In this document: piece by piece, positions 1 through 64,000 of the stretch
Position numbering within the stretch: the stretch's first letter is position 1
Layout of the letters: each line of letters opens with the position of its first letter
NCBI RefSeq assembly: GCF_056746865.1
Contig: NZ_CM163382.1
Direction: 5' to 3' (one strand)
Length of the DNA stretch: 64,000 bases
Translations under genes and position numbers: made by a program
The notes under the pieces: generated by a model
Database searches by the model: none
Told to the model about the DNA's origin: nothing
The model's input: only the letters and a program-made list of their open reading frames with translations

Positions 1-2134
1 TTGGGCAATCATGGAGGAAGATCAGGTCAAGATCGGAACTGTAGCCTAACTCCCAGCCGCCCAGCTTGCCGTAGCCGACCACCGCAAAACCACGCCCTTC
101 GCGTTCGTTCAGGTGATTTGGCTTACCGTAGCGGACAACCATTTGAACCCACGCCTGCTGAACGACGGCATCTATCATAGCCTCCGCCAGCCAGGTTAAG
201 TGATCGCTCACTTTCATTACCGGTAGCGTACCGGCGATATCCGCTGCCGCAATACGTAACAGTTGCGCCTGTTTGAACTGACGCAGCGCCTCAAGCTGTT
301 GTTCTTCGTCATCTTCCGGCACGCGCAGCAAATACTGGCGCAGTTCATCACGGTAGGCATCCGTCGCCGTCGGCTGGTAGAGAGTGTTTGGATCGAGCAG
401 TTCGTCCAGCAATAATGGATAACGCGCCAGTTGGCTGGCAATCATCGGCGATGCGGCACACAGAGAAATCAAATGTTTAAGCGCCGCGGGGAATTCACTG
501 AGCAATTCTAAATAGGTGGTGCGGGTAACAATCCCCACCAGCAAGGCGGTAATGCGCGACAGCGTGACAGCAGCGTCTTCACGCGCACATACATCACTTA
601 GCAGATGCGGCATCAGATGGTCGAGCACCTGACGCCCGCGCGGCCCAATAGTGCGCTTATCCAGCTCTTTGCGGAAATCAGCAATCAGCGTCAGCACCTG
701 TTTGCGATCATCTTCGCTAAGATGCGCCAGCACTGGCGTAGTGTCATCTTCCTGCAACGCATCCTGCCACAGCTCACGCCACTGTTCCGACAGCGACTCT
801 TCCTGAGTTTCGCTTTCGTCGTCGCCAATCAATTCATTAAACACCCGGCGCACATTGGTCATATGTACGGTCAGCGCCCCGGTCAGTTGCGGCCAGTCAG
901 CAAAGTCCATCGCCCACGCCAGCCGCGCACGGTTAAGCTCATCAGAAGGAAGCGTCTGGGTTTGTTCGTCGTTAATACTTTGCAGCAGGTTTTCCAGACG
1001 CCGCAGGAACAGATACGCCACTCGCAATTGTTCAGCATCGTTTTCAGAAAGCAGATGCAGCGCGGCAATGGCGCTGAGCGTTGGCAGTAAAGAGCGCGAT
1101 TGCAGCGACGGTTCGCGCCCGCCGCGAATGAGCTGGAATACCTGGACGATAAATTCAATTTCGCGAATGCCACCCGCGCCAAGTTTGATGTTGTCGGTCA
1201 AACCACGTCGACGCACTTCGCGGGCAATCATCCCTTTCATATTGCGCAGCGACTGGATGACGCTGAAATCGATGTAACGGCGGAAAACAAACGGGCGCAG
1301 CATCGCACGCAACTCGTTAGCATAGACGCCTTCGCTATCGCCCATAATCCGCGCCTTGACCATCGCGTAACGCTCCCAGTCGCGCCCCTGCTCCTGGTAA
1401 TAATCTTCCAGCGCCGCAAAGCTCAGCACCAGCGGGCCACTTTCGCCAAACGGACGCAGCCGCATATCCACGCGATAGACGAAGCCATCCTGCGTTGGTT
1501 GATCCAGCACTTTAATCAGCCGCTGCCCCATGCGGGTAAAAAACTGCGCGTTATCCAGTTCCCGGCGTCCGCCCTGCGTACAACCATGTTCTGGCCAGGC
1601 AAAAATCAGATCGATATCTGAGGAGAAATTCAGTTCCCCACCGCCCAGCTTACCCATGCCTAAAATCAGCAGCGGTTGCGCTTCGCCCTGCGCATTGCAC
1701 GGCGTTCCCCACTCGCGGCAGCAAGCGTCATACAGCCAGTCACGCGCCGCAACAATCAGCGTCTCCGCCAGATGGCTGAGCTGCTGCAATATGCTCTCTT
1801 CAGTAACCAGTGCCAGCGTTTGCGCCCAGGCGATGCGCACCATAATGCGCCGCCGGAATAGCCGCAGTTCACGCATTAACCCGGCTTCGTCACTCACATT
1901 ACTGAGCGCCTCCTGCAACCAGGCAGCGTAATGCTGCCATTCGTCGGCCTGCGGCGGCTGGCTTTGCAGTTCCGTCAGCCACTCTGGATGCGCAATTACG
2001 CTGTCCTGCACAAAATCACTGAAAGTAAGTACTGACTTCGCCTGTGCGCTAAGTGATTCCTCGGCTAAAGGCTCTGGCAGCCGCTCAACAACGGTCTGCC
2101 AGTACTGCTGTAACGGTGAAGAGAGCGGCTTCAT
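1..2134 (-). CDS. glnE: Glutamine synthetase adenylyltransferase GlnE, partial (C-terminus runs off the window start)
   Basis: Minus-strand ATG at 2132-2134 translates [12 protein letters not shown]; frame stays open to position 1; sits next to ygiF as in E. coli. Not in the ORF track because no stop lies in the window. Confidence 0.85.
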
Positions 2135-2156
2135 AAGCGATTTTATCCTTGCCTGA

Positions 2157-3458
2157 TTAACGTTTTCCGCTGTGCAACCAGAACGGTTCCTGATTGTTTG
2201 CCTCATTACGGAAATGTTCAATTTCAATGCGTTGCCCGGTCGCAATAGCGTGACGCAGCCCCTGCCAGTTCTCCAGCCAGGCTTGCGCGACGAGAGGATC
2301 GTAGTAACCCGCCAGCAACAGTATTGAGTCAATATCACGCGTCAGGCGTGGCAACTGGTCACGGTAGCGATCCCCCAACGGCTGGCAGAAAACGCTTTTC
2401 AGTTCAGCGGCATGGCGGGAAAGATGGATATCGGCAAAGCGTTTGAAGGAATCGCTCATTTTACTCTGCGCTTTGGCATCTAAAAACGGCTGCCAGGCTT
2501 TGCTTACCAGCCATTCGGTCAATGCCAGCTTCGCCATTGCCGTTTCGGTAGAGTAGACCGCCGTCACGGCAGAAACCGCTGAAGCGATGGTCGCTTCGCA
2601 TTGAGTCAATAAATCACGTAAGTGAGTGCTCGCTTTACGCGGCACAATGCCACCGAACAACATCAGCGTATGACGGACCAGGCCAATGGCTGCCAGCACC
2701 TGCTCTTTCGCCGCATCATTGCCGCGTACCCATAGTTCTTCATGATACTGCCATTGCGCTAACGCCAGCTCGAGCGCCGCTTCCAGCCCCTGCTCGACAT
2801 CCGCTTTTGCCGCAACATGTAAAATGGTGGTCGGTTTAATTTCACGCGCGGGATTACCCTGCGCCAAATGATAGCCACGCGCCGCTTTGCTCAGGCTGCC
2901 CTGGCGTAATCCGGTTTGCGATACCAGTTGGTTCGCCAGTTTCAGCACCGCGCGCGTGTCGCCGCTAAGCAGTTCCAGTTCCAGCTCGCAGATAGGTTCA
3001 GCAAATTCACCCGCTTTCACTTCCCCCTGGTCGAGGGCGATTTCAATTTGGCTACCATCAACCTCTACCAGCCACTTTTCGCGATAAAAATCGGTGCTGA
3101 ACAGCGGTTGTACGCGGGAAGCGAGATCGGCAGGCAATTCGCCGTTCGGCCAGACTTCCGTCGGTAACTGCGCCAGGTCGAGCGTCGGTTCGCTCAACGA
3201 CACGTTATATTCCGGGCGCTGGTGTAAGCCGCCTGTCACTCTTCCTGCAACTTTCATGGTCATCTCATAGCGACCGTTTTCGCCACGAATACGCAAGCCC
3301 ATGTCGTGCCCACGCAGCCAGTTATCCGGCGTTTCGTAGTAAATATTCAACAACTGCACGGGGTCATGGTGCTCGCCGCCCAGCGTATTGAGATGGTCAC
3401 GCAACGCCTCAACGGCACTGTGATTAACAATAAACTTTAATTCGATTTCCTGAGCCAT
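2157..3458 (-). CDS. ygiF: Inorganic triphosphatase (CYTH domain)
   Basis: 433 aa [16 protein letters not shown]..., matches remembered YgiF; conserved position between glnE and ygiM. Confidence 0.9.
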
Positions 3459-3699
3459 GGCCTTTACTTATCGGTTATGTCACATAAGTGACGATGAACG
3501 GCGAACTTAATGCGATCTTTTTTGTCAGTAGATAGTATTTTGCGCCAAATTGCCATGCAACGGGCAATTTGACGGGCGTAAAAGTTTGAAGCAGTGGCAA
3601 GACCTGACACAGAGGATTCCGATTGATGTCGAATGCTTTGCGTAGCGACACTGATGCCACTACTATCGTTCCACTTTCCATGACAATAACGACAGCCTG

Positions 3700-4320
3700 A
3701 TGCCAAAATTACGCCTGATCGGATTAACTTTACTCGCACTTAGCGCGACTGCCGTCTCACACGCTGAAGAAACGCGCTATGTTTCCGACGAACTGAATAC
3801 CTGGGTCCGTAGCGGTCCGGGAGACCATTATCGCCTCGTGGGCACGGTTAACGCCGGCGAGGAAGTGACCTTATTACAAACTGACGCCAACACCAATTAT
3901 GCCCAGGTGAAAGACAGCTCTGGCCGTACCGCCTGGATCCCGTTGAAACAACTTAGCACAGAGCCAAGCCTGCGCACCCGTGTGCCAGATCTGGAAAATC
4001 AGGTCAAAACCCTGACTGATAAGCTCACCAATATCGATAACACCTGGAATCAGCGCACCGCAGAAATGCAGCAAAAAGTGGCGCAGAGCGACAGCGTGAT
4101 CAACGGGTTAAAAGAAGAAAATCAGAAACTGAAAAACGAGCTGATTGTCGCGCAGAAAAAGGTCGATGCCGCCAGCGTACAGCTGGATGACAAACAGCGC
4201 ACCATCATCATGCAGTGGTTTATGTATGGCGGTGGCGTGCTGGGGCTTGGCTTGCTGCTCGGTCTGGTACTGCCGCACCTGATCCCAACGCGCAAACGCA
4301 AAGATCGCTGGATGAACTAA
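3700..4320 (+). CDS. ygiM: SH3-domain membrane protein YgiM
   Basis: 206 aa, signal peptide, coiled-coil, C-terminal TM segment; divergent from ygiF. Confidence 0.85.
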   Translation: MPKLRLIGLTLLALSATAVSHAEETRYVSDELNTWVRSGPGDHYRLVGTVNAGEEVTLLQTDANTNYAQVKDSSGRTAWIPLKQLSTEPSLRTRVPDLENQVKTLTDKLTNIDNTWNQRTAEMQQKVAQSDSVINGLKEENQKLKNELIVAQKKVDAASVQLDDKQRTIIMQWFMYGGGVLGLGLLLGLVLPHLIPTRKRKDRWMN

Positions 4321-4383
4321 ATCGCCTTCTTCGTTGCACTGTCTTATTATTAGGAATTGTGTATTTGACGAAGGGAAAATGGC

Positions 4384-5622
4384 GTGAAGATTTATCTGGT
4401 CGGTGGTGCTGTTCGGGATGCATTGTTAGGGCTACCGGTCAAAGACAGAGATTGGGTGGTGGTCGGCAGTACGCCACAGGAGATGCTCGACGCGGGCTAC
4501 CAGCAGGTAGGCCGCGATTTTCCTGTTTTTCTGCATCCGCAAACCCATGAAGAGTATGCGCTGGCACGAACCGAACGGAAATCCGGTTCCGGTTACACCG
4601 GTTTTACCTGCTATGCCGCACCGGATGTCACGCTGGAAGATGATCTTAAGCGGCGCGATCTGACCATTAATGCGCTGGCCCAGGACGATAACGGCGAGAT
4701 TATCGACCCGTACAACGGTCTGGGCGATCTGCAAAATCGTCTGTTGCGCCATGTTTCCCCCGCTTTTGGCGAAGATCCGTTACGCGTACTGCGCGTGGCG
4801 CGTTTTGCTGCGCGTTATGCCCACCTCGGTTTTCGTATTGCCGATGAAACTCTGGCGCTGATGCGCGAGATGACCCACGCGGGTGAACTGGAACACCTGA
4901 CGCCTGAACGGGTGTGGAAAGAGACGGAAAGCGCCCTCACTACCCGCAATCCCCAGGTGTTCTTCCAGGTACTGCGCGATTGCGGCGCACTGCGCGTTTT
5001 ATTCCCGGAAATTGACGCCCTGTTTGGCGTTCCGGCCCCTGCCAAGTGGCATCCGGAAATCGACACCGGTATTCACACCTTAATGACGCTCTCAATGGCG
5101 GCGATGCTGAGTCCGCAGGTCGATGTCCGTTTCGCAACGCTATGCCACGATCTCGGTAAAGGACTGACGCCACCAGAACTTTGGCCGCGTCATCATGGTC
5201 ATGGCCCGGCGGGTGTTAAGTTAGTGGAACAACTCTGTCAGCGTCTGCGCGTGCCAAATGAAATTCGCGATTTAGCCAGACTGGTGGCTGAGTTTCACGA
5301 TCTCATCCACACCTTCCCAATGCTGAACCCAAAAACCATCGTCAAATTGTTTGATTCCATTGACGCCTGGCGTAAACCGCAGCGTGTCGAGCAACTGGCG
5401 CTGACCAGTGAGGCTGATGTGCGCGGCAGAACCGGTTTTGAATCAGCGGACTACCCGCAAGGCCGCTGGTTGCGCGAAGCCTGGGAAGTGGCACAGTCAG
5501 TGCCGACAAAAGCCGTCGTTGAAGCGGGATTTAAAGGTGTGGAGATTCGCGAGGAGCTGACCCGACGGCGGATTGCGGCGGTAGCCAGCTGGAAGGAACA
5601 GCGTTGCCCAAAACCTGAGTGA
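4384..5622 (+). CDS. cca: tRNA CCA-adding nucleotidyltransferase
   Basis: 412 aa beginning [15 protein letters not shown] from a GTG start at 4384; HD-domain motifs. Confidence 0.92.
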
Positions 5623-5636
5623 GTGTTGGATATTTT

Positions 5637-5670
5637 GCCGGATGCGGCGTGAACGCCTTATCCGGCCTAC
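5637..5670. repeat. REP (repetitive extragenic palindromic) element
   Basis: gccggatgcggcgtgaacgccttatccggcctac between cca and uppP, the canonical enterobacterial REP sequence. Confidence 0.7.
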
Positions 5671-5712
5671 GCAATCGTTGACAATTCCACGCATCCGACA
5701 CTGTTCTTTACC

Positions 5713-6534
5713 TCAAAAGAACACGACATACACCGCAGCCGCCACAATAAAGCGATAAATGGCGAACGGTATAAACGAAATGCGCTTAATCAATTGCAGG
5801 AAGGTTTTAATCGCTATCAGCGCCACCACAAAAGCGGTGATAAACCCAACGGCAAACATCGGGATATCGCCGGTTGTCAGGAAGCCCCAGCTTTTGTAGA
5901 GATCGAGCGCCGTTGCGCCCATCATCATCGGCACCGCCAGCAGGAACGAAAACTCGGAAGCAGCGTAACGGCTCACCCCCATCAGCATCCCACCTGAAAT
6001 GGTCGCCCCGGAGCGAGAGAAACCCGGCCACAGCGCCAGACACTGGAAACAGCCAATCATAAACGCCTGACGATAGGTCATATCATCGAGACCCGGCGCA
6101 CGCGGCTCTTTCGGCTTCAGGCATTCAGCGGCAATCAGCAACAGACCGCCAACGACCAGCGCATACATCACATTTATTGGATTAAACAACGACTTAATCG
6201 TGTCGTGGAACAACAGCCCCAATACTACCGCTGGGATCATGCCAAGCAGAATGTGGATCAGCGTTAAACGACCTTTGCTTTCTCCTTCGTGCTGCAACGG
6301 GCGGCCAAAGTGGATGCCAATCAGGCCAAACAGACGCCGCCAGAACATCACTACTACCGCCAGAATTGATCCTAACTGGATCACAACCTCAAAGGTTTTC
6401 GCCGTGTCGCCCTCAAACCCCAACAAGTGACCGACAATAATCATATGGCCCGTGCTGGATACCGGCAGAAATTCTGTCAATCCTTCGACCACACCCAATA
6501 TTGCCGCTATCAGCAGCGAGTGCATATCGCTCAT
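5713..6534 (-). CDS. uppP: Undecaprenyl-diphosphate phosphatase
   Basis: Polytopic membrane protein [30 protein letters not shown]...; start taken at the second Met of the track ORF. Confidence 0.9.
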
Positions 6535-6624
6535 CAATAAACCCCTAAATTATTAAAATGTACCGCTTGTCCGAACTACTGCAGTATGACCAGGTTTTAA
6601 CCGTTTGGTTTAACAGCTGTAAAA

Positions 6625-6993
6625 TTAATTATTTTCTTTCAGATTATTGCCACGCTCAATGATTACGCCAACATTCGCCGCCCGCGCCACTGCGCCTGGC
6701 TTGCTGAGTTTGATACGCACCCACGGCGAGTTGAAGCGTGCTAACAGCAGCTCCGCCACCTCTTCCGCCACACGTTCCACCAGCGCAAAACGCGCCCCCT
6801 CGACGTGGCTGACTACCGTTTCTGCAATGTCAGCGTAACTGAGGCAATCCGCCACATCATCACTTTTCGCCGCTTTACGGTTATCCCACGCCATTTCGAT
6901 ATCGAACACTAACTTCTGTTCGATGGTCTGTTCCCAGTCGTAAACACCAATAGTGGTGATTACCGAAAGTTGCTCTATAAATACAATATCCAT
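6625..6993 (-). CDS. folB: Dihydroneopterin aldolase
   Basis: 122 aa MDIVFIEQLSVITTIGVYDWE...; start at second Met of the track ORF. Confidence 0.9.
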   Translation of the reverse strand: MDIVFIEQLSVITTIGVYDWEQTIEQKLVFDIEMAWDNRKAAKSDDVADCLSYADIAETVVSHVEGARFALVERVAEEVAELLLARFNSPWVRIKLSKPGAVARAANVGVIIERGNNLKENN

Positions 6994-7097
6994 CACGTCC
7001 TGCCTGCTTTTTGGCTAACCGGATACCACTTCCGGCGAAATGTGCGTATTATCCACAGATTCATCGTTGAACACGAATTTTCAAAACGGAACAGCTT

Positions 7098-7715
7098 ATG
7101 AGTGCAATCGCGCCTGGAATGATCCTCATCGCGTACCTCTGCGGCTCCATTTCCAGTGCCATTCTGGTTTGCCGCTTGTGTGGGCTGCCCGATCCGCGAA
7201 CCAGCGGCTCCGGCAATCCAGGCGCAACCAATGTGTTACGTATCGGTGGCAAGGGAGCAGCCGTAGCAGTACTGATTTTCGACGTTCTGAAAGGAATGTT
7301 GCCTGTCTGGGGCGCGTATGAATTAGGTGTCAGCCCCTTCTGGCTAGGCTTAATTGCCATCGCCGCCTGCCTTGGACACATCTGGCCCGTTTTCTTCGGT
7401 TTTAAAGGAGGAAAAGGCGTTGCTACCGCTTTTGGTGCCATCGCACCAATTGGCTGGGATCTCACCGGAGTAATGGCGGGAACCTGGTTACTGACCGTGC
7501 TATTGAGCGGATACTCGTCGCTGGGAGCGATTGTCAGTGCACTGATTGCTCCGTTTTATGTCTGGTGGTTTAAGCCACAATTCACCTTCCCGGTTTCGAT
7601 GCTCTCTTGCCTGATCCTGCTGCGTCACCATGACAACATCCAGCGTCTGTGGCGTCGTCAGGAGACAAAAATCTGGACGAAATTCAAAAGAAAGCGCGAA
7701 AAGGATCCCGAGTGA
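7098..7715 (+). CDS. plsY: Glycerol-3-phosphate acyltransferase PlsY
   Basis: 205 aa membrane protein [24 protein letters not shown]... Confidence 0.9.
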
Positions 7716-7727
7716 TTTCTGGTGGAT

Positions 7728-8660
7728 CTACATAACCTGATAGCCTTCGTCGGGCTTGCCCAGCCGTTGCTGGCACCATGCCGCCAGAAATTCCACGCAG
7801 ACACGTAATTTCATGCTGCGATAGAGCGGCTCCCGGTAAACAGCCCAGATATTGGCGCTTTGTGCATACTCCGGCAATACTCGCACCAGTTTGCCACTCT
7901 CCAGAAACGGCAACACATCCCACTCGGAACGCAACATAATCCCTTTGCCCTCCAGCGCCCATTGCAACACTATCTCGCCGCTATTGGAGGAAAGATGCCC
8001 GCTTACCTTCACCGATTTTTTCTCCTGACCGTTCCCCAACTCCCATATTCCGTGGGTCATATCGCGCTCTTTGGTCACCAGACAATCATGACGACTTAAT
8101 TCCTGCAAGGATTGTGGCTGCGGATATTTTTGCAGATACTCAGGTGCAGCACATAATATTCGTTTATTTTTTGTCAAAAGATGCGCAATATAATAATCAG
8201 GAATTTCGTCATTAATACGAATATCCAGATCAATATTATCCTGCACTAAATCAATTTGCCGATCGAACAATTCAAAATGCACCTGTAACTCAGGATAATT
8301 GCGCATCAGTTCGGTAATAGCTGGCGCAATATGGCTGCGCCCAAAACCAAAACTACAGCCAATACGAATCATCCCCTCCGGGCGCGTTTTGATTTGCGTA
8401 ACGTCATCGACCAGTCGCTGATATTGGGTGAGGATTTCCAGCGCATGCTCGTAACAACGTTGGCCACTTTCAGTCAGCGCCACGCCGCGAGCGGAGCGGT
8501 TCAGCAGCGTTGTTGCCAGCGTATTTTCAAGGATTTGGATCCGCTTGGTGACAAATGCAGGCGTTTGCCCAAGCGTCGCCGCTGCGGCGCTAAAACTCCC
8601 GCTGTGGACGATTTCTACCAGTACCTGCAAATCTTTGGCTAAAGGCCAGCTATTCAGCAT
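7728..8660 (-). CDS. ttdR: LysR-family transcriptional activator of tartrate genes
   Basis: 310 aa with N-terminal HTH; divergent from ttdA. Confidence 0.88.
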
Positions 8661-8866
8661 CGTTAATTATCCGCAGTTGTGATAAGCGCAGTGTATTTCG
8701 CAAAACATTGCCATTCCCTGCTCTGGCGCAATATTCATTCTTATTTTCGCGTTGATTCACGAACTGTGAATTACATATTCACGGCGGCAAAAAATATAAA
8801 ACCACATTTTTAGTGGTAGTTTGTGGCGGTGAATTTTTCCAGACAAATACATAAACTGGAGTTGCC

Positions 8867-9778
8867 ATGATGAGCGAAAGTAATAAGCAACAGGCAGTGA
8901 ATAAGTTGACGGAGATTGTCGCTAACTTTACCGCCATGATTTCTACCCGAATGCCCGATGACGTGGTGGACAAACTAAAACAGCTAAAGGATGCCGAAAC
9001 GTCGTCGATGGGGAAAATCATCTACCACACGATGTTCGACAACATGCAAAAAGCGATCGACCTGAATCGCCCAGCCTGTCAGGACACCGGCGAAATCATG
9101 TTTTTCGTTAAAGTCGGTTCCCGTTTCCCGCTGCTTGGCGAGCTGCAAAGCATTCTTAAGCAAGCCGTGGAAGAAGCAACCGTCAAAGCGCCACTGCGCC
9201 ACAACGCGGTGGAAATTTTTGACGAAGTGAACACCGGCAAAAATACCGGCAGCGGCGTACCGTGGGTCACCTGGGATATCGTCCCCGACGGTGACGATGC
9301 GGAAATCGAAGTTTACATGGCAGGCGGCGGCTGCACGTTGCCTGGTCGTTCGAAAGTGTTAATGCCGTCGGAAGGCTACGAAGGCGTGGTGAAATTCGTC
9401 TTCGAAAATATCTCCACCCTCGCCGTAAACGCCTGTCCACCGGTACTGGTAGGCGTGGGCATCGCCACCTCGGTGGAAACCGCCGCTATGCTCTCACGTA
9501 AAGCCATTTTGCGCCCAATTGGCAGCCGCCACCCCAATCCGAAAGCGGCAGAGCTGGAGCTACGCTTGGAAGAAGGACTCAACCGTCTGGGGATTGGTCC
9601 ACAAGGGCTGACTGGCAACAGTTCAGTGATGGGCGTGCATATCGAATCTGCCGCTCGCCATCCGTCAACCATCGGCGTTGCTGTTTCTACAGGCTGCTGG
9701 GCGCATCGTCGCGGCACACTGCTGGTTCATGCCGATCTCTCCTTTGAAAATCTGTCTCACACCCGGAGCGCGTTATGA
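8867..9778 (+). CDS. ttdA: L(+)-tartrate dehydratase alpha subunit
   Basis: 303 aa; Fe-S hydro-lyase alpha family; stop overlaps ttdB start (ATGA). Confidence 0.9.
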
Positions 9779-10380
9779 AAAAGATCCTGACAACCCCGAT
9801 CAAAGCTGAAGATCTGCAAGATATTCGCGTCGGCGATGTGATCTACCTGACCGGTACGCTGGTGACCTGCCGTGACGTTTGTCACCGCCGCTTGATCGAA
9901 CTGAAACGTCCGATCCCTTACGATCTCAACGGCAAAGCGATTTTCCACGCTGGCCCCATCGTGCGCAAAAACGGCGACAAATGGGAGATGGTATCCGTCG
10001 GCCCGACAACCAGTATGCGTATGGAAAGTTTTGAACGTGAATTTATCGAACAGACCGGCGTGAAACTGGTGGTCGGCAAAGGCGGAATGGGGCCGCTGAC
10101 CGAAGAAGGCTGCCAGAAATTCAAGGCGCTACATGTGATTTTCCCGGCAGGCTGCGCAGTACTGGCGGCAACCCAGGTGGAAGAGATTGAAGAAGTGCAC
10201 TGGACAGAACTCGGGATGCCGGAGTCACTGTGGGTCTGCCGGGTCAAAGAGTTCGGCCCGCTGATTGTCTCTATTGATACCCACGGCAACAACCTGATAG
10301 CCGAAAACAAAAAGCTGTTCGCCGAACGCCGCGATCCCATCGTGGAAGAGATTTGCGAGCACGTCCACTACATCAAATAA
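9775..10380 (+). CDS. ttdB: L(+)-tartrate dehydratase beta subunit
   Basis: 201 aa; translationally coupled to ttdA. Confidence 0.9.
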
Positions 10381-10428
10381 CCCTCCCGGAGAGGCTCACC
10401 CCCTCTCCTTTTTCGCAGGCATAACACG

Positions 10429-11892
10429 ATGAAACCTTCCACTGAATGGTGGCGATACCTTGCGCCGCTGGCGGTCATCGCCATTATTGCTCTACTTCCG
10501 CTTCCCGCAGGGCTGGAGAGTCATACCTGGCTCTACTTTGCTGTTTTTACTGGCGTGATCGTTGGACTGATCCTCGAACCCGTGCCGGGTGCCGTGGTGG
10601 CGATGGTGGGTATCTCCATTATCGCCATTCTCTCTCCCTTGCTGCTGTTCAGCCCGGAGCAGCTCGCCCAGCCAGGTTTTAAGTTCACCGCCAAATCCCT
10701 CTCCTGGGCGGTTTCTGGTTTTTCTAATTCGGTTATCTGGCTGATTTTCGCCGCCTTTATGTTTGGTACGGGCTATGAAAAAACCGGGCTTGGACGTCGC
10801 ATCGCGCTGATTCTGGTGAAAAAGATGGGGCATCGTACGCTGTTTCTCGGCTATGCAGTGATGTTCTCCGAGCTGATACTTGCGCCTGTAACACCGTCCA
10901 ACTCGGCGCGTGGTGCGGGGATTATCTATCCCATCATCCGTAACCTGCCACCGCTCTATCAATCACAACCAAACGACAGCAGTTCGCGCAGCATTGGCTC
11001 GTACATCATGTGGATGGGGATTGTTGCCGACTGCGTGACCAGCGCCATTTTCCTGACGGCGATGGCACCTAACTTGCTGTTAATTGGCCTGATGAAAAGC
11101 GCATCTCACGCCACGCTGAGCTGGGGCGACTGGTTCCTCGGGATGTTGCCGCTCAGCATTTTACTGGTTCTGCTGGTTCCCTGGCTGGCTTACGTGCTGT
11201 ACCCGCCGGTACTGAAGTCTGGTGATCAGGTGCCGCGCTGGGCAGAGACGGAACTGCAGGCAATGGGCCCGCTCTGTTCGCGTGAAAAACGGATGCTGGG
11301 GCTGATGGTAGGCGCGCTGGTGCTGTGGATTTTCGGCGGTGATTATATCGATGCCGCGATGGTCGGTTACAGCGTGGTGGCGCTGATGCTGCTTCTGCGC
11401 ATTATCAGTTGGGACGACATTGTCAGTAATAAAGCCGCGTGGAACGTTTTCTTCTGGCTGGCCTCGCTTATCACCCTCGCTACCGGACTCAACAACACCG
11501 GTTTTATTAGCTGGTTTGGCAAACTGTTAGCAGGCAGCTTAAGCGGTTATTCGCCGACGATGGTGATGGTGGCGTTGATTGTGGTCTTTTATCTGCTGCG
11601 CTACTTCTTTGCCAGCGCCACGGCGTATACCTCCGCTCTCGCGCCGATGATGATTGCCGCCGCGCTGGCGATGCCGGAAATCCCGCTGCCGGTGTTCTGC
11701 CTGATGGTTGGCGCGGCAATTGGTCTGGGGAGCATTCTTACGCCATACGCCACCGGACCCAGTCCGATTTACTACGGTAGTGGTTATCTGCCAACGGTGG
11801 ATTACTGGCGACTGGGGGCAATTTTTGGGCTGATATTCCTCGTGTTGCTGGTGATTACCGGCTTACTGTGGATGCCCGTGGTGTTGCTTTAA
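10429..11892 (+). CDS. ttdT: Tartrate/succinate antiporter
   Basis: 487 aa polytopic membrane protein directly after ttdAB. Confidence 0.88.
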   Translation: MKPSTEWWRYLAPLAVIAIIALLPLPAGLESHTWLYFAVFTGVIVGLILEPVPGAVVAMVGISIIAILSPLLLFSPEQLAQPGFKFTAKSLSWAVSGFSNSVIWLIFAAFMFGTGYEKTGLGRRIALILVKKMGHRTLFLGYAVMFSELILAPVTPSNSARGAGIIYPIIRNLPPLYQSQPNDSSSRSIGSYIMWMGIVADCVTSAIFLTAMAPNLLLIGLMKSASHATLSWGDWFLGMLPLSILLVLLVPWLAYVLYPPVLKSGDQVPRWAETELQAMGPLCSREKRMLGLMVGALVLWIFGGDYIDAAMVGYSVVALMLLLRIISWDDIVSNKAAWNVFFWLASLITLATGLNNTGFISWFGKLLAGSLSGYSPTMVMVALIVVFYLLRYFFASATAYTSALAPMMIAAALAMPEIPLPVFCLMVGAAIGLGSILTPYATGPSPIYYGSGYLPTVDYWRLGAIFGLIFLVLLVITGLLWMPVVLL

Positions 11893-11934
11893 GTGAGGAC
11901 GGTGCCGGAAGTGACTCTCCGGCACCTAAGAGTT

Positions 11935-12948
11935 TTACGCGGCCGGTAACTCTGCCAGCGGCCAGCGCGGACGCACGCTAACGCCAAGATCCGCCGTCGC
12001 GCCTGCTTTAAACCGCACCATTCCGGCATAGGCGATCATCGCGCCGTTATCAGTACAAAATTCCGGACGCGCGTAGAACACTTCGCCACGGCGTTTTTTC
12101 ATCATTTCAGCCAGCTTCGCCCGTAACGTGCGGTTAGCACTCACGCCACCTGCCATTACCAGTCGCTTAAAGCCCGTCTGATCCAGCGCTCGCTTACACT
12201 TAATCATCAACGTATCGACCACCGCATCTTCAAAGGCGCGGGCGATATCAGCACGCGTCTGGTCGTCGGTGCCGTTATCACGAATGGTATTTGCCGCGAA
12301 GGTTTTCAGACCAGAAAAGCTGAAATCCAGCCCCGGACGGTCGGTCATCGGGCGCGGGAAGACAAAGCGCCCGGCAGTACCCTGAGCCGCCATTTTCGAC
12401 AGTAATGGCCCGCCAGGATAATCCAGCCCCAGCAGCTTCGCGGTTTTGTCAAACGCTTCCCCGGCGGCATCATCAATAGACTCGCCGAGCAGCTCATACT
12501 GACCAATGCCAGTGACGCTGATTAACTGCGTATGACCGCCGGAAACCAGTAGCGCCACAAACGGAAATTCCGGTGGGTTATCTTCCAGCATCGGCGCTAA
12601 CAGATGCCCTTCCATATGGTGTACCGGGATCGCCGGAACGTCCCAGGCAAACGCCAGAGAACGCCCCACGGTCGCGCCAACCAGCAGCGCGCCGACTAAT
12701 CCAGGGCCTGCGGTATAGGCCACAGCATCAATGTCTTTTGCCGTTAAACCAGACTCCTTTAGCGCCGCCTGGATCAACGGTACGGTTTTACGCACGTGAT
12801 CGCGGGAGGCCAGTTCAGGCACGACGCCGCCGTAGTCAGCGTGCAATTTCACCTGACTATACAATTGGTTGGCTAACAAACCTTTTTCATCGTCGTAAAT
12901 GGCGATGCCGGTTTCATCGCAGGAAGTTTCAATACCCAGTACACGCAT
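11935..12948 (-). CDS. tsaD: tRNA N6-threonylcarbamoyladenosine synthase TsaD
   Basis: 337 aa [20 protein letters not shown]...; divergent from rpsU. Confidence 0.92.
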
Positions 12949-13146
12949 GACTTGTTTTACCTCGCTTTATTACCGCGCAGTGTAGGACCAATGCGGGTTG
13001 ATGTAAAACTTTGTTCGCCCCTGGAGAAAGCCTCGTGTATACTCCTCACCCTTATAAAAGTCCCTTTCAAAAAAGGCCGCGGTGCTTTACAAAGCAGCAG
13101 CAATTGCAGTAAAATTCCGCACCATTTTGAAATAAGCTGGCGTTGA

Positions 13147-13401
<255 letters not shown>

Positions 13402-13448
13402 TTCCCCGAGAGCGTTGCTCTCCGATCAGACCGAGTTGTAGTTGTAAG

Positions 13449-13487
13449 GCCGTGCTTCCGAAAGGAATGCGCGGCTTATTTTCGTTT
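13449..13487 (+). terminator. Intrinsic (partial) terminator between rpsU and dnaG
   Basis: GC-rich stem gccgtgc ... gcgcggc (one G-U pair) followed by ttattttcgttt; matches the known attenuating terminator position in the rpsU-dnaG-rpoD operon. Confidence 0.55.
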
Positions 13488-13511
13488 ATGAATTGCTAAA
13501 AATCGGGGCCT

Positions 13512-15257
13512 ATGGCTGGACGAATCCCACGCGTATTCATTAATGATCTGCTGGCACGCACTGACATCGTCGATCTGATCGATGCCCGTGTAAAGCTGAA
13601 AAAGCAGGGCAAGAATTTCCACGCGTGTTGTCCATTCCACAACGAGAAAACCCCGTCATTCACCGTTAACGGTGAGAAACAGTTTTACCACTGCTTTGGA
13701 TGTGGCGCGCACGGCAACGCGATCGACTTCCTGATGAACTACGACAAGCTCGAGTTCGTCGAAACGGTCGAAGAGCTGGCAGCAATGCACAATCTTGAAG
13801 TGCCATTTGAAGCAGGCAGCGGCCCCAGCCAGATCGAGCGCCATCAGCGGCAAACGCTTTATCAGTTGATGGACGGTCTGAATACGTTTTACCAACAATC
13901 TTTACAACAACCTGTTGCCACGTCTGCGCGCCAGTATCTGGAAAAACGCGGATTAAGCCACGAGGTTATCGCCCGCTTTGCGATTGGTTTTGCGCCCCCC
14001 GGCTGGGACAACGTCCTGAAGCGGTTTGGCGGCAATCCAGAAAATCGCCAGTCATTGATTGATGCGGGGATGTTGGTCACTAACGATCAGGGGCGCAGTT
14101 ACGACCGTTTCCGCGAGCGGGTGATGTTCCCCATTCGTGATAAACGCGGTCGGGTGATTGGTTTTGGCGGACGCGTGCTGGGCAACGATACCCCCAAATA
14201 CCTGAACTCGCCGGAAACGGACATTTTCCATAAAGGCCGCCAGCTTTACGGTCTTTATGAAGCGCAGCAGGATAACGCTGAACCCAATCGTCTGCTTGTG
14301 GTCGAAGGCTATATGGACGTGGTGGCGCTGGCGCAATACGGCATTAATTACGCCGTTGCGTCGTTAGGTACGTCAACCACCGCCGATCACATACAACTGT
14401 TGTTCCGCGCGACCAACAATGTCATTTGCTGTTATGACGGCGACCGTGCAGGCCGCGATGCCGCCTGGCGAGCGCTGGAAACGGCGCTGCCTTACATGAC
14501 AGACGGCCGTCAGCTACGCTTTATGTTTTTGCCTGATGGCGAAGACCCTGACACGCTGGTACGAAAAGAAGGTAAAGAAGCGTTTGAAGCGCGGATGGAG
14601 CAGGCGATGCCACTCTCCGCATTTCTGTTTAACAGTCTGATGCCGCAAGTTGATCTGAGTACCCCTGACGGGCGCGCACGTTTGAGTACGCTGGCACTGC
14701 CATTGATATCGCAAGTGCCGGGCGAAACGCTGCGAATATATCTTCGTCAGGAATTAGGCAACAAATTAGGCATACTTGATGACAGCCAGCTTGAACGATT
14801 AATGCCAAAAGCGGCAGAGAGCGGCGTTTCTCGCCCTGTTCCGCAGCTAAAACGCACGACCATGCGTATACTTATAGGGTTGCTGGTGCAAAATCCAGAA
14901 TTAGCGACGTTGGTCCCGCCGCTTGAGAATCTGGATGAAAATAAGCTCCCTGGACTTGGCTTATTCAGAGAACTGGTCAACACTTGTCTCTCTCAGCCAG
15001 GTCTGACCACCGGGCAACTTTTAGAGCACTATCGTGGTACAAATAATGCTGCCACCCTTGAAAAACTGTCGATGTGGGACGATATAGCAGATAAGAATAT
15101 TGCTGAGCAAACCTTCACCGACTCACTCAACCATATGTTTGATTCGCTGCTTGAACTGCGCCAGGAAGAGTTAATCGCTCGTGAGCGCACGCATGGTTTA
15201 AGCAACGAAGAACGCCTGGAGCTCTGGACATTAAACCAGGAGCTGGCGAAAAAGTGA
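13512..15257 (+). CDS. dnaG: DNA primase
   Basis: 581 aa; zinc-ribbon CHC2 motif (CCPFHNEKTPSF), TOPRIM region. Confidence 0.95.
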   Translation: MAGRIPRVFINDLLARTDIVDLIDARVKLKKQGKNFHACCPFHNEKTPSFTVNGEKQFYHCFGCGAHGNAIDFLMNYDKLEFVETVEELAAMHNLEVPFEAGSGPSQIERHQRQTLYQLMDGLNTFYQQSLQQPVATSARQYLEKRGLSHEVIARFAIGFAPPGWDNVLKRFGGNPENRQSLIDAGMLVTNDQGRSYDRFRERVMFPIRDKRGRVIGFGGRVLGNDTPKYLNSPETDIFHKGRQLYGLYEAQQDNAEPNRLLVVEGYMDVVALAQYGINYAVASLGTSTTADHIQLLFRATNNVICCYDGDRAGRDAAWRALETALPYMTDGRQLRFMFLPDGEDPDTLVRKEGKEAFEARMEQAMPLSAFLFNSLMPQVDLSTPDGRARLSTLALPLISQVPGETLRIYLRQELGNKLGILDDSQLERLMPKAAESGVSRPVPQLKRTTMRILIGLLVQNPELATLVPPLENLDENKLPGLGLFRELVNTCLSQPGLTTGQLLEHYRGTNNAATLEKLSMWDDIADKNIAEQTFTDSLNHMFDSLLELRQEELIARERTHGLSNEERLELWTLNQELAKK

Positions 15258-15451
15258 TTTAACGGCTTAAGTGCCGAAGAGCGATCGGGAAGCCCCCGAC
15301 AGCCGCACTGAGAGGCAGCGGCAAATATATAAGTACGCCCTCGTAATTATCGTTGGCGGTAAACAACCGTTGGATTTCAGCGTTAACGGCTGAAGGACAT
15401 CGGGTCAATCGCCCAACACCAACCTCATGAAATAAGTGTGGATACCGTCTT

Positions 15452-17293
15452 ATGGAGCAAAACCCGCAGTCACAGCTGAAACTTCTTGTCACCCGTGGTA
15501 AGGAGCAAGGCTATCTGACCTATGCCGAGGTCAATGACCATCTGCCGGAAGATATCGTCGATTCAGATCAGATCGAAGACATCATCCAAATGATCAACGA
15601 CATGGGCATTCAGGTGATGGAAGAAGCACCGGATGCCGATGATCTGATGCTGGCTGAAAACACCGCGGACGAAGATGCTGCCGAAGCCGCCGCGCAGGTG
15701 CTTTCCAGCGTGGAATCTGAAATCGGGCGCACGACTGACCCGGTACGCATGTACATGCGTGAAATGGGCACCGTTGAACTGTTGACCCGCGAAGGCGAAA
15801 TTGACATCGCTAAGCGTATTGAAGACGGGATCAACCAGGTTCAATGCTCCGTTGCTGAATATCCGGAAGCGATCACCTATCTGCTGGAACAGTACGATCG
15901 TGTTGAAGCAGAAGAAGCGCGTCTGTCCGATCTGATCACCGGCTTTGTTGACCCGAACGCAGAAGAAGATCTGGCACCTACCGCCACTCACGTCGGTTCT
16001 GAGCTTTCCCAGGAAGATCTGGACGATGACGAAGATGAAGACGAAGAAGATGGCGATGACGACAGCGCCGATGATGACAACAGCATCGACCCGGAACTGG
16101 CTCGTGAAAAATTTGCGGAACTGCGCGCTCAGTACGTTGTAACGCGTGACACCATCAAAGCGAAAGGTCGCAGTCACGCTGCCGCTCAGGAAGAGATCCT
16201 GAAACTGTCTGAAGTATTCAAACAGTTCCGCCTGGTGCCGAAGCAGTTTGACTACCTGGTCAACAGCATGCGCGTCATGATGGACCGCGTTCGTACGCAA
16301 GAACGTCTGATCATGAAGCTCTGTGTTGAGCAGTGCAAAATGCCGAAGAAAAACTTCATTACCCTGTTTACCGGCAACGAAACCAGCGATACCTGGTTCA
16401 ACGCGGCAATTGCGATGAACAAGCCGTGGTCGGAAAAACTGCACGATGTCTCTGAAGAAGTGCATCGCGCCCTGCAGAAACTGCAGCAGATTGAAGAAGA
16501 AACCGGCCTGACCATCGAGCAGGTTAAAGATATCAACCGTCGTATGTCCATCGGTGAAGCGAAAGCCCGCCGTGCGAAGAAAGAGATGGTTGAAGCGAAC
16601 TTACGTCTGGTTATTTCTATCGCCAAGAAATACACCAACCGTGGCTTGCAGTTCCTTGACCTGATTCAGGAAGGTAACATCGGCCTGATGAAAGCGGTTG
16701 ATAAATTCGAATACCGCCGTGGTTACAAGTTCTCCACCTACGCAACCTGGTGGATCCGTCAGGCGATCACCCGTTCTATCGCGGATCAGGCGCGCACCAT
16801 CCGTATTCCGGTGCATATGATTGAGACTATCAACAAACTCAACCGTATTTCTCGCCAGATGCTGCAAGAGATGGGCCGTGAACCGACGCCGGAAGAACTG
16901 GCTGAACGTATGCTGATGCCGGAAGACAAGATCCGCAAAGTGCTGAAGATCGCCAAAGAGCCAATCTCCATGGAAACGCCGATCGGTGATGATGAAGATT
17001 CGCATCTGGGGGATTTCATCGAGGATACCACCCTCGAGCTGCCGCTGGATTCTGCGACCACCGAAAGCCTGCGTGCGGCAACGCACGACGTGCTGGCTGG
17101 CCTGACCGCGCGTGAAGCGAAAGTTCTGCGTATGCGCTTCGGTATCGATATGAACACCGACCACACGCTGGAAGAAGTGGGTAAACAGTTCGACGTTACC
17201 CGCGAACGTATCCGTCAGATCGAAGCGAAGGCGCTGCGCAAACTGCGTCACCCGAGCCGTTCTGAAGTGCTGCGTAGCTTCCTGGACGATTAA
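15452..17293 (+). CDS. rpoD: RNA polymerase sigma factor sigma-70
   Basis: 613 aa; acidic region 1.1, conserved regions 2 and 4. Confidence 0.95.
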
Positions 17294-17346
17294 TCGGTAG
17301 GCCGGATCAGGCGTTACGCCGCACCCGGCACTAGGCCCTCTGCACA

Positions 17347-17374
17347 AACGCCACCTTTTCGGTGGCGTTTTTTA
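17347..17374. terminator. Bidirectional intrinsic terminator between rpoD and mug
   Basis: Hairpin aacgccacc tttt cggtggcgtt flanked by T-run on plus strand and A-run upstream; convergent genes on both sides. Confidence 0.7.
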
Positions 17375-17878
17375 TCGCCCACGCACTACCAGCGCCTGGT
17401 CCAGCTCGCGATACGCTTCAACCAGTTTCTCCAGTGAAACGCGACTTAAACCACTGGGATTTGGCAGCACCCAAATCTGCGTCGAACCAATGGTGAGCGT
17501 TTGTTTCCCCCACTGTGCACCGCGCTGGCTGAATCCCTGTTCATATGCTTGTTTGCCCAGAATCGCCAACGCCTGTGGCTGATAATCTTCTATTTTTTCA
17601 ATTAGCTTACGCCCGCCTGCGTGCAGCTCCTGCTTTGAAACTTCATTGGCTTGCACCGTTGGACGGTCTACCAGTTTGGTGACGCCACAACGATAATCCA
17701 GCAGATGCTGTGCCTCCTGCGGCTTCAACTGACGGTCGGTAAACCCGGCCTGATATATCACCTTCCAGAAGCGATTTGCCGGATGAGCAAAGGGAAAACC
17801 AGTCCCGGCGGATGAAAGCCCAGGGTTGATACCGCAAAACACGACCCGTAACCCTGGAGCCAAAATATCCTCAACCAT
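17372..17878 (-). CDS. mug: G/U mismatch-specific DNA glycosylase
   Basis: 168 aa [20 protein letters not shown]... Confidence 0.9.
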
Positions 17879-18002
17879 ATTTACTCCTTTCTAACATCAC
17901 CAGGAAAAGTATAACGGATTGAAAATACATTGTTTATAAAAACAGCAGGCGCGCGGTAATGGCTGGATTGCGACACGGAGTTACTTTATAATCCGCTACC
18001 AT

Positions 18003-18078
18003 GGCCCCTTAGCTCAGTGGTTAGAGCAGGCGACTCATAATCGCTTGGTCGTTGGTTCAAACCCAACAGGGGCCACCA
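18003..18078 (+). tRNA. ileX: tRNA-Ile (anticodon CAU, ileX-like)
   Basis: 76 nt: 7-bp acceptor stem GGCCCCT/AGGGGCC, D-arm, anticodon loop CTCATAA, T-arm GTTGG-TTCAAAC-CCAAC, 3' CCA. Ile2 rather than Met assignment is from memory of ileX and from position after mug. Confidence 0.85.
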
Positions 18079-18089
18079 TACACAACAAA

Positions 18090-18126
18090 GGGTTAGCTAA
18101 TAAACCAGCTAACCCTTTTTCTTTTT
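18090..18126 (+). terminator. Intrinsic terminator after the tRNA
   Basis: Stem gggttagct / agctaaccc with 8-nt loop, followed by tttttcttttt. Confidence 0.6.
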
Positions 18127-18136
18127 CCTTTGAATT

Positions 18137-18159
18137 GGGTCAGGTAATGGGTCAGGTAA
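18137..18159. repeat. Tandem direct repeat (gggtcaggtaa x2)
   Basis: gggtcaggtaa t gggtcaggtaa read directly, between the tRNA terminator and the first island gene. Confidence 0.5.
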
Positions 18160-18176
18160 GCTTTTTTCCATCTGAC

Positions 18177-19022
18177 TCAGATGGCTGATAATTGTCCCGG
18201 ATAACGCTTTGCAATGATGTCATTTAGCCGATCAACCAGTTCTGGTTTTCTGAATGTGATATGCGCGGAGCCCTTCTTAAAGTATCTGATGCTGAACATC
18301 TCATCTTCATAGCTCTCTTTACCCTGAACAGACTGAATGTGCTCATCCAGACGAATAGTGATGTTTTCCCGATTGTCGGGGATTGGTTTACCGCTGAACA
18401 GGTGCAACATTCTTTCCAGATCGGCGAGTCGGTCAGCCTGTTGTCCGGTGATAAGATGAAATCCCCACCGGTCCCATCTCACCAGATTGTTGACGATAAT
18501 TTTACTGCCAAATTTACAGGGGCAATTGGTTTTGTAATTCCAGTTCAGCCCTCTGAAGACGTTGATCACCCCTCGCTCAAACACCTCATCCTTATTCTGG
18601 TGCAGTTGTTCAAATGTGCTCAGGATGTTCGCTTCGCTGATTTCCGGAAAATTATCGTACTCCAGTGACCGGTACCATGTCTCACGGGCCTGTGCATCCA
18701 TTAAGGAAAGCATCCCGGAACGTTGCATCAAGTCACGCCAGATTTCACGATCGAGATTGTGTGTGATGGCTTTCATTGCCGTTTCAGGTTTCTCCATGAG
18801 CCAGCAGCCACAGCGAAAATCCTGTTTCATCGCCCAGTCCAGTGCGGTTTTACCGCCAATACTTTCTGTCATTGCTGAGATTTCAGCCAGTTGCCGGATA
18901 AGTGTGTTGATTTGCAGCAGTGTACTTTTTCGTACAGCCAGAATGTGGCGGATACTGGTTGAGCAGATAACGTCCGTATGCCCGTTGACTACTTCCGGAC
19001 GGGAGGCTGTGATATCAGACAT
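18177..19022 (-). CDS. Conserved hypothetical protein of CP4-type islands (possibly DUF4942 family)
   Basis: 281 aa ORF at the distal end of the cbtA module; family assignment from memory only. Confidence 0.5.
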   Translation of the reverse strand: MSDITASRPEVVNGHTDVICSTSIRHILAVRKSTLLQINTLIRQLAEISAMTESIGGKTALDWAMKQDFRCGCWLMEKPETAMKAITHNLDREIWRDLMQRSGMLSLMDAQARETWYRSLEYDNFPEISEANILSTFEQLHQNKDEVFERGVINVFRGLNWNYKTNCPCKFGSKIIVNNLVRWDRWGFHLITGQQADRLADLERMLHLFSGKPIPDNRENITIRLDEHIQSVQGKESYEDEMFSIRYFKKGSAHITFRKPELVDRLNDIIAKRYPGQLSAI

Positions 19023-19118
19023 AATCGATATTCCTTTTTGCAGATAAATGAAAACGCCAGCCCTGTTCAGGCTGGCGTCAGTGGAATGAAGTCTGGTGAG
19101 TGAGATGATGAGTGAAAC

Positions 19119-19361
19119 TCACCGGTTCGGGGGCTGAAGCTGCAGTTGGCGCAGGGTACGGATATCCTCCCTGGCCTGTTCAATACAGGACAACAGGGCT
19201 GTCGAATCCGTTTTATCCTCATCGTTGTCAAAGATAATTCCGGATTCACAGTCGATATTGTCCTGCAGCCACGCAATCAGAATATCCAGCGCTGTTTCCG
19301 TGGTTAATGATTTCATGTTGTTTCTGGTTACCAGTCGAAAGTGGGTAAATCCGGCAGACAC
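19119..19361 (-). CDS. Small hypothetical protein (80 aa)
   Basis: ORF overlapping the 3' end of the upstream 162-aa ORF by 34 nt in another frame; may be real or a frame remnant. Confidence 0.3.
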   Translation of the reverse strand: MSAGFTHFRLVTRNNMKSLTTETALDILIAWLQDNIDCESGIIFDNDEDKTDSTALLSCIEQAREDIRTLRQLQLQPPNR

Positions 19362-19816
19362 CCGGCGCTGGCATCCAGATGAATAAGACTGACGCCATAA
19401 CGCCGGATGAGAGTGACAACCAGACGGCGGAAGGTTTTTGACAGGCCCAGACGTTTAAGGTGTAGCACCGGATACGACAAAGCATCGGTACGTAACAGAT
19501 ACCCTCTGCCTGTAAAATGAATCCATTCTGATTCGCCGGTGTCATTCGTCTGATGCGACAGCGAGTACAGCCAGGTGTTGTCCGTTTCCGTGATATGTGC
19601 GGTACTGCAGCGTATGCCGGTAAGGGCAGCAAATGGTGGCGTGCAGTCTGCTGAGGTCCGGTCAGATTCATCAACAACACGAAGGGAGTAGCCGTTATCG
19701 CAGATCATGTTAATCAGTTCAGCGAGATTAACACCATCAATGTCAACGACAATTCGCCCCATATTCAGTGCCTGTACGTTAACGCTGTCGGCTTCCAGTG
19801 TCAGGGTCAGTTGCAT
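19328..19816 (-). CDS. Hypothetical protein (YeeW-like position), translationally coupled to cbtA
   Basis: 162 aa; its ATG overlaps the cbtA stop codon (19807-19816), suggesting co-translation. Confidence 0.5.
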
Positions 19817-20190
19817 CGTTTCGACTCCTGATGCTTACCCAGGGTAATGTTATTTACCGTTCTGTAATTGTCGCGGGTCATCAGGCCGGTTGCCCGGCGA
19901 GCCCGGAGAATATCAATACTGTTTATTAACTGAGAGCGGGTACAGGCGCTGAATCCCGGCTGGTCGGTACGTACCAGTGCGTATTTTTCAACGAGAAAGT
20001 TCACCGCATCGCACAGTGAAATGCCTGCCTCAATATGCTGCTCAATCACACGTTCATCAGCGAACGGTGTGTCATTCAGCGTAAGGCCGTAATGCTGGTC
20101 CAGCAGTCGGGTGAGCAGTGTCTGCCAGATTTCAACCGGAGACGGGCGTGAACTGGCCGCCTGCCCGGGTAATACAGGTAATGTTTTCAT
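19807..20190 (-). CDS. cbtA: CbtA (YeeV) family cytoskeleton-binding toxin
   Basis: 127 aa from internal Met [23 protein letters not shown]... (the track ORF has a 47-aa upstream extension); matches remembered CbtA/YeeV. Confidence 0.85.
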
Positions 20191-20279
20191 ACTGAAGATT
20201 TTCCTGATATGCAGAGATGAAAAATGGAAAAGTGGCGTGGTGAAAGCACCAGGCCGGAGCAGAAGGTTATTCTGGATAG

Positions 20280-20648
20280 TTACCTTTTCGTTTCGGGCGT
20301 CGGATAAACAGCCATATAAACGTAGCCACAACTGCCGAGGGTGTCGGCTTCGCAGGTCAGCCCTTTTGCATACAGCGTGACGGTATGCTGATGGCGGGAA
20401 TTCAGTTCACCGCTGGTGAGCATGAGTTCCAGTTGTTTCATCAGCAGCGGAAAGGCCTGGTCCAGGTGGTACGAATCCGCGTCGCTGAACCGGCCTCTGA
20501 TACCGGCGCGGTCGGCAAGGTAATGCAACCGGTTGCCCTCCTGCACCAGACGGGCGCCAAAACAAGGTGTCACGGTACAGGGCAGCCCCCACCAGGGGCG
20601 GTCGTGATTGTCATCGGGATGCGTTGTCCCGGGCAGTGTGTCTGACAC
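20280..20648 (-). CDS. cbeA: CbeA (YeeU) family antitoxin
   Basis: 122 aa [49 protein letters not shown]..., immediately upstream of cbtA. Confidence 0.85.
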
Positions 20649-20727
20649 AATAAAATCCTCACAGAAAATTGGTTAAGAATGGTCCGGTGGTGGCGATAAT
20701 TCTGCTCTTCTGAATGCCCTTCCGGAC

Positions 20728-20949
20728 TCAGTTCAGGGTGACGCTCATCAGCCGGACATACGGACCAAAACTGTCCTTACGGCGTTCTGCAAACACAGCC
20801 AGCACACCGGGAATATCCTGCACTTCACGGCCGGTATATGTATCCGTGCTACCGTGCCAGCGGTATTTGCCGGTACAGAACGGAAAAAGACGGGATGCCG
20901 GATGTTGTTGGTGAATACGCATGGCTTCACCACGGGTGATGATTTTCAT
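20728..20949 (-). CDS. yeeT: YeeT-like protein (DUF987)
   Basis: 73 aa, position between yeeS and cbeA as in CP4-44. Confidence 0.75.
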   Translation of the reverse strand: MKIITRGEAMRIHQQHPASRLFPFCTGKYRWHGSTDTYTGREVQDIPGVLAVFAERRKDSFGPYVRLMSVTLN

Positions 20950-21017
20950 GGTGTGATACCTCTTAAGACAGAAGATAAAAGTGAAAACAGGTGTGATGTG
21001 GTGGTGACGGTGACGGG

Positions 21018-21494
21018 TTAAAGCAGACCGTGTTCCGCAAAGGAGAAAACCTGGCTGCCACCGACTATCAGATGGTCCGGTACCCGGATATCCACCAGGC
21101 CCAGTGCCTGTACCAGACGTTCCGTGATAAGGCGGTCTGCCTTGCTGGGTGTGACTTCACCGGACGGGTGATTGTGTGCCAGCACCACGGCAGCGGCATT
21201 GTGGTACAGGGCACGTTTAATCACTTCCCGGGGATGGACTTCCGTGCGGTTGATGGTGCCGGTGAAGAGGGTTTCACCGGCAATCAGCTGATTCTGGTTG
21301 TTCAGATACAGCACCCGGAACTCTTCCCGCTCCAGTCCCGCCATGTTCAGAATCAGCCACTCCCGTGCCGCATGCGTGGAGGTGAAGGCCACGCCGGGTT
21401 CATGAAGATGGCGGTCCAGGGTTTTCAGGGCCCGCTGAATGAGGCTGCGCTCGCCGGGCGTCATCTCTCCGGGCAGAAAAGAAAGCTGTTGCAT
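21018..21494 (-). CDS. yeeS: RadC-like JAB-domain protein (YeeS family)
   Basis: 158 aa with HNHPSG metalloprotease-like motif. Confidence 0.8.
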   Translation of the reverse strand: MQQLSFLPGEMTPGERSLIQRALKTLDRHLHEPGVAFTSTHAAREWLILNMAGLEREEFRVLYLNNQNQLIAGETLFTGTINRTEVHPREVIKRALYHNAAAVVLAHNHPSGEVTPSKADRLITERLVQALGLVDIRVPDHLIVGGSQVFSFAEHGLL

Positions 21495-21508
21495 TGTTCC
21501 GGCCCCTT

Positions 21509-21994
21509 TCAGTCAATGATGCGCATAATGGCGTTGCATTCCGGATGCTGCAGGGCGTAATCCCGCAGCCGGTAATAATGGACCGTCATGGCATAACACT
21601 CCGTACGACAGGCATGATGGCTGTACGTCATCAGACAGGCAGCAATGCCGGCGGCTTCCGGGCTCATTTCAGCGCGGTTACCGTTCATGGCACTGAACAG
21701 TACCCATGTTTCGTCATCATCGTCATCCGGTTCGGGTGCCATAAATGCCCCGCCGTTGTTCAGGGTGTACAGATTCCAGATACCACCACAGTAGTCTTCG
21801 CACAGACGATCCATCCAGCCGAAGACACGGGGCTCCAGGGTCACCCACTGTGGAATGAGGCCAAAATGCTGCGGCCAGAAGCTGATGCGCTGTTCATCAG
21901 GGACGAGGGTGGCAACCAGTTGAGGCGGGTTATTCTCTGATACAGCGGTTACGGAAACAGAAGGTGTGGTGGAATTATGCAAAACGGTTGTCAT
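21509..21994 (-). CDS. Antirestriction protein (ArdB/KlcA-like, YfjX-type)
   Basis: 161 aa with acidic stretch (EPDDDDDE); position and size typical of antirestriction proteins in CP4-type islands; assignment from memory. Confidence 0.6.
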   Translation of the reverse strand: MTTVLHNSTTPSVSVTAVSENNPPQLVATLVPDEQRISFWPQHFGLIPQWVTLEPRVFGWMDRLCEDYCGGIWNLYTLNNGGAFMAPEPDDDDDETWVLFSAMNGNRAEMSPEAAGIAACLMTYSHHACRTECYAMTVHYYRLRDYALQHPECNAIMRIID

Positions 21995-22084
21995 GAGATT
22001 ATTCCTTATAAAAAGTAAATGAATGGAAGAAGTCGCGGGGCAGGGACGGACATGAGTCAGAACTGCGCTTTCAGGGAAAAGGCA

Positions 22085-22903
22085 TCAGCGCATACTCTTC
22101 AGCAGTGTTTCTGCCATCACCCACAATGCGCGATTGAGCTTAATGTCGGTGTCGATGCTGTGAATGGCACGGGTATGGATACGTTTTCCTCTGGCACTGC
22201 GACCGGAAATCCCGCCTTTCAGCATATTCTCCTGGATGGTCTGATAAGCACTCCACAGGTCCTTACCGTAATCCTCCCGGCGTCGCGGTGTCAGAATGTC
22301 AGCAGCGGTGACGGGCTGATGTTCGTCACCATAACGGTAAGTCAGTGCCGCCTGTGCCAGCGCCTGGCGTGCCGGTGGCGGCAGGACCAGCGACTGCATG
22401 GCATCACGCTTCTCCTCAATCCGGTCAAAAACCCCCACCACCTCGTAAGCCCCTTCGATAACTTTCTCCACTACGTCTCCCCGGTGTGGAACACGCACTT
22501 CCCCCAGAGACTGACCACAGACGCATCCGTTCTGGCAGACGAACCTGAAGTAACCCGGCAGCATCTGGTAGCTGGAGGTACCGTCATGGGAGTTCAGCAG
22601 GATGATTTCAGGGACATGTTGTCCGTTTATCTCCCCGTCACGGCGCAGACGCAGCATGTGTTTGGTGTATCCCCGGCGGCCCGGGTCGCGCACGCGGGTC
22701 TGGCAGGCGAAGAATGGCTGGAAGCCTTCCCGCTGCAGGCTTTCCAGCACGGTGATGGTGGGGATCCAGGTATAGTTCTCGCTTCTGGATGTGTGTTTCT
22801 CTTCCCCGAATACGCTGGGGACGACCTGCATCAGTTCTTCACGGGTTAAGGGGCGGTCACGGCGTATCTGGTTCGCATAACCAAAACGACTGGCTAATCG
22901 CAT
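22085..22903 (-). CDS. DUF932-family protein (YafZ/YfjQ-like)
   Basis: 272 aa; conserved partner gene of CP4-type islands. Confidence 0.55.
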   Translation of the reverse strand: MRLASRFGYANQIRRDRPLTREELMQVVPSVFGEEKHTSRSENYTWIPTITVLESLQREGFQPFFACQTRVRDPGRRGYTKHMLRLRRDGEINGQHVPEIILLNSHDGTSSYQMLPGYFRFVCQNGCVCGQSLGEVRVPHRGDVVEKVIEGAYEVVGVFDRIEEKRDAMQSLVLPPPARQALAQAALTYRYGDEHQPVTAADILTPRRREDYGKDLWSAYQTIQENMLKGGISGRSARGKRIHTRAIHSIDTDIKLNRALWVMAETLLKSMR

Positions 22904-23175
22904 GATTTATTCCTTATGAATGAGTTAGCGGTGTAAATGAAAAAGCCGCGTCTCCCGGAGAAGACGCGGCCTGATGGACGAAATGAATGACGTTTATTGT
23001 CTGAGAAGCCCTTCACTGGCGAGCTGCGTATTTTTATGGAAGGAGATCACCCAATAACCCCATCGGGATCGGGCAATAACCGGCCAAATTGTGAACGATT
23101 CAGATGCCATTTGGCAGCAAAAGAGCCTTCGGCAATAAACGTGATGTACAACCCGGCATATCTGTTGCTCCCTGA

Positions 23176-23207
23176 AAGTAAAAAGCCCCGGTCATTATGA
23201 CCGGGGC
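23176..23207 (-). terminator. Intrinsic terminator after flu (agn43)
   Basis: Minus-strand hairpin gccccggtca/tgaccggggc (loop taa) followed by U-run (plus-strand aaaaa at 23180-23184), 20 nt after the flu stop. Confidence 0.5.
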
Positions 23208-23229
23208 CTGAAGGGGAGTGACCTGATTA

Positions 23230-26076
23230 TCAGAAAGTCACATTCAGCGTGGCCTGACCGTTATAGCCTTCAGCGCTGTTGCCGCTGACACTGTGGGCAT
23301 AACCGGCCTGAACGCCCAGAGTGATATTTTCCCGGACACGGGCTTCCAGTCCGGCCTGCAGGTCCAGTGACGTGCCATTCTGTGACGGTGAGAACGTCAT
23401 GTTACTGCCGGCTTCAGCTGTACCCATGCTCATGTCACCCCGGGAGCTGAAAGTGCGGATAACAGAAGGCTGTACCCACCAGTTCACCGGCAGTTCACTC
23501 ACACGGTGTTTTGTACTGTCGCGCAGAGTGTCACGGGATGAGGTGCCTTCGCCAAAGGTCATATCGTTGTGGCTGCCCAGACGGAAGCCGGCACGCACAT
23601 GTTGTGTACTGCCATGCCCGAACTTCACATAACCGGCGTTATCCTGGCCGTCATCCAGGGAGAGCCCCTGCCAGGTGTACTGCAGTTGTGGCTCCAGCAT
23701 CAGGTTGTCAGTGATACTGAAGGGCAGACCGGTTTCCAGTGAGCCCAGCCAGCCCCAGCCCCGGGCGCGGAAGTCGTTATTGTCCGATGACGCTTTCATG
23801 CTGTGGCGGGTTCCCTGTGCCACAATGTCAGCCCACAGGCCGGAGGACGTGTGTGTCAGATTCAGGTATCCGCCCAGGCTGCCGGCATCATCCCGGACTG
23901 TGCCGGCGCGGGAACCGTCATCATCCTTAACATCAACGGAAGAATGACCTGCAGCACCATACACCCCTGTCGTCAGAGACATACCTGCAACCTCTGTTCT
24001 CAGCAGGTCACCCTCCAGACGGACGAAGCCATAGCTGCCGCTGCTTTCCGGCGTGGCTCCACGGGCAATACCGCCGTTGTTATCGTGACCGAGATGACCG
24101 CCCTGAATGCTGAGACGGACGCTGTTATTTTCACCGTTTACACCGGTCTGATGGCTGCGGGAGCCTGCCAGAATCCGGTCATAGTCCATTGCCTGTGTCA
24201 GCATGGAGGCATACAGGGGGACTTCAGCACGATAAGCATTTTCACTGCGCAGGTACCAGTCTTCATCGCTGTCACGGTTCAGGGTGTAGTTAAAGGCACC
24301 GGCCTGAAGCGGGCGACTCAGGGCAAACGCACCTTCTTCTGTGGTGGCACCATTCTGTGCATCCACAACCCGGATACCCTGTCCGGAGGTTGCCACCCCG
24401 AGGTTACTGTTTCCGACATTTGTGAACGCAAGCCAGGTTTTGCCGGTTGCCTGACCACCATTAATCACCAGCTGGTCAGAGGCATTGCTGCCATCAAGGC
24501 GAACACGCATATTGATGGTGCCACCCTGACCGGTGAGGTTACTGGTTGTCAGTTTATGGAACGTTACCGGGGCGTTGCCTTTTGCAACAGCACGGCTCAG
24601 TATGGCATCCGGTGTTGTCTGATTGTCAAAGTAAATCTCCCCTGCGTTAACAATATCGCCGGTACTGACCACATCACCATTCAGTACCATGCTGGCGCCT
24701 TTACTGAGCTGTGTTCTGCCACTCAGACTTCCCCCGGCAGCCAGCATCAGTGTTCCACGATGTCCGACAGTGGTGTTGCCAGCCTGTCCCCCGGCATTAA
24801 CCGTAAAGCTGCCGCCATTTTCCAGCAGCAGGCCGCTGGCCTGACCGGATATGCCATCAATACTGAACTTACCGCTGGCATTGGTCCCCTCAACAGTGGC
24901 ACCACTGTCTGCAATCAGGGCACCACCGGATGTCATGGTGACACCTGTCGCCTTACCACCGGCAGACACTGCCAGGGTTCCGCCGTCATCCACCCGTGTT
25001 TTCTGCGCTGAATGGCCCTCCAGTACATCCAGGCGACCGCCGGACTCCAGAACAACACCGTCAGCCTTACCGTTTTCCACCGTGAAATTCCCCAGACGGT
25101 TGCTGCCGGTGACGGTTGCCGCCGTACTGGTGACCAGTGCGCCGCCCTGCTTCAGGGTGACATTCGTGGCTGTACCACCGGCGTTCACCTGCAGTTTGCC
25201 TTTCTGGTTAACGGTGGAGAAATCCGCCAGACCACCTTCCTTGATAATCTGCCAGCCGTCACTGTTTACAACAGTGCCAGACGCCGTACCGCCGTTGTGC
25301 ACATACTGGTACCCCCCATTCAGCGTGGTATCCAGTGCGTGACCATGTACAGTCTGGTCGCCGCCGGCATAAACCACAGTGGTATTTGCCGTTCCTTCAG
25401 CAGCCACAATCTGACGACCATTTTTATTGATGGTGGTGCGTACGGCATCTCCGTAGACGGTCTGCCCGGTATCACCATTTTCTGCATCCGGTCCCCCTTC
25501 CGCGCCGGTATTCACAACCGTGTCGGTTGCCATTGCGCCGGATTTGACGGCCTGCCAGCCCTTCTCATTAATGACGGTACCCGTTGCAATCCCGCCTTCA
25601 TGTATCCACTGCTCACCGCCGTTCAGAGTGGTGTTCACTGCCTGCCCCTGAAGGCTCTGTCCGCCTCCGGCACTGATAACCGTGTCTGAAACGCTTCCTC
25701 CGGCATTCACTCTCTGAAGACCACCACCGGTGACAGTAGTGTTGTTGGCGGTACCGCCATTTTGTATCCATTGGCCGCCGGTATTCGCCTCGTTATCCGG
25801 CCCATACTCCAGCCCGGTACTGATGGTCATTCCGTTGGCCGTACCGAAGACAATCTGGTTGTCATGATTTGTCAGTGTTCCGCCGCTCACGGTTTCTCCC
25901 GCCTGTACGACCGTGTCAGCAGCCAGTACCGGGACTGACGTGACAGCAGCAAGAGACAGCGCAACCGCCACACCGGTGCGTTTTCCCCGTGAGCGCGCCA
26001 GTTCGGAAGCCACCACCAGGGTGCCCGTAATGTGATTCCATACCAGCCTGTAGCTGGTGTTCAGATGTCGTTTCAT
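23230..26076 (-). CDS. flu: Antigen 43 self-associating autotransporter adhesin
   Basis: 948 aa from Met MKRHLNTSYRLVWNH... (26th codon of the track ORF); long signal peptide, repetitive passenger domain, C-terminal beta-barrel ending NVTF. Confidence 0.88.
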   Translation of the reverse strand: MKRHLNTSYRLVWNHITGTLVVASELARSRGKRTGVAVALSLAAVTSVPVLAADTVVQAGETVSGGTLTNHDNQIVFGTANGMTISTGLEYGPDNEANTGGQWIQNGGTANNTTVTGGGLQRVNAGGSVSDTVISAGGGQSLQGQAVNTTLNGGEQWIHEGGIATGTVINEKGWQAVKSGAMATDTVVNTGAEGGPDAENGDTGQTVYGDAVRTTINKNGRQIVAAEGTANTTVVYAGGDQTVHGHALDTTLNGGYQYVHNGGTASGTVVNSDGWQIIKEGGLADFSTVNQKGKLQVNAGGTATNVTLKQGGALVTSTAATVTGSNRLGNFTVENGKADGVVLESGGRLDVLEGHSAQKTRVDDGGTLAVSAGGKATGVTMTSGGALIADSGATVEGTNASGKFSIDGISGQASGLLLENGGSFTVNAGGQAGNTTVGHRGTLMLAAGGSLSGRTQLSKGASMVLNGDVVSTGDIVNAGEIYFDNQTTPDAILSRAVAKGNAPVTFHKLTTSNLTGQGGTINMRVRLDGSNASDQLVINGGQATGKTWLAFTNVGNSNLGVATSGQGIRVVDAQNGATTEEGAFALSRPLQAGAFNYTLNRDSDEDWYLRSENAYRAEVPLYASMLTQAMDYDRILAGSRSHQTGVNGENNSVRLSIQGGHLGHDNNGGIARGATPESSGSYGFVRLEGDLLRTEVAGMSLTTGVYGAAGHSSVDVKDDDGSRAGTVRDDAGSLGGYLNLTHTSSGLWADIVAQGTRHSMKASSDNNDFRARGWGWLGSLETGLPFSITDNLMLEPQLQYTWQGLSLDDGQDNAGYVKFGHGSTQHVRAGFRLGSHNDMTFGEGTSSRDTLRDSTKHRVSELPVNWWVQPSVIRTFSSRGDMSMGTAEAGSNMTFSPSQNGTSLDLQAGLEARVRENITLGVQAGYAHSVSGNSAEGYNGQATLNVTF

Positions 26077-26293
26077 CAGCTTTTCCTTACAGAGGGTGAA
26101 TAAAAAAGCCGGTACCCACAAATGTGGATACCGGCAGGTACAAAACAGCATGGTCAGATAAAGTGGTTTTTCCCGGACATAAATGCTTCCCCTCTCTCAT
26201 CCGCCAGAGAAGTATCAGTCCGTTGTGTGCAATTCCGTTCTGCATGATGAAGAGATTCAACTGCCTTTTCGCAGGCCATTAACCACTATAAAC

Positions 26294-26329
26294 GATCGAT
26301 AGTAACGATCGATACCTGTTTTATTGATC
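26294..26329 (-). promoter_or_regulatory. agn43 phase-variation switch region (three Dam GATC sites, presumed OxyR operator)
   Basis: GATC at 26294-26297, 26307-26310 and 26326-26329 within 36 bp, about 220-250 bp upstream of the flu ATG. Confidence 0.65.
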
Positions 26330-26448
26330 GTTTTATTCTATTGATTGCAAGGCGGTCACGCAAGAGAAACAGGAGGATCATGAGGTGTTTGTGTCATGTT
26401 TTCAGTTGGTTAACGCAATGTAATCAGGCATTTCCCCTGGCAGACTGT

Positions 26449-27321
26449 TCAGAAGAAAATCCAGTTCCATACAGCGCGGGCAACAGAGACCACCGAGTCA
26501 CGGACGGCACGCAGAACCGTGCGTGCAACAGAGGCAATACAGACGCTCTCCGCCGTGTCAAATATCCGGTCCACCGCACCGGTAAACTGTTCACGGGCCT
26601 GAGACCGGACAGATTCCGTGCGCAGCTCGTCCTGCAGGCGGGTCATCAGGGGACTGGCGGCATGGTCGGGAAGCGCTGTCATGAGCGCACTGACCAGCGT
26701 ATCCAGTTCCCAGCCGGTGCAGGCCGATACGGCCACAACCGGATGTACGGGTCGGAACAGCCGGAATACCGCATCTGTTTTCTCACGAATGTTCTGTGCC
26801 TGTGCGGGAGAAGGCTGAATGCCGGCCATATCCCATTCATGGCAGGGCTCCGTTTTGTCGGCCTGCGTCACCACAAACAGTACCCGCTGATGTCCCCGGT
26901 GCAGGATGTGTCGCCAGAAATACTCATCCACAGACAGGGCACGGTCATCGGCTTTAATCAGCCACAGTACCAGGTCAAGTTCAGGCAGAATGTTACGGTA
27001 CAGGGCTTCATACTCTGCATCCCTGTCCCGGCTCTCGCCCACCCCGGGCAGGTCAGTGATAATCATGCTGTGACCGTGGCCACTCAGACGGAAGCGCTGC
27101 ACTTCCCGGGTGCCGGCGTGAACATCACTGACCGGTGTGACTTCCCCCTGAAACAGCGCATTACAGAGTGAGGATTTACCGGCCCCGCTTTTACCCATAA
27201 TGCCAATCACGGGTTCGTGGCTGGTGAGTTTACGCAGATGTTCCAGGATGTGACGGGAAAGCGAATAAGGCAGGGAGGAGAGCGGTTTTTCAATTGCCTC
27301 AATGGCATCAGACGGATTCAT
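26449..27321 (-). CDS. YeeP/YfjP/YkfA-family GTPase
   Basis: P-loop GIMGKSGAGKSS and DxxG (TDLPGVGE); start taken at MNPSDAIEAI (14th codon of the track ORF). Confidence 0.75.
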   Translation of the reverse strand: MNPSDAIEAIEKPLSSLPYSLSRHILEHLRKLTSHEPVIGIMGKSGAGKSSLCNALFQGEVTPVSDVHAGTREVQRFRLSGHGHSMIITDLPGVGESRDRDAEYEALYRNILPELDLVLWLIKADDRALSVDEYFWRHILHRGHQRVLFVVTQADKTEPCHEWDMAGIQPSPAQAQNIREKTDAVFRLFRPVHPVVAVSACTGWELDTLVSALMTALPDHAASPLMTRLQDELRTESVRSQAREQFTGAVDRIFDTAESVCIASVARTVLRAVRDSVVSVARAVWNWIFF

Positions 27322-27584
27322 ATATGTATTCCCGGTGAAAAAAGACAAAACCCCGCGCACCGGAAAGGTGGCGGGGGATTCACGGAGATAATATCTGTCT
27401 GAAATTATTTAGAATGCACCTGGTGCACTGCAAAGGAAAGGCAGTATTCCGTTCCTCCTCCTTGTCGTGAATACCCCAGGTATCTCACAATGTACACCGA
27501 CTTACTCCGGGGCTGCCTGAACCACAAGATTGCTGTAGAATTGCCCCCAATGATTCAGGTCCAAACCAGGCAAATGGATTAAAA

Positions 27585-29141
27585 ATGACAAGTATTCAAC
27601 AACGAGCAGAACTGCACCGCCAGATATGGCAAATTGCCAATGATGTCAGAGGTTCTGTTGACGGATGGGATTTTAAGCAATACGTTCTGGGCGCACTTTT
27701 CTACCGTTTTATCAGCGAAAATTTTTCCAGTTATATTGAAGCCGGTGATGACAGTATCTGTTATGCGAAACTGGATGACAGCGTAATTACTGATGACATT
27801 AAAGACGATGCCATCAAAACTAAAGGCTACTTCATCTACCCCAGTCAGCTTTTCTGCAACGTAGCGGCGAAAGCAAATACTAATGACAGGCTGAATGCAG
27901 ATTTAAACAGCATCTTCGTTGCTATCGAAAGTTCTGCTTACGGTTATCCTTCAGAAGCTGACATCAAAGGTTTGTTTGCTGATTTCGATACCACCAGTAA
28001 CCGCCTGGGTAACACCGTTAAGGATAAAAATGCCCGCCTGGCTGCGGTTCTGAAAGGGGTTGAAGGGTTAAAACTTGGTGACTTCAACGAACATCAGATT
28101 GACCTGTTCGGTGATGCCTATGAGTTCCTGATTTCTAACTATGCGGCAAATGCCGGTAAGTCAGGCGGTGAGTTCTTTACACCGCAGCACGTCTCCAGGC
28201 TGATTGCACAACTGGCTATGCACGGGCAGACCAGCGTTAACAAAATCTACGACCCGGCAGCGGGTTCCGGCTCACTGTTGTTGCAGGCGAAAAAACAGTT
28301 TGATAACCACATCATCGAAGAAGGCTTTTTCGGTCAGGAAATCAACCATACGACCTATAACCTGGCGCGTATGAACATGTTTTTGCACAACATCAACTAC
28401 GACAAGTTTGATATCAAGCTGGGTAATACACTGACTGAGCCACACTTCAGAGATGAAAAACCGTTTGATGCCATCGTTTCTAACCCGCCGTATTCGGTGA
28501 AATGGATTGGCAGCGATGACCCGACGCTGATTAACGATGAACGTTTTGCCCCGGCTGGCGTTCTGGCCCCCAAATCAAAAGCTGACTTCGCCTTTGTACT
28601 ACATGCGCTGAACTATCTTTCTGCCAAAGGTCGCGCCGCGATTGTCTGCTTCCCGGGTATTTTTTACCGTGGCGGCGCGGAGCAGAAAATCCGTCAGTAT
28701 CTGGTCGATAATAACTATGTCGAAACCGTGATTTCACTGGCACCGAACCTGTTCTTTGGCACCACCATTGCCGTCAATATTCTGGTGCTGTCTAAACATA
28801 AAACGGATACCAAAGTTCAGTTTATTGACGCCAGCGAACTGTTCAAAAAAGAGACTAATAACAACATCCTGACCGATGCTCATATCGAACAGATTATGCA
28901 GGTATTTGCCGGCAAGGAAGATGTTGCTCATCTGGCGAAATCTGTCACGTTTGAGACTGTTGTCGCGAATGACTATAACCTGTCGGTGAGCAGCTATGTG
29001 GAAGCGAAAGATAACCGCGAAGTGGTGGACATTGCTCAGCTCAACGCCGAGCTGAAATCTACTGTCGCCAGGATTGACCAGCTTCGCAGGGATATTGATG
29101 CCATCGTCGCTGAAATTGAAGGCGAGGAGCAGGAGGCATGA
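27585..29141 (+). CDS. hsdM: Type I restriction-modification system, N6-adenine DNA methyltransferase subunit
   Basis: 518 aa; AdoMet motif [10 protein letters not shown] and catalytic NPPY ([11 protein letters not shown]); N-terminal HsdM domain. Confidence 0.92.
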
Positions 29142-30343
29142 GTAGCGTGAACTTCTTGGAAAAGCTGTTGGATGGCGTTGAGGTCGAGTGGAAGACACTT
29201 GGGCAAACTTGCAAAATTGAAACAGGAAAGCTTAATGCGAATGCGGCTGTTGATGATGGAGAGTATATGTTCTTCACGACAGCCAAAGAGACAAGCAAAA
29301 TTGATAAATTCCGCTGGGATACAGAGGCATTGCTGATTGCAGGCAATGCGAATGTTGGTGAGGTGAAGCATTACATCGGCAAGTTTGAGGCTTATCAGCG
29401 CACCTATGTTCTGACAAATTTCGACGAAAATGTAAGTGTTAGATTTTTGTATTTTGTGCTTAGCCATAGCCTGAAGAAATATCTCGAGGAAAGAACAAAT
29501 AGCGCGGCAATGACATATATCGTGCTATCAACCTTAGAGAATTTCCCTATCCCCATCCCCTGCCCAGGCAACCCCCAAAAATCCCTTGCCATCCAGTCTG
29601 AAATCGTTCGGATTCTGGATAAATTTACTGCACTTACCGCTGAGCTTACCGCTGAGCTTAACATGCGTAAAAAACAGTACAACTACTATCGCGACCAGTT
29701 GTTGAGTTTTAAAGAGGGTGAGGTTGAGTGGAAGACTTTGGGGGAAATTGGAGATTTTACATATGGATATGCAGCCAAAGCCATGGATTCAGGAGATGCC
29801 CGTTTCGTGAGAATTACTGACATAAATAAAGACGGGAAGCTATCGAAAGAAAACCCAATGTACGTTGAATTAAATGAGGAAAATGAGAAATATACCTTAG
29901 ACAAAAATGATTTACTCATGGCAAGAACTGGGGCAACCTTTGGTAAAACAATGATTTTTGAAGAAGATTATCCAGCAGTATACGCTGGTTTTTTAATAAA
30001 GTTGAACCTAAATAAAACGATTATTAATGCCAAATATTACTGGCACTTTGCACAAAGTGATTTTTTTTGGGAACAGGCTAATAAATTAGTATCTGGTGGT
30101 GGGCAACCACAGTTTAATGCTAATGCACTGAAACAAGTCAGAGTACCTATTCCATACCCATCTCACCCTCAAAAATCTTTAGACGAACAGGGGCGTATTG
30201 TGGATATTCTGGATAAGTTTGATGCAATCGCAGCTTCCATCACCGAAGGTCTCCCGCGTGAAATCGAGTTACGTCAAAAACAATACGAATACTATCGTGA
30301 TTTACTGCTCAGTTTCCCAAAACCTGAAACTGTCAGTAAATAA
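29138..30343 (+). CDS. hsdS: Type I R-M specificity subunit (type IC architecture)
   Basis: 401 aa; ATG overlaps hsdM stop; two variable recognition domains separated by a conserved central region with TAELTAEL and conserved distal region ([24 protein letters not shown]). Confidence 0.9.
29633..29656 (+). repeat. 12-bp tandem repeat cttaccgctgag x2 in hsdS (TAEL x2)
   Basis: Two perfect tandem copies plus a 4-nt partial third (ctta), read directly; encodes LTAELTAEL in the HsdS central spacer. Confidence 0.9.
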
Positions 30344-30464
30344 TTGACCATTGCTACCGACCGGGCCTCCTTAACATCCGGTCAGTATATAGACTATTTT
30401 TTACGCGCCGGAAGTCACTCTTAACGCCCTTCCGGCTCTTGCCAGGCGGCACAAAGGATGCGCT

Positions 30465-33400
30465 ATGACTCATCAAACACACACCATTGCTGAATCCAAT
30501 AACTTTATCGTCCTTGATAAGTACATCAAAGCTGAGCAAACAAGCGACAGCTACCAGAGCGAATCGGACCTGGAACGTGAACTGATTCAGGACCTGCGGA
30601 ATCAGGGTTATGAATTTATTTCCGTAAAATCACAGTCGGCAATGCTGTCTAATGTTCGGGAACAGCTTCAGAGCCTCAATGGTGTGATGTTTAATGACAG
30701 CGAGTGGCGGCGCTTCACGGAGCAGTATCTGGACAACCCCAGCGATGGTATTCTGGATAAAACCCGTAAAATCCATATCGACTATATCTGCGACTTTATT
30801 TTTGACGACGGGCGACTTGAGAACATCTATTTGATAGATAAAAAGAATCTCATGCGCAATAAGGTGCAGATTATCCAGCAGTTTGAACAGACGGGTTCTC
30901 ATGCTAACCGTTATGACGTCACGATCCTGGTTAATGGTTTACCGCTGGTGCAAATCGAACTAAAAAAACGCGGGGTGGCGATTCGTGAGGCTTTCAACCA
31001 GATACATCGTTACAGTAAAGAGAGTTTTAACAGCGAAAATTCCCTGTTTAAGTATCTGCAACTGTTTGTCATTTCTAACGGCACCGATACCCGTTATTTT
31101 GCCAACACGACAAAGCGCGATAAAAACAGTTTTGACTTCACCATGAATTGGGCGAAATCAGACAACACGCTGATTAAAGACCTCAAAGACTTTACCGCTA
31201 CCTTTTTCCAGAAACATACTCTGCTGAATGTTCTGGTGAACTACAGCGTTTTTGACAGTAGTCAGACGCTACTGGTGATGCGACCGTACCAGATTGCCGC
31301 CACCGAGCGCATTCTGTGGAAAATTAAGAGTTCCTTTACAGCGAAGAACTGGTCAAAACCGGAAAGCGGTGGGTATATCTGGCACACTACCGGTTCTGGT
31401 AAAACCCTCACCAGCTTTAAAGCCGCGCGTCTGGCAACAGAGCTGGACTTTATTGATAAAGTCTTCTTTGTGGTCGACAGGAAAGACCTCGATTACCAGA
31501 CCATGAAGGAATATCAGCGTTTTTCGCCAGACAGCGTCAACGGCTCGGAAAATACCGCAGGCCTTAAACGAAATCTGGATAAGGACGATAACAAAATTAT
31601 CGTCACTACTATTCAGAAACTCAATAACCTGATGAAAGCAGAAAGCGACCTGCCTGTATATAATCAGCAAGTGGTGTTTATATTTGATGAATGCCACCGC
31701 AGCCAGTTTGGAGAAGCGCAGAAAAACCTGAAGAAGAAATTCAAACGCTATTATCAGTTTGGTTTTACCGGCACCCCTATTTTCCCGGAAAACGCCTTAG
31801 GCTCAGAAACAACCGCCAGCGTATTTGGCCGTGAATTGCATTCGTATGTGATTACCGATGCGATTCGTGACGAAAAAGTGCTCAAATTCAAGGTGGACTA
31901 CAACGATGTGCGGCCACAGTTTAAGTCTTTAGAGACAGAAACTGACGAGAAAAAACTGAGTGCGGCTGAAAATCAGCAGGCGTTTCTTCACCCCATGCGT
32001 ATTCAGGAAATCACGCAATATATCCTGAATAATTTCCGCCAGAAAACCCACCGTACTTTCCCTGGTTCCAAAGGTTTTAATGCCATGCTGGCAGTAAGCA
32101 GCGTGGATGCTGCAAAAGCCTATTATGCGACGTTTAAACGGTTACAAGAGGAAGCCGCTAATAAATCTGTAACTTATAAACCGCTGCGTGTTGCGACAAT
32201 CTTCTCCTTTGCCGCTAATGAAGAACAAAATGCCATTGGTGAAATTTCCGATGAAACTTTTGATACCAGCGCAATGGACAGCAGTGCTAAAGAGTTTCTT
32301 GACGCTGCAATTCGTGAGTATAACAGCTATTTTAAAACTAACTTCAGCACCGACGGTAACGGTTTTCAGAACTACTATCGTGATTTAGCCCAACGGGTTA
32401 AAAATCAGGATATCGATCTGTTAATTGTCGTGGGAATGTTTTTAACCGGCTTCGATGCTCCAACATTAAACACGCTATTCGTCGATAAAAACTTGCGTTT
32501 TCACGGCCTGATGCAGGCATTCTCCCGCACCAACCGCATTTATGACGCGACTAAAACCTTCGGTAATATTGTCACGTTCCGGGATCTGGAACGCTCAACC
32601 ATTGATGCCATAACGCTGTTTGGTGATAAAAATACCAAAAATGTGGTTTTAGAAAAGAGTTATGCAGAGTATATGGAAGGCTTTACTGATGCTGCCACTG
32701 GTGAAGCTAAACGCGGCTTCATGACAGTAGTTTCAGAACTGGAACAACGGTTCCCTGACCCTACCAGTATTGAAAGTGAAAAAGAGAAGAAAGACTTCGT
32801 TAAACTGTTTGGCGAATACCTGCGTGCCGAGAATATCCTGCAAAACTATGATGAATTTGCCACGCTAAAAGCCCTGCAACAAATCGATCTTAGCGATCCT
32901 GTTGCGGTAGAAAAATTCAAAGCAGAACATTATGTGGATGATGAAAAGTTCGCTGAATTGCAAACAATTCGTCTCCCTGCTGATCGCAAGATTCAGGATT
33001 ATCGTTCTGCCTATAACGATATTCGCGACTGGCAGCGCCGTGAGAAAGAAGCTGAGAAAAAAGAGAAATCAACCACTGACTGGGATGACGTAGTTTTTGA
33101 GGTCGATTTGCTGAAGTCTCAGGAAATAAACCTGGATTATATCCTTGGACTGATTTTCGAACACAACAGACAAAATAAAGGCAAGGGCGAAATGATCGAA
33201 GAGGTCAAACGCTTAATTCGTTCAAGCCTGGGGAACCGTGCTAAAGAGGGCCTGGTGGTCGATTTTATTCAGCAAACGAACCTGGATGATTTACCGGACA
33301 AAGCCAGCATCATTGACGCATTCTTTACGTTTGCTCAACGCGAACAGCAACGTGAAGCAGAAGCCTTGATCAAAGAAGAAAATCTCAATGAAGAGGCGGC

Positions 33401-33581
33401 GAAACGCTATATTCGCACATCTTTAAAACGCGAATACGCCACCGAAAATGGCACGGAATTAAACGAGACACTGCCCAGACTCAGTCCTTTAAATCCGCAA
33501 TATAAAACGAAAAAACAGACTGTTTTTCAAAAAATTAGCGCATTTATTGAAAAATTTAAGGGGGTGGGTGGAAAGATTTAG
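30465..33581 (+). CDS. hsdR: Type I R-M restriction endonuclease/helicase subunit
   Basis: 1038 aa; helicase motif I (TGSGKT) and DEAD-like box ([12 protein letters not shown]); length and sequence recall EcoR124I HsdR. Confidence 0.92.
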
Positions 33582-33731
33582 GGAAGGTGCGAATAAGCAG
33601 GTCATTTCTTCCCAAGCTGACTCGCTGATTAAAATTTCGCGGATCTGGGCCGATTTTTTTCCCGCAAACACATCGAATCGGCCTGTTTAGGCTATTTTTT
33701 CCACCATTTCTGGCGTTATTTCCGGTTTTTA

Positions 33732-36015
<2,284 letters not shown>

Positions 36016-36184
36016 TCAGGAACTTGTTCGCACCTTCCCTAAAAAAAGCAGATGATTTTCATTATTATCGCAGGATAATTGTGCGCATATTTTCCATGCG
36101 GATAAGAATACTTATTCATGGAAATAATAATTTCCAGGTCATCAAGTGAAATCTGTTAACGCAAAGAGTGTTCCACCCTGCCCC

Positions 36185-36715
36185 TCACACCATCTCAAGT
36201 TTTACCGCGTCATAACCACACTGAACCAAACATTCACCGCAACCATTACATATTGCAGCATCGATTACAGGCATTCCGCTTTCGTTGATTGAGCATGCCT
36301 GAAGTGGGCATAGATCGACACACTGTTTGCAACTGCGCACCGGATTAACACAATTTGCTTTAAAAACGGGACGCAATCCGGTGTCGAAACGAGCCTGCGG
36401 ACGTAATGCCTCAGTGGAACATGCAGCTATACATAAGCCGCAGCCGTCACAACTGGCAAATTCAATCACCAATTGCGGATAGCCATCTTCATGCCGGTTG
36501 AGAATGCCCATGGGACAGGCATTAATACACAAATCACACTGCGTGCACTGCACACGAAACTGCGCATCAGGTAACGCGCCGGGAGGTAAGGAGTGCACAG
36601 GTAATATCGGTGTTGTTACCGGGCGTGCCGCGCTGACAAAGGCCCGAAATAGCCCACGTCGGCTAACATACCGATGAGACATTAACTCCTGATAATAATT
36701 TTCTGACTTACTCAT
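36185..36715 (-). CDS. Ferredoxin-type protein with multiple 4Fe-4S motifs (NapF-like)
   Basis: Several CxxCxxCxxxCP motifs; start taken at MSKSENYYQ... whose ATG overlaps the upstream chaperone stop (ATGA). Confidence 0.65.
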   Translation of the reverse strand: MSKSENYYQELMSHRYVSRRGLFRAFVSAARPVTTPILPVHSLPPGALPDAQFRVQCTQCDLCINACPMGILNRHEDGYPQLVIEFASCDGCGLCIAACSTEALRPQARFDTGLRPVFKANCVNPVRSCKQCVDLCPLQACSINESGMPVIDAAICNGCGECLVQCGYDAVKLEMV

Positions 36716-37308
36716 CCAAGAAAGAGCCGTTTGGTTGGAGGATTTAGTGCCTGTTGCTGCTGATAATCCTGCAGAAACAGTGTCGCAATCTGCGCCAACT
36801 TCGCGTAAAACGCACTGACAGGGTTGCGCTGTAATAACTCCAGATAACGATATCCCCACGGCAGCAAATGCGTTTCCAGCAATTGATTCGCTGCGCGTTC
36901 TTTCCCCTCTGCCAGCAAGGCGCTACAGGCAAGCAGCATCAGGCCAAACTGATCTTCCGGTTCATTTATACAGGAATCAAACGTCATTCCCTGATCACGA
37001 AGGAACTTCCGGTACTCGGCAGTGCTGTCCCCCATCAACAGATTATCTTTTTCGAGATATACCGAACCCCAGGGTGGTGCTGGCATTTCACCCTGTCCTT
37101 CAAAAAGAACAGAAAATTGCCAGAGATGCTGCTCCTCATCCGGGATTGACCAGTCAGAGCATAATTCAGCCACCTGGCGGGGATCGCGCCAGGGGTATAT
37201 CTCATCCAATGTCGGCAGACAGTCAAACAGTGCCCGAACTTCAGGACGCGTGGGAGAATAGTAAAACAGGGCACCAAGAATACGCACCAGTACGGCTGGG
37301 GAAGGCAT
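36712..37308 (-). CDS. TorD/DmsD-family redox enzyme maturation chaperone
   Basis: About 199 aa from MPSPAVLVRILGALFYY...; position after the membrane anchor as in dms/ynf operons. Confidence 0.6.
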   Translation of the reverse strand: MPSPAVLVRILGALFYYSPTRPEVRALFDCLPTLDEIYPWRDPRQVAELCSDWSIPDEEQHLWQFSVLFEGQGEMPAPPWGSVYLEKDNLLMGDSTAEYRKFLRDQGMTFDSCINEPEDQFGLMLLACSALLAEGKERAANQLLETHLLPWGYRYLELLQRNPVSAFYAKLAQIATLFLQDYQQQQALNPPTKRLFLG

Positions 37309-37362
37309 GATTAAACACTCCTGAAAGCAGAGGTGGCCGGGCAAACACCGGCCACTCACAGG

Positions 37363-38139
37363 TTACATAGGGATGGTCCAGAGGTTGTAGAAACCGATCC
37401 GACCAACCAGTTCAGCAGCAATAACCACCAGTGCAGTCATCGCCAGCACAGCTTGCCCACTTTTCATGCGTGCATAGAGCAGTGCCCCAATAACACCCAG
37501 CGCCAACAGAATGGCCTGAGCGGTAAACCAGGTGGACTGCGCAGCGGTAATAACGCCATCAGCACTCATTAGCGTGGAAATATAACCCGGACGCAAACAG
37601 AAACTCGCCAGAATCGCCAGTACACTTACCAGCAGCCCCAGACGACGAACGCCAAACAACGCCGCCAACATGCCGCCACCGATAAGTGCAGTTAGCACCA
37701 TCATCATGGTGGTGTAAGAGGTACTCCAGGTCGCTACCGTTGCCAACTGGTAAATACGCGGGATGGCAAAGATAAACACGACTCCAATCGCAGCGGCCAG
37801 CCATACCAGTACTTTACAAAGCATTGCACCACCGCGATTTAACAGCAAACCGAGAGATCCCAGTCCTCCGGCTGCGGCAAAACATGCCGAAAGCACGATT
37901 TCGTTACTCATAGGAGAACTGCCGACACGGAATAGCATATTCAGCGCTCGCAGCGGCTGCCCGACATGAATGGTGCCAAGCACAACACCCACACCAAACA
38001 AGCACATCACCGAAAAGAGACCAATCGCCATACGACGTGGCTCAATTAATCCCATGGCACCGCCAATCAGCAGCAGAATAAACGCCCCCACTGCGCTCTG
38101 GGTAAATACGGTGAAAAAGACCAGTGGTAACTCATGCAT
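37363..38139 (-). CDS. DmsC-like membrane anchor subunit
   Basis: 258 aa, eight predicted hydrophobic segments; overlaps the B-subunit stop by 8 nt. Confidence 0.75.
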   Translation of the reverse strand: MHELPLVFFTVFTQSAVGAFILLLIGGAMGLIEPRRMAIGLFSVMCLFGVGVVLGTIHVGQPLRALNMLFRVGSSPMSNEIVLSACFAAAGGLGSLGLLLNRGGAMLCKVLVWLAAAIGVVFIFAIPRIYQLATVATWSTSYTTMMMVLTALIGGGMLAALFGVRRLGLLVSVLAILASFCLRPGYISTLMSADGVITAAQSTWFTAQAILLALGVIGALLYARMKSGQAVLAMTALVVIAAELVGRIGFYNLWTIPM

Positions 38140-38758
38140 GGCGCACCTCCCGAATGTTCATGATCGCCCCTTCTTTGTCGCCCGTAGGTCGCGCCAGCGG
38201 ATGCGGTTTAATTATCAGGTTAGGATGCGTAAACGAAGCGGCAGGTAACGGTGCGATTTCATTTTCACTGCCATATTTCGCCCGCAATTCGTCGATAGGA
38301 CCAAAATCCAAAGCTCGCTGTGGACAGGACTCAACACAAATAGGCGGGAGATTTTTCTCCAGTCGGTCAAGGCAACCATCACACTTACGCATCACTTTAG
38401 CTTGTGTATCAAACTGCGGTGCACCATAAGGGCAGCGCATTTCGCAGTAACGACAGCCCACACAAACACTGTCATCCACCAGCACCAGGCCATCTTCTTC
38501 GCGTTTGTGCATCGCGCCGGTTGGGCAACCTGCCACACAGGTCGGTTCATCGCAGTGATTGCAGGCAATCGACAAATAGTAAGTGAAGGTATTGTTGTGC
38601 CAGCTTTCACCTTCTTTCACCCAGCTACCGCCACCATATTCATACACGCGGCGCAGCTTCGGTCCGACATCCAAATCTTTATTATCCTTGCAGCTTACCT
38701 GGCAGGTTTTGCAGCCAGAGCAACGCGAGGAGTCAACGTAAAAACCATACTGTTTCAT
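38132..38758 (-). CDS. DmsB-like 4Fe-4S electron-transfer subunit
   Basis: 208 aa with four Cys-cluster motifs (CSGCKTCQVSC, CNHCDEPTCVAGCP, CVGCRYCEMRCP, CDGC...C). Confidence 0.85.
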   Translation of the reverse strand: MKQYGFYVDSSRCSGCKTCQVSCKDNKDLDVGPKLRRVYEYGGGSWVKEGESWHNNTFTYYLSIACNHCDEPTCVAGCPTGAMHKREEDGLVLVDDSVCVGCRYCEMRCPYGAPQFDTQAKVMRKCDGCLDRLEKNLPPICVESCPQRALDFGPIDELRAKYGSENEIAPLPAASFTHPNLIIKPHPLARPTGDKEGAIMNIREVRHA

Positions 38759-38771
38759 TGCGGATCACTCC

Positions 38772-41207
38772 CTAAGCGCGTTTGATTTCAACCAGGTTGG
38801 TATGTTGCGGGTTCCCTTTCGCCAGCGGCGACGGCAGGTGGCTGGTCAATGTGTTAATACATCCACCCACGTCCACACCGTTGCTGTCCAGTCGGGTCCA
38901 CGCGCCTTGCGGCATTGCCACCACGCCCGGCAGGATGCGCTGTGTCACCTTGCAGGGGATCTCCACCACACCGCGATCGTTGAATACATGGACCATATCG
39001 CCTGATTTCAACTGACGCACGCTGGCGTCTATCGGGTTGATCCAGACTTCATCCGGTACCGCTTCATGCAGCATCAGCACACTGGCATATGTTGAGTGCG
39101 TGTGACCTTTGGTGTGAAAACCGCTCATCTGTAGCGGATACTTTGCTGTCAGACTCTTGTTCAGATGGGACTCTGTCACTATACAAAATTCAGGAACAGC
39201 CGGAATGCGATCTCCTTCCGGTAGTGTCCAGGCTTTAGCCAGTTCCGCCAGAGTGTGCGAGTAAATCTCAATCTTCCCGGAAGGTGTCGTCAGTGGACTG
39301 GCAACCGGATCATGGCGGAAATCAGCAAGGATAATACTGTCCTCATCACGAGTACCTTGCTGATCGATAACCCCCATATTCATTGCAACTTCCCATTCAG
39401 GCAGATATGATCGCTTCTCTTTAACTTGTCCGTAATGCTTCGCCATCCACTCTGCCTGAGTACGCCCCTCAGTAAAACGCTCTCTTACCCCAAGATGCCC
39501 CGCAATATCTGCACAGATATCATAGGTACTGCGTACTTCCCACATCGGTGTGATCGTTTTTTGCATTGCAATCATGTAATGGTGAGAACCGGCTGCATAG
39601 GAACTGTCCACCAGATCCTCGGCTTCTAAGTAGCTAGTTTCTGGAAGAAGGATATCGGCAAAGCGGGCACTGGCAGTCATATGATTATCAATAACCACGA
39701 TAGTTTCGCACAGGCTGTCATCTTCAAGTATTTTGCGTGTACGATTGATATTTCCATGTTGATTCAGAAGTGCATTCCCGGCCTGGTTGAAGAACAGTTT
39801 AATACCGGTTTTCAGTTTATCCGCGCCTTTAACCCCCATAGTGGTGGCTGTCATTTTTTCCGGACTTTGAATCGCATCTGTCCACAGATAGCAGGGGATT
39901 GACACCTTAACGGGATTTTCACCAATCGGCAGAGCAGGAACACCATAAGGTGTTCCGTATGTCCAGTTCCCATTGTTGGTTCCTGGCAATCCAAAATGAC
40001 CCGTCAGGGCAGGAAGTATCTGAACCGCTCTGGAAGTCTGTTCACCATTTGCATGACGCTGTGGCCCCCATCCCTGGGCAATGAAACAGGCCCGAGCTTC
40101 GGCCATTTCACGTGCCAACTGGCGAATACGAATAGCCGGGATGCCACAGATATCTGCCGCCCATTCAGGTGTTTTTTCGACGCCGTCATCACCGTTACCC
40201 AGAACATAGTCTTTATAACTGGCATTTGGTTTCGCCGTTTCCGGAAGGGTGCTACGATCATAACCGACACAATAAGTATTGACTCGTTCTTCGTCGATCA
40301 GATTTTCTTTTATCAACGTGTGTGCAATAGCTGCTACCAGTGCAGCATCGGTTGTAGGGCGAATTGGTAACCATTCAGCATGTTCTGTAACAACAGAGTC
40401 TGTATAGCGCGGATCGATGATAATCACCCGGGCGCCTGATATTTCCAGCGCACGGCGCAGTTCTTCAACTTGCCCACCACCGGACATCCGAGTCTCAGAT
40501 AAATTCAGACCAAAAAAAACCACAAGATCAGAATGCGCAATCTGGCTAAAATGACTGGCAAACTGTACTCCTGTAGCACCATACGTGTAAGATGTGGCGG
40601 TAAAGTTTTGAGCGTTTGAGTAATTATTGTAATACTGCAGAAAACCGCCATTCAGGTTCAATAACCTTTTCCATGCGGGTGTTCCTTGGTTATGATAATA
40701 CGCGCCAGATTGATAATTAAAATAGATTGCTTCATTTCCATATTTTTCAGAAACGCGCTTTAATTCAGCGGCAATAAAGGCTGTGGCCTCATCCCATGAA
40801 ATACGTTTAAATTTCCCTTCTCCGCGTTTACCAACACGTTTCATCGGATATTTAATCCGGTCAGGGCTATAAACACGCCAGCGGCTGGAACGACCACGTA
40901 GGCAAGGTCGAATCTGATGTTCACCAAAAACAGAGTCGTCCTTCGCGTCCTCGGCTTCAATACGAACAATGCGTCCGTCTTTTACGATAACTTTTAATGG
41001 ACAACGACTTCCGCAATTCACCAGGCAAGCACTATGCCTGACGGTTTCAGCATTTTCGTTGGTTTTACCGGTATCCGATGTTTCGGCCCTGACGGTTGTG
41101 GAAAAAGGCAAAGTGATGGCGTTGCTTAGTGCAACGGCAGCTCCCAATTTTGCAGTTGTAGTCACCGCATCACGTCGGGAGATTGTTGTATTTAACAACT
41201 CTTTCAT
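38772..41207 (-). CDS. DMSO reductase-family molybdopterin oxidoreductase catalytic subunit (DmsA/YnfE-like)
   Basis: 811 aa; twin-arginine signal (TISRRDAVTT), N-terminal Cys cluster (HSACLVNCGSRCP), molybdopterin domains. Confidence 0.85.
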   Translation of the reverse strand: MKELLNTTISRRDAVTTTAKLGAAVALSNAITLPFSTTVRAETSDTGKTNENAETVRHSACLVNCGSRCPLKVIVKDGRIVRIEAEDAKDDSVFGEHQIRPCLRGRSSRWRVYSPDRIKYPMKRVGKRGEGKFKRISWDEATAFIAAELKRVSEKYGNEAIYFNYQSGAYYHNQGTPAWKRLLNLNGGFLQYYNNYSNAQNFTATSYTYGATGVQFASHFSQIAHSDLVVFFGLNLSETRMSGGGQVEELRRALEISGARVIIIDPRYTDSVVTEHAEWLPIRPTTDAALVAAIAHTLIKENLIDEERVNTYCVGYDRSTLPETAKPNASYKDYVLGNGDDGVEKTPEWAADICGIPAIRIRQLAREMAEARACFIAQGWGPQRHANGEQTSRAVQILPALTGHFGLPGTNNGNWTYGTPYGVPALPIGENPVKVSIPCYLWTDAIQSPEKMTATTMGVKGADKLKTGIKLFFNQAGNALLNQHGNINRTRKILEDDSLCETIVVIDNHMTASARFADILLPETSYLEAEDLVDSSYAAGSHHYMIAMQKTITPMWEVRSTYDICADIAGHLGVRERFTEGRTQAEWMAKHYGQVKEKRSYLPEWEVAMNMGVIDQQGTRDEDSIILADFRHDPVASPLTTPSGKIEIYSHTLAELAKAWTLPEGDRIPAVPEFCIVTESHLNKSLTAKYPLQMSGFHTKGHTHSTYASVLMLHEAVPDEVWINPIDASVRQLKSGDMVHVFNDRGVVEIPCKVTQRILPGVVAMPQGAWTRLDSNGVDVGGCINTLTSHLPSPLAKGNPQHTNLVEIKRA

Positions 41208-41287
41208 TTTATTTTCTCACATTGTTTTCATAATTATTATTAATACGACATATGAGGTAATCATAAAGAATTAGTAATTCATCATGA

Positions 41288-41301
41288 TTGATTATGATCA
41301 A
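41288..41301. promoter_or_regulatory. FNR-box (TTGAT-N4-ATCAA) upstream of the molybdoenzyme operon
   Basis: ttgattatgatcaa is a perfect match to the FNR consensus, centred about 87 bp upstream of the ATG at 41207; a second FNR/CRP-like site gtgatcattatcaa lies at 41337-41350. Confidence 0.5.
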
Positions 41302-41413
41302 GTGAGATTTGGTGCTTAGCACAAATATAAATATTTGTGATCATTATCAAAATGTAAATGATAACGCATCTTTATTATCATTTGAGATTAAATATCACGC
41401 AGCGTTAATCTAA

Positions 41414-43870
<2,457 letters not shown>

Positions 43871-44465
43871 CAAGAGAACGCAACAGCGCACTTGCTTTGC
43901 CACAGTTGAATTTTGTGCCGTAACGATGTGCAAGCATGTAAGCATAAGGAGTCAAGGTATAGCGTGTTACTTAGTTACTCGGATTAACAATCCCAACGTA
44001 CAGAGCGGCGGATTTAGAGAGTCAGCGCAGTCCCTGCTCCGGCAGTCAGTGGCAGGCGGCGTACTGAAGCAAACCATTATCGATACCGGCATCGGCGATA
44101 CCATCGGCATGCTGATGTCACACGGCAATATTTCTCCCTACATCATGGCGTGGTTGATAACCGTGCTGATCCGTCTGGCAACGGGTCAGGGCGTGGTCTC
44201 AGCCATGACGGCGGCGGGGATTATTAGCGCAGCAATCCTCGACCCGGCAACCGGTCAACTGGTGGGCGTCGACCCGGCGTTGCTGGTGCTGGCAACAGCG
44301 GCTGGCTCCAACACGCTGACCCATATCAACGATGCTTCGTTCTGGCTGTTCAAAGGCTACTTTGATCTGTCGGTGAAGGATACGCTGAAAACCTGGGGTC
44401 TGCTGGAGCTGGTAAACTCCGTGGTTGGCCTGATAATCGTGTTGATCATCAGCATGATTGCATAA
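43871..44465 (+). pseudogene. GntP-family permease, C-terminal fragment truncated by IS5
   Basis: The 303-aa track ORF starts inside IS5; only the distal ~198 codons look like a gluconate-type permease C-terminus. Confidence 0.6.
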
Positions 44466-44514
44466 CGTTGATACCGCTCTGGCGCACAGCGCCAGAGCGG
44501 TTTTCCATCCTGCC

Positions 44515-45210
44515 TCAACAATCCTCAATAATCAGATATACCGCCTTCACCGGACCATGCACCCCAACCACCTTGATAAGCTCAATATCCGCCGTCGAGC
44601 TGGGTCCACTGATGATATTAATGCACGATGGCATACGCTCACCGGCCTGTGCTTTCTGATGCAGTTTTTCTGCCAGCTGCGCCACGCGCGGCAGGATGGT
44701 GCTTTTACGCAGCACGAAAATAGAGGACTCCGGCAACAGGCTCAGGGAGCGCCCGCGCTCCGGTGCGGAAAACAGCACCACGCCGCCGGACTCGGTCAGG
44801 CCATATTCGGCATACACCACGCCGACTTTCGCCTGCTCGGCCTGGGTAATATTTTCGCTACCACGCGCCGGATCCCAGACCACGGCGTTGCATTCCTGCT
44901 GCAAGCGTTCGGTGATGCCCAGCTCCACCAGCCGGCTGTCGCCGCTCAGCACCACCGGCTGCTGACCCAATTCTTCGCACAGGCGCAGTGCCGCGTCTGC
45001 GGCCTGGTCCTCGCTGGTCAGTTCGCAGCGGGCCAGCATCACTTCGCTGGCAAACTGGATAAACGCAGAGCAGCGCTGCTCGGGGCTAAGCTCGGTCAGG
45101 CGCTCGTTGGCATAGTTGTTAACCGGTGCGGCATCCGCTTGCGGTTCGAAGCGCAGCGGGCGACCCAGCGCCTGGGCGATGGTGTTTAAAAACGCGGTAC
45201 GGTTATCCAT
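44515..45210 (-). CDS. ykgG: Lactate utilization protein C (LutC/YkgG family)
   Basis: 231 aa from MDNRTAFLNTIAQALG...; start overlaps ykgF stop. Confidence 0.85.
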   Translation of the reverse strand: MDNRTAFLNTIAQALGRPLRFEPQADAAPVNNYANERLTELSPEQRCSAFIQFASEVMLARCELTSEDQAADAALRLCEELGQQPVVLSGDSRLVELGITERLQQECNAVVWDPARGSENITQAEQAKVGVVYAEYGLTESGGVVLFSAPERGRSLSLLPESSIFVLRKSTILPRVAQLAEKLHQKAQAGERMPSCINIISGPSSTADIELIKVVGVHGPVKAVYLIIEDC

Positions 45211-46630
45211 TCTTTTTCTCCTGCGCCTGATGTTTCTTAAACCAGCTGCGGAAGCTCTCGCCGTCAGCATCAGGCAGATCGCGCGCCTCCATCCAGTCAC
45301 CAATCGCGCCAACCTTGAGCGGGGTTTTGCCGCCATTGATAAACCAGCTCGCCGCATGCGCGCCCGCCATCATCCCGACTTTCCACAGCCCCGGATGGCT
45401 ATTGGCATAGGCGAACATCTTGATCGCCCGTCGCTCGGCTTTCGGCGTAATGCCCTCCTCGGCCATCACCCGGCGATGACGCAGGATCAGTTTTGACAAC
45501 GGAATACGCACCGGGCAGACGCTGTCACAAGCCGTGCACAAAGAACAGGCGTACGGCAGGTCTTTAAAATCTTTATAGCCGCCGAGCAGCGGAGAAATCA
45601 CCGCGCCGATAGGGCCGGGATAGATAGAGCCATAGCCGTGCCCGCCGATGTGGCGGTACGCCGGACAGGTGTTCATACAGGCTCCGCAGCGGATGCAGCG
45701 CAGCACATCGCGAAACTCTGAGCCCAGCACCTGCGAGCGACCGTTATCGACAATCACCAGATGGAACTCTTCCGGTCCGTCAACGTTGTCCGCATCACGC
45801 GGGCCGGTCAGCCAGGTGTTGTAGCCCGTCAGACGTGCGCCCACGGCGCTGCGCGCCAGCATGGTAATCAGCACATCCACCTCGGCAAAGGTCGGCGCGA
45901 TACGCTCCATGCCCATCACCGCAATGTGCGTTTTCGGTAGCGTGGTGCACATGCGCGCGTTGCCTTCGTTGGTCACCAGACACACCGAGCCGGTTTCCGC
46001 CACGGCAAAGTTACAGCCAGTAATACCGATTTCGGCACTGAGGAAATCCTCGCGGATCTTCTGACGAATGAACAAGGTCATAGCTTCCGGGGTTTCCGGG
46101 CCGTCGTACCCCAGACGTTCGTTCAGCACGCGGCGGATCTGGTAGCGATCTTTATGAATCGCCGGAACCACGACGTGCGAAGGCGGATCCTGATCCAACT
46201 GCAGGATATATTCCCCGAGATCGGTTTCGATCACCTGGATTCCGGCATCCTGCAACACATGGTTGACGCCGATTTCTTCGGTCACCATCGACTTGGACTT
46301 CACCACCTTCTGCGCATTTTTACTCTGCGCGACCTGCAAAATGTAGCGAGTGGCATCTTCTTTGGTTTTGGCGAAATAGACGTGTCCGCCGTTTTCCGTC
46401 ACTTTCTCGGAGAGTTGGTACAGGTAAGCGTCGAGGTTGCTCAGAACGTGATCGCGGATCTGGCTGGCACGATCGCGCCATTCTTCCCAGTGGCCTAACT
46501 CATCGACCATTTTTTGCCGATTCGCGCCGATACGCTCCTGCGCATTAGCCACGGCTTTGCGCATAATCGGATCTTCTATCTGCTGACGAATACGCAGTTT
46601 AAATTCTACATCGCTGGTTTTTATCGACAT
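45203..46630 (-). CDS. ykgF: Lactate utilization protein B, iron-sulfur (LutB/YkgF family)
   Basis: 475 aa; two 4Fe-4S motifs (CIRCGACMNTCP, CSLCTACDSVCP). Confidence 0.9.
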   Translation of the reverse strand: MSIKTSDVEFKLRIRQQIEDPIMRKAVANAQERIGANRQKMVDELGHWEEWRDRASQIRDHVLSNLDAYLYQLSEKVTENGGHVYFAKTKEDATRYILQVAQSKNAQKVVKSKSMVTEEIGVNHVLQDAGIQVIETDLGEYILQLDQDPPSHVVVPAIHKDRYQIRRVLNERLGYDGPETPEAMTLFIRQKIREDFLSAEIGITGCNFAVAETGSVCLVTNEGNARMCTTLPKTHIAVMGMERIAPTFAEVDVLITMLARSAVGARLTGYNTWLTGPRDADNVDGPEEFHLVIVDNGRSQVLGSEFRDVLRCIRCGACMNTCPAYRHIGGHGYGSIYPGPIGAVISPLLGGYKDFKDLPYACSLCTACDSVCPVRIPLSKLILRHRRVMAEEGITPKAERRAIKMFAYANSHPGLWKVGMMAGAHAASWFINGGKTPLKVGAIGDWMEARDLPDADGESFRSWFKKHQAQEKKNG

Positions 46631-46640
46631 CTCTTTCCCC

Positions 46641-47360
46641 TCAGCGGCTCATCAGCACTTCAGCAATATGCATCACTTTGACCGGCTGGCCTTCCCGTTG
46701 CAGTCGACCGCCAATGTTCAGCAGGCAGCTAACGTCTGCGCCAATCAAAAATTCCGGCTTTGCGTCCATCAGATGTAATACTTTCTCTTTCACCATCTCA
46801 CCGGATATCTCGGCCATCTTGACCGAGAACGTCCCGCCAAAGCCGCAACAGGTATCCTGATCGGCAAACGTCAACAGCTCCAGTCCGCGCACGTTTTTCA
46901 GCAGCGTAAGCGGCTCTTCCTTCACTCCCAGTTTGCGGGTCAGGCTACAGGAAGGATGATACACAGCGCGGCCCTGCAGGCTGGCACCAACGTCCACCAC
47001 ACCCAGTTTGTTGACGATAAAGGAGGTGAGATCCTGCATACGCGCGGAAACTTTCTCAGCACGCAGCGCCCATTCCGGTTCATCGGCCAGATACGTCGGG
47101 TAGCTTTTAACCGCGTAGGTGCAGGAGCCCGCCGGGGAGATAATCGGATCGTCGTTGTCTTCCAGCGCGGCGATCAGGTTTTTCATCCCGGGGATCGCCT
47201 CTTTGATGTAACCGCTGTTGATGGCTGGCTGACCGCAACACCCTTGCTTCTCGGGGAAATTAACGCGACAACCCAGTTTTTCCAGCAGCAATACGGAGTC
47301 TCGTGCCATCCGTGATTTCAGTGCGTCACCAATACAGGTGACAAAGAAATTTACATTCAC
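46641..47360 (-). CDS. ykgE: Lactate utilization protein A (LutA/YkgE family, CCG domain)
   Basis: 239 aa; cysteine-rich CCG motifs. Confidence 0.9.
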   Translation of the reverse strand: MNVNFFVTCIGDALKSRMARDSVLLLEKLGCRVNFPEKQGCCGQPAINSGYIKEAIPGMKNLIAALEDNDDPIISPAGSCTYAVKSYPTYLADEPEWALRAEKVSARMQDLTSFIVNKLGVVDVGASLQGRAVYHPSCSLTRKLGVKEEPLTLLKNVRGLELLTFADQDTCCGFGGTFSVKMAEISGEMVKEKVLHLMDAKPEFLIGADVSCLLNIGGRLQREGQPVKVMHIAEVLMSR

Positions 47361-47434
47361 AATAACTACTCCATTGCTTCATTTCTGTTTATTGCGCTTG
47401 ATATCGCGATATCAAACAAATGTTCATTCGTATT

Positions 47435-49132
47435 TCATGCCCAGTTTTTATGTTTGCTGGTTTTACCAATACCTGGATTCATAGTGTTGGTCGGATCATT
47501 TTCCTGATAAAAACGTGCCAAATTTTCCGGCGCTTTATACAGATGGCCGACATTGTGTTCCGCCGGATATTGCGCTCCGCGTTGGCGCAGTAATTCCAGC
47601 ATCTGTTCTTTTAACGCGTGGGCATCTACGCCTTTTTTAACGATATAATCCTGATGGAATACATGGCACATAAAATGGCCGTAATAGAGTTTATGCACCA
47701 ACTGACTGTCAATTTCCGCAGGTAAATACTCATACCATTCGGTATCATTGCGGCGTAATGCAATATCCAGCGCGAGAATATCCTCAACCTCGTCAGAATG
47801 AACGGCCTGATAACGAATGGCAGCACCCGCGGCGGCAAAACGATGCAGAAACGCCTTACTGCCCTCTTCCGCGGTACAGGTAAAGAACGCGCCCTCGGCC
47901 GATTTAAAATAGTCCGTTAACCATGCCTGGGCTTCGGCCACACCCTCGCCGGACATTTTCAACATCAGATGGTGTTCATAGTTATCGCGCCAGGTCTTCA
48001 TCCGCGCCGGGAGATGGCTCGGGAACAGATGGCTAAAAGCCTGCATCGCGCGGTCAGTAAAGTGCGGGCGAAAGATCTTCACCTTCTCAAGTATGGCCTC
48101 GGTACGCCCCTTCAGGTTGAAGAAGAACGGCATTTTGTCCGTGCCAAGTTTGTCGATCATCAGGAAGGTATCTTTGCTGTATTTCTCTGCAATATCATAG
48201 ATATCGCGGTGCATATACTCCCCAGCAACCGGCAGGTTTGTAAAATTCGCCAGGATGTGGCGGCGAATCTCAGTCAGGACATCAGTCTGATTGGTACCGA
48301 TATAAAAGACCTGCTGGTTCTTCTCGGCTTCAAAGGTATCCAGACGTACGGCAAACACCGCTAACTTGCCCGCGCAGCCAGAGGATTCAAACAGGCGATC
48401 CGGGTCAGCGTTGTAACGTGCTGGCGTGTCGGCATTGATGTCCCGCACGCGGCTAACATAGTCGTGATCGTGCGCGTGACGTCCGTCATGGTTGACGAGC
48501 GCGGCTTCAATCACATTGTTATCCAGCCGGGCAAGGATTTGCTCTGGCGTCTGACCTAGCTCAATGCCAAGGTGATTGACCAGCTGCAAGCGTCCCTGTT
48601 CATCAATGCGGGCAAACAGCGACATCTCGGTGTAAGCCGGGCCTCGCTGGACCAGAGAACCGCCCGAGTTATTACAGATACCGCCGATAACCGACGCGCC
48701 GATGCACGAAGAGCCGATCACCGAATGCGGCTCACGGCCAAACGGCTTCAGCGCCCTTTCCAGCGAGTACAGCGTGGTGCCCGGATAAGCCAGCACCTGC
48801 TTGCCCTCATCCAGCACATGCAGACTGTCCAGCCGCAGCGTGCTGATAATGACGATCTCGCGGTCGTAGTCATTACCATTTGGCGTCGAACCCTCGGCCA
48901 GGCCTGTGTTCGACGCCTGCATCAGGATTATTTTATCAGCCTCAACGCAGGCGCTGAGGACTTTCCAGAGTTCAAGCAAAGAGCCGGGGATAACCACCGC
49001 CAGAGCATCACCCTGACCCGAGCGGAATCCCTTACGGTAACGCGCAGTTTTTGACGGTTCGGTGAGGATATGAGCAGGGCCAACCAATTGGGTAAGAGTC
49101 GTCAAAAAGGTCTTATTATCAGTATGTTTCAT
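47435..49132 (-). CDS. FAD-dependent quinone-linked D-lactate dehydrogenase (Dld-like)
   Basis: 565 aa; FAD-binding region (IGSSCIGASVIGGICNNSGGS); collinear with remembered E. coli Dld. Confidence 0.85.
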   Translation of the reverse strand: MKHTDNKTFLTTLTQLVGPAHILTEPSKTARYRKGFRSGQGDALAVVIPGSLLELWKVLSACVEADKIILMQASNTGLAEGSTPNGNDYDREIVIISTLRLDSLHVLDEGKQVLAYPGTTLYSLERALKPFGREPHSVIGSSCIGASVIGGICNNSGGSLVQRGPAYTEMSLFARIDEQGRLQLVNHLGIELGQTPEQILARLDNNVIEAALVNHDGRHAHDHDYVSRVRDINADTPARYNADPDRLFESSGCAGKLAVFAVRLDTFEAEKNQQVFYIGTNQTDVLTEIRRHILANFTNLPVAGEYMHRDIYDIAEKYSKDTFLMIDKLGTDKMPFFFNLKGRTEAILEKVKIFRPHFTDRAMQAFSHLFPSHLPARMKTWRDNYEHHLMLKMSGEGVAEAQAWLTDYFKSAEGAFFTCTAEEGSKAFLHRFAAAGAAIRYQAVHSDEVEDILALDIALRRNDTEWYEYLPAEIDSQLVHKLYYGHFMCHVFHQDYIVKKGVDAHALKEQMLELLRQRGAQYPAEHNVGHLYKAPENLARFYQENDPTNTMNPGIGKTSKHKNWA

Positions 49133-49563
49133 GGAGGGCGGCTCTCCGCTCCTTATATCAGGGCCAGTGAAAATGGCTATAAGTTCATTTGTATGACAAA
49201 GCAGAATATTCCCTCAATCAATATCCACATGCAATACCCCATTTTATTTCTTTCGGTACCGCTCACATTTTTTAATGAAATTACCACCGCCATATAATTC
49301 ATACCTCGCCCTTTGAGGGGATGCCAAAACACTTATTTATTGCAAAGATCATCCCATACCTATTAATGATTAACTCTAATGGGTGTTGTAATATTTAGTG
49401 GTTATTCATATTTAATAAAAAAAATAACATTATTTATACAATTATTAACCTTTATAACTTTATTTCACTGAAGCGATTCAGTTAGCATTTTTTATTTTAT
49501 TATTCAGGTAGCTTCCTTCCCCATAAATATAGCTCAGTCTAAAAAAGTAAATCGGGAATTGTA

Positions 49564-64000: not shown

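Follow-up and report, generated by a model that had tools for sequence, protein, structure and literature searches.

The two tandem copies of the 11-mer GGGTCAGGTAA that follow the tRNA-Ile2 gene ileX are very likely arm-type binding sites of an integrase encoded by a large genomic island that is inserted in this gene, and would now form part of its attL. This reading draws on the positions of the two units, their recurrence at both ends of the island in related genomes, their invariance, their fixed spacing, and their covariation. The motif had been described before in a related element, and a textbook part of an attachment site is a known kind of feature, so that the finding itself is an ordinary one; what the present analysis adds is the comparative case for the arm-type role.

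The window analyzed, a stretch of 64 kb, reads ttgaatTGGGTCAGGTAATGGGTCAGGTAAgc at positions 18130–18161. Within this segment, GGGTCAGGTAA appears twice as a direct tandem on the plus strand, at 18137–18147 (the proposed unit 1 of the tRNA-side, or P′, arm, starting 85 nt after the core described below) and at 18149–18159 (the proposed unit 2), exactly the unit and the coordinates given in the original prediction. Tandem Repeats Finder reported a perfect array of 2.0 copies with a 12-nt unit, TGGGTCAGGTAA, at 18136–18159. However, comparison with relatives revealed that the conserved unit is the 11-mer, with the single nucleotide at 18148, a T in the window, as a variable spacer; since this base alternates between T and C in the integrase-side arms of the relatives while the 11-mers stay invariant, the functional unit is the 11-mer. 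The placement of the array just past the terminator of the tRNA gene was also right, as the T-run ends at 18128 and the first 11-mer begins 9 nt further on. No third copy of GGGTCAGGTAA was found in the 64 kb with up to one mismatch (0.23 expected), and only five tandem arrays with a score of at least 40 were detected in the whole window. The tandem pair thus exceeds chance.

The only tRNA gene of the window detected by ARAGORN is located at 18003–18078 on the plus strand and carries a CAT anticodon, on which alone the “Met” label assigned by the program rests. The CAT anticodon of tRNA-Ile2 is read as isoleucine after lysidine modification, and the gene is ileX, the tRNA-Ile2 gene. Its flanking genes in the window are dnaG, rpoD, and mug, and its RefSeq tRNA-Ile homologue lies between mug and nfeF. 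In the island-free strains DH10B and T28R, the match to the window runs through the 20 bp of GACTCATAATCGCTTGGTCG, which begin in the anticodon loop and reach the start of the T-stem (18032–18051, plus strand), and then diverges from 18052. The following segment, comprising the T-arm and the 3′ strand of the acceptor (18052–18078, plus strand), differs from K-12 and T28R at paired positions, including a compensatory change in the T-stem, GTTGG...CCAAC in the window vs. GCTGG...CCAGC in K-12 and in the island-free DH10B and T28R. The T-loop, the terminator, and everything beyond also differ between the window and these two strains. In this regard, the intrinsic terminator of the window, with a hairpin at 18087–18118 and a T-run up to 18128 (18087–18128 in total, plus strand, from a terminator scan), is unlike the native ileX terminator of island-free strains, where ileX and its own terminator lead directly to nfeF.

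Since the divergence begins already inside the tRNA gene, after 18051, everything from there on belongs to the island: the 3′-terminal 27 nt of the tRNA, its terminator, and the repeat. By this comparison, ileX is a chimera in the window, with a chromosomal 5′ part and a 3′ part supplied by the island, and the boundary between chromosome and island is placed inside the tRNA gene, with the repeat 85 nt inside the island. The original prediction had set the repeat at the island junction itself, and in this point it has to be corrected. The same T-arm, terminator, and repeat were found in the island-bearing strains RM10410, at ileX, and S1-CAM-01-C, at the paralogous ileY, and the segment 18052–18078 is identical in island-bearing strains at both loci. 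When a 601-nt junction probe was used, the same arrangement was detected in about 400 of the 5426 complete genomes of E. coli, the similarity ending within or just past the tRNA in the remaining ones. An intact empty site, a restored 3′ part of the tRNA, and a displaced original one, described below, identify the boundary as the attL of an element integrated in a tRNA gene, a classical pattern for such elements.

The comparison with island-free strains that had been proposed as a check turned out in favor of the prediction, as the tandem repeat is absent from the empty ileX site of DH10B and T28R, which means that it was not made of target DNA. The suggestion that an attachment site or a recombination scar was to be expected at this place held in its first half, the repeat belonging to attachment-site DNA. 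The second half was discarded: neither a recombination scar nor a target-site duplication fits a motif that lies in island DNA, 85 nt off the core, and that is missing from the ileX loci of island-free strains.

The far end of the island is not within the 64-kb window, where neither a further copy of the motif nor nfeF was found; as nfeF, the usual right neighbor of ileX, is missing, the island must run off the end of the window, with a span of more than 46 kb here and of 47–61 kb in relatives. The search for the same unit at that end was successful in related complete genomes. In CUPS03, about 61 kb separate ileX from a tyrosine integrase gene beside nfeF, and an identical tandem pair, TTTGGGTCAGGTAATGGGTCAGGTAA, is present about 50 nt past the start codon of the integrase gene in the orientation of the window. 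This pair is followed by 126 nt of A+T-rich DNA and then by the same 20-nt core, after which come the displaced original 3′ part of the tRNA gene, with a T-arm of the K-12 type, the native terminator, and nfeF. The core GACTCATAATCGCTTGGTCG is the only segment common to both ends of the island. In RM10410, two copies of the motif on the same strand are about 47 kb apart, and the arrangement of CUPS03, with the motif at both ends, was also found in TUM9812, 2013C_3653, and ECL27977. Therefore, a motif unlike the core would be present on both arms of attP, one of them seen as attL in the window and the other as attR in the relatives.

Strain E105, the closest match to the junction, was rejected as a guide to the far end, as its island has recombined with a pheV island. 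In this genome (locus L005, NZ_CP071375.1, 4177433–4198807), IS1 connects the DUF4942 end at ileX with a segment whose other end is a pheV-associated integrase gene, and the core genes from yqgA to speB lie beyond this gene, suggesting a large rearrangement between the two islands.

A census of the tandem motif among the 5426 complete genomes of E. coli identified it in 479 of them, at 961 places with a median of two per genome, none of them on plasmids, in agreement with the approximately 400 genomes that have the attL junction and the approximately 450 that have the integrase-side arm. For an assessment of conservation in which the motif itself was not used, relatives of the integrase were picked by protein patterns, one genome per species. 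Both 11-mers were exact in 20 out of 20 full-length integrase relatives (84–99% amino acid identity), which cover about 15 enterobacterial genera, including Yersinia, Erwinia, Brenneria, Photorhabdus, Kluyvera, and Citrobacter. On the integrase side, the 11-mers are found roughly 50–75 nt upstream of the start codon of the integrase gene and 125–126 nt before the core, which is itself present with at most one mismatch in 19 of the 20 relatives. In the alignment of the region from the integrase start codon to the core, the only fully invariant windows of 11 columns are the two units, the spacer base being T or C and the flanks showing an average pairwise identity of 80%. On the tRNA side, all the attL-type loci examined have the pair at a distance of 85 nt past the core. 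These positions are thus constrained and conserved above their surroundings, as corresponds to arm-type sites.

An inverted copy, TTACCTGACCC, is present 12 nt nearer to the integrase gene in all the relatives except the E. albertii locus L028, in one case with a mismatch; it has also been lost from the common ileX lineage of E. coli, represented by CUPS03. In viral contigs, the 41 matches to the motif fall into two classes, one with the integrase gene adjacent and the core 126 nt downstream, and the other with the core 85 nt upstream; as the attL-type loci of these contigs were selected by the motif itself, its invariance there holds by construction, and only spacing and context are informative. 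The unit copy number varies between elements, with four tandem units of GGGTCAGGTAA in locus L036 (3518–3564) and three in locus L069 (1366–1400) on the integrase-side arm, not two. Partly degenerate variants of the pair were also observed in the viral contigs L163 and L176 85 nt after the tRNA-Ile2 core (GGGTCAGGTAATGGGTGATATAA and AGGTGACGTAATGGGTGACGTTA, respectively), which may be decaying or intermediate arm sites. In addition, a degenerate tRNA-side arm, GGGTCGAATTTTGGTCAGGTAATGAAT, appears in Citrobacter sp. On2M (L030) after the attR terminator, about 100 nt past the displaced 3′ part of the tRNA, and may be the remnant of a second, lost tandem element.

These data leave hardly any room for the explanation of the repeat as a chance duplication, a product of slippage, or a functionless scar or target duplication, as could have been suspected from a short sequence in only two copies, located in an intergenic spacer beside the boundary of a mobile element. 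The pair is absent from the empty site, keeps a fixed spacing to the core, has a copy at the other end of the island, and is invariant over about 15 genera despite diverged flanks, whose pairwise identity of about 80% means that the loci are not recent copies of one clone. Moreover, both units have changed in concert on both arms in a variant lineage, described below. We consider that an origin by chance, slippage, or scarring is refuted by the comparative data.

The integrase found beside the far-end pair contains an N-terminal arm-binding domain (Pfam Arm-DNA-bind_3, residues 5–97, 54.5 bits vs. a cut-off of 27) and a catalytic domain (Pfam Phage_integrase, 41.6 bits vs. a cut-off of 27.1), which makes it a suitable partner for sites of this kind. 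From the anatomy of the sites and the comparison of relatives, we infer that the N-terminal domain would be the binder of the 11-mers and that these would be needed in recombination. The best sequenced phage integrase is 38% identical to that of the island, and at this identity the assignment to a named group of phage integrases was dropped.

A scan of viral contigs with the 3′ halves of tRNA-Ile2, independent of the motif, yielded matches that, among those listed, were mostly native or of the 186 type. The same scan exposed a variant in which GGGTGACGTAA is present twice at exactly +85. This variant was first noticed through a tRNA-Ile contig, L159, and when viral contigs were scanned for it, all the matches save L159 were unrelated phage repeats. 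In E. coli UTME-7, a 20-kb island at ileY carries this variant, with GGGTGACGTAA-T-GGGTGACGTAA in attL 85 nt after the core; its integrase side contains an inverted TTACGTCACCC, an 11-nt spacer, and GGGTGACGTAG-T-GGGTGACGTAA, followed 125 nt further on by the same core. Thus, both units are changed on both arms, with the core and the geometry kept. The integrase of UTME-7 is 58% identical to its counterpart overall, 47% over the first 100 residues and 61–62% elsewhere, so that the sites vary together with the arm-binding domain in this one variant lineage, which comprises two E. coli genomes and one or two metagenomic contigs. As this is a single lineage, and the divergence of its N-terminal domain exceeds that of the remaining protein only moderately, the covariation is supportive of the arm-type role, not conclusive.

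The same data bear on the possibility that the 11-mers are bound not by the integrase but by an accessory protein, such as an AlpA/Xis-type excisionase or another recombination directionality factor (RDF) encoded in the island. Xis/RDF sites, too, typically consist of direct repeats in tandem, as known for lambda Xis and for TorI of KplE1. TorI sites have been described in the attL of KplE1 (PMC2951348). Genes of the AlpA family or with helix-turn-helix domains are annotated in related islands, AlpA-type regulators of such islands might vary along with the integrase, and which protein binds is not a matter that sequence comparison can decide by itself. However, RDF sites normally occupy only one arm, whereas equal tandem pairs are found here on both arms at fixed distances; the motif is kept across elements with quite different cargo and neighbors, the integrase being the constant partner, and the variant motif accompanies a diverged N-terminal domain of the integrase. 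Binding by an accessory protein thus seems to us unlikely in comparison with binding by the integrase.

Between the integrase-side pair and the core, a match to the consensus of IHF, YAANNNNTTGATW on this strand, was detected 52 nt after the pair in 21 of the 22 integrase-side arms. The unspecified positions of the consensus vary among the arms, and any match appears in 1.25% of shuffled sequences. The location of the integrase-side copies about 50–75 nt upstream of the start codon also raises the question of whether the 11-mers could be mainly transcriptional operators, serving for example the autoregulation of this gene or the coupling of its expression to the circular form, instead of structural parts of the recombination complex. 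In KplE1, the promoter of intS overlaps the arm-type sites in attL (PMC2951348), and the authors who described the related element IECsakMK101 considered that its repeats may regulate recombination (PMC12757443). Nevertheless, the copies of the window are 47–61 kb from the integrase gene when the island is integrated, and no sigma-70 consensus turned up over the sites of the integrase side in a simple promoter scan, so that a regulatory side-role is unsupported and a claim of autoregulation was dropped. A regulatory role would, in any case, be added to arm-type binding and not replace it. We regard a mainly transcriptional function as quite improbable, even more so than binding by an accessory protein.

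The island begins, beyond the repeat, with a gene encoding a DUF4942 protein (18177–19022, minus strand; Pfam DUF4942, E = 7.6e-69), with RefSeq matches in RM10410, S1-CAM-01-C, and CUPS03. This gene heads a module on the minus strand that includes a CbtA/CbeA toxin–antitoxin pair, RadC, an antirestriction protein, DUF932, and Ag43. The cargo comprises a type I restriction system, IS3 copies, a gene for a reductase of the DMSO/selenate type, lactate-utilization genes, a group II intron, and sugar-utilization genes. Several other repeats were observed in this cargo. A perfect 12-nt tandem repeat, CTTACCGCTGAG, in 2.3 copies (29633–29660), lies within the type I restriction specificity gene hsdS (29138–30343), in frame as Leu-Thr-Ala-Glu; in type IC systems such as EcoR124, the length of the spacer in the recognition sequence depends on how many copies of a similar repeat are present. 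Two near-identical direct copies of an IS3-family element (33576–35700 and 41408–43500), 7832 nt apart, bracket a cluster for a reductase of the DMSO/selenate family (A subunit at 38772–41207), which looks like a composite transposon, and a third, partial IS-related repeat was found at 51713–51813. The gene for the reverse transcriptase/maturase of the group II intron is located at 52116–53639 on the minus strand, with a 25-nt tandem repeat in 2.4 copies adjoining it at 51384–51443. Outside the window, a 129-kb plasmid of E. coli (NZ_CP183151.1, H40) carries an annotated tRNA-Ile at 98012–98090 with 86% identity to a portion of the ileX region.

Elements of the CP4-6 type have a layout that consists of a tRNA gene, a module of toxin–antitoxin, RadC, antirestriction, and Ag43 genes, cargo, an integrase gene, and a displaced 3′ fragment of the tRNA. 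The cryptic elements of this type in E. coli K-12 share their layout with the island family of the window. Among the closest described cases is IECsakMK101 from Cronobacter sakazakii MK_10, a 32.3-kb element at a tRNA-Ile gene (PMC12757443, Front Microbiol, December 2025), whose likeness to CP4-6 was pointed out in the same paper, where its excision to a circle was also demonstrated by PCR. Both its termini contain internal repeats, named DR2, with the motif 5′-TGGGTCAGGTAA-3′ (PMC12757443), identical to the 12-nt unit found here. Like the island of the window, it uses a tRNA-Ile gene as target and has the integrase gene at one end and a CbeA/CbtA-DUF987-RadC-DUF932 module at the other; it differs in host genus, size, and cargo. 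Its integrase presumably belongs to the same family, as the two elements have the tRNA target, the motif, and the end module in common.

The arrangement is also comparable to the arm-type sites of lambda (P1, P2, P′1–3) and to the P′ sites of KplE1/IntS, which are short repeats unlike the core, located on both arms and partly in tandem (PMC2951348). Sites of the lambda type lie from tens of bp to about 150 bp from the crossover, are bound by the N-terminal domain of the integrase, have an IHF site between them and the core, and become split between attL and attR once the element is integrated, a plan that the proposed sites of the island would follow. The sequence, number, and layout are different, with two units here on the tRNA side and two to four plus an inverted one on the integrase side.

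Regarding the insertion site, ileX is recorded as a target of integrative elements and of the LAA island (PMC7545054, PMC7067040). In the portions of these papers covered here, the elements at ileX are described by their gene content and insertion site, without description of arm repeats. A literature search on islands at ileX and their integrase returned only mentions of the insertion site, no published data on the integrase of the island turned up in the searches, and a search with the reverse complement of the motif returned only unrelated primers. A match to the motif in PMC3118216 was discarded, as it corresponds to an unrelated AtoC site in gadA.

Phage 186 integrates at ileY/ileX with the same tRNA-Ile2 core (PMC3448106). 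The 186/P2-like prophages are nevertheless different from the island: their integrase is of an unrelated subfamily, they have a tandem repeat of their own similar to TGGCAGCAAAA, and GGGTCAGGTAA is missing from their integrase-side arm. Tandem occupancy of the site is indicated by several viral contigs in which the core that precedes the tRNA-side arm of the island has a P2-like integrase gene directly next to it. P2/186-like prophages were observed in tandem with the island at the tRNA-Ile2 core in L040 (8990–9110) and, downstream of the displaced 3′ part of the tRNA, in L012, L015, L019, L024, and L025. Beside their integrase gene, these prophages show the repeat TGGCAGCAAAATGGCAGCAAA and variants such as TGTCGCAAAAATGTCGCA, which are probably arm-type sites of their own.

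Taking these observations together, we propose that the attP of the island would consist of an integrase-side arm, with the inverted 11-mer in most lineages, the tandem pair some 50 nt ahead of the start codon of the integrase gene, and the IHF-consensus site; a core of 20 bp identical to part of the tRNA; and a tRNA-side arm with the spare T-arm and acceptor end, the terminator, and the second tandem pair of 11-mers. The catalytic domains of the integrase would bind and cut the core while its N-terminal arm-binding domain would hold the 11-mers, so that the bent DNA arms would be bridged to the core within the recombination complex. Arm-type sites have an established role for integrases of this kind (PMC2951348). 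Integration would have split attP, fusing the tRNA-side arm to the chromosomal 5′ part of ileX as the attL present in the window, and leaving the integrase-side arm at the far end beside nfeF, as the attR located outside the window. Excision would again require both sets of sites.

The value of these results is mostly practical, and the understanding of such elements is unchanged by them. The true left boundary of the island is placed at 18032–18051, inside the tRNA gene and not after its terminator, and the two ends of the tRNA-Ile2 islands, a widespread family, can be recognized by an 11-nt signature at fixed distances. These islands, whose cargo includes restriction, metabolic, and adhesin genes, occur in about 9% of the complete genomes of E. 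coli and in many enterobacterial genera. For this integrase family, a testable set of candidate integrase-binding sites is thereby supplied. As a more tentative and rather doubtful extension, the integrases that use the tRNA-Ile2 core might be split into classes that do not cross-react, set only by the arm 11-mer (GGGTCAGGTAA vs. GGGTGACGTAA) and the matching N-terminal domains, and the tandem sites beside the start codon of the integrase gene might tie its expression to the integrated or circular state of the element. If that were true, different islands and 186-like prophages could share ileX and ileY in tandem without mutual excision.

Follow-up and report, generated by a model that had tools for sequence, protein, structure and literature searches.

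The question raised by this locus is what role is played by three genes that follow the toxin gene cbtA in a genomic island. The window, that is the whole stretch of DNA analysed, comprises 64,000 nucleotides of contig NZ_CM163382.1 (RefSeq assembly GCF_056746865.1). A sequence-only reading had described the three as uncharacterised open reading frames translationally coupled to the toxin gene, and had suggested an accessory toxin-regulating or defence role.

Layout and identity of the three genes

The list of open reading frames contains all three genes at the positions given for them. They lie on the minus strand, in the same orientation as the antitoxin gene cbeA/yeeU (20280-20648, minus strand) and the toxin gene cbtA (19807-20190, minus strand), the former upstream of the latter and the latter directly upstream of the three-gene block. 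Annotation of the island, which holds cbeA/cbtA, an antirestriction gene and hsdMSR, bears out the described context of antirestriction and restriction-modification (R-M) genes. RefSeq already annotates identical proteins for all three genes (100% identical DNA), and the families are already catalogued and ordinary in occurrence.

The first gene (19328..19816, minus strand; ORF list, Pfam and RefSeq name) encodes a DUF5983/YeeW-type protein of 162 aa. It matches both domain profiles of the family, PF25638 (DUF5983_N) at residues 4-58 (E=2.8e-31) and PF19419 (C-terminal DUF5983) at residues 69-162 (E=2e-20), and the two domains are joined by a low-confidence linker. A VOC (glyoxalase)-like fold, comparable to TflA (3PKX), has been proposed for DUF5983 (bioRxiv 10.1101/2024.01.30.577995). 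A family member in the corresponding place, directly after cbtA/yeeV, is yeeW in prophage CP4-44 of E. coli K-12; in islands of avian pathogenic E. coli the gene is known as Aec77. However, only about 135 nt of the 5' part of the gene match in K-12, whereas the window gene is full length; moreover, a match in K-12 was not found for the DUF957 and DUF4942 genes, both of which come after DUF5983 in the window.

The second gene (19119..19316, minus strand; RefSeq, identical DNA) encodes a small acidic protein of 65 aa and 7.4 kDa with pI 4.2, and its ATG lies 11 nt after the DUF5983 stop codon. The longest-ORF rule yields an ORF of 80 aa (19119-19361, minus strand) that overlaps the last 34 nt of DUF5983, and this was the length initially reported. 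Almost certainly the protein has 65 aa instead and starts at ATG 19316: this is the RefSeq start, and the conserved N-terminus of the homologues, M-x-x-LTTE, begins here, whereas the upstream extension is not conserved. The identical RefSeq product is named "DUF957 domain-containing protein"; the 65-aa protein had no match in the Pfam-A library even at E<=10 and none in NCBIfam. Plasmid homologues annotated as DUF957 are 45-49% identical to it.

The third gene (18177..19022, minus strand), with its own AAGGA ribosome-binding site, encodes a DUF4942/YdiA-type protein of 281 aa. The Pfam family DUF4942 (PF13708) is matched at residues 87-275 over model positions 1-189 of 190 (E=1.1e-68), and the RefSeq name agrees. 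This is the final gene of the island, its 3' end being about 50 nt from the island junction near tRNA-Ile (island/core junction at about 18126/18127). Between its stop codon and the junction there is a tandem direct repeat, GGGTCAGGTAA-T-GGGTCAGGTAA (18137..18159), which is probably an arm-type recombinase binding site. Analogous lineage-specific tandem repeats are found downstream of DUF4942 in other genera.

A gap of 96 nt separates DUF957 from DUF4942. It contains a GC-rich hairpin of 11 pairs followed by a T-rich tail (19053..19079, minus strand), which resembles an intrinsic terminator and lies 31 nt before the DUF4942 ATG. Equivalent hairpins occur in 67 of 75 distinct upstream regions from other loci, compared to 0.65 expected in shuffles, and are formed by 24 different stem arms; in a 28-sequence subset, four of seven pairs have compensatory changes. 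No sigma-70-like promoter was seen between the hairpin and DUF4942. The only match in an Rfam search of positions 17900-23300 was the tRNA. The three genes are thus not a single coupled unit, DUF4942 being separated by a conserved terminator-like hairpin.

The order of genes and elements in the module is DUF932, KlcA/ArdB antirestriction, RadC/JAB, DUF987, CbeA, CbtA, DUF5983, DUF957, the terminator hairpin, DUF4942, tandem repeats, and the island end. The three ORFs are the distal end of an accessory module of CP4-44/CP4-57-type integrative islands.

That no function could be assigned is borne out. Profile searches with the three proteins gave only DUF families in Pfam and no characterised family; NCBIfam and PADLOC (no model match for any of the three at E<=0.1) gave nothing, PHROGs gave only families of unknown function and one methyltransferase family, and no homology to a housekeeping family was found. 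For neither the modelled DUF4942 nor the modelled DUF5983 protein was a matching solved fold found. Sequence searches of PDB with all three proteins, and with profiles of DUF4942 and DUF5983, produced nothing meaningful, and a Foldseek search of AFDB50 with DUF4942 retrieved only family members and methyltransferase fusions. In these fusions (phrog_6263; P0322, P0388, UniProt A2SNG5), a minority of the relatives, DUF4942 is followed by an N6-adenine-type methyltransferase. Their first 270 residues are homologous to the window protein (36-41% identity); it ends before the point where the fusions continue into a class I SAM methyltransferase, which carries EPSAGxG and NPPF motifs.

The three ORFs are genuine genes under purifying selection. 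They are not chance ORFs, since dN/dS across genera is low (DUF5983 0.16, DUF957 0.17, DUF4942 0.10, compared to 0.20 for cbtA) and thousands of intact copies exist. Among 5426 complete E. coli genomes, 3275 (about 60%) contain the block at >=80% coverage, with a median of three places per genome, and about 90% of complete E. coli genomes show a match to part of it. Most copies are intact.

Plasmid homologues and a proposed role in establishment

All three families occur on plasmids, DUF4942 on 4348 (3999 of them predicted conjugative), the DUF5983 C-terminal domain on 2435 (1960) and DUF957 on 1340 (1225). The plasmid copies are found without cbtA, in leading regions, beside ardA, klcA, psiB and ssb and in the same orientation as these genes. 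IncK plasmids have the order psiB, psiA, ardA, ..., DUF4942, yggA, oriT region, nikA, nikB; pOXA-48-type IncL plasmids JAB, DUF4942, antirestriction, ssb, DUF5983 C-domain, relaxase; and Klebsiella IncFIB plasmids psiB, psiA, ..., DUF932, DUF5983, SLT, traM. On IncHI2 plasmids DUF957 adjoins DUF3085.

In the tabulated data of Samuel et al. (Nature 2024), YdiA/DUF4942 is family 24, with median position 1 from oriT, and DUF5983 is family 72 (n=618), with median position 2. Both are listed there among the top leading-region families, with enrichment statistics, and the table rows for these families report no anti-restriction or anti-CRISPR similarity. The literature search turned up no paper on YdiA in connection with the "leading region". 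In IncK plasmids the non-coding DNA that precedes DUF4942 folds as a single strand far better than shuffled sequences (z=-6.5), which would fit a leading-region single-strand promoter. Transposon sequencing (TnSeq) of pESBL found DUF4942 (Hp22) dispensable for maintenance and laboratory transfer, and ArdA and PsiB likewise. CbtA and RadC domains are described by Iyer et al. [quoted passage not shown]

The plasmid YdiA proteins, including Hp22 of pESBL, belong to the same Pfam family as the window protein, contain the full domain and align over 93-96% of its length; however, the identity is only 33-38%. Both are encoded by the terminal gene of an array with antirestriction, JAB/RadC, DUF932 and DUF905 genes. 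The window gene is chromosomal and stands by the island end, after CbeA/CbtA and the hairpin, whereas plasmid YdiA follows a long structured non-coding region and is typically the first gene from oriT. The plasmid DUF5983 proteins (family 72 of Samuel et al.) are short; on IncF, IncI-like and IncL plasmids they are encoded next to oriT or in the leading region, and they match the C-terminal domain, residues ~70-162, at 36-41% identity (tblastn), with profile E-values from 6.5e-9 to 1.7e-25. Unlike the window gene, they have no matching DUF5983_N and no coupling to cbtA.

This placement of the homologues in leading regions beside ardA, klcA, psiB and ssb, together with the rank of DUF4942 and DUF5983 among the top families there, points to counter-defence or establishment rather than defence. 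Judging from homology and gene position, we give an even chance to the reading that the block serves a mobile element in establishment or counter-defence. The block would act at an early stage, as the element enters a new host, and would be neither a host defence system nor an obligatory part of the toxin-antitoxin pair. DUF4942 may be a non-catalytic helical plus alpha/beta module, most likely binding DNA or a DNA-directed host protein, and could shield or mark the incoming DNA. DUF957, a small acidic and probably dimeric protein, would resemble proteins that serve as inhibitors or DNA mimics.

Several observations stand against the establishment reading. Firstly, the plasmid YdiA proteins are diverged, and the plasmid DUF5983 proteins retain the C-terminal domain only. 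Secondly, the conserved coupling to cbtA (see below) argues for a toxin-linked role of DUF5983. Thirdly, as noted, the table rows of Samuel et al. list neither anti-restriction nor anti-CRISPR similarity. Finally, the terminator-like hairpin precedes the chromosomal DUF4942, and between the two no sigma-70-like promoter was seen. In the surrounding annotation on this side of the island, neither an oriT nor a relaxase or integrase was seen close to the block. In the 336-nt spacer upstream of DUF932 no long single-strand (Frpo-like) hairpin was found; the folding z-score there is only -2.5 and is explained by two terminators.

Linkage to the toxin gene

In the window, the ATG of DUF5983 (19816-19814) lies 4 nt upstream of the cbtA TGA (19809-19807), so that the genes overlap by 10 nt, ATGCAACTGA (19807..19816, minus strand). 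This is the translational-coupling junction; GGAG occurs inside cbtA, 8-11 nt upstream of the ATG. The gene had been thought to start on the cbtA stop codon. Here the ATG precedes the TGA, whereas a 4-nt stop/start overlap, NTGA, is indeed present in 23 of 27 distinct cbtA-DUF5983 junctions from related loci across genera. The coupling is truly conserved, and the window has a point variant of it. Coupling had been claimed for the whole block; the sequence supports it for DUF5983 only, the spacing and the hairpin speaking against it for DUF957 and DUF4942.

Eighty loci of DUF4942 from about 26 enterobacterial genera were collected by a search of contigs with a 12-sequence alignment. In 73 of them CbtA is matched within 7 kb upstream of DUF4942, usually adjacent to it; DUF5983 is found in 45 and DUF957 in 27. 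DUF4942 is thus the constant partner of CbeA/CbtA among these loci, whereas DUF5983 and DUF957 are optional, many loci retaining CbeA-CbtA-DUF4942 without them. Co-occurrence with the toxin gene is not obligatory for DUF5983 and DUF957, and the families also occur on plasmids without cbtA.

The small gene is, judging by its position, probably what AntiFam lists as ANF00264 ("frameshifted phage protein"), a small domain just after DUF5983 by cbtA/cbeA. ANF00264 and DUF5983 are reported to stand consistently beside cbtA/cbeA, and ANF00264 is predicted to form a confident homodimer (bioRxiv 10.64898/2026.06.09.728211).

These data bear on the main competing explanation, in which the type IV CbeA/CbtA system has a third component, DUF5983 (perhaps with DUF957), serving as a regulator, a second antitoxin or a chaperone. 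It is favoured by the NTGA overlap, by the consistent neighbourhood of ANF00264 and DUF5983, and by a published survey in which DUF5983 is always downstream of CbtA in E. coli lineages. The domain PF25638 was observed solely in cbtA-linked copies, and in-frame DUF5983_N-DUF957 fusions exist in Hafnia and Serratia. Toxin-antitoxin-chaperone operons likewise have an extra small gene coupled to the pair, in a conserved order. However, the extra genes considered here are absent from many CbtA loci and present on plasmids without the toxin. We regard a third component as possible but on balance improbable. DUF5983 would in that case be produced in a fixed ratio to the toxin, set by the overlapping stop and start codons. 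Such a third component would be compatible with the establishment reading for DUF4942.

The proposed toxin-regulating role is thus weakened, because all three families occur on thousands of mostly conjugative plasmids without cbtA; what remains of it is a possible CbtA-linked role of the N-terminal half of DUF5983. DUF5983 would be produced in step with CbtA via the overlapping stop and start codons, and its N-terminal domain may tune the toxin module, since this domain is seen here only beside cbtA.

Other explanations and wider significance

DUF4942 might also be an accessory DNA-processing factor, acting in excision and integration at att and in relaxosome function at oriT. It is the nearest gene in both settings, about 50 nt from the island junction by the repeats and beside the IncI/K oriT region, and its median position in the table of Samuel et al. 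is 1 from oriT. However, the TnSeq of pESBL scored it as non-essential and not required for transfer; in the pOXA-48-type plasmid several kb, including other leading-region genes, separate it from the relaxase; a distant homologue follows korB on an IncP-like contig; and the methyltransferase fusion suits DNA marking better than recombination. We consider this role unlikely.

The suggested defence role, in the form of a host anti-phage or anti-plasmid system, finds no support in PADLOC. Toxin-antitoxin modules can work in abortive infection, and the island also holds the toxin-antitoxin pair and a type I R-M system. On the other hand, neither Pfam nor NCBIfam shows a nuclease, NTPase or sensor domain in the three proteins, their plasmid homologues reside in leading regions among anti-restriction and SOS-inhibition genes, and in other copies of the island the 6 kb read on the corresponding side are free of R-M genes. 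Such a system is very unlikely.

It is even harder to view the genes as relics of a cryptic prophage-like element that are decaying and no longer have a function. Only the yeeW fragment is left in K-12, and some loci have truncated or deleted versions. However, purifying selection on the three genes is equal to or stronger than that on cbtA, the thousands of intact copies are full length and form multiple diverged lineages per genome, and the gene order is conserved over about 26 genera.

Two views deny the small ORF independence, and we find them highly improbable: that it is spurious, AntiFam's original view, or that programmed frameshifting appends it to the C-terminus of DUF5983, as proposed for ANF00264 (bioRxiv 10.64898/2026.06.09.728211). 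The 80-aa frame does share the end of DUF5983, and some database proteins contain both parts. Against this, DUF957 is kept across genera, under the selection given above, and most copies have their own ATG after an AGG/GGA-type ribosome-binding site. A fusion in the window would require a +1 shift, and no obvious slippery site was seen in the sequence. We rejected programmed frameshifting because the frame of the small ORF relative to DUF5983 varies by genus (0, +1 or +2, with a gap of 11 to 34 nt). The data favour an independent gene.

Source databases name DUF4942 proteins "restriction methylase" and "restriction endonuclease subunit M". On Klebsiella IncF plasmids DUF932-DUF5983 has an "N-6 DNA methylase" as neighbour, and this protein is related neither to DUF4942 nor to the methyltransferase that the fusions contain. 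That DUF4942 is itself a DNA methyltransferase or R-M subunit, as these names, its match to phrog_6263 "DNA methyltransferase" and the C-terminal domain of some relatives might imply, is scarcely credible: the window protein has no SAM-binding Rossmann fold with motif I (xxGxG) and motif IV ((D/N/S)PP(Y/F)), and we count catalysis by DUF4942 alone as already refuted.

A broader form of the establishment reading, less likely than not, can be offered tentatively. The distal module of CP4-44-type islands may be a domesticated or still-active "leading region", with DUF4942 as a DNA-binding counter-defence protein of new fold that acts first on entry. DUF5983_N and DUF957 would together add a layer of control to the type IV CbtA/CbeA system; they might, for example, time a transient halt of division while the element becomes established. 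The conserved hairpin would gate the expression of DUF4942.

The genes of the block are among the most widespread unknowns of E. coli, and their plasmid relatives are among the first genes to enter the recipient in conjugation of IncI/K, IncL (pOXA-48-type) and Klebsiella IncF resistance plasmids. Their function would bear on the establishment of resistance plasmids and genomic islands in new hosts, and might reveal how mobile elements use the CbtA division toxin.

Gene array and insertion site

The island genes around the block all lie on the minus strand, in this order of transcription: DUF932 (22903-22085), an antirestriction gene (21994-21509), RadC/JAB (21494-21018), DUF987 (20949-20728), cbeA/yeeU (20648-20280), cbtA (20190-19807), the 162-aa DUF5983 ORF (19816-19328), the small DUF957 ORF (19316-19119; the longest-ORF rule would start it at GTG 19361) and the 281-aa DUF4942 ORF (19022-18177). 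The ORF coordinates proposed in the sequence-only reading agree exactly with the gene positions in the window. Deeper in the island are Ag43, a GTPase and hsdMSR. The hsdS ORF (29138-30343, plus strand) encodes 401 aa and is 54 nt longer than in a comparison record (383 aa) that is 100% identical to the window over 18080-20700, which points to a type I specificity variant other than that of the record.

The window is a piece of E. coli chromosome whose core order is dnaG, rpoD, mug and tRNA-Ile (ileX, annotated at 18003-18078, plus strand). The island starts at about 18127, just beyond the tRNA terminator; thus the insertion point lies about 48 nt 3' of ileX (18079-18127) and not within the tRNA gene. 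In most complete E. coli genomes the core match ends at window position 18091 or 18126, and only 347 of 5426 carry the island at this site. No integrase was seen near its tRNA-side end. Between the DUF4942 stop codon and the junction there is a tandem pair of 11-mers GGGTCAGGTAA with period 12 (18137-18159). In other genera (homologous loci L009-L088) similar repeats with other sequences occur at most about 140 nt downstream of DUF4942, e.g. GATGGCATAC, TGTTGGTA(T/C)AAA, GAGGGTACA and TTGGGGGC, each present twice. These repeats are probably arm-type recombinase sites.

Elsewhere in the window, a block of about 1.85 kb with IS5-family and IS3-family transposase ORFs is present in two copies of the same orientation (33729-35570 and 41561-43402). 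They flank a DMSO/selenate-reductase-type operon with dmsA-like (38772-41207), dmsB-like (38132-38758) and NapF-like ferredoxin (36185-36859) genes; a comparison record otherwise identical around the cbtA-linked genes has just one IS in this place. At 52116-53639, minus strand, an ORF matches the model TIGR04416, group II intron reverse transcriptase/maturase, with E=1.7e-100.

Composition of the module and the hairpin before DUF4942

Of 5426 complete E. coli genomes, 4924 contain some match to the 1.7-kb block and 3275 cover at least 80% of it, with a median of three places per genome. The copies mostly match at 87-92% identity, and thus single genomes contain several diverged block lineages. 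K-12 retains only a short yeeW fragment. Scanning one genome per species produced 80 loci from about 26 enterobacterial genera, with median dN/dS (Nei-Gojobori) of 0.16 for DUF5983, 0.17 for the small ORF, 0.10 for DUF4942 and 0.20 for cbtA; as dS is close to saturation, these ratios are approximate, yet clearly far below 1. Disruption of the ORFs in most genomes, which the sequence-only reading would have counted against them, is not seen, and junk DNA is an unlikely description of the block. Three enterobacterial-type modules, 61-84% identical to the window DUF4942, come from assemblies labelled 'Chryseobacterium sp. 18061' (L039, L055) and 'uncultured Clostridia' (L087, a MAG). Contamination or mislabelling is likely, since the coordinates and identities of L055 nearly equal those of the Citrobacter locus L054.

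All 80 loci were chosen via DUF4942, and its upstream flank contains hits to CbtA in 73, CbeA in 62, RadC in 59, DUF5983 in 45 and DUF957 in 27 of them. In Pectobacterium, Erwinia, Dickeya, Brenneria and several Yersinia loci, RadC-CbeA-CbtA are directly followed by a hairpin and DUF4942. Therefore DUF4942 is the constant partner and always the last gene of the module, and DUF5983 and DUF957 are an optional insert. Eight Yersinia and Serratia loci (L014, L017, L025-L027, L032, L033, L047) deviate in gene order: a CbtA-like hit precedes a CbeA-like hit, the reverse of the usual antitoxin-toxin order, and DUF4942 follows; in several of them the first gene matches only the C-terminal domain of DUF5983.

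In the window, the small gene and DUF4942 are separated by a GC-rich hairpin (19079-19053) that has a stem of 11 bp and is followed by a T-rich tail. Equivalent hairpins (perfect, at least 7 bp with at least 5 GC pairs, 8-41 nt before the extrapolated DUF4942 start) were found in 67 of 75 distinct upstream regions, regardless of the preceding gene, against 0.65 in shuffles. They have 24 different stem arms, that is, compensatory variation. No sigma-70-like promoter was observed between the window hairpin and DUF4942. Thus DUF4942 is a separate expression unit, reached via read-through or an unrecognised promoter. The proposed translational coupling of all three genes to the toxin holds for DUF5983, which overlaps cbtA, but the block, with DUF4942 behind the hairpin, is not one coupled set.

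The cbtA junction, the small gene and the DUF4942 family

At 23 of 27 distinct junctions the cbtA stop codon and the DUF5983 start share the overlap NTGA, and a GGAG-like site lies within cbtA. In the window (19807-19816) the usual TGA is lost by a point difference (ATGAAA to ATGCAA), so that CbtA ends two residues later (...KRCN) and the overlap measures 10 nt instead of 4. A programmed frameshift has been proposed for AntiFam ANF00264 (2026 preprint, bioRxiv 10.64898/2026.06.09.728211), to which, judging by position, the small gene may correspond. However, the small gene starts 11 nt past the DUF5983 stop in the window, this gap is 11-34 nt in other genera with relative frame 0, +1 or +2, and in most copies it has an ATG of its own together with an AGG/GGA-type ribosome-binding site, which makes a frameshift product unlikely. 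In-frame fusions that join DUF5983_N (residues 1-50/63) to DUF957 and have the C-terminal domain deleted occur at four Serratia sp. DD3 loci and in Hafnia alvei (L018). In the DD3 genome the module end is present at least six times (L020-L023, L042, L043); the four copies with the fusion match the query proteins at identical coordinates and have a truncated cbtA.

The DUF4942 family comprises 2191 clusters (50% identity, E<=1e-3), with W95, D201, H254 and N267 invariant. Four of the best 150 members extend C-terminally into a class I methyltransferase that has the motifs EPSAGxG and NPPF, and this fusion suggests that the DUF4942 domain may have a DNA-directed role. As the window protein has no methyltransferase part, it is wrongly named 'restriction methylase' or 'subunit M' in databases, and methyltransferase activity is unlikely. 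Distant homologues were found on an IncP-like contig beside a C5 methylase, on a phage-like contig, and by a Tn7-like element.

Plasmid relatives and the role of the block

A tblastn search of 72,556 plasmids found DUF4942 on 4348 (3999 predicted conjugative), the DUF5983 C-terminal domain only on 2435 (1960) and DUF957 on 1340 (1225). Their contexts are leading regions. An IncK plasmid and pESBL-EA11 have the order psiB, psiA, ardA, ..., DUF4942, yggA, oriT, nikA, nikB; a pOXA-48-type plasmid has JAB, DUF4942, antirestriction, ssb and a DUF5983 C-domain gene, then the relaxase. DUF932 and DUF5983 are the final leading-region genes ahead of the SLT gene and traM in Klebsiella IncFIB plasmids, and DUF957 lies within an array of small co-oriented genes in IncHI2 plasmids. 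Samuel et al. (Nature 2024, supplementary table) list DUF4942/YdiA as leading-region family 24 (n=2171, FDR p=0), at a median position of 1 from oriT, and DUF5983 as family 72 (n=618), at a median position of 2; both have the label 'Uncharacterized'. A TnSeq study of pESBL found the DUF4942 gene (Hp22) to be neither essential nor required for transfer, and the same held for ArdA and PsiB, a pattern to be expected for establishment genes that are useful only under some conditions. Upstream of DUF4942 in an IncK2/Z plasmid (L089, 8490-8950) lies a GC-rich non-coding spacer of about 460 nt. As single-stranded DNA it folds into a long, imperfect hairpin of -114.8 kcal/mol (z=-6.5), a stability reached by 0 of 100 shuffles. 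The spacer resembles leading-region single-strand promoters and may be one. According to Iyer et al. (2017), the polyvalent proteins that contain CbtA and RadC domains are those of conjugative elements only.

The best-supported reading, to which we give about an even chance, is that the genes of the block serve a mobile element in establishment or counter-defence. They are homologues of those entering first with conjugative plasmids, and the island module, with DUF932, KlcA/ArdB, RadC, in other copies DUF905, and DUF4942 last, mirrors a leading region and has the block at its end; host defence is unlikely. The main rival, which we consider rather improbable, is a toxin-linked role of DUF5983, with or without DUF957; it would fit the conserved coupling of this gene to cbtA and the confinement of its N-terminal domain to copies linked to cbtA.

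The block is no new kind of element: its proteins are identical to RefSeq entries, its families are catalogued but uncharacterised, and their leading-region enrichment was published before, in a supplement. The small points that appear to be new are the conserved hairpin setting DUF4942 apart from the toxin operon, the evidence for the small ORF as an independent gene under selection and not a frameshift product, and the identification of DUF4942, not DUF5983, as the constant companion of CbeA/CbtA across Enterobacterales.

Follow-up and report, generated by a model that had tools for sequence, protein, structure and literature searches.

A CP4-type accessory module with toxin-antitoxin, RadC-like and antirestriction genes at the ileX end of a genomic island

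Genes of the module

The window, as we term the whole stretch of 64,000 nucleotides that was analysed, carries at positions 19807-22903 six intact genes, all on the minus strand: cbtA, cbeA, yeeT (DUF987), yeeS (RadC-like JAB), an ArdB-type antirestriction gene and a DUF932 gene. This is the set that the original prediction had placed there, and each product scored far above the curated Pfam cut-off (E-values 1e-37 to 1e-59). The predicted flu and yeeP genes follow in the order stated (23230-26076 and 26449-27321), but outside that interval, and the full module is wider (approximately 18177-27417). It gains DUF5983, DUF957 and DUF4942 genes on the tRNA side, and an Ag43 gene and an intact YeeP-type GTPase gene on the opposite side. 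The co-oriented order is GTPase, Ag43 cassette, DUF932, ArdB, RadC-like JAB, DUF987, CbeA, CbtA, DUF5983, DUF957 and DUF4942. As all of these genes are on the minus strand, transcription points towards the tRNA gene ileX; the description of the module as oriented away from the tRNA is true of the order in which its genes were listed, but not of their transcription.

The toxin gene cbtA (19807-20190, minus strand; PF06755, 197.8 bits against a cut-off of 25, E = 4.4e-59) encodes a protein 96% identical to CbtA of the K-12 element CP4-44, a type IV toxin inhibiting FtsZ and MreB. Both residues F65 and R15, needed for the binding of FtsZ and MreB, respectively (PMC5624674), are kept. Directly upstream on the same strand, across a gap of 89 bases, lies the antitoxin gene cbeA/yeeU (20280-20648; GTG start; PF06154, 184.1 bits, E = 7.9e-55), the product of which is 92% identical to CP4-44 CbeA and matches the solved YeeU structures 2INW and 2H28. 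By their family matches, CbtA and CbeA are assigned to the type IV toxin-antitoxin family. The DUF5983 gene (19328-19816, minus strand; PF25638 and PF19419) has a 10-base overlap with the cbtA stop and is a full-length yeeW, with 71% protein identity to the truncated K-12 YeeW. It is followed by a gene for a small DUF957 protein (19119-19316, minus strand), taken from the RefSeq annotation of a 99.9%-identical record, which had no match in the Pfam copy searched, and by the last gene of the module, encoding a DUF4942 protein (18177-19022, minus strand; PF13708, E = 7.6e-69). The latter had no solved structural relative by sequence and matched PHROG 6263, 'DNA methyltransferase' (positions 73-287 of 548, E = 4.8e-18); the DUF4942 domain is also found within phage DNA methyltransferases.

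Upstream of cbeA, yeeT (20728-20949, minus strand; PF06174, E = 9.3e-39) encodes a DUF987 protein with 94.5% identity to YeeT of CP4-44. The product of yeeS (21018-21494, minus strand; PF04002, 151.4 bits, E = 1.3e-44) shares 98.6% identity with YeeS of CP4-44 and 78% with YfjY/LfgB of CP4-57. Its metal-site motif HNHPSGEVTPSKAD (HxH-x7-S-xx-D) is intact in the translation, the protein aligned to PDB 2QLC, and it is a predicted metal-dependent hydrolase. LfgB has been reported as a protease (PMC10846083), and a nucleic-acid role has been proposed for RadC-like JAB proteins (PMC5512222). The CP4-57 counterparts yfjXY-ypjJ-yfjZF have been reported as a single operon (PMC10846083).

The DUF932 gene (22085-22903, minus strand; Pfam match) encodes a protein with 75% and 76% identity to its counterparts in CP4-57 and CP4-6, respectively, and 64% to a DUF932 gene product from an IncF plasmid leading region. 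Relatives were found on at least 5000 plasmids, of which 4445 are conjugative; in pSaT040 (IncF), the gene lies between a transglycosylase gene adjoining traM and hok, psiB, parB-like and ssb genes. That DUF932 is common to the module and to IncF leading regions is of modest use; by sequence, the protein has no solved structural relative. Forty bases upstream of its start, the terminator scan placed a G+C-rich hairpin with a T run (22943-22972, minus strand) within a spacer of marked RNA folding (z = -4.2), and the alignment of CP4-57 and CP4-6 has a hairpin at the same place with a different stem sequence. The promoter scan gave fewer sites than shuffled sequence and none ahead of the block.

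Next to DUF932 lies a flu-like gene for an autotransporter adhesin of the Ag43/Cah family (23230-26076, minus strand; Pfam ESPR, AIDA, AC_1 and Autotransporter), 71% identical to K-12 Flu at the protein level. The gene forms a cassette flanked by the GTPase and DUF932 genes, a position held by other cassettes in loci L007 and L008. Its leader/regulatory region (26095-26331, minus strand) matched Rfam RF00124 'IS102', the K-12 isrC region, with 74 bits and contains three GATC sites at 26294-26329; agn43 is under a Dam/OxyR phase switch. The first gene of the conserved module encodes an intact GTPase of the YeeP/YfjP/YkfA type (26449-27321, minus strand; MMR_HSR1). This protein is 98% identical to what the yeeP pseudogene fragment of K-12 encodes, and its identity with YfjP and YkfA is 49-50%. 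Homology to the module stops near 27417 in most genomes, approximately 96 bp ahead of the start of the GTPase gene.

The co-oriented GTPase, DUF932, ArdB, RadC, DUF987, antitoxin and toxin genes that mark a module of the CP4-44/CP4-57/CP4-6 type are thus all present. The protein comparison with these three element sets that had been proposed as a check gave high values: every shared gene showed 49-99% identity to the yee/yfj/ykf families, so the low similarity that would speak against the assignment was not seen. The stated likeness to CP4-44/CP4-57 holds in similarity, although the order listed is a composite of several K-12 elements. Of 5426 complete E. coli genomes, 2591 had a place where 80% or more of a 10.2-kb query was covered, and the median number of places was 5 in genomes with any match to the query. 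The module is a familiar and ordinary block, seen at an end of numerous genomic islands in E. coli; it is common to CP4-44, CP4-57, CP4-6 and many pathogenicity islands, with differing integrases and cargo. As a discovery its importance is small: about half of the complete E. coli genomes have the module, the K-12 copies have long been studied and the structure of a near-identical ArdB is solved.

The island end at ileX

The integration site is the tRNA-Ile(CAU) gene ileX (18003-18078, plus strand), recognised by ARAGORN (labelled Met/CAT), Rfam (tRNA) and RefSeq (tRNA-Ile). Comparison with K-12 ileX and strain 165 placed the attL core at 18032-18078 (plus strand). The T-arm of the gene is island-derived (GTTGG..CCAAC in the window vs GCTGG..CCAGC in K-12), and in K-12 nfeF directly follows ileX. 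In strain 165, which is 100% identical to window positions 44000-64000, the native 3' half of ileX and its native terminator have been moved to the other end of the island, beside the integrase gene (L005, 46457-46503). The stretch from ileX to the end of the DUF4942 gene holds a terminator-like hairpin on both strands (18087-18118; consensus match only) and a tandem pair of GGGTCAGGTAA (18137-18159, plus strand; exact matches at 18137 and 18149). The same pair recurs beside int, at the opposite end of the island (L005, 46307 and 46319), and the tandem copies are probably arm-type binding sites of the integrase.

The island is thus bounded by tRNA-derived direct repeats and a tyrosine integrase. 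Of these, attL lies in the window; attR and int, which fall beyond its end, were read only in the related locus L005. The far end in strain 165 also carries AlpA-like and inovirus Gp2-family genes. Module and recombinase are separable, the integrase of the ileX island sharing just 24% identity with IntA and IntF. The ileX-DUF4942 junction was found in 444 genomes.

The neighbouring restriction system and ArdB

Just past the module boundary lies a type I restriction-modification system on the plus strand (27585-33581), and the claim that it is complete was borne out: hsdM (27585-29141; 518 aa), hsdS (29138-30343; 401 aa, two specificity domains) and hsdR (30465-33581; 1038 aa) are all full and of the EcoR124 (type IC) family. 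HsdR aligned over all 1038 residues with EcoR124I HsdR (2W00; 2273 bits) and carries EcoR124_C (PF12008, 243 bits), HsdM matched that of EcoR124II with 1132 bits, and HsdS shows two Methylase_S stretches and the conserved regions typical of the family. By these alignments, hsdMSR is complete and of type IC (EcoR124 family), and its specificity domains are new. The hsdS alleles at the same locus are only 39-43% identical from strain to strain.

The G+C fraction is 0.41-0.47 in the hsd genes vs 0.50-0.59 in 10 of the 11 module genes, the exception being the DUF4942 gene (0.476). The same hsd genes were found on at least 1116 plasmids and, within E. coli genomes, at 663 places on plasmids, and hsdR at 859 chromosomal places in all. 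Together with the breakpoint at 27417, the G+C gap and the plasmid counts support the suggestion that the two modules were acquired separately; hsdMSR is a distinct, lower-GC cargo. Module and hsd genes now seem to travel together as a single island lineage, the GTPase-hsdM junction occurring in 431 genomes and the ileX junction in a similar number.

The antirestriction gene (21509-21994, minus strand; PF03230, 126.2 bits against a cut-off of 25, E = 5.6e-37) encodes a protein that matches the solved ArdB from PAI II of CFT073 (ORF14; PDB 2WJ9) with E = 9e-98 and only four differences in residues 24-161 (97% identity); the N-terminal 23 residues differ. KlcA (2KMG; E = 5e-20) of IncP-1 plasmids shares the Pfam family, and identities to the K-12 proteins are 74% (CP4-57) and 72% (CP4-6). 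The CFT073 protein is active in vivo against types IA to ID, relieving restriction by EcoKI, EcoAI, EcoR124I and StySBLI 710-, 54-, 199- and 1174-fold, with little anti-modification (factor 1.3 for EcoR124I) (PMC2836571), and ArdB of R64 likewise inhibits EcoR124II in vivo (PMC10149784). Given the 97% core identity to a blocker of EcoR124I restriction, the island would carry an inhibitor directed at the restriction family that it encodes itself: by analogy, ArdB of this type acts on the very family encoded next to it. The original wording, 'offence and defence' modules, is apt for their separate origin, but hides this relationship. A type IC system and an inhibitor of that family in one island also offer a simple genetic test of island-borne ArdB expression. 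The chromosomal ardB genes of K-12 evidently fail to stop EcoKI during normal growth, and the module may therefore be silent most of the time.

Possible roles of the module

We consider it highly probable that the region is a conserved accessory module at the attL end of a tyrosine-recombinase island in the 3' end of tRNA-Ile ileX, and that it serves to establish and keep the island. ArdB would block type I cleavage without blocking modification, as shown for the 97%-identical protein. The CbtA/CbeA pair, with a toxin that would stop FtsZ and MreB as its 96%-identical K-12 homologue does, may act in island retention. The RadC-like protein would contribute a metal-dependent hydrolase, possibly a protease like the 78%-identical LfgB, and DUF932 a gene typical of the leading regions of conjugative plasmids. 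Points against this reading are the terminator-like hairpins just upstream of DUF932 and the promoter scan, which gave no site ahead of the block, the lack of ssb and psiB in the module and of an annotated relaxase or oriT in the related island, and the evident failure of the K-12 ardB genes to stop EcoKI.

Another possible explanation, which we regard as unlikely, is that the genes form a stress operon adopted by the host, in which the RadC-like protease degrades the antitoxin MqsA and thereby releases RpoS, the toxin-antitoxin pair modulates oxidative-stress survival and biofilm, and island functions are vestigial. The CP4-57 orthologue LfgB was indeed reported to cleave MqsA and to protect against H2O2 (PMC10846083), and resistance to oxidative stress fell when the three toxin genes of K-12 were deleted (PMC5371832). 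However, these reports concern K-12 paralogues and come from single laboratories, and the variable, multi-copy presence of the module, as well as the frameshifted cbtA copy of locus L008, fit accessory island genes better than a core pathway. Such stress functions would in any case be compatible with a role in island establishment and retention.

A functional coupling of ArdB with the type IC system appears more doubtful still. On entry, ArdB would hold off the EcoR124-type endonuclease of the island itself as well as any type I enzymes already resident in the host, while methylation proceeds, so that the new system is established without killing of the host; ArdB would then be a built-in establishment factor, and antirestriction gene and restriction system a functional pair. 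The activities of the CFT073 and R64 proteins against EcoR124I and EcoR124II (PMC2836571, PMC10149784) are consistent with this, and so is the GTPase-hsdM junction, which accounts for 431 genomes against 859 chromosomal hsdR places and tracks the count of ileX junctions (444). Near-equal junction counts would, however, be expected if a single ancestral insertion had been passed on by descent. Furthermore, the two modules differ in G+C content, are divergent and stand 5.6 kb apart with the Ag43 and GTPase genes between them, most genomes have the module without hsd genes of the window type, and over 1000 plasmids carry the hsd genes but not the full module. EcoR124-family enzymes moreover control their own restriction via HsdR assembly, which we also count against coupling.

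That the region is a decayed prophage remnant with leftover phage functions is very improbable: K-12 annotation names the three homologous regions cryptic prophages, PHROGs families exist for several module proteins and the far end of the island has the integrase, AlpA-like and Gp2-family genes, but the island annotation (of a window-matching record and of a related island) contains no capsid, tail, terminase or lysis gene, the block was matched by just one unannotated 3.2-kb record among 50,697 phage records, and the nearest DUF932 relatives outside islands are those of conjugative plasmids. The job of the module thus most likely serves the island, not a phage.

Comparison with related elements

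Leading regions of conjugative plasmids are enriched in antirestriction, toxin-antitoxin and methyltransferase genes (PMC11541004), and their anti-defence islands resemble the window block in its co-oriented antirestriction gene, toxin-antitoxin pair, methyltransferase-associated domain and DUF932. Unlike them, the block lies in a chromosomal island beside an att site. No ssb or psiB-type genes were found within 18177-27417, and no relaxase or oriT in the annotation of the related island of strain 165; without ssb and psiB, the block is not filed as a member of this class, and the likeness is one of content only.

The hsd cargo finds its counterpart in EcoR124I/II of plasmid R124. HsdR and HsdM are full-length and near-identical, and HsdS has the same conserved N-terminal, central (TAELTAEL) and C-terminal regions. 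Both of its target-recognition domains differ from those of EcoR124I/II, and a different recognition sequence is therefore expected; the window system is chromosomal and located in an island, instead of on a plasmid.

Among the K-12 elements, CP4-57 at ssrA (yfjP-yfjQ ... lfgA/yfjX-lfgB/yfjY-ypjJ-yfjZ-ypjF) has the same families in the same order (50-78% identity) and carries defence cargo, abpAB and rnlAB, just upstream of its GTPase gene, like hsdMSR in the window. Its orientation to the attachment site is the reverse, with the integrase by ssrA and the toxin at the far end. CP4-6 at thrW (ykfI-yafW-ykfH-ykfG-yafX ... yafZ-ykfA ... intF) shares the topology of the island, from the tRNA and the toxin end through GTPase and cargo to a far-end integrase, and its toxin end is likewise transcribed towards the tRNA. 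The proteins are 49-83% identical; the tRNA gene is another one and the integrases are as distant as noted above. Both CP4-57 and CP4-6 have ArdB and DUF932 genes (YafX and YafZ in CP4-6), as the window does, but lack flu; in CP4-6, which has no Ag43 cassette, the GTPase gene adjoins the DUF932 gene.

CP4-44 (yeeP-isrC-flu-yeeR-yeeS-yeeT-cbeA-cbtA-yeeW) shares the gene order and the position of Flu, and its yeeP-flu spacer matches the Rfam family seen in the window. In K-12 it has lost the antirestriction and DUF932 genes, yeeR replacing window positions 21470-23187; yeeP and yeeW are truncated, and DUF4942, integrase and tRNA junction are absent. The CP4-44 locus of another strain (L008) retains the ArdB and DUF932 genes. 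In contrast to the K-12 element at the cobU/yeeA locus, the window copy at ileX is intact, and it is therefore the better reference for the ancestral module.

Gene content and position of the module at ileX

The window derives from an E. coli chromosome, and its segment 17300-27500 is 99.9% identical to the corresponding region of strain CFSAN061769. The core genes rpsU, dnaG, rpoD and mug extend up to 17878 and are followed by a tRNA gene on the plus strand (18003-18078), called Met(CAT) by ARAGORN and annotated as the tRNA-Ile gene ileX in both RefSeq and K-12. All genes between 18177 and 27321 are located on the minus strand; their order outward from the tRNA is DUF4942, DUF957, DUF5983, cbtA, cbeA, DUF987, a RadC-like JAB gene, an antirestriction gene, DUF932, an Ag43/Cah autotransporter and a GTPase gene. 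The segment that drew attention initially, 19807-22903, extends from the cbtA stop to the DUF932 start codon and comprises six of the 11 genes of this module. All six predicted genes were found there, each matching its Pfam family far above the curated threshold, as did four of the five other module genes. The DUF957 open reading frame (19119-19316) had no match in the Pfam copy used and takes its name from the RefSeq annotation alone; NCBIfam names were assigned only to the RadC and GTPase proteins of the module. The original prediction described the genes as oriented away from the tRNA, which is correct for the order in which they were listed but not for their transcription, which runs towards ileX.

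Neighbouring genes in the stretch between DUF932 and DUF957 are no more than 90 bases apart, the tightest pair overlapping by 10 bases, and such short spacing would fit a single transcription unit or a few of them. The counterparts in CP4-57, yfjX to ypjF, have been reported to form a single operon (PMC10846083). No promoter was predicted for the block, and the scan yielded a lower number of sites than it did in shuffled sequence. The module is already known, very common and annotated in RefSeq. Some part of the segment 17300-27500 was matched in 5425 of 5426 complete genomes, with at least 80% of this 10.2-kb query covered at one place in 2591 of them, and modules of related islands had been noted at ileX earlier (PMC5539235; PMC7545054).

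In K-12, nfeF comes directly after ileX. The 3' half of the window ileX (18032-18078) exhibits paired changes in the T-arm (GTTGG..CCAAC vs GCTGG..CCAGC in K-12) and is island-derived. In strain 165, which is 100% identical to the window over 44000-64000, the native 3' half was detected about 57 kb away (positions 46457-46503 of L005, the related island locus of that strain), with the native terminator and nfeF behind it and a tyrosine integrase gene starting 200 bases from it. The two 3' halves form an attL/attR pair of the kind usual for islands integrated at tRNA genes. Furthermore, a tandem GGGTCAGGTAA pair occurs at 18137-18159, 59 bases past the tRNA, and a second one in strain 165 between int and attR (L005 46307-46329); both are possibly arm-type sites of the integrase. 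The att pair, together with the tandem pairs at both ends, identifies the module as the true terminal segment of the island on its tRNA side; the integrase end of the window island is beyond the window. The ileX integrase shares only 24% identity with IntA and IntF, and the module is therefore common to islands with distant recombinases.

Module limits, variable slot and neighbouring cargo

On the tRNA side, homology ends where DUF4942 does, near 18200; on the hsd side it ends in most genomes near 27417, approximately 96 bases before the GTPase gene begins. Gene content varies in the slot between GTPase and DUF932, which in the window is occupied by Ag43. At another locus (L007) the slot contains Cah along with dynamin-like, RdcB and patatin-like genes, at the CP4-44 locus of strain 1585m1 (L008) the latter three without Cah, and in CP4-57 and CP4-6 it is empty. 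The spacer between Ag43 and DUF932 (22904-23229, minus strand) has a far more stable predicted fold than shuffled sequence (z = -4.2) and possesses two terminator-like hairpins, one at 23183-23209 and the other, G+C-rich and with a T run, at 22943-22972 on the minus strand, 40 bases upstream of DUF932. CP4-57 and CP4-6 have a hairpin at the equivalent position upstream of DUF932, with a different stem sequence.

The region upstream of Ag43 contains three GATC sites within 36 bases (26294-26329, minus strand); similar GATC sites belong to the Dam/OxyR phase-variation switch of agn43 in K-12. The Rfam 'IS102' match at 26095-26331, also upstream of Ag43, corresponds to the isrC region of K-12. 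Rfam 'isrC' matches at 35583-35705 and 43415-43537 were considered as K-12 isrC and rejected, being unrelated to it by blastn. A full-length match to Rfam RF01387 'isrC' is present in each copy of a direct repeat of 2464 bases (33576-36039 and 41408-43871; 99.6% identical), composed of ISKpn26 and ISEc31 parts. The repeat flanks an operon of the DMSO/selenate-reductase family (36185-41207), and most of this arrangement recurs in 13 genomes only. Metabolic cargo at 43554-64000 includes lutABC-like genes, dld and an L-lactate permease gene and, in its right part, genes for a carbohydrate porin, a family 32 glycoside hydrolase, an MFS transporter and an alpha-galactosidase. An IS3-family remnant is interrupted at 52026-53639 by a group II intron (Rfam Intron_gpII, with an ltrA-type ORF), and an ALIL pseudoknot match (54639-54755) lies nearby.

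The type IC restriction system and ArdB

The type I restriction-modification system near the antirestriction gene is complete, as had been proposed, with hsdM, hsdS and hsdR all intact on the plus strand (27585-33581). HsdR matched EcoR124I HsdR over all 1038 residues (2273 bits) and contains the EcoR124_C domain, and HsdM matched the M subunit of EcoR124II with 1132 bits. HsdS (29138-30343) has the family's conserved regions, among them two central TAEL repeats as in EcoR124I, whereas both recognition domains differ from those of EcoR124 HsdS. By sequence, hsdMSR is a type IC system with a predicted new specificity; the two TAEL repeats would imply a bipartite recognition site with a 6-base spacer. 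In three strains with the system at the same locus, identity is 97-99.5% for HsdM and HsdR and only 39-43% for HsdS, a divergence usually seen where a working system swaps its specificity.

The suggestion that the hsd genes and the module were acquired separately is supported by several observations: the GC content of hsd (0.41-0.47) compared with 0.50-0.59 in 10 of the 11 module genes (DUF4942, 0.476), the breakpoint near 27417, the spread of window-type hsdR over 859 chromosomal and 663 plasmid places in 1323 genomes, and the carriage of the hsd system on at least 1116 plasmids, in several genera. Going by the separate totals for the two junctions, ileX-DUF4942 in 444 genomes and GTPase-hsdM in 431, the module and hsd now probably travel together in the lineage of the window island.

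The window ArdB differs at four of 138 positions (residues 24-161) from PDB 2WJ9, which we take to be the ArdB from pathogenicity island II of CFT073. In vivo, the CFT073 protein relieved restriction by EcoKI 710-fold, EcoAI 54-fold, EcoR124I 199-fold and StySBLI 1174-fold, with anti-modification factors of 1.3-6 (PMC2836571). The island thus carries an ArdB of a type shown to inhibit the very enzyme family that it also encodes, a point missed in the original prediction. The relevance of this overlap depends on ArdB expression. Functional coupling of ArdB to the island's own type IC system is the only reading of the block with some novelty, and we consider it unlikely.

Ancestry of the module and its closest known relatives

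A prophage origin was rejected after a search of 50,697 phage records, only one of which, an unannotated 3.2-kb fragment, matched the block. Relatives of DUF932 with 66-70% nucleotide identity were found on at least 5000 plasmids, 4445 of them typed as conjugative. On the IncF plasmid pSaT040, a DUF932 protein with 64% identity to that of the window is encoded in the leading region, with a transglycosylase gene adjoining traM on one side and the hok, psiB, parB-like and ssb genes on the other; leading regions are enriched in antirestriction, toxin-antitoxin and methyltransferase genes (PMC11541004). The stand-alone DUF4942 protein (18177-19022), for which no solved relative was found by sequence, aligns with positions 73-287 of a phage DNA methyltransferase family that is 548 positions long, and it may act as an accessory or recognition domain for a methyltransferase. 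Taken together, the single phage match, the plasmid relatives of DUF932, the gene enrichment of leading regions and the methyltransferase link of DUF4942 suggest that the module is most likely a set of conjugative-element type for establishing and retaining the island. In gene content it is similar to leading-region islands, but it is not a member of that class, since ssb, psiB, oriT and a relaxase were not seen in the annotation of the window block or the related island.

DUF932 (22085-22903) gave a confident structure model, yet one without a solved structural relative. Its family is very large (5362 clusters at 50% identity), and the residues P29, C123, N125, H140 and G230, invariant across 93 diverse sequences, hint at a putative catalytic or metal site. 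CbtA retains R15 and F65, the residues that separate the MreB and FtsZ interactions (PMC5624674), and CbeA matches solved YeeU structures. The RadC-like protein keeps the HxH-x7-S-xx-D motif; proteolysis of MqsA has been reported for the CP4-57 orthologue (PMC10846083), and a nucleic-acid substrate for RadC-like proteins has been argued by others (PMC5512222).

Similarity to the yee, yfj and ykf sets of K-12, on which the original assignment depended, proved high, and every family assignment that can be decided from sequence was confirmed. Identities to CP4-44 proteins were 96% for CbtA, 92% for CbeA, 94.5% for DUF987 (YeeT), 98.6% for the RadC-like protein (YeeS), 98% for the GTPase (yeeP fragment) and 71% for Ag43 (Flu). 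The antirestriction protein is 74% identical to its homologue in CP4-57 and 72% to that in CP4-6, and DUF932 75% and 76%, respectively. CP4-44 of K-12 is without a counterpart of window 21470-23187 and has yeeR in its stead; it is the degraded form, because the CP4-44 locus of strain 1585m1 keeps both the antirestriction and DUF932 genes. By sequence, CP4-44 is the closest known system, and by topology CP4-6, whose layout at thrW is the same as that of the window island. CP4-57 has the opposite layout and is the nearest parallel in having defence genes as cargo upstream of its GTPase gene; ArdB of CFT073 and EcoR124I/II are further closest known systems.

Follow-up and report, generated by a model that had tools for sequence, protein, structure and literature searches.

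Partial terminators lying inside operons are a familiar element, as in the case of the one before dnaG in rpsU-dnaG-rpoD, which stands between genes of the same strand, where limited read-through lowers the expression of the distal genes, and which has been measured experimentally. Closer to the locus treated here is IsrC, the leader RNA of flu, an RNA that has been detected, in a defined leader whose promoter is mapped: in the passage of PMC5389530 that cites Wallecha 2014, flu expression is described as being controlled by antitermination of IsrC, and read-through as being required for the expression of the downstream gene. At the other end of flu (agn43), in the UPEC strains EC958 and CFT073, agn43, yeeR and irmA are transcribed together, under repression by OxyR, from a start 228 nt upstream of agn43, and RT-PCR in UPEC found irmA not to be co-transcribed with the genes downstream of it (PMC4807369); in EAEC 042, irmA has its own promoter (PMC9431211).

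The window analyzed here, that is, the whole stretch of 64,000 nucleotides from contig NZ_CM163382.1 (assembly GCF_056746865.1), carries a flu gene within an island read on the minus strand. A GTPase gene (27321-26449) is followed by the IsrC leader (26331-26095; Rfam RF00124 'IS102', 74 bits, E 3e-11), by flu itself (26076-23230, with its stop TGA at 23232-23230), an Ag43-family autotransporter gene with the Pfam domains AIDA, Autotransporter, AC_1 and ESPR, and then by a DUF932 gene (22903-22085), assigned from Pfam and from the annotation of an identical locus (L002). After DUF932 the run continues on the same strand with genes recognized by Pfam as antirestriction, RadC/JAB, DUF987, CbeA, CbtA, DUF5983, DUF957 and DUF4942, and at its end lies a tRNA(CAU) (18003-18078), annotated as tRNA-Ile in the identical E. 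coli genome, beside which a two-directional hairpin (18087-18118) closes the island. The locus is 100% identical to that of E. coli CFSAN061769, in which flu is annotated Ag43/Cah, and when 5,426 complete E. coli genomes were searched with a query of 431 nt, parts of that query were found in 4,373 of them, at 12,381 places altogether.

Between flu and DUF932 there are two minus-strand stem-loops, called here T1 and T2. T1 (23209-23183) begins 20 nt after the flu stop and consists of 12 bp, 8 of them G-C, closed by the loop AUA; its sequence is AGGCCCCGGUCAUAAUGACCGGGGCUU and its tail UUUACUUU, the U-run directly 3' of the stem being UUUUUACUUU, which extends to 23175. T2 (22972-22943) has 13 bp, again with 8 G-C pairs, and the loop UCCG, a C(UNCG)G tetraloop; its sequence is AGGCCGCGUCUUCUCCGGGAGACGCGGCUU, its tail UUUCAUUUAC, and its U-run (UUUUUCAUUU) extends to 22935. 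From the end of the T2 stem to the ATG of DUF932 (22903) there are 39 nt, occupied by a T-rich spacer with the SD TAAGGAA at 22916-22910 (spacer 22942-22904). In both tails six of the first eight nucleotides are U and the U-run is broken after 5 U; the plus-strand versions of the two hairpins lack a T-run, that is, both are one-directional. Folded alone, T1 reaches -22.6 kcal/mol (z -5.5) and T2 -24.5 kcal/mol (z -6.7), and in neither case was any of 200 dinucleotide shuffles as low.

A sequence-only reading of this DNA had placed minus-strand hairpins at 23185-23207 and 22944-22969, each followed by a U-run and the second about 40 nt upstream of the DUF932 start; both are indeed present, those coordinates falling inside the stems given above, with the U-runs and the distance as just described. 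The terminator prediction that it had proposed as a check, run here as a generic scan of 3 kb, returned 3 sites against 2.4 expected from shuffled sequence, T1 and T2 being by far the strongest of them. Second copies of either stem are absent from the 64 kb window, with up to 3 mismatches allowed, and repeated extragenic palindromes of the REP type were ruled out, as each stem is single-copy in the 64 kb. An Rfam search of the region 19-28 kb at a permissive threshold gave no match for T1 or T2, and its sole result was IsrC/IS102 upstream of flu.

The terminator of that leader offers the nearest comparison. It is a hairpin with a perfect 12-bp stem (26135-26108, minus strand) ending 31 nt before the flu ATG (26076), and in the K-12 annotation isrC ends at that hairpin, 27 nt before flu. 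It shares with T1 and T2 the island, the strand, a GC-rich stem followed by a U-run and, in general, the energy and the composition of the tail: in the comparison of the terminators the values of dG were -22.1 for T1, -22.1 for T2 and -22.3 for IsrC, with 6, 6 and 7 U, respectively, in the first 8 nucleotides of the tail, while the efficiency score that accompanied these values is an estimate and is indicative only. Unlike the IsrC hairpin, which belongs to a leader, T1 and T2 lie behind sequence that codes, or once coded, for protein and show no sequence similarity to it, and in contrast to this detected RNA and to the measured terminator of rpsU-dnaG-rpoD they are predicted from sequence. 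They share with the latter their place between genes of the same strand.

T1 and T2 combine, then, the properties of intrinsic terminators, namely a GC-rich stem, a short loop, a U-run, stability, and a pairing that is kept through change, and the label 'terminator-like' that had been given to them has good support in their sequence and energetics, in their conservation and in the comparison with IsrC. The reading that we consider likely is that they are two one-directional Rho-independent terminators placed in series on the sense strand, T1 ending the flu (Ag43) transcript and T2 being the local representative of a hairpin that generally precedes DUF932, which would insulate the run from DUF932 to CbtA. 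The features of the sequence, the stability, the conservation, the compensatory changes and the pseudogene described below are shown directly; that the hairpins terminate transcription in the cell, how efficiently they do so, and where the transcription of DUF932 comes from, we infer from the DNA. The elements themselves are of an ordinary kind and bring no new kind of mechanism; what the analysis adds is the DUF905 pseudogene between them, an origin of T1 that is probably chimeric, and the conservation of position of the hairpin before DUF932 genes.

With regard to T1, the flu genes of K-12 and Nissle 1917 are also followed by a hairpin, about 21 nt after the stop (GGUCCCGGUCAUCAUGACCGGGACC in K-12, GGUCCCGAUCAUCAUGAUCGGGACC in Nissle 1917, with a compensatory G-C to A-U change between them), and the core of the T1 stem (CCGGUCAU.AUGACCGG) is common to both. 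In these two strains the hairpin is followed by CGGACCGG, there is no U-run on either strand, and the next gene is yeeR, to which irmA is added in Nissle. A different hairpin with a U-run (AGCCUCUGUCAC...GUGGCAGAGGCU) lies after irmA in Nissle and in L042, and the junction irmA-hairpin-DUF905 is present in 2,139 of the 5,426 E. coli genomes. Like T1, this irmA-DUF905 hairpin stands about 23 nt ahead of the DUF905 start codon, and the 5' flank (CUUCAG.CC), the U-run, the SD and the region of the DUF905 start are homologous, whereas the stem (AGCCTCTGTCAC...) is unrelated. The window differs from the irmA-bearing strains in that yeeR-irmA is absent and the T1 stem core is that of the hairpin at the 3' end of flu. 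T1 looks chimeric, therefore, with a stem core of the flu type set inside flanks of the irmA-terminator type, and this is consistent with a loss of yeeR-irmA, which would have put a U-run behind the flu hairpin and so created T1.

The RT-PCR result cited above fits a non-terminating hairpin after flu together with a terminator after irmA, the hairpins being those of Nissle 1917 and the RT-PCR that of EC958. If T1 acts as supposed, the prediction is that in this type of island the antirestriction and CbtA/CbeA genes further downstream would not be expressed from the phase-variable, OxyR-controlled flu promoter, in contrast to strains with flu-yeeR-irmA as one operon.

The K-12 hairpin also leads to another way of understanding these structures. 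In K-12 (L040) a Term-seq 3' end antisense to flu (Adams 2021) is located at 2074672, minus strand (position 4173 of L040), some 10 nt beyond the hairpin at the 3' end of flu, which suggests that an antisense RNA contains this hairpin and has its end protected by it. Such an end is typical of hairpin protection, and the hairpin of K-12 and Nissle has been conserved, with its compensatory G-C to A-U change, although it lacks a U-run; T1 and T2 could then be mainly post-transcriptional elements, either barriers to 3' exonucleases or processing boundaries on which the stability of the individual cistrons of a long island transcript depends. A pure stability element would have no need of a U-run, however, and here the U-runs directly follow both stems, and the T-rich tails are kept in nearly all the variants found upstream of DUF932, so that we regard a mainly post-transcriptional role as very unlikely.

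The DNA between the two hairpins is not devoid of history. The sequence-only reading was right in placing the hairpins between flu and the DUF932 gene, but its description of the interval was incomplete, as the spacer holds a decayed DUF905 (PF06006) gene (23159-22994, minus strand), which was recognized by DNA alignment, three-frame translation and tblastn, the references for the alignment being a frameshifted copy (L001) and an intact one (L003, 77 aa, whose protein matches PF06006 with E 1e-31). The remnant measures 166 nt against 234 nt in the intact gene. It keeps the SD (CAGGGAG, 23174-23168, minus strand), the ATG at 23159 and the first ~10 codons, after which come a frameshift, by deletion of 1 nt, and larger internal deletions; the first stop in its frame appears after 19 codons. 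The last 12 codons of DUF905 (...QLASEGLLRQ*) are retained, up to the stop TAA at 22996-22994, and three-frame translation places them in a frame other than that of MPGCTSRLLP...; a tblastn search with these C-terminal 12 aa gave E 2e-4. T1 lies 23 nt before the former start, and 21 nt separate the stop from T2, in such a way that the two hairpins bracket the former gene. On this sequence evidence the spacer is a DUF905 pseudogene, hitherto unannotated, and the annotation of the 'intergenic' region between flu and DUF932 is corrected to a DUF905 pseudogene between two putative terminators. The annotation of many genomes includes a DUF905 gene between Ag43 and DUF932, and a locus search anchored on DUF905 in viral contigs found a single truncated locus. 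Two ORFs that overlap the region, 22997-23200 on the plus strand and 22894-23016 on the minus strand, have no Pfam match and were taken as spurious.

Where this arrangement occurs in divergent copies, identity is 69-93% for the DUF905 remnant, against 93-96% for the T1 stem and 93-100% for the T2 stem; in other words, as judged from these alignments, the remnant evolves faster than either stem-loop. This bears on the idea that the interval could be a small RNA, a re-use of the DUF905 remnant that ends at T2, for which one could invoke the strong terminator T2 some 210 nt downstream of T1 and a weak promoter-like match, CTGCCA-18-CACAAT, at 23117-23088. A sequence that changes faster than its flanks and whose homology to a coding gene is clear is not what such an RNA would lead one to expect, the spacer between T1 and T2 has no Rfam match, its interior shows no excess of RNA structure (z -0.76), and the promoter matches reach just 8/12, at roughly chance frequency, all of which makes a small RNA highly improbable.

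T2, for its part, is not peculiar to this locus, nor is it merely the terminator of DUF905. Among 34 loci taken from IMG/VR, picked solely by homology of their DUF932 protein (45-94% identity), 32 had enough upstream DNA, and in 28 of these a hairpin (a single stem with dG <= -16.7) with a T-rich tail ends 25-49 nt before the ATG, the other four being a deletion variant and the three most divergent homologues. A raw threshold of folding energy was discarded as a positional test, being too unspecific (24% of the control windows reach -16 kcal/mol), and strict criteria were used instead: a stem of 9 or more contiguous bp, 5 or more G-C pairs and a T-rich tail, a combination that is found about once per 4.9 kb in related DNA. 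With these criteria, a site falls in a slot of 36 nt in 19 of the 32 loci, against 0.013 expected per locus from the density of sites elsewhere in the same loci (one per 4.9 kb). The genes upstream are at least 8 unrelated ones, which include Ag43 with the DUF905 remnant, GTPases, and ORFs of 312, 181, 142, 114, 112, 104 and 70 aa. By sequence comparison, then, the hairpin is conserved in position before DUF932 in many contexts. An apparent occurrence of T2 before genes other than DUF932, from matches covering only positions 1-67 of the query, was rejected, as it corresponds to a variant with a spacer 10 nt longer in which DUF932 is still downstream; and a GTPase-DUF932 locus without the hairpin (L012, 1445-1495), where the GTPase stop lies 49 nt before the DUF932 ATG, represents a natural deletion variant.

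At this position there are about 17 distinct stem sequences with compensatory changes, in a wider set whose stems were recognized by their ability to pair, and the T-rich tails persist despite this turnover of the stem. The spacers of 20 non-redundant DUF932 loci have only the T-run and the SD in common. Tetraloops of the C(UNCG)G form (UCCG, UUCG) recur among the divergent variants, which indicates a function at the level of RNA. In an alignment built on the flanks (A2), homology between unrelated contexts sets in precisely at the hairpin base ('AUC AGGCC...'), and 92% of the cells pair, compared with ~50% when the partners are slid; double compensatory changes occur in 4 of 13 pairs, and the covariation score was reached by 3 of 500 shuffles. 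These counts come from an alignment that was not fitted to the structure (MAFFT could not register the isolated stems and was left unused), and the covariation of T2, which rests on six sequences, is supportive rather than conclusive. In sum, T2 stays 25-49 nt before the DUF932 start whatever the upstream gene, its stem sequence turning over while the pairing is kept.

The coincidence of the hairpins with the breakpoints of homology between island variants could also be taken to mean that they are features of the DNA of a mobile island, either sites of recombination at the junctions of modules or signals in single-stranded DNA. The U-runs are strand-specific, though, the UNCG tetraloops are of an RNA type, the hairpins are sited before ribosome-binding sites, and there is neither a repeated consensus nor any feature resembling attC or oriT; a DNA-level role is, as we see it, extremely improbable.

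Outside these loci, the K-12 junctions yfjP-yfjQ (CP4-57) and ykfA-yafZ (CP4-6) resemble that of T2, with a GC hairpin and a T-rich run that ends ~36-42 nt before the DUF932 start; they differ from it in having a GTPase gene instead of DUF905 upstream, in their stems (GAGCCCTGTCGC.. and CCCCTGTCGC..), and in the weak U-run of the yafZ copy. In the supplements of the K-12 studies by Term-seq (Adams 2021) and SMRT-Cappable-seq (Yan 2018) there is no entry for yfjQ, yafZ, ykfF or sense-strand flu, an absence probably due to the very low expression of these island genes under laboratory conditions; the position-conserved hairpin offers a simple, testable handle on the low expression of genes that are widespread in islands and poorly understood.

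If T1 and T2 are terminators in series, T2 would likely insulate the run DUF932-antirestriction-RadC-...-CbeA/CbtA from transcription that arrives from upstream, in this island that of the phase-variable flu promoter. Against this stand the break of both U-runs after 5 U and the fact that a terminator placed directly before a gene without a visible promoter leaves the expression of DUF932 unexplained. A consensus scan of both strands from 21500 to 24500, which atypical promoters can escape, found no sigma-70-like site; a relaxed scan from the 3' end of flu to the DUF932 start gave three matches of 8/12, against ~1 expected, and neither scan found a promoter-like site in the interval from T2 to the DUF932 ATG. 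The transcription of DUF932 would therefore pass through T2 or start at a promoter that escapes detection. The suggestion of the sequence-only reading that the downstream genes may depend on read-through or on an internal promoter was reasonable, with the qualification that the stretch between T2 and the DUF932 start holds no promoter-like site; the run would be served by polymerases that read through two strong terminators, or by a more distant promoter of the kind just mentioned.

A layout of hairpin, U-run, SD and ATG precedes four genes in the window, at distances of 31 nt (flu), 23 nt (the DUF905 remnant), 39 nt (DUF932) and 30 nt (DUF4942), with tails that are similar across the four sites (UUUUCAUUUA). 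The last of these is a strong terminator-like hairpin at 19079-19053 on the minus strand, with the tail UUUUCAUUUAU, before the ATG at 19022. No hairpin was found in the window at the junctions DUF932-antirestriction, RadC-DUF987, DUF987-CbeA and CbeA-CbtA. The DUF932-antirestriction spacer (21995-22084, minus strand) contains a stretch, 'UUCAUUUACUUUUUAUAAGGAAUAA', similar to the tail and SD found after T2, and as a sequence-based suggestion a hairpin may have been lost from it; in K-12 a hairpin is present before the antirestriction gene at ykfF-yafX and ypjI-lfgA.

It is this layout that gives rise to the main rival of the two-terminator reading, according to which T2, together with the corresponding hairpins ahead of flu, DUF905 and DUF4942, would be regulated leader attenuators, transcription starting upstream and some factor or condition switching on the read-through, as has been reported for IsrC. 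The arrangement is that of IsrC and flu, with a distance from terminator to ATG of 31 nt there and 39 nt at T2; flu is under antitermination control in the part of the literature already cited (PMC5389530); the T2 hairpin travels with DUF932 and not with the upstream gene; and no promoter-like site follows it. An attenuator would nevertheless be expected to carry more than the hairpin. The upstream DNA is unrelated from one context to another, so that there is no conserved sequence able to form an antiterminator, the spacer has neither excess structure (the same z of -0.76) nor an Rfam cis-regulatory match, the search upstream of T2 gave no dedicated promoter, only the weak 8/12 matches at about chance frequency in a scan that atypical promoters can escape, and no candidate for an antitermination factor was identified. 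On balance we regard regulated attenuation at T2 as unlikely, and prefer to see in T1 and T2 two plain terminators.

A bolder extension is that the unit of hairpin, U-run, SD and ATG, which in K-12 is found before ykfF, yafX, yafZ and yfjQ, could be a deliberate building block of CP4-type islands, in such a way that each cassette would carry its own upstream terminator, its genes would be silent in any context of insertion until a dedicated antitermination signal opened the whole series, and the hairpins would also serve as joints for the exchange of cassettes. This would mean, if true, that antirestriction and toxin-antitoxin genes are kept silent wherever the island inserts; we offer it as a speculation that is quite unlikely to hold.

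Elsewhere in the window there is a direct repeat of 2,464 bp with 99.6% identity (33576-36039 and 41408-43871), each copy of which contains an ORF for a DDE_Tnp_1 transposase, an ORF for an rve-type transposase, and a match to Rfam RF01387 ('isrC Hfq binding RNA'), a family named 'isrC' that is a different RNA from the IsrC leader of flu (RF00124), the names being easily confused. The copies bracket a DMSO-reductase-like operon (36712-41207), in a composite-transposon-like arrangement, the left one adjoining the end of a type I hsdR (30465-33581) and the right one a GntP permease fragment (43554-44465). Further along, an ALIL pseudoknot, the frameshift signal of the IS3 family (54639-54755, minus strand, 112 bits), and the catalytic domain of a group II intron (52026-52112, minus strand, 65 bits) point to further mobile elements in the upper part of the window.

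What the first reader, a model, noticed from the sequence alone, without database searches (positions are those of the whole stretch)
23230..26076. Antigen 43 allele with a shortened passenger domain
The CDS encodes 948 aa, roughly 90 aa shorter than the K-12 protein as I recall it (1039 aa). The difference appears to lie in the repetitive passenger region, which may change autoaggregation or biofilm behaviour.
Basis: partly seen in the sequence, partly recalled or inferred. Interest (0 to 1): 0.3.

Follow-up and report, generated by a model that had tools for sequence, protein, structure and literature searches.

The report
Ordinary short-form Antigen 43 gene
This is an intact copy of the common 948-residue form of the E. 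coli self-aggregation adhesin Antigen 43, a form already catalogued, crystallised and found in about half of sequenced E. coli, so it is ordinary.

Summary
Window 23230-26076 (minus strand) encodes a 948-aa Antigen 43, against 1039 aa in K-12, and both use the same MKRHLNT start.

It is not an unusual shortened allele.
- All 91 missing residues map to K-12 residues ~404-600. That is the 'bottom of the L' (BL) subdomain plus the first part of the translocation unit, not the N-terminal stem that mediates aggregation.
- This stretch lies in a divergent cassette (44-68% DNA identity, flanks 81-100%). There are no DNA tandem repeats, so it is a module swap, not a repeat contraction.
- The protein matches NCBI's Ag43/Cah equivalog model end to end, and that model is itself 948 positions long.
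- The exact protein is already in NCBI (WP_130568454.1).
- It is 96.8% identical, without indels, to the crystallised UTI89 Ag43 (PDB 7KO9). All nine of that protein's self-association residues are conserved.
- Its stem is 98.4% identical to a class C6 representative of Ageorges et al. 2023, the most prevalent class.
- The short module is in 2,943 of 5,426 complete E. coli genomes and the K-12 module in 2,388.
- The three-GATC phase-variation switch upstream is conserved.

Verdict: already known, low interest.

The parts
23230..26076 (-). agn43/flu coding sequence, 948 aa plus stop codon: an Ag43/Cah family self-associating autotransporter
   Evidence: ORF list and translation. NCBIfam NF033177 equivalog scores 1983 bits against a cut-off of 1200 and matches 1-948 of 948 model positions. 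The DNA is 100% identical to the gene annotated 'Ag43/Cah family autotransporter adhesin' (WP_130568454.1) in NZ_CP042969.1.
25921..26076 (-). Extended signal peptide, aa 1-52, with the ESPR motif
   Evidence: Pfam PF13018 ESPR matches aa 6-48. The SP length of 52 comes from Ageorges 2023 Table S1.
25156..25920 (-). SL subdomain (stem of the L), aa 53-307: the beta-helix face that mediates head-to-tail self-association. Subtype SL1a.
   Evidence: Identity is 98.4% to class C6 representative VAEP_1499.110, 97.6% to UTI89 Ag43 (7KO9), 87.8% to K-12, 86-89% to C4 representatives and 70% to C2/EDL933. All nine UTI89 interface residues are conserved: G13, G30, T32, N60, D79, T80, T98, N100, N137.
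24901..25155 (-). EJ subdomain (elbow), aa 308-392, type EJ2
   Evidence: Identity is 94% to 7KO9 and 91.5% to 7KOH, against 75% to K-12. It carries the conserved motif VVLESGGRLDVL.
24631..24900 (-). BL subdomain (bottom of the L), aa 393-482, type BL2: 90 aa against 143 aa in K-12. This is the main site of the length difference.
   Evidence: Identity is 97-98% to 7KO9 and 7KOH, against 55% over a partial alignment to K-12. BL lengths are from Table S1. Vo 2022 reports four rungs here instead of seven.
24288..25086 (-). Divergent cassette relative to K-12 flu (about aa 331-596). It holds all the indels that sum to -91 aa.
   Evidence: Sliding DNA identity is 44-68% here, against 81-97% upstream and 90-100% downstream.
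24280..24588 (-). Autochaperone domain (AC_1), aa 497-599
   Evidence: Pfam PF18883, E = 2.9e-18. This domain is resolved in the 7KO9 and 7KOH crystal structures.
23305..24060 (-). Beta-barrel translocator, aa 673-924
   Evidence: Pfam PF03797, E = 5.1e-19. Residues 614-948 are 94.9% identical to K-12.
26294..26329 (-). Three GATC (Dam) sites of the agn43 phase-variation switch, which overlaps the OxyR operator
   Evidence: GATC sites start at 26329, 26310 and 26297. The start-to-start spacing of 19 and 13 nt is the same as in K-12. The flanking sequence AATAGAATAAAACGATCAAT is conserved. That this triad is the Dam/OxyR switch is established knowledge for K-12 agn43.
26095..26331 (-). agn43 leader / IsrC (Rfam IS102) region
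   Evidence: Rfam RF00124 scores 74 bits against a gathering score of 46. K-12 annotates isrC at the same position upstream of flu.
26108..26135 (-). Terminator-like hairpin plus T-run in the leader, 32 nt upstream of the start codon
   Evidence: A 12-bp stem with 8 G-C pairs, then TTTTTTATTC. Nearly identical in K-12.
23183..23209 (-). Terminator-like hairpin just downstream of the stop codon
   Evidence: A 12-bp stem with 8 G-C pairs, then a T-rich tail.

Best explanation
The locus is an intact, phase-variable agn43 (flu) gene of the standard short form: subfamily II, module order SL1a-EJ2-BL2-AC, which is class C6 in the six-class scheme of Ageorges et al. 2023.

Inferred mechanism, by homology:
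- The protein is exported by Sec through its extended signal peptide.
- Its C-terminal beta-barrel inserts in the outer membrane, and the L-shaped beta-helical passenger folds on the surface with help from the autochaperone.
- Passengers on neighbouring cells bind head to tail ('Velcro handshake') through polar residues on the N-terminal stem, which clumps cells and promotes biofilm.
- Expression is switched ON and OFF by competition between Dam methylation and OxyR binding at three GATC sites upstream.

The 91-residue difference from K-12 is an ancient module difference, not a recent deletion. The bottom of the L has four rungs instead of seven, and the junction to the autochaperone is shorter. 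Because the stem is 97.6% identical to that of UTI89 Ag43 and keeps all nine of its interface residues, I predict UTI89-like behaviour: a single interface and slower, looser aggregation than Ag43a or EDL933 Ag43.

Shown here: the gene structure, the domain content, the position and nature of the length difference, class membership, prevalence, and conservation of the interface residues and the GATC triad. Inferred only: secretion, processing, aggregation strength and phase variation.
For: - Length and start: 948 aa against 1039 aa with the same start codon; all gaps lie within K-12 residues ~404-600.
- Architecture: ESPR, four AIDA repeat matches, AC_1 and the autotransporter beta-domain.
- Family model: NF033177 matched 1-948 of 948 positions at 1983 bits, cut-off 1200.
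- Solved relatives: 7KO9 aligns to residues 52-613 with 18 substitutions and no indel, 96.8% identity. 7KO9 is the UTI89 protein, because the published interface residues match it 9/9. The EDL933 residue set matches 7KOH 19/19, and 7KOH has four chains as the paper describes for EDL933.
- Interface: all nine UTI89 interface residues are conserved.
- Class: the stem is 98.4% identical to the C6 representative, 86-89% to C4 representatives and 70% to C2. Published subdomain lengths add up to exactly 948 and 1039.
[quoted passage not shown] Ageorges 2019 and 2023 describe BL2 as 53 aa shorter and C6 as the most prevalent class, 36.5% of sequences.
- Prevalence: the short module is in 2,943 and the long module in 2,388 of 5,426 complete genomes. 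The exact protein is on 25 contigs, in a 90%-identity cluster of 26,437 members.
- Regulation: the GATC triad has K-12 spacing, and the IS102/IsrC leader is present.
Against: - Nothing here contradicts the identification.
- The phenotype prediction is weak. 18 substitutions separate this allele from UTI89 Ag43, and some sit next to interface positions. N64S is adjacent to G13. D267G and T309K lie near the positions used by the double interface in other variants.
- Small changes in this family are known to alter aggregation kinetics: Ag43a and Ag43b are 86% identical in the alpha-domain but differ strongly.
- The alpha/beta processing site of the short form is unknown (Vo 2022).
- Whether the gene is expressed in this strain was not tested.
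- My class C6 call rests on one representative plus hallmark motifs, not on a phylogenetic network.
Confidence: 0.93

Rival explanations
1. The allele is a recently derived, unusual deletion variant of the K-12-type gene. It would have arisen by contraction within the repetitive passenger and would have new aggregation behaviour.
For: The protein is 91 aa shorter than K-12 Flu, and the loss lies in the beta-helical part.
Against: - The region differs from K-12 by 32-56% at the DNA level over about 800 nt, not by clean deletions.
- There are no DNA tandem repeats.
- The same short module is 95-100% conserved in 2,943 complete genomes, is present in the UTI89 and EDL933 crystal structures, and is the published EJ2-BL2-AC module.
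Confidence: 0.02
2. The length difference is an annotation artefact: a different choice of start codon, or a truncated ORF.
For: The ORF stays open upstream to an ATG at 26151, which would give 973 aa, so start choice is not trivial.
Against: - The window protein and K-12 Flu both start at MKRHLNT, and the ESPR domain begins at residue 6.
- The upstream 25 codons overlap the conserved leader hairpin.
- The 91-aa difference is internal.
Confidence: 0.01
3. It is the EDL933 Cah-type protein (class C2). It would then self-associate through the extensive double interface of 24 hydrogen bonds and aggregate fast.
For: It has the same length class, 948/949 aa, and NCBI uses the same name, 'Ag43/Cah family'. 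The EJ, BL and AC regions are 91-98% identical to 7KOH.
Against: - The stem is only 70% identical to 7KOH (EDL933) and to a C2 representative, against 98% to C6.
- Several EDL933 double-interface residue identities (for example S162, D181, N216) are not found at the corresponding positions of the near-identical 7KO9 sequence.
Confidence: 0.04

Closest known systems
Ag43 of UPEC UTI89 (locus c1139; PDB 7KO9; Vo et al. 2022, PMC8993888)
   Same: It has the same 948-aa form. Residues 52-613 are 96.8% identical with no indel. The SL, EJ, BL and AC modules are the same, and all nine experimentally validated self-association residues are identical.
   Different: There are 18 substitutions: N64S, L77F, I109T, V158I, D267G, T287S, T309K, N337K, W358Q, L361R, D378G, L431Q, S433G, T444M, R482Y, A492I, D501N, S502A. 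Their effect is untested.
Ag43 class C6 (SL1a-EJ2-BL2-AC; Ageorges et al. 2023, PMC10058404), representative VAEP_1499.110
   Same: It is 948 aa. The stem is 98.4% identical, and there are about 6 differences in the first 400 aa. The subdomain lengths are the same: 52/255/85/90/466.
   Different: Only point substitutions. The authors state that no C6 member had been characterised. By my comparison the UTI89 protein falls with C6 rather than C4 (inference).
K-12 Flu/Ag43 (b2000, 1039 aa, class C1: SL1a-EJ1-BL1)
   Same: The two share the start, signal peptide and stem subtype (87.8% identity), the translocator (94.9%), the upstream GATC triad and leader, and a neighbourhood of the same gene families (YeeP-type GTPase, RadC/JAB, DUF987, YeeU/CbtA).
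   Different: K-12 has the EJ1-BL1-AC module. Its BL is 143 aa against 90 aa and its translocation unit 488 against 466 aa, which gives +91 aa. K-12 has a known D551/P552 processing site with no counterpart here. The alpha-domain RGD of K-12 (FVRGDAV) reads TVYGDAV in this allele.
Cah / Ag43 of EHEC EDL933 (z1211; PDB 7KOH; class C2)
   Same: It has the same short EJ2-BL2-AC module, 91-98% identical, and nearly the same overall length.
   Different: It has a different stem subtype (SL2a), 70% identical, and a different self-association interface: a double interface with 24 hydrogen bonds.

Membership tests
Ag43/Cah family self-associating autotransporter (T5aSS) | Full-length match to the curated equivalog model above its cut-off | tested here: met
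   NF033177 scores 1983 bits against a cut-off of 1200, matching positions 1-948 of 948 in one stretch.
Ag43/Cah family self-associating autotransporter (T5aSS) | Modular architecture: ESPR signal peptide, beta-helical passenger with AIDA-type repeats, autochaperone, C-terminal beta-barrel | tested here: met
   Pfam PF13018, PF16168 (4 stretches), PF18883 and PF03797 all score above their gathering cut-offs. TIGR04415 repeats match 7 times.
Ag43/Cah family self-associating autotransporter (T5aSS) | L-shaped beta-helix passenger | tested here: met
   This is by homology only: 96.8% identity without indels to the solved L-shaped structure 7KO9. No model was built here.
Ag43/Cah family self-associating autotransporter (T5aSS) | Polar self-association interface on the stem | tested here: met
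   All nine residues of the mutationally validated UTI89 interface are conserved.
Ag43/Cah family self-associating autotransporter (T5aSS) | Confers autoaggregation; alpha-domain is cleaved and released by heat | not testable with these tools
   This needs expression in an agn43-null host. The processing site of the short form is unknown (Vo 2022).
Dam/OxyR phase-variable agn43 promoter | Three GATC sites with fixed spacing in the operator upstream of the gene | tested here: met
   GATC sites at 26329, 26310 and 26297, with start-to-start spacing of 19 and 13 nt as in K-12.
Dam/OxyR phase-variable agn43 promoter | Heritable ON/OFF switching that depends on Dam and OxyR | not testable with these tools
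   This needs reporter fusions in dam and oxyR backgrounds.
Ag43 class C6 (Ageorges 2023) | SL1a stem subtype | tested here: met
   The stem is 98.4% identical to the C6 representative and 95-97% to C1 members that carry SL1a. It has the SL1a motif GGLQRVNAGGSVSDTVISAGGGQSLQGQAVNTTLNGG, not the SL1b motif of C4. No phylogenetic network was run.
Ag43 class C6 (Ageorges 2023) | EJ2-BL2-AC module (BL 90 aa, passenger 430 aa, total 948 aa) | tested here: met
   EJ, BL and AC are 94-98% identical to 7KO9. The subdomain lengths add up to 948.
Ag43 class C2 (EDL933 Cah type) | SL2a stem subtype | tested here: not met
   The stem is 70% identical to a C2 representative and to 7KOH.
Ag43 class C1 (K-12 type) | EJ1-BL1 module (BL 143 aa, total about 1039 aa) | tested here: not met
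   The BL region is 55% identical over a partial alignment, and 91 aa are missing.

The most novel reading that the evidence does not exclude
One or more of the 18 substitutions relative to UTI89 Ag43 could shift this allele's aggregation kinetics or its heterotypic partner range away from the UTI89 phenotype. Candidates are N64S, next to interface residue G13, and D267G and T309K, on the face used for the second interface in other variants. If so, this would be a natural fine-tuning variant within the otherwise little-studied class C6.
Probability: 0.12. Interest if true: 0.2.

Novelty: already known. Interest (0 to 1): 0.06.

Why it matters
It matters little beyond correct annotation. The K-12 protein is not the norm for Antigen 43. 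The 948-aa form is at least as common, is the length of NCBI's reference model and has crystal structures. A length difference from K-12 should therefore not be flagged as a truncation.

For anyone studying this strain, the gene predicts a phase-variable, UTI89-like (moderate) autoaggregation capacity. One small point for the field: by stem identity the crystallised UTI89 protein belongs with class C6. That class is therefore not uncharacterised, contrary to the 2023 survey.

Tried and rejected
- **PDB assignment error, corrected.** I first took PDB 7KO9 ('AidA-I family adhesin') to be EDL933 Cah and labelled the window allele Cah-like/C2. The published EDL933 interface residues did not fit 7KO9 (10/19 at best) but fitted 7KOH 19/19. 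The UTI89 set fitted 7KO9 9/9, and 7KOH has the four chains described for EDL933. The assignment was reversed.
- **Start-codon artefact.** Rejected.
- **Repeat contraction.** TRF finds no DNA tandem repeat even at score 30, and the region is a divergent cassette.
- **Second Ag43 copy in the window.** A tblastn of the protein against the window finds only this one copy.
- **Supplement searches by identifier.** Searching Table S1 of Ageorges 2023 for WP_130568454, CP042969, EDL933 and UTI89 found nothing. Peptide searches worked instead.
- **Source strain.** The window is not the CFSAN061769 chromosome itself. The gene is 100% identical, but the flanks are 98-99.9% identical and have extra insertions.
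- **Searches not run.** I did not run structure prediction or the large protein searches. A 96.8%-identical crystal structure and an exact database match made them unnecessary.
Full report
**Observation.** The minus strand carries one long ORF from 26151 to 23230. From the ATG at 26076 it translates to a 948-aa protein beginning MKRHLNTSYRLVWNH. RefSeq annotates the same start for the 100%-identical gene in E. coli CFSAN061769 (WP_130568454.1, 'Ag43/Cah family autotransporter adhesin'). K-12 Flu from NC_000913.3 is 1039 aa and has the same start.

**What the protein is.** Pfam finds the complete type Va autotransporter architecture:
- an ESPR signal-peptide extension (aa 6-48)
- four AIDA repeat stretches
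- an AC_1 autochaperone (aa 497-599)
- the beta-barrel domain (aa 673-924)

NCBI's equivalog model NF033177 (Ag43/Cah) is matched from position 1 to 948 of a 948-position model at 1983 bits, against a cut-off of 1200. K-12 Flu matches the same model in two pieces. The reference model for the family therefore already has the 'short' length.

**Where the 91 residues are missing.**
- K-12 and the window protein align without a gap to residue ~403. All gaps fall in K-12 ~404-600, and from window residue ~597 onward the proteins are again ~95% identical.
- DNA identity is 81-97% for codons 1-330, falls to 44-68% for window codons ~331-596, and returns to 90-100% afterwards.
- Tandem Repeats Finder reports no DNA repeats in the gene.
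- This is a mosaic gene with a divergent central cassette, not a K-12-type gene that lost repeats.
- With the subdomain boundaries of Ageorges et al. 2023 (Table S1), the short form is SP 52 + SL 255 + EJ 85 + BL 90 + TU 466 = 948. K-12 is 52 + 271 + 85 + 143 + 488 = 1039.
- So 69 residues are lost from the passenger, essentially the BL 'bottom of the L', and 22 from the start of the translocation unit. The K-12 D551/P552 processing site lies in a gap.

**Comparison with solved structures.**
- The passenger plus autochaperone (residues 52-613) is 96.8% identical, with 18 substitutions and no indel, to PDB 7KO9. It is less similar to 7KOH, whose stem is 70% identical.
- The PDB titles do not name the strains, and I first mis-assigned them.
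- The interface residues published by Vo et al. 2022 (PMC8993888) settle it. The UTI89 set matches 7KO9 9/9 and the EDL933 set matches 7KOH 19/19. 7KOH also has the four chains per asymmetric unit described for EDL933.
- The closest characterised protein is therefore UTI89 Ag43, not EDL933 Cah.
- Vo et al. state that the UTI89 and EDL933 alpha-domains are 69 aa shorter than Ag43a and Ag43b, giving four instead of seven rungs in the C-terminal helix. All variants keep the L shape.

**Class.**
- Ageorges et al. 2019 (PMC6668479) and 2023 (PMC10058404) describe Ag43 passengers as shuffled modules: stem subtypes combined with either EJ1-BL1-AC or EJ2-BL2-AC. BL2 is 53 aa shorter.
- The window stem is 98.4% identical to a class C6 representative (VAEP_1499.110, 948 aa), 95-97% to C1 members with the SL1a stem, 86-89% to C4 representatives and 70% to C2.
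- It is therefore class C6 (SL1a-EJ2-BL2-AC). The authors report C6 as the most prevalent class, 36.5% of Ag43 sequences.
- By the same measure UTI89 Ag43 groups with C6 (97.6%) rather than C4 (86-88%). Vo 2022 calls it C4 under the older four-class scheme, and the 2023 paper says no C6 member has been characterised. This regrouping is my inference.

**Prevalence.**
- A 591-nt probe from the short module matches at least 80% of its length in 2,943 of 5,426 complete E. coli genomes. The equivalent K-12 probe matches in 2,388.
- The exact protein is on record on 25 contigs and belongs to a 90%-identity cluster of 26,437 members. Most of the listed members are 948 aa long; the shorter ones are partial sequences.

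**Mechanism (inferred).**
- All nine residues of the mutationally validated UTI89 single interface (G13, G30, T32, N60, D79, T80, T98, N100, N137) are conserved.
- I therefore predict head-to-tail self-association of the UTI89 type, which in Vo's assays gave slower sedimentation and smaller aggregates than Ag43a or EDL933 Ag43.
- Two equally short variants (EDL933 fast, UTI89 slow) differ in phenotype, and the differences were traced to stem residues. So the length difference itself is not a predictor of aggregation.
- Upstream, three GATC sites (26329, 26310, 26297) have the same 19/13-nt spacing as in K-12.
- The leader matches Rfam IS102/IsrC and contains a conserved terminator-like hairpin (26135-26108).
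- The Dam/OxyR phase switch is thus intact at the sequence level. Switching itself was not tested.

**Context.**
- The gene sits in a CP4-44-like island next to a tRNA with anticodon CAU (18003-18078). RefSeq annotates the corresponding tRNA in CFSAN061769 as tRNA-Ile, beside mug.
- Upstream is a YeeP-type GTPase.
- Downstream are DUF932, antirestriction, RadC/JAB, DUF987 and YeeU/CbtA genes.
- K-12 flu is likewise flanked by members of the YeeP, RadC/JAB, DUF987 and YeeU/CbtA families.

**Verdict.** This is a standard, already catalogued and structurally represented Ag43 allele. It is not novel and of low interest.

Noticed in passing
window 33576-36039 and 41408-43871, with 36040-41407 between them: There is a 2,464-bp direct repeat, 99.6% identical. 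Each copy carries an IS5-like DDE transposase ORF and an rve-integrase ORF. The repeat brackets a 5.4-kb DMSO-reductase-like operon: molybdopterin oxidoreductase (811 aa), Fe-S subunit (208 aa), DmsC anchor (258 aa), chaperone (215 aa) and ferredoxin (224 aa). The closest complete genome (CFSAN061769) lacks the operon and has only part of one repeat copy here. The layout resembles a composite transposon or an IS-mediated insertion.
   Followed up: partly
window 27585-33581: A type I restriction-modification system (hsdM, hsdS, hsdR) lies next to the Ag43 island. The specificity (S) gene matches CFSAN061769 only patchily (91.6% over 203 nt), while the M and R genes are about 98.6-99.2% identical. 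This suggests a different target specificity.
   Followed up: no
window 23803-25011 (+) and 25012-25689 (+): Long antisense ORFs of 402 and 225 aa lie inside agn43. Nothing supports them as genes. They probably arise from the biased codon composition of the Gly/Thr/Asn-rich passenger.
   Followed up: no
window 26108-26135 (-): A strong terminator-like hairpin (12 bp) followed by TTTTTT sits in the agn43 leader, 32 nt before the start codon. It is almost identical in K-12. It lies inside the Rfam IS102/IsrC match, consistent with leader-level control.
   Followed up: partly
literature and PDB (7KO9, 7KOH): The PDB molecule names do not identify the strains: 7KO9 is UTI89 Ag43 and 7KOH is EDL933 Ag43. 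By stem identity UTI89 Ag43 groups with class C6 (97.6%), not C4 (86-88%). So the 2023 statement that no C6 member has been characterised appears outdated.
   Followed up: yes
window about 25447-25455 (-), codons 208-210: The alpha-domain RGD motif of K-12 Ag43 (FVRGDAV) reads TVYGDAV in this allele. The C-terminal SSRGDM motif is kept.
   Followed up: no
window 18003-18078 (+): A tRNA with anticodon CAU marks one edge of the island that carries agn43. ARAGORN calls it tRNA-Met, while RefSeq annotates the corresponding tRNA in CFSAN061769 as tRNA-Ile, beside mug. The toxin-antitoxin end of the island, not an integrase, abuts the tRNA. No integrase-like ORF turned up in the stretch examined between the tRNA and the IS elements, but not every ORF there was scanned.
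   Followed up: partly

Follow-up and report, generated by a model that had tools for sequence, protein, structure and literature searches.

Whether a short cluster of GATC sites in front of an adhesin gene is a functional Dam/OxyR phase-variation switch, and how far it departs from the agn43 (flu) switch of Escherichia coli K-12, is the question raised by the locus described here, which lies in a stretch of 64,000 nucleotides (contig NZ_CM163382.1 of RefSeq assembly GCF_056746865.1; "the window" denotes this whole stretch). The earlier note on this DNA had reported three GATC sites within 36 bp, and both the positions and the span were exact: the sites occupy 26294-26297, 26307-26310, and 26326-26329, with start-to-start distances of 13 and 19 bp and a span of 36 bp. 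The same note treated such clustering as the hallmark of the antigen 43 switch, a claim that stands only in part. GATC triples within 36 bp occur 7 times in the window, against 1.1 +/- 1.1 in mononucleotide shuffles, most of the others being intragenic, so that the cluster by itself proves little; what does bear out the hallmark is the exact 19/13 arrangement, which occurs once in the window, the intergenic setting directly after a conserved -10 hexamer, and the homology to K-12. On either side, the switch cluster adjoins a GATC-free gap (3227 and 4547 bp), these two being the longest in the window. Elsewhere in the window, 8 GATC sites are packed into 192 bp (9734-9925), including two of the seven triples; judging by colinearity with E. 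coli CFSAN061769, this group lies inside coding sequence around the ttdA/ttdB junction.

On the strength of its sequence, the locus is very probably a Dam/OxyR epigenetic phase-variation switch of an antigen 43 (Ag43) family adhesin gene on the minus strand, and the finding is a further allele of an already known, thoroughly characterized system. The switch reading proposed earlier is supported by the joint presence of the promoter, the GATC spacing, the OxyR half-sites, a gene of the NF033177 family, and an IS102/IsrC leader. The regulated gene (23230..26076, minus strand) is intact and encodes an Ag43/Cah family autotransporter adhesin of 948 aa that matches the NCBIfam equivalog NF033177 auto_Ag43 over positions 1-948 of 948 with 1983 bits (cut-off 1200). 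In amino acid identity the protein is closer to the Cah protein of E. coli O157 (88%) than to K-12 Ag43 (71%); the name agn43 (flu) used earlier is thus right at the level of the gene family, but the gene, a member of the 948-aa class, is not K-12 flu itself. Upstream, in the same orientation, is a yeeP-like GTPase family gene (26449..27321, minus strand), a constant neighbor of the switch that was present in all alleles fetched, and the 372-bp intergenic gap between the GTPase and adhesin genes houses the switch.

Read on the minus strand, the regulatory region starts with the -35 hexamer TTGCGT (26358..26363), which aligns with TTGTCC of K-12, is weak (3/6), and was assigned by homology; it is followed by a 17-bp promoter spacer (26357..26341), the -10 hexamer TAGAAT (26335..26340), which is identical in K-12, and the linker AAAAC (26334..26330), also the same in K-12. 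GATC-I (26326..26329), the promoter-proximal Dam site, comes next, approximately at the transcription start and in the same position after TAGAAT-AAAAC as in K-12; after a gap of 15 bp there follows GATC-II (26307..26310), 19 bp after GATC-I, and after a further 9 bp GATC-III (26294..26297), 13 bp after GATC-II. A generic consensus promoter scan of 25900-26600 called no promoter because of the weak -35 hexamer, and the promoter was assigned by homology instead. The sigma-70 promoter assigned in this way lies directly upstream, with the operator overlapping the -10 hexamer and the start site, the latter placed from the start of the Rfam leader model and from 5'RACE on another allele. The earlier note had located the GATCs upstream of agn43, which is correct, but they stand at the very start of the transcribed leader and overlap the promoter and start site. 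Alignment with the agn43 regulatory region of K-12, which the note had proposed as a check, yielded a position-for-position homologous operator with the same promoter layout.

The predicted OxyR operator (26295..26341, minus strand) consists of half-site 1, ATAGAATAAAACGAT (26341..26327), a 17-bp spacer, and half-site 2, ATCGTTACTATCGAT (26309..26295). Sites were scored against the 10-position half-site ATAGnTnnnAnCTAT, arranged as ATAGnTnnnAnCTAT-N17-ATAGnTnnnAnCTAT with a maximum of 20; this form of the half-site consensus is reportedly that of Toledano et al. 1994. Both predicted half-sites score 8/10, their centres are 32 bp apart, and the resulting 16/20 at 26341..26295 is the single top score of the 64-kb window, the next being 13. 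The same N17 register gives 16/20 in 12 of 13 E. coli alleles, K-12 included; among shuffled windows, 1 in 20 also reached 16/20 somewhere. In the literature, the OxyR half-site is a 10-nt consensus, and a centre-to-centre distance of 32 bp is canonical for reduced OxyR (PMC4856963); the consensus is printed with an apparent typo in PMC2909390. The N17 register also agrees with the half-sites of Salmonella gtr (PMC2909390). The earlier note had named a lack of OxyR half-sites around the GATCs as the result that would speak against a switch, and in silico two such half-sites, of 8/10 each and 16/20 together, are present. A contracted N7 register with a 22-bp offset proved non-discriminating, with 10/20 in the window, 14/20 in K-12, and chance sites elsewhere that reach 14/20, and the N17 register was used in its place for that reason.

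The half-sites and the Dam sites are interlocked. Half-site 1 covers the -10 hexamer and ends in GATC-I, whose CGAT forms its 3' recognition element; half-site 2 is bounded by GATC-II, which supplies its 5' recognition element (ATCG), and by GATC-III, which supplies its 3' recognition element (CGAT), so that three of the four OxyR recognition elements contain a GATC. Among 36 distinct metagenomic operators, position 10 (A) of half-site 2 is invariant even though it was free in the search pattern, and the -10 TAGAAT, a hexamer outside the search pattern, is invariant except for one TAGAAC. Between K-12 and the window, 7 of the 17 positions of the inter-half-site spacer differ and none of the half-site consensus positions does; within half-site 2, only positions 7 and 8, both unconstrained, differ. 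Where K-12 has a CTAT element ahead of GATC-II, the window has AACA, and if OxyR binding at agn43 needs CTAT, the window operator class would be expected to bind more weakly. The register that OxyR would occupy in vivo is taken here from consensus matching and from the gtr and opvAB systems.

Comparison across alleles separates what is conserved from what drifts. The 19/13 GATC geometry is kept in 13 of 14 other E. coli alleles examined; in the remaining one, which precedes a frameshifted gene, GATC-I and GATC-II are one base further apart. Since the 17-bp promoter spacer varies freely between alleles, recent common ancestry alone does not account for the conserved operator. The operators fall into two classes: a K-12-like class with a ..CTATTT.. 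spacer and GATAAGC or GTTATGC after GATC-III, and a window-type class with the spacer GATAAAACAGGTATC and GTTTATAG after GATC-III, to which most distinct leaders (56 of 72) belong. E. coli CFSAN061769 shares the 401-bp regulatory region at 100% identity, and its downstream gene is likewise annotated Ag43/Cah. Of 5426 complete E. coli genomes, 3445 contain a match to at least 80% of this region, invariably flanked by genes annotated "GTPase family protein" and "Ag43/Cah family autotransporter adhesin."

Set against its best-studied relative, the window locus shares with K-12 agn43 the -10 TAGAAT, the AAAAC-GATC-N15-GATC-N9-GATC string, two OxyR half-sites (16/20), the IS102/IsrC leader with its terminator, the upstream yeeP-like GTPase gene, and the family of the regulated gene. 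It differs at 7 of the 17 positions of the inter-half-site spacer, in what follows GATC-III, in a leader that is about 30 nt longer, in the -35 hexamer (TTGCGT versus TTGTCC), in an extra GATC at -50, and in the 948-aa protein class; K-12 agn43 also resides in the CP4-44 prophage, whereas the window locus is in a tRNA-Ile island beside a type I restriction-modification (R-M) system. Closer still are cah of E. coli O157:H7 and other Ag43/Cah alleles of 948-950 aa, which have the GATAAAACAGGTATC spacer, GTTTATAG after GATC-III, the same leader length class, and 88-97% protein identity; from these cah-type alleles the window differs only in single bases, namely A for G after GATC-I, variants in the promoter spacer, and the extra upstream GATC.

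The behavior of K-12 and uropathogenic E. coli (UPEC) alleles is documented in detail. At agn43, three GATCs overlap the OxyR site; OxyR represses transcription and shields these GATCs from Dam, and their methylation keeps OxyR from binding. The two states are heritable, with switching at ~1e-3 per generation (1e-2 to 1e-3 in one report); mutation of dam locks the gene OFF, mutation of oxyR locks it ON, and expression is partial when both are mutated (sources for all of these include PMC2909390 and PMC3764049). In UPEC strain EC958, an oxyR mutation raises agn43 transcription 121-fold (PMC4807369). Regulation by OxyR does not depend on its oxidation state (PMC4856963). In the methylome papers, Ag43 is mentioned as background only. 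The anatomy of the window locus agrees in full with the mechanism described for agn43, and by extension from this literature, OxyR binding, its methylation sensitivity, and heritable ON/OFF expression would hold for the window allele as well. The sigma-70 promoter (-35 at 26363..26358, -10 at 26340..26335) would start the ~250-nt leader at about 26329-26333, and an OxyR tetramer in reduced-type geometry would bind the two half-sites 32 bp apart (26341..26295), covering the -10 hexamer, the start site, and all three GATCs. In the OFF state, bound OxyR would block initiation and shield the GATCs from Dam, leaving them unmethylated; in the ON state, Dam would methylate the GATCs first after replication, such that OxyR could not bind and transcription would proceed. 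Each state would reproduce itself through replication, with flips at ~1e-3 per cell per generation. Both trans-acting genes, dam and oxyR, are absent from the 64-kb window. They are core genes in E. coli.

The switch finding itself brings no new biology: the system is a textbook case of bacterial epigenetic inheritance that sets the fraction of a clonal population making Ag43, an adhesin that drives aggregation and biofilm formation. It does mean that Ag43/Cah expression in this strain is expected to vary from cell to cell, which matters for phenotype and transcriptome work on single colonies (PMC3764049).

A different reading of the same inheritance is that the switch has been altered in the window allele and is biased or locked rather than balanced. 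We consider this unlikely. The candidate causes are the inter-half-site spacer AAAACAGG in place of ATCTATTT, A in place of G after GATC-I, and the extra GATC at -50, changes that could shift OxyR affinity or Dam kinetics, and the N7-register score, 14/20 in K-12, drops to 10/20 in the window. The extra site (26376..26379, strand unassigned) is 13 bp upstream of the -35 hexamer, outside the canonical switch, and this fourth GATC was found in 1 of 95 distinct regulatory regions, that of the window allele; the site reads CATGATCC in the window allele and CATACCCC in the other alleles. The 96-bp operator region is also rare, with 2 of 3868 E. coli records at least 99% identical, and precedents exist for tuning, as OxyR affinity and GATC number adjust switching (PMC2909390) and half-site quality sets the bias of opvAB (PMC4856963). 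Against an altered switch, neither the two 8/10 half-sites nor the three GATCs are disrupted in the 32-bp register; most distinct leaders carry the window-type spacer, which is conserved before intact genes, a pattern that argues for function; and the A after GATC-I is also the state of K-12. The only UPEC allele checked, agn43b of CFT073, belongs to the K-12-like operator class, which leaves a small chance that the window-type operator has a different switching bias.

The reading of the locus as an inherited Dam/OxyR switch of the agn43 type can also be placed among related systems. The Salmonella gtr clusters (P22, LT2) carry GATC pairs 13 bp apart in OxyR half-sites, each pair 64 bp from the next (PMC2909390), and share with the window these 13-bp pairs within half-sites, the reduced-OxyR spacing, and the abolition of OxyR binding by methylation (PMC2909390). 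They differ in having three half-sites and four GATCs upstream of the promoter, as opposed to the single repressor site over the promoter of agn43 (PMC2909390), and OxyR acts there as activator or repressor depending on which pair is occupied (PMC2909390). Salmonella opvAB likewise has half-sites 32 bp apart that overlap GATCs, and its control is independent of the OxyR oxidation state; it differs in its four half-sites and four GATCs upstream of the -35, in the role of OxyR as activator, and in the contributions of SeqA and HU (PMC4856963). Alternative sites of the gtr/opvAB type were not found, since only two half-sites of at least 8/10 occur in the 32-bp register and these overlap the promoter; a third half-site downstream (register 26309..26273) scores 4/10. 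The Dam/Lrp systems pap, sfa, and foc also generate heritable methylation patterns through competition between Dam and a DNA-binding regulator, but they use Lrp with a PapI-like cofactor and two GATCs 102 bp apart in two alternative sets of binding sites (PMC2909390).

The transcript begins, at the operator, with a recognizable RNA. The agn43 leader, corresponding to IS102/IsrC (Rfam RF00124), extends on the minus strand from the operator to the leader terminator (26095..26331), with a score of 74 bits (gathering score 46) over model positions 1-206 of 206; the leader is ~250 nt long, and the three GATCs make up its first ~35 nt. GATC-I lies 253 nt from the ATG in the window, 222 nt in K-12, and 224 nt in CFT073 agn43b, and 5'RACE in UPEC strain EC958 placed the start 228 nt upstream of the agn43 ATG (PMC4807369), which fits a start at GATC-I, or slightly ahead of it, in leaders of that class. 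An intrinsic-terminator-like hairpin with a T tract (26098..26135, minus strand; hairpin 26135..26108, with a 12-bp stem including 8 G-C pairs) lies ~20 nt upstream of the Shine-Dalgarno sequence. It is nearly identical in K-12, in contrast to the middle of the leader, which differs, and it is found in 54 of 56 window-type leaders. Premature termination in the agn43 leader was reportedly described by Wallecha in 2014, and the conserved terminator probably adds a second layer of control of this kind. The window leader also contains an 8-codon ORF (MSGKNHFI; 26154-26180, minus strand) with a purine-rich stretch upstream, which ends 19 nt before the terminator stem; most window-type leaders contain this ORF, but K-12-type leaders lack it, and it was therefore rejected as a general feature of the leader.

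The leader also bears on the possibility that the palindrome formed by GATC-II and GATC-III is conserved mainly as RNA, that is, as the 5' hairpin of the IS102/IsrC leader with a role in stability or termination, Dam and OxyR being secondary. The Rfam IS102 consensus does pair the CGAUCG...CGAUCG segment, and the minimum free energy fold of the leader contains the same hairpin. Such a hairpin needs neither GATC tetranucleotides nor a fixed 19/13 spacing, however; GATC-I and the half-site at the -10 fall outside it, yet are equally conserved; and the DNA-level mechanism is experimentally established (sources including PMC2909390 and PMC3764049). Both roles can coexist. We regard a primarily RNA-level function as highly improbable. 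That the cluster arose by chance and has no regulatory role, a reading favored only by the 7 triples in the window, is next to impossible and already refuted by the comparative data, given the position-for-position homology to the K-12 operator, the retention of the cluster across alleles 71-100% identical in protein while the promoter spacer varies, its coincidence with the best OxyR site of the window, and its isolation in a tract otherwise without GATC.

That isolation, around what we take to be an ordinary Dam/OxyR switch, may be the only element of the locus with some potential beyond the known system. The Ag43 gene contains no GATC in the window (2847 bp) and none in K-12 (3120 bp), whereas synonymous-codon shuffles lead one to expect 6.1 +/- 1.9 and 8.7 +/- 2.1 sites, respectively, with zero reached in 0 of 500 shuffles. 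The yeeP-like GTPase gene of the window is equally devoid of GATC, as are six other Ag43/Cah alleles together with the GTPase gene upstream of each, and no GATC occurs in 65 of the 79 distinct metagenomic Ag43 genes that are complete. Across 120 metagenomic loci, GATC density is 0.09-0.29/kb at -1000 to -1 and 0-0.47/kb at +250 to +3000, against 1.3-9 GATC/kb in the flanks, with a sharp rise beyond about -1250 and +3000. In simulations of neutral synonymous drift at the level separating the window and K-12 genes, ~3.2-3.6 GATCs were created, and the probability of zero was 0.025-0.04. Among the controls, yeeR, iroN, and the plasmid-borne AIDA-I gene, taken as same-island controls, are not depleted; one plasmid autotransporter gene and the usher gene of CFT073 foc are.

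The foc (F1C fimbrial; foc/sfa) operon of CFT073 offers a parallel. It has a pap-type regulatory GATC pair 102 bp apart and, like the agn43 module, a transcription unit that is GATC-free outside its regulatory sites: the operon has 5 GATCs against 26 expected; 4 of the 5 belong to the regulatory region, beyond which come 8.0 kb without a GATC, and the neighboring iro genes have normal GATC density. We put forward, tentatively and at well below even odds, that the scarcity of GATC over ~4.3 kb (the GTPase gene, the rest of the leader, and the Ag43 gene) is a selected, functional part of Dam-dependent phase-variation modules. A tract of this kind would leave no hemimethylated GATCs nearby to draw Dam and SeqA, and competition at the operator would be restricted to OxyR and Dam; if true, this role would extend to Dam/Lrp fimbrial operons such as foc.

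A general poverty of GATC in mobile elements is a viable alternative, because the window island as a whole is GATC-poor, with 4 GATCs against 29.8 expected over 23071-30922, hsdM and hsdS included. In EC958, stretches of 1 kb or more without GATC are enriched in mobile elements, and a GATC-free region is likewise reported for hsdS in K-12 (PMC4659465); on account of that report, GATC-free regions as such are already known. In the literature collection searched, nothing tied GATC-free tracts to Dam-dependent switches, which is not proof of novelty. Should a selected role for the tract hold, GATC-free units behind isolated GATC clusters could guide genome scans for new Dam-dependent switches, and the tract could inform the design of portable epigenetic switches.

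The genomic setting is that of a variable island. The window is E. coli DNA and, apart from a different hsdS segment and an insertion of ~9 kb, is colinear with CFSAN061769, the main aligned blocks sharing 98.6-99.9% identity. The island adjoins tRNA-Ile, mug, and rpoD, and the GTPase-agn43 module within it is surrounded by the type I R-M genes upstream and by DUF932, antirestriction, JAB, and CbtA/YeeU genes downstream. The R-M system is complete (hsdM, hsdS, and hsdR; 27585-33581, plus strand) and divergent from the module; hsdM and hsdS contain 0 GATC. A different specificity subunit is suggested by the hsdS segment at ~29202-30236, which fails to align with CFSAN061769. Further along, 33576-36039 and 41408-43871 are direct copies of 2464 bp, 99.6% identical, carrying IS5-family and IS3-family transposases, and they flank ~5.4 kb that encode a DMSO/selenate-reductase-family A subunit and neighboring genes. 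Since this duplicated-IS segment is absent from the otherwise colinear CFSAN061769, it looks like a composite-transposon-like insertion.

Neither the leader nor the operator had a match in the phage collection, and the evidence from outside E. coli amounts to one Salmonella and one Klebsiella plasmid record. The latter, the conjugative IncFIB/IncFII plasmid ps01 of Klebsiella pneumoniae (NZ_CP094480.1, 136673-140765), carries the GTPase-switch-cah module in its entirety, its operator being of the window type and its 19/13 GATC spacing preserved, and the presence of the module there indicates that the module moves between genera.

What the first reader, a model, noticed from the sequence alone, without database searches (positions are those of the whole stretch)
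27585..33581. Chromosomal type IC R-M system (EcoR124I-like) with divergent recognition domains, so probably a different specificity
HsdR is 1038 aa and HsdS has the TAEL-repeat central region and the conserved distal motif typical of the EcoR124I family. Both variable domains differ completely from the EcoR124I domains as I remember them, predicting a different target sequence. Gene order is hsdM-hsdS-hsdR with no prrC-like gene in the 121-bp hsdS-hsdR gap.
Basis: partly seen in the sequence, partly recalled or inferred. Interest (0 to 1): 0.6.

Follow-up and report, generated by a model that had tools for sequence, protein, structure and literature searches.

The report
EcoR124-family type I restriction system, island-borne
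This is an intact, ordinary restriction-modification system of the well-studied EcoR124 (type IC) family whose DNA-reading domains differ from the textbook enzyme; the same allele is already present in hundreds of sequenced E. coli isolates and on P1-like phage-plasmids, so it is a routine find.

Summary
hsdM (27585-29141), hsdS (29138-30343) and hsdR (30465-33581) are intact, separated by a 121-bp gap with no prrC. HsdM and HsdR are about 98% identical to the EcoR124I/II subunits, and all catalytic motifs are present. HsdS keeps the EcoR124 framework (central region 94% identical, two TAEL repeats), but its two target-recognition domains (TRDs) are only 23% and 20% identical to those of EcoR124I. 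A different target sequence is therefore the sound inference. The allele is not rare. The exact HsdS occurs on 779 public contigs and in 48 of 5,426 complete E. coli genomes. A version with both TRDs 100% identical at DNA level sits on P1/P7-like phage-plasmids such as pD72-mcr1. "Chromosomal" needs qualifying: the system lies in a horizontally acquired island at a tRNA-Ile(CAU) gene beside mug-rpoD. Each TRD also occurs independently with other partners (61 and 91 genomes), and a sister island has three TAEL repeats, which is textbook type IC modular evolution. I found no published recognition sequence, and REBASE was not available. It is a new or uncharacterised member of a known kind, of low interest.

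The parts
27536..27541 (+). -10-like hexamer TAGAAT inside a conserved block TTGCTGTAGAAT (27530-27541), 43 nt upstream of the hsdM start. It is a candidate hsdM-hsdS promoter element.
   Evidence: The block is conserved between the island copy and the phage-plasmid copy although the surrounding upstream DNA is otherwise unrelated. Its function is inferred and was not tested. The consensus scan did not call a full sigma-70 site here.
27585..29141 (+). hsdM, the N6-adenine DNA methyltransferase subunit (518 aa)
   Evidence: The ORF is. It matches the EcoR124II M protein 7bst_D over residues 1-515 at 1132 bits. NCBIfam TIGR00497 hsdM scores 647 bits against a cut-off of 243. The motifs DPAAGSG (223) and NPPY (300) are present. 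The exact protein is on 723 contigs.
29138..30343 (+). hsdS, the specificity subunit (401 aa), which overlaps hsdM by 4 bp (ATGA)
   Evidence: The ORF is and the overlap. There are two Pfam Methylase_S domains, at residues 15-174 and 196-377. It matches the EcoR124 S subunit 7bst_A only in the conserved framework. The exact protein is on 779 contigs.
29198..29539 (+). TRD1, the N-terminal target-recognition domain (about residues 21-134). It should read the 5' half-site.
   Evidence: It is 23% identical to EcoR124 TRD1. It shows 0 mismatches in 342 nt against plasmid pD72-mcr1 although the flanks are diverged. It is present in 61 of 5,426 E. coli genomes. In strain 2018-01-1CC an unrelated TRD replaces it.
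29540..29752 (+). Central conserved region (coiled-coil helix D1) that links the two TRDs
   Evidence: It is 94% identical in protein to EcoR124 S and 96.7% identical in DNA to the plasmid copy.
29633..29660 (+). 12-bp tandem repeat (CTTACCGCTGAG, 2.3 copies) encoding TAEL-TAEL. This is the spacer-length ruler of family IC.
   Evidence: The repeat is shown, and the residues (167 and 171). Its role rests on established knowledge: EcoR124I (2 repeats, N6) versus EcoR124II (3 repeats, N7), from PMC3874165. The sister allele in L003 has 3 repeats.
29753..30169 (+). TRD2, the C-terminal target-recognition domain (about residues 206-344). It should read the 3' half-site.
   Evidence: It is 20% identical to EcoR124 TRD2. 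It shows 0 mismatches in 417 nt against pD72-mcr1. It is present in 91 of 5,426 E. coli genomes and is shared with the 2018-01-1CC allele.
30344..30464 (+). hsdS-hsdR intergenic region (121 bp) with no ORF. It holds a promoter-like site (TTAACA-18-TATTTT, 30371-30400) and an AAGGA ribosome-binding site ahead of hsdR.
   Evidence: The sequence is and the consensus match, although such matches are no more frequent here than in shuffled sequence. The region is 90.9% conserved in the plasmid copy. A separate hsdR promoter is inferred, not shown.
30465..33581 (+). hsdR, the ATP-dependent translocase and endonuclease subunit (1038 aa)
   Evidence: It matches EcoR124I HsdR 2w00_A over residues 1-1038 at 2273 bits. 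NCBIfam TIGR00348 scores 766 bits against a cut-off of 285. The nuclease residues D151/E165/K167, the Walker A motif GSGKT (310) and the DECH box (408) are present. The exact protein is on 173 contigs.

Best explanation
This is a functional type IC (EcoR124-family) restriction-modification system.

The mechanism below is inferred from established family biochemistry. HsdS and two HsdM subunits form an M2S1 methyltransferase. It reads a bipartite, asymmetric target: TRD1 reads the 5' half-site and TRD2 reads the 3' half-site. It then methylates one adenine on each strand. When HsdR joins (R1-2M2S1) and the site is unmodified, the complex uses ATP to reel in flanking DNA and cuts it at a distance. 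This protects the cell, and stabilises the island, against unmodified incoming phage and plasmid DNA.

Both TRDs are unrelated to those of EcoR124I, so the target should differ from GAA-N6-RTCG. HsdS has two TAEL repeats on an otherwise EcoR124I-like coiled coil. The two methylated adenines are therefore predicted to lie 7 bp apart, as in EcoR124I, rather than 8 bp apart as in the three-repeat enzymes.

Shown here: intact genes and motifs, family membership by sequence, TRD divergence, and the modular distribution of the TRDs. Inferred: activity, expression and the geometry of the target.
For: - Intact ORFs and junctions.
- Near-identity of HsdM and HsdR to the biochemically and structurally characterised EcoR124 subunits, and scores well above the curated NCBIfam cut-offs.
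- All catalytic motifs are present.
- HsdS has two Methylase_S domains on the conserved EcoR124 framework, with TRDs only 20-23% identical.
- Purifying selection is evident. Codon differences between the island and phage-plasmid copies are mostly synonymous: 57 vs 16 in hsdM and 64 vs 13 in hsdR.
- The exact protein sequences are widespread: 723, 779 and 173 contigs. A private inactivating mutation is therefore unlikely.
- The rules for TRD modularity and for TAEL spacing come from PMC3874165.
Against: - No expression, methylation or restriction data exist for this locus.
- The promoter assignments are consensus-level only, and such matches are not enriched over shuffled sequence.
- The same island encodes an ArdB/KlcA-type antirestriction protein that could dampen type I restriction.
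- HsdR carries about 16 substitutions relative to EcoR124I, of unknown effect.
- Relative to EcoR124 S, there is a 7-residue insertion (PSHPQKS) at the junction between TRD2 and the distal helix. This could shift the geometry, so the 7-bp prediction is not certain.
Confidence: 0.85

Rival explanations
1. The genes are intact, but the system is silent or restriction-deficient in this strain. It would act as a methyltransferase only, or not be expressed at all. Possible causes are the island context, the co-resident antirestriction protein, or the IS5 element that abuts the hsdR stop codon.
For: - A Pfam Antirestrict gene lies 5.6 kb upstream in the same island.
- An IS5-family end starts immediately after the hsdR stop codon.
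- No strong sigma-70 consensus lies upstream of hsdM.
Against: - All three ORFs and their motifs are intact.
- Substitutions are mostly synonymous.
- The IS5 insertion leaves the HsdR C-terminus (GVGGKI) the same as in the plasmid copy.
- The same IS5 junction is shared by several lineages that keep hsdR intact.
Confidence: 0.1
2. The system recognises a sequence that is already characterised. In that case the TRD pair, or each TRD separately, matches a REBASE entry with an assigned motif, and nothing about the specificity is new.
For: - The allele is in 48 of 5,426 complete genomes, many of them assembled from long reads that REBASE routinely mines.
- The ST101 study shows that such assignments are made routinely, for example Eco067II = CCAG-N6-RTTG.
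Against: - Neither accession number appears in the searchable literature.
- No TRD homologue carries a characterised enzyme's name.
- TRD2 is absent from the pIP1206-type plasmids of known specificity.
- None of this excludes a REBASE entry.
Confidence: 0.6
3. The system serves mainly as an addiction or stability module for the mobile elements that carry it (the genomic island and P1-like phage-plasmids), rather than as a defence for the host.
For: - On the phage-plasmids the cassette lies directly next to the phd/doc addiction module.
- In the window it lies in an island that also carries a CbtA/YeeU toxin-antitoxin pair.
- The homology between the two elements is limited to the three-gene cassette.
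Against: - Established knowledge (PMC3874165 and PMC12707154): type IC systems show restriction alleviation and establish efficiently in naive hosts. Type I systems are generally regarded as weak addiction modules.
- This reading is compatible with the main explanation rather than exclusive of it.
Confidence: 0.15

Closest known systems
EcoR124I / EcoR124II (type IC prototype, plasmid R124; GAA-N6-RTCG / GAA-N7-RTCG)
   Same: - HsdR is the same length (1038 aa) and about 98% identical over the part of the alignment that was shown; the match scores 2273 bits.
- HsdM is about 98% identical.
- The HsdS framework is the same, including two TAEL repeats as in EcoR124I.
- The gene order is hsdM-hsdS-hsdR, with a short gap before hsdR.
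   Different: - Both TRDs are unrelated, at 23% and 20% identity, so the half-sites should differ.
- There is a 7-residue insertion after TRD2.
- The system is carried on a chromosomal tRNA-Ile island and on P1-like phage-plasmids rather than on plasmid R124.
EcoprrI (prrABCD; type IC with an embedded anticodon nuclease; CCA-N7-RTGC)
   Same: It is a chromosomal E. coli type IC system with the hsdM-hsdS-...-hsdR layout (PMC3874165).
   Different: - There is no prrC: the hsdS-hsdR gap is 121 bp with no ORF.
- The window has two TAEL repeats, against three in EcoprrI.
- I could not compare the TRDs, because no EcoprrI sequence was available.
The unnamed type I system of P7-like mcr-1 phage-plasmids (pMCR_SCKP-LL83, MF510496; pD72-mcr1)
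   Same: - It is the same three-gene cassette (window 27572-33581).
- Both TRDs are 100% identical at DNA level, so the predicted specificity is the same.
   Different: - The conserved scaffold is diverged: hsdM 94.6%, the hsdS N-terminal segment 75%, and the gap 90.9%.
- It lies next to phd/doc on a phage-plasmid rather than in a tRNA island.
The hsdS allele of the sister island in E. coli 2018-01-1CC (L003)
   Same: It has the same island backbone at tRNA-Ile beside mug-rpoD, the same TRD2 (1 nt different) and a nearly identical hsdR.
   Different: It has an unrelated, longer TRD1 and three TAEL repeats, giving an HsdS of 426 aa.

Membership tests
Type IC (EcoR124) family of type I R-M systems | HsdR and HsdM share high amino-acid sequence similarity with the family prototypes. 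Families are defined by complementation, antibody cross-reaction and sequence (PMC3874165). | tested here: met
   HsdR scores 2273 bits against EcoR124I HsdR over residues 1-1038. HsdM scores 1132 bits against the EcoR124II M subunit over residues 1-515. By comparison, HsdM scores only 64 bits against EcoKI M.
Type IC (EcoR124) family of type I R-M systems | HsdS begins and ends within the distal conserved region and has a central conserved region that carries TAEL repeats. | tested here: met
   The N-terminal 20 residues are 70% identical, the central region 94% and the C-terminal region 77% to EcoR124 S. TAEL occurs twice, at residues 167 and 171.
Type IC (EcoR124) family of type I R-M systems | Gene order hsdM-hsdS-hsdR, with hsdR transcribed from its own promoter | tested here: inconclusive
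   The gene order is confirmed. In the 121-bp gap there is only a weak consensus promoter match at 30371-30400, and such matches are not enriched over shuffled sequence. The gap is conserved in the plasmid copy.
Type IC (EcoR124) family of type I R-M systems | Subunits can be exchanged with EcoR124I (genetic complementation) | not testable with these tools
   This needs an in vivo complementation experiment.
Type IC (EcoR124) family of type I R-M systems | Separation of 7 bp (two TAEL repeats) or 8 bp (three repeats) between the methylated adenines of a bipartite target | not testable with these tools
   This needs methylome data. The prediction from two TAEL repeats is 7 bp.
Type I R-M system (general) | Intact catalytic motifs: methyltransferase motifs I and IV, the HsdR PD-(D/E)xK nuclease, Walker A and the DEAD/DECH box | tested here: met
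   DPAAGSG (223) and NPPY (300) in HsdM. D151/E165/K167, GSGKT (310) and DECH (408) in HsdR.
EcoprrI-type prr locus (type IC plus PrrC anticodon nuclease) | A prrC gene embedded between hsdS and hsdR | tested here: not met
   The gap is 121 bp with no ORF.
EcoR124I specificity (GAA-N6-RTCG) | TRDs homologous to those of EcoR124I | tested here: not met
   TRD1 is 23% identical and TRD2 is 20% identical.

The most novel reading that the evidence does not exclude
The TRD1/TRD2 pair may specify a recognition sequence that is not yet assigned in REBASE.

The two TRDs are perfectly identical at DNA level between chromosomal islands and P1/P7-like phage-plasmids, although the scaffolds are diverged. 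This may reflect selection for shared specificity. A phage-plasmid carrying the same specificity as a common chromosomal island would enter those hosts already modified, and vice versa. TRD exchange could happen by gene conversion in cells that hold both copies, as strain BS74R-D does.
Probability: 0.25. Interest if true: 0.35.

Novelty: new member of a known kind. Interest (0 to 1): 0.15.

Why it matters
The practical value is modest. Knowing the target sequence would help predict barriers to DNA transfer, including the spread of mcr-1 and CTX-M phage-plasmids, among the livestock-associated and human E. coli that carry this allele. It would also allow plasmids to be engineered to evade the system. 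The locus is a clean natural example of two textbook modes of type IC diversification: TRD swapping, and TAEL repeat-number change between sister islands. It raises no open question about mechanism.

Tried and rejected
1. Literature search for the HsdS accessions WP_059239974 and WP_001293319 gave no hits.
2. Searches of E. coli methylome papers (ST131, ST101) and of papers on P1-like elements found motifs only for other type I alleles. The phage-plasmid copy is described only as "unnamed".
3. Separate TRD searches against 5.8 billion proteins found many relatives at 60-88% identity, mostly half-size S subunits from distant phyla. None carried a characterised enzyme's name.
4. NgoAV lead: the 69%-identical Neisseria relative of TRD2 is from N. 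mucosa, not the characterised N. gonorrhoeae NgoAV, so I dropped this lead.
5. pIP1206 / Eco067II (CCAG-N6-RTTG) lead: TRD2 is absent from that large plasmid group, where hits are either 82% or above in a few phage-plasmid-sized records or below 40%. TRD1 was not tested against plasmids at protein level.
6. A weak NCBIfam hit of TRD2 to the N-terminal TRD of the EcoKI-HsdS model (52 bits against a cut-off of 662) was not supported. A PDB sequence search with either TRD gave only noise.
7. prrC or any other gene in the hsdS-hsdR gap: none.
8. No half-site could be inferred with the tools available.
Full report
**1. Observation**

hsdM and hsdS overlap by 4 bp (ATGA), which is consistent with translational coupling. 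The hsdS-hsdR gap is 121 bp and holds no ORF. The region has a lower G+C content (0.43-0.48) than its surroundings (0.53-0.58), as expected for acquired DNA.

**2. Identity of the proteins**

- HsdR aligns over its full 1038 residues with EcoR124I HsdR (PDB 2w00) at 2273 bits. About 16 substitutions are visible in the roughly 1010 residues that were shown.
- HsdM aligns over residues 1-515 with the EcoR124II M subunit (7bst_D) at 1132 bits. It scores only 64 bits against EcoKI M.
- Curated NCBIfam models give 647 bits for hsdM (cut-off 243) and 766 bits for hsdR (cut-off 285). PADLOC models agree.
- The catalytic motifs are intact. HsdM has DPAAGSG (223) and NPPY (300). HsdR has the nuclease residues D151/E165/K167, Walker A GSGKT (310) and DECH (408).

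**3. The specificity subunit**

HsdS has two Pfam Methylase_S domains. Against the EcoR124 S subunit (7bst_A), identity by region is as follows.

| Region (residues) | Identity to EcoR124 S |
|---|---|
| N-terminus (1-20) | 70% |
| TRD1 (21-134) | 23% |
| Central conserved (135-205) | 94% |
| TRD2 (206-344) | 20% |
| C-terminus (345-401) | 77% |

TAEL occurs twice, at residues 167 and 171. It is encoded by a perfect 12-bp tandem repeat at 29633-29660.

According to Loenen et al. (PMC3874165), TRDs in family IC are exchangeable modules that each specify one half-site. The number of TAEL repeats sets the spacing: EcoR124I has 2 repeats (GAA-N6-RTCG, methyl interval 7), while EcoR124II, EcoDXXI and EcoprrI have 3 repeats (interval 8).

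I add a prediction: the two methylated adenines should lie 7 bp apart. One caveat is a 7-residue insertion (PSHPQKS) at the junction between TRD2 and the distal helix, relative to EcoR124 S.

**4. Context**

The window contains dnaG, rpoD and mug, followed by a tRNA with a CAU anticodon at 18003-18078. ARAGORN calls it tRNA-Met, but RefSeq annotates the homologous gene as tRNA-Ile. From that tRNA onward lies a genomic island that contains, in order:

- a DUF4942 gene;
- a CbtA/YeeU toxin-antitoxin pair;
- RadC/JAB;
- an Antirestrict (PF03230) gene;
- DUF932;
- an Ag43 autotransporter;
- a YeeP-like GTPase;
- hsdMSR.

An IS5-family end (GGAAGGTGCGAATAAG) begins directly after the hsdR stop codon and leaves the ORF intact.

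Strain PEC148 carries the same island (99.6% identical over 18000-34515), but at a tRNA-Ile gene next to the gab operon. The system is therefore chromosomal but clearly on mobile DNA. A 2025 review reports type IC systems as absent from the classical immigration control region and present in 4% of a tRNA-leuX hotspot (PMC12707154). Type IC systems in tRNA-anchored islands are thus already known.

**5. Distribution**

- The exact HsdS protein is on 779 public contigs.
- hsdS is matched at 80% coverage or more in 48 of 5,426 complete E. coli genomes.
- 1,279 genomes match at least part of the query, which for most of them can only be the conserved framework. EcoR124-family hsdS genes therefore appear to be common in E. 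coli.
- The exact HsdM is on 723 contigs and the exact HsdR on 173.
- A copy sits on P1/P7-like phage-plasmids next to phd/doc, for example pD72-mcr1 and pMCR_SCKP-LL83. [quoted passage not shown]
- Homology between the window and the phage-plasmid is confined to 27572-33581, which is the cassette itself.

**6. Modular evolution seen directly**

Identity between the window and pD72-mcr1, by segment:

| Segment | DNA identity |
|---|---|
| hsdM | 94.6% |
| hsdS N-terminal conserved | 75% |
| TRD1 | 100% (0 of 342 nt differ) |
| Central conserved | 96.7% |
| TRD2 | 100% (0 of 417 nt differ) |
| C-terminal conserved | 94.8% |
| hsdS-hsdR gap | 90.9% |
| hsdR | 95.8-99.3% |

At the divergence of the flanks, about 5%, roughly 38 differences would be expected across the two TRDs. 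The TRDs must therefore have been exchanged recently between diverged scaffolds.

Other observations point the same way.

- Each TRD occurs independently of the other: TRD1 in 61 genomes, TRD2 in 91, and both together in 48.
- Strain BS74R-D carries the island-type and the plasmid-type copies in one cell, which gives an opportunity for gene conversion.
- The sister island in strain 2018-01-1CC has the same TRD2, an unrelated TRD1 and three TAEL repeats.

All of this is the known behaviour of family IC.

**7. Is it functional?**

No frameshift, stop codon or motif loss was found. Differences between the island and plasmid copies are mostly synonymous: 57 synonymous against 16 non-synonymous codons in hsdM, and 64 against 13 in hsdR. 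The exact sequences are widespread. This argues for maintained function, but nothing here measures activity.

The promoter calls are weak. A conserved TAGAAT lies 43 nt upstream of hsdM, and a 9/12 consensus match lies in the hsdS-hsdR gap.

**8. Specificity**

I could not determine the target sequence.

- Neither TRD matches a named, characterised enzyme.
- Neither has a sequence relative among solved S-subunit structures.
- TRD2 is absent from the pIP1206-type plasmids, whose motif is known.
- Literature searches by accession number and by topic gave nothing.
- REBASE, the decisive resource, was not available.

**9. Verdict**

The finding is an ordinary member of a very well-characterised family, and the allele is common and already catalogued. 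It is best filed as a new, or at least functionally uncharacterised, member of a known kind. Interest is low.

Noticed in passing
window 21509-21994 (- strand): An ArdB/KlcA-type antirestriction gene (Pfam Antirestrict PF03230, E = 7e-37) lies in the same genomic island as the type I R-M system, about 5.6 kb upstream. Whether it dampens the island's own HsdR activity is unknown.
   Followed up: partly
window 18003-18078 (+), compared with L001 8866-8941: The island's attachment site is a tRNA with a CAU anticodon, which ARAGORN calls Met and RefSeq annotates as tRNA-Ile. In the window it lies beside mug-rpoD-dnaG. In strain PEC148 a 99.6%-identical island lies at a tRNA-Ile gene beside the gab operon, so the island occurs at two tRNA-Ile sites.
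   Followed up: partly
window 33576-35002 and 41408-42834: An IS5-family (ISKpn26-like) element begins right at the hsdR stop codon and is itself interrupted by an IS3-family ISEc31. The IS5/ISEc31 unit is repeated 7,832 bp downstream (98% identity over the 300-nt reference copy). The two copies bracket a DMSO/selenate-reductase-like operon, so the arrangement looks like a composite-transposon or recombination structure.
   Followed up: partly
L003 15138-16418 (E. coli 2018-01-1CC): The sister island's hsdS has three TAEL repeats and a different TRD1 but the same TRD2. It is a natural counterpart of the EcoR124I/II spacer change and would allow half-sites to be assigned if the methylomes were compared.
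   Followed up: yes
L004 and L005 (E. coli BS74R-D chromosome and plasmid pBS74R-D_2): One strain carries two copies of the system with identical TRDs on diverged scaffolds: a chromosomal island copy and a P1-like phage-plasmid copy. This is redundant specificity in one cell and gives an opportunity for gene conversion.
   Followed up: partly
plasmid NZ_CP141766.1, 48535-49720 (hits H57, H194, H200): In one duck E. coli phage-plasmid the hsdS match is 1 nt shorter, tblastn splits it into two pieces, and no gene is annotated there. It is probably a frameshifted pseudogene copy of the same allele.
   Followed up: no
window about 52115-53623 (- strand; mapped from L001 33885-35393): A group II intron reverse transcriptase/maturase (ltrA) lies inside an IS3-family remnant further along the island. 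A related copy (95.8% identical) interrupts ISEc31 in strain 2018-01-1CC.
   Followed up: no
window 23230-26151 (-) and 26449-27360 (-): An Ag43/Cah-family autotransporter adhesin and a YeeP-like GTPase lie immediately upstream of hsdM. The GTPase-hsdMSR adjacency recurs in a different island context in strain BS74R-D, where a dynamin-family gene lies upstream.
   Followed up: partly

Follow-up and report, generated by a model that had tools for sequence, protein, structure and literature searches.

The TAEL repeat of a type IC hsdS gene: a probable determinant of target spacer length with rare changes in copy number

In the restriction family to which EcoR124I belongs, the TAEL repeat explains how a new target specificity can appear through one small in-frame change in length, and such a change of specificity alters both the phages and plasmids accepted by a strain and the sites that it methylates. 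The stretch of DNA analysed here (the window, 64,000 nucleotides) contains an hsdS gene with two tandem copies of a 12-bp unit, which the original prediction regarded as a spacer-length switch. The locus therefore raises a double question, whether this repeat sets the spacing of the target in an enzyme with its own recognition domains, and whether its copy number changes quickly enough for the word switch to be appropriate.

The repeat lies in the second gene of a type I restriction-modification operon, of which the genes and the parts of hsdS are the following:

27585 to 29141, + strand: hsdM, type IC methyltransferase subunit, 518 aa (TIGR00497, 647 bits)
29138 to 30343, + strand: hsdS, specificity subunit, 401 aa, intact
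29138 to 29203, + strand: N-terminal conserved region of HsdS, residues 1-22, identical in the alignment with EcoR124 HsdS
29204 to 29548, + strand: TRD1, approximately residues 23-137, unrelated to TRD1 of EcoR124I (DNA identity 0.37)
29549 to 29752, + strand: central conserved region, residues 138-205, first coiled-coil helix, joining both TRDs
29633 to 29660, + strand: repeat, CTTACCGCTGAG twice and then CTTA, coding for (L)TAEL-TAEL, detected with Tandem Repeats Finder, submitted to a chance test and identical in DNA in the EcoR124I-identical hsdS
29753 to 30169, + strand: TRD2, approximately residues 206-344, unrelated to TRD2 of EcoR124I (DNA identity 0.33-0.39)
30170 to 30343, + strand: C-terminal conserved region, second coiled-coil helix, from the alignment with PDB 7BST
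30465 to 33581, + strand: hsdR, translocase/endonuclease subunit, 1038 aa (TIGR00348, 765.9 bits)

Type IC systems have the gene order hsdM-hsdS-hsdR, with hsdM and hsdS coupled and hsdR separate. The window operon has the same order, the stop of hsdM and the start of hsdS overlapping by 4 nt (ATGA) and hsdR standing apart after a gap of 121 nt, where a promoter scan gave one weak consensus match (30371-30400) and no enrichment over shuffled sequences. All three subunits matched EcoR124 structures: HsdM the M protein of 7BST (chain D, 1132.5 bits, residues 1-515), HsdS the specificity protein of the same entry (chain A, E=7e-71, residues 1-400) and HsdR the EcoR124I HsdR of 2W00 (2272.8 bits over 1-1038). 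Pfam PF01420 is precomputed for the protein cluster of the window HsdS, and the identical gene of E. coli PEC148 is labelled “restriction endonuclease subunit S” by RefSeq (WP_059239974.1). Within the central conserved region, only two positions differ from EcoR124 HsdS across a 66-residue stretch of the 7BST alignment. The two variable domains could hardly be aligned with that structure. The helix segment LDKF..YYRD counts 27 aa in the central helix versus 31 aa in its C-terminal partner. Chain A of 7BST is itself titled “EcoR124II specificity protein”, yet it has two TAEL units, the number that the literature assigns to EcoR124I, and the title of this entry is a naming trap when repeat number is inferred from it.

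For a closer comparison, the plasmid-borne operon of pMB8236_1 (L012), whose hsdS is 99.8% identical to that of EcoR124I, served as reference. The window HsdM is identical to its counterpart at 502 of 518 positions (96.9%) and HsdR at 1019 of 1038 (98.2%), where similarity of these two subunits over about 70% is the criterion for membership in one type I family (PMC10030836). Classically, these families are defined by complementation between the subunits of their members. The overall identity of HsdS is 44%, and the DNA identity profile of the operon drops, to 0.33-0.39, only across the two TRDs. HsdS has the expected three conserved regions (N-terminal, central and C-terminal) flanking two variable TRDs. 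A tandem repeat of four amino acids (TAEL, LEAT, SEAL or TSEL) within the central conserved region is characteristic of type IC (PMC3874165, PMC10030836), and TAELTAEL is found here at residues 167-174 (nt 29636-29659). The repeat DNA and its flanks are identical between the window and the reference hsdS; moreover, positions 29628-29647 and 29648-29667 of the window are exact matches to the published primers for removal of one TAEL from EcoR124II (PMC10644984). The membership of the repeat in the EcoR124 family, proposed from the letters of the DNA alone, is thus borne out by the structural matches of the S, M and R subunits and by the identities of HsdM and HsdR. Since M and R are near-identical to those of the reference and the conserved regions of HsdS and the repeat match EcoR124I while the TRDs differ, the window system is, judged from its sequence, a genuine type IC enzyme of the EcoR124 family with another TRD pair and another specificity.

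The likeness to EcoR124I and EcoR124II extends to the gene order, to essentially identical conserved regions of HsdS and to the 12-bp unit CTTACCGCTGAG with its flanks, and the window hsdS shares with EcoR124I the number of two copies. It differs from EcoR124I by both TRDs, for which reason its half-sites are not expected to be GAA and RTCG, and by its location, the EcoR124I gene being carried by plasmid R124 whereas the window gene is chromosomal, in a tRNA-linked island. Two other type IC enzymes, EcoDXXI and EcoprrI, have three TAEL repeats and N7 spacers (PMC3874165), unlike the two-repeat window allele; three repeats are also found in sister alleles sharing the window TRD2 (L002-L004) or its TRD1 (L017). 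NgoAV of Neisseria gonorrhoeae, likewise of type IC, has tetra-amino-acid repeats in its central helix with LEAT as the unit, but it also varies by a homopolymer frameshift truncating HsdS, and neither such a tract nor such a truncation is present in the window hsdS. The PDB search gave no TRD closer to those of the window than the EcoR124 structure. An assignment of the TRD2 half-site through a weak NCBIfam match to an EcoKI-type S subunit was dropped, the identity with EcoKI HsdS in BLASTP being 21%.

The repeat itself was described by Tandem Repeats Finder as a tract of period 12 at 29633-29660, with 2.3 copies, 100% matches and the consensus CTTACCGCTGAG. This agrees with the two perfect copies (29633-29656) and the 4-nt partial third copy (CTTA, 29657-29660) announced by the original prediction. 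The hsdS frame runs through each unit as CTT ACC GCT GAG (L-T-A-E). In a custom scan of the 64 kb for perfect tandem runs with a period of 4 to 30 and a minimum of 16 self-matching bases, it was the sole perfect short tandem run of the window, while 30 shuffled sequences gave none and the analytic expectation was about 1.6e-4 per window; a chance origin was rejected on these grounds. It is thus extremely improbable that the duplication is an accident, or a purely structural element with no bearing on specificity in the window allele. This explanation is opposed not only by the low expectation but also by the identity of the DNA with the experimentally characterised repeat of EcoR124I/II, and by hybrid enzymes in which spacing shifted exactly according to repeat number (PMC3874165).

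Directly 5' of the repeat, at 29624-29632, the codons TTT ACT GCA (F-T-A) resemble a degenerate three-quarter unit, with 6 of 9 bases matching CTT ACC GCT. Sister alleles have S-E-L or T-E-L at this position, their tract being longer by GAGCTT. Judging from this degenerate upstream unit, the repeat tract of hsdS may formerly have been longer. An antisense ORF crossing the repeat (29404-29682, 92 aa, TTG start) was dismissed, its sole support being the open frame.

The function of the unit is documented by work on the EcoR124 enzymes. EcoR124I has two copies and recognises GAA N6 RTCG, EcoR124II has three and recognises GAA N7 RTCG, and the change between them was attributed to unequal crossing-over at the repeat (PMC3874165). 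One TAEL corresponds to slightly more than one helical turn, displacing the DNA-binding domains by 0.34 nm and rotating them by 36 degrees, and in the EcoDXXI hybrids the spacing changed exactly as predicted by repeat number (PMC3874165). Deletion of one TAEL from EcoR124II converted it into EcoR124I and altered phage restriction as predicted from the phage sites (PMC10644984). [quoted passage not shown] The equivalence of two or three 12-bp repeats with N6 or N7 in EcoR124I and EcoR124II is therefore supported, mainly by the literature (PMC3874165, PMC10644984), in which a shift of 1 bp per repeat is established for EcoR124I/II, the EcoDXXI hybrids and NgoAV only. The terms “N6 versus N7” are nevertheless specific to EcoR124; the quantity governed by repeat number is how far apart the two methylated adenines lie, an interval listed as 7 for EcoR124I and as 8 for enzymes with three repeats (PMC3874165, Table 1).

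Transposed to the window allele, these data point to a mechanism in which each TAEL would lengthen, by about one helical turn, one strand of the antiparallel coiled coil holding the TRDs. An added unit would place the TRDs about 0.34 nm further apart and rotate them by about 36 degrees, which amounts to a target spacer longer by one base pair. By analogy with EcoR124I, the two-copy enzyme of the window is predicted to methylate adenines 7 nt apart; with three copies the spacer would be longer by one base, and with one copy it would probably be shorter by one. The prediction for this allele is limited to the 7-nt adenine interval and extends neither to half-sites nor to a literal “N6”. Copy number would shift through misalignment of 12-bp units, by unequal crossing-over, by replication slippage or by conversion from another type IC hsdS, and rare changes of this kind would produce heritable new specificities over evolutionary time rather than a rapid and reversible phase switch. 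On the whole of the evidence, we give a probability of about 85% to the reading in which the repeat determines spacer length in a type IC HsdS of the EcoR124 family, with copy changes that are rare, heritable and evolutionary.

The distribution of repeat numbers was surveyed among the type IC hsdS central regions of E. coli, which amounted to 1369 records in 1278 of 5426 complete genomes, chromosomes and plasmids included. Counts were taken from an even sample of 60 of the 1369 records down the ranking, being read from alignment spans, with three checked by sequence. About 25 of the 60 records had two repeats and about 30 had three; a single record had one repeat (L007, whose gene is intact and lies on a complete plasmid), another had four (L006, a gene truncated by ISEc45), and three were uninformative. 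Two and three repeats are thus roughly equally common among E. coli type IC hsdS genes, one and four being rare. When the homologue search was repeated with an engineered three-repeat query, it returned essentially the same 120 proteins, and the three-repeat alleles came from span differences in the DNA searches.

Two alleles have features of their own. The hsdS of L006 (NZ_CM132938.1, 4375808-4377801), with TAEL four times, is annotated as lacking its C-terminus and has an ISEc45 transposase gene directly downstream; an intact gene with four repeats was not found in the sample of 60 records. L008 (NZ_CP142930.1, 1251121-1253096) is a three-repeat allele in which a different 12-bp unit, CTTACAGCAGAG, encodes the TAEL peptide. 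Two codons are also missing directly after its central helix (..SFKEVEWK..), a second, small difference in linker length which might also affect spacing.

Within single alleles, the sister alleles of the window gene provide natural length variants. Alleles combining the window TRD2 with another TRD1 are found with one, two and three repeats (P0119, P0092 and L002), the proteins being 100% identical outside the repeat. At the DNA level, the one-repeat L011 and the two-repeat L009 and L010 are identical over 3.27 kb save 12 nt, while the three-repeat L002 is identical to L009, save the repeat units, over hsdS and 1 kb of hsdR, the 35 SNPs between them all lying in hsdM. Another pair, P0135 with one repeat and P0096 with two (132 contigs), is identical outside the repeat. 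The exact TRD pair of the window also has a one-repeat form (P0136), found in one 4.5-kb pig-gut metagenome contig (L013, run ERR1135413), whose hsdS DNA equals that of the two-repeat L014 (protein P0122, 48 contigs) save 12 nt. Both TRDs of L013 are 100% identical in DNA to those of the window, the differences being confined to the conserved regions. Finally, the window TRD1 is associated with a different TRD2 and three TAEL units on plasmid pEC16-2 (L017). Variation in units of 12 bp between hsdS genes otherwise identical in DNA is thus observed in two series, L011/L009/L002 (one, two and three) and L013/L014 (one and two). From the sister series, L013 and L017, it follows that both TRDs are compatible with other repeat numbers and that single-unit changes do occur. 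The expectation that repeat-number variants could arise is accordingly upheld, by the sister series sharing TRD2 and by the one-repeat form of the exact TRD pair. An assembly artefact behind the one-repeat forms is unlikely, the 28-nt tract being shorter than the assembly k-mer (k127), and is also opposed by their recurrence in independent backgrounds, including the complete plasmid of L007.

Such changes are uncommon in this genetic background. In all 50 complete-genome records which carry the window TRD pair over the full length of the gene, the repeat number is two; one of these records also has a 1-nt deletion elsewhere, and the allele occurs on chromosomes and on several plasmids (94-116 kb). 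The exact HsdS protein of the window is present in 779 public contigs, while exact versions with one, three or four repeats are absent from about 15 billion proteins. Neither the complete-genome records nor the protein lookups contain a three-repeat form of the window TRD1+TRD2 pair. In total, 2 of the 26 engineered exact repeat variants that were looked up exist, and for five abundant sister alleles the figure is one of 10 length variants.

These frequencies bear directly on whether the tract could be a contingency element for fast and reversible phase variation, such that clonal populations would continually mix cells with one, two and three repeats and different specificities. The repeat is in frame, so each change in length leaves hsdS intact; natural alleles with one to four copies exist, and Atack et al. 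consider a possible change of spacing by tracts adjoining TAEL (PMC7383803). The tract also resembles the repeats of phasevarion hsdS and hsdM genes in lying within a type I restriction-modification gene and in the predicted effect of its length on methylation. The phasevarion tracts, however, are long, have high mutation rates and usually act on/off by frameshift, whereas the window tract is in frame and has just 2.3 copies of its 12-bp unit. Neither a long tract nor frequent clonal change of length, the marks of a phase-variable contingency locus, was found here in consensus assemblies. The constancy of the TRD pair at two copies in 50 of 50 records, on chromosomes and several plasmids alike, the single existing variant out of 10 among the sister alleles and the lack of any exact one-, three- or four-repeat counterpart beside 779 contigs (consensus assemblies missing minority alleles) all weigh against this explanation, which we consider very unlikely. 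Of the switch originally proposed, the change in length is therefore real, as the sister alleles and L013 testify, but its rate was overstated.

Under the preferred reading of a rarely changing spacer-length determinant, the route by which copy number changes can be considered separately. Differences between alleles could come mainly from homologous recombination or gene conversion with other type IC hsdS genes of different count. E. coli genomes have as many as six places with a type IC hsdS, distributed over chromosomes and plasmids; alleles with the same TRDs differ only in the three conserved regions, in the manner of a recombination mosaic, and the confinement of the 35 SNPs between L002 and L009 to hsdM indicates a nearby crossover. 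Against a main role of conversion, the window has a single hsdS copy, and in-place gain or loss is the simplest explanation for L011, which differs from L009 and L010 by only 12 nt over 3.27 kb, a comparison to which the hsdS genes of L013 and L014 can be added. Moreover, the literature credits unequal crossing-over at the repeat (PMC3874165), as the original prediction had done. We therefore regard conversion as an unlikely main source, keeping in mind that slippage in situ is inseparable from gene conversion, given that the alleles have near-identical conserved flanks and that the nearby hsdM is a mosaic; sequence alone likewise cannot separate unequal crossing-over from either. Conversion and in-place change have the same outcome for specificity. 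Shuffling by a nearby recombinase between several hsdS copies or half-genes with inverted repeats was not apparent in the window, where the 20-mers of the central region occur once; the genes around hsdS are a GTPase-family gene, hsdM and hsdR, followed by IS elements.

Alleles with the same TRDs as the window gene (P0122-P0134, and L013 compared with window positions 29138-30343) differ only at residues 3-6, 142-147, 162, 184-200 and 391-401. This pattern suggests that TRDs and central regions are exchanged among the copies on chromosomes and plasmids by recombination that occurs frequently in the conserved segments.

A broader proposal is that the natural alleles with one to four copies form a working dial of four positions, from about N5 to N8, in which the intact one-repeat alleles (L013 and L007) would be active and have a further specificity, instead of being crippled by-products. 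If so, at least two new specificities would lie a single 12-bp step away from the window hsdS. We hold this idea to be doubtful.

The feature is already known, its unit being base for base that of EcoR124I/II, characterised in the 1980s, and nothing in it is new in principle. What is added here is the near parity of two and three repeats across E. coli, the sister series with one, two and three repeats, the one-repeat form from pig gut and the 50 of 50 two-repeat records. The survey indicates that repeat changes are rare within any one allele, despite two- and three-repeat forms being about equally common in the family as a whole. The practical value is modest and consists of a predicted 7-nt adenine interval for a common but uncharacterised specificity subunit of E. 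coli, present in the 779 contigs mentioned above.

The surroundings of the operon are those of a genomic island. The hsdMSR locus is 100% identical to that of the E. coli PEC148 chromosome, where RefSeq annotates the M, S and R subunits, and the PEC148 island starts at a tRNA gene and carries CbtA/YeeU-type toxin-antitoxin genes, an antirestriction gene, an Ag43 adhesin and a GTPase-family gene. In the window, the left edge of similarity to this island is a tRNA gene with anticodon CAT (18003-18078), called tRNA-Met by ARAGORN while the matching PEC148 gene is tRNA-Ile according to RefSeq. As the sequence left of 18000 has no match to the PEC148 neighbourhood, the island may be inserted here beside another copy of the tRNA gene. 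In the same island, some 5.6 kb away from the restriction-modification operon, a gene on the minus strand (about 21509-21994) corresponds to the one called “antirestriction protein” in PEC148; it had no NCBIfam match at E<1e-5. The joint travel of an anti-restriction gene and a restriction system is possibly worth a look.

On the other side of the operon, a direct repeat of 2,464 bp, with copies 99.6% identical at 33576-36039 and 41408-43871, begins within hsdR, 6 nt short of its end. In each copy, an IS5-family transposase ORF is followed by an IS3-family transposase ORF, the former being shorter than the intact 326-aa ISKpn26 transposase at the PEC148 position. Between the copies lies an operon of DMSO/selenate-reductase type, with the A subunit at 38772-41207, the B subunit at 38132-38758 and a NapF-like ferredoxin at 36185-36859. 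Because the otherwise collinear PEC148 has just one IS5-like element at this place, which is intact, and lacks the reductase operon, the operon and its flanking direct repeats look like an insertion in the style of a composite transposon.
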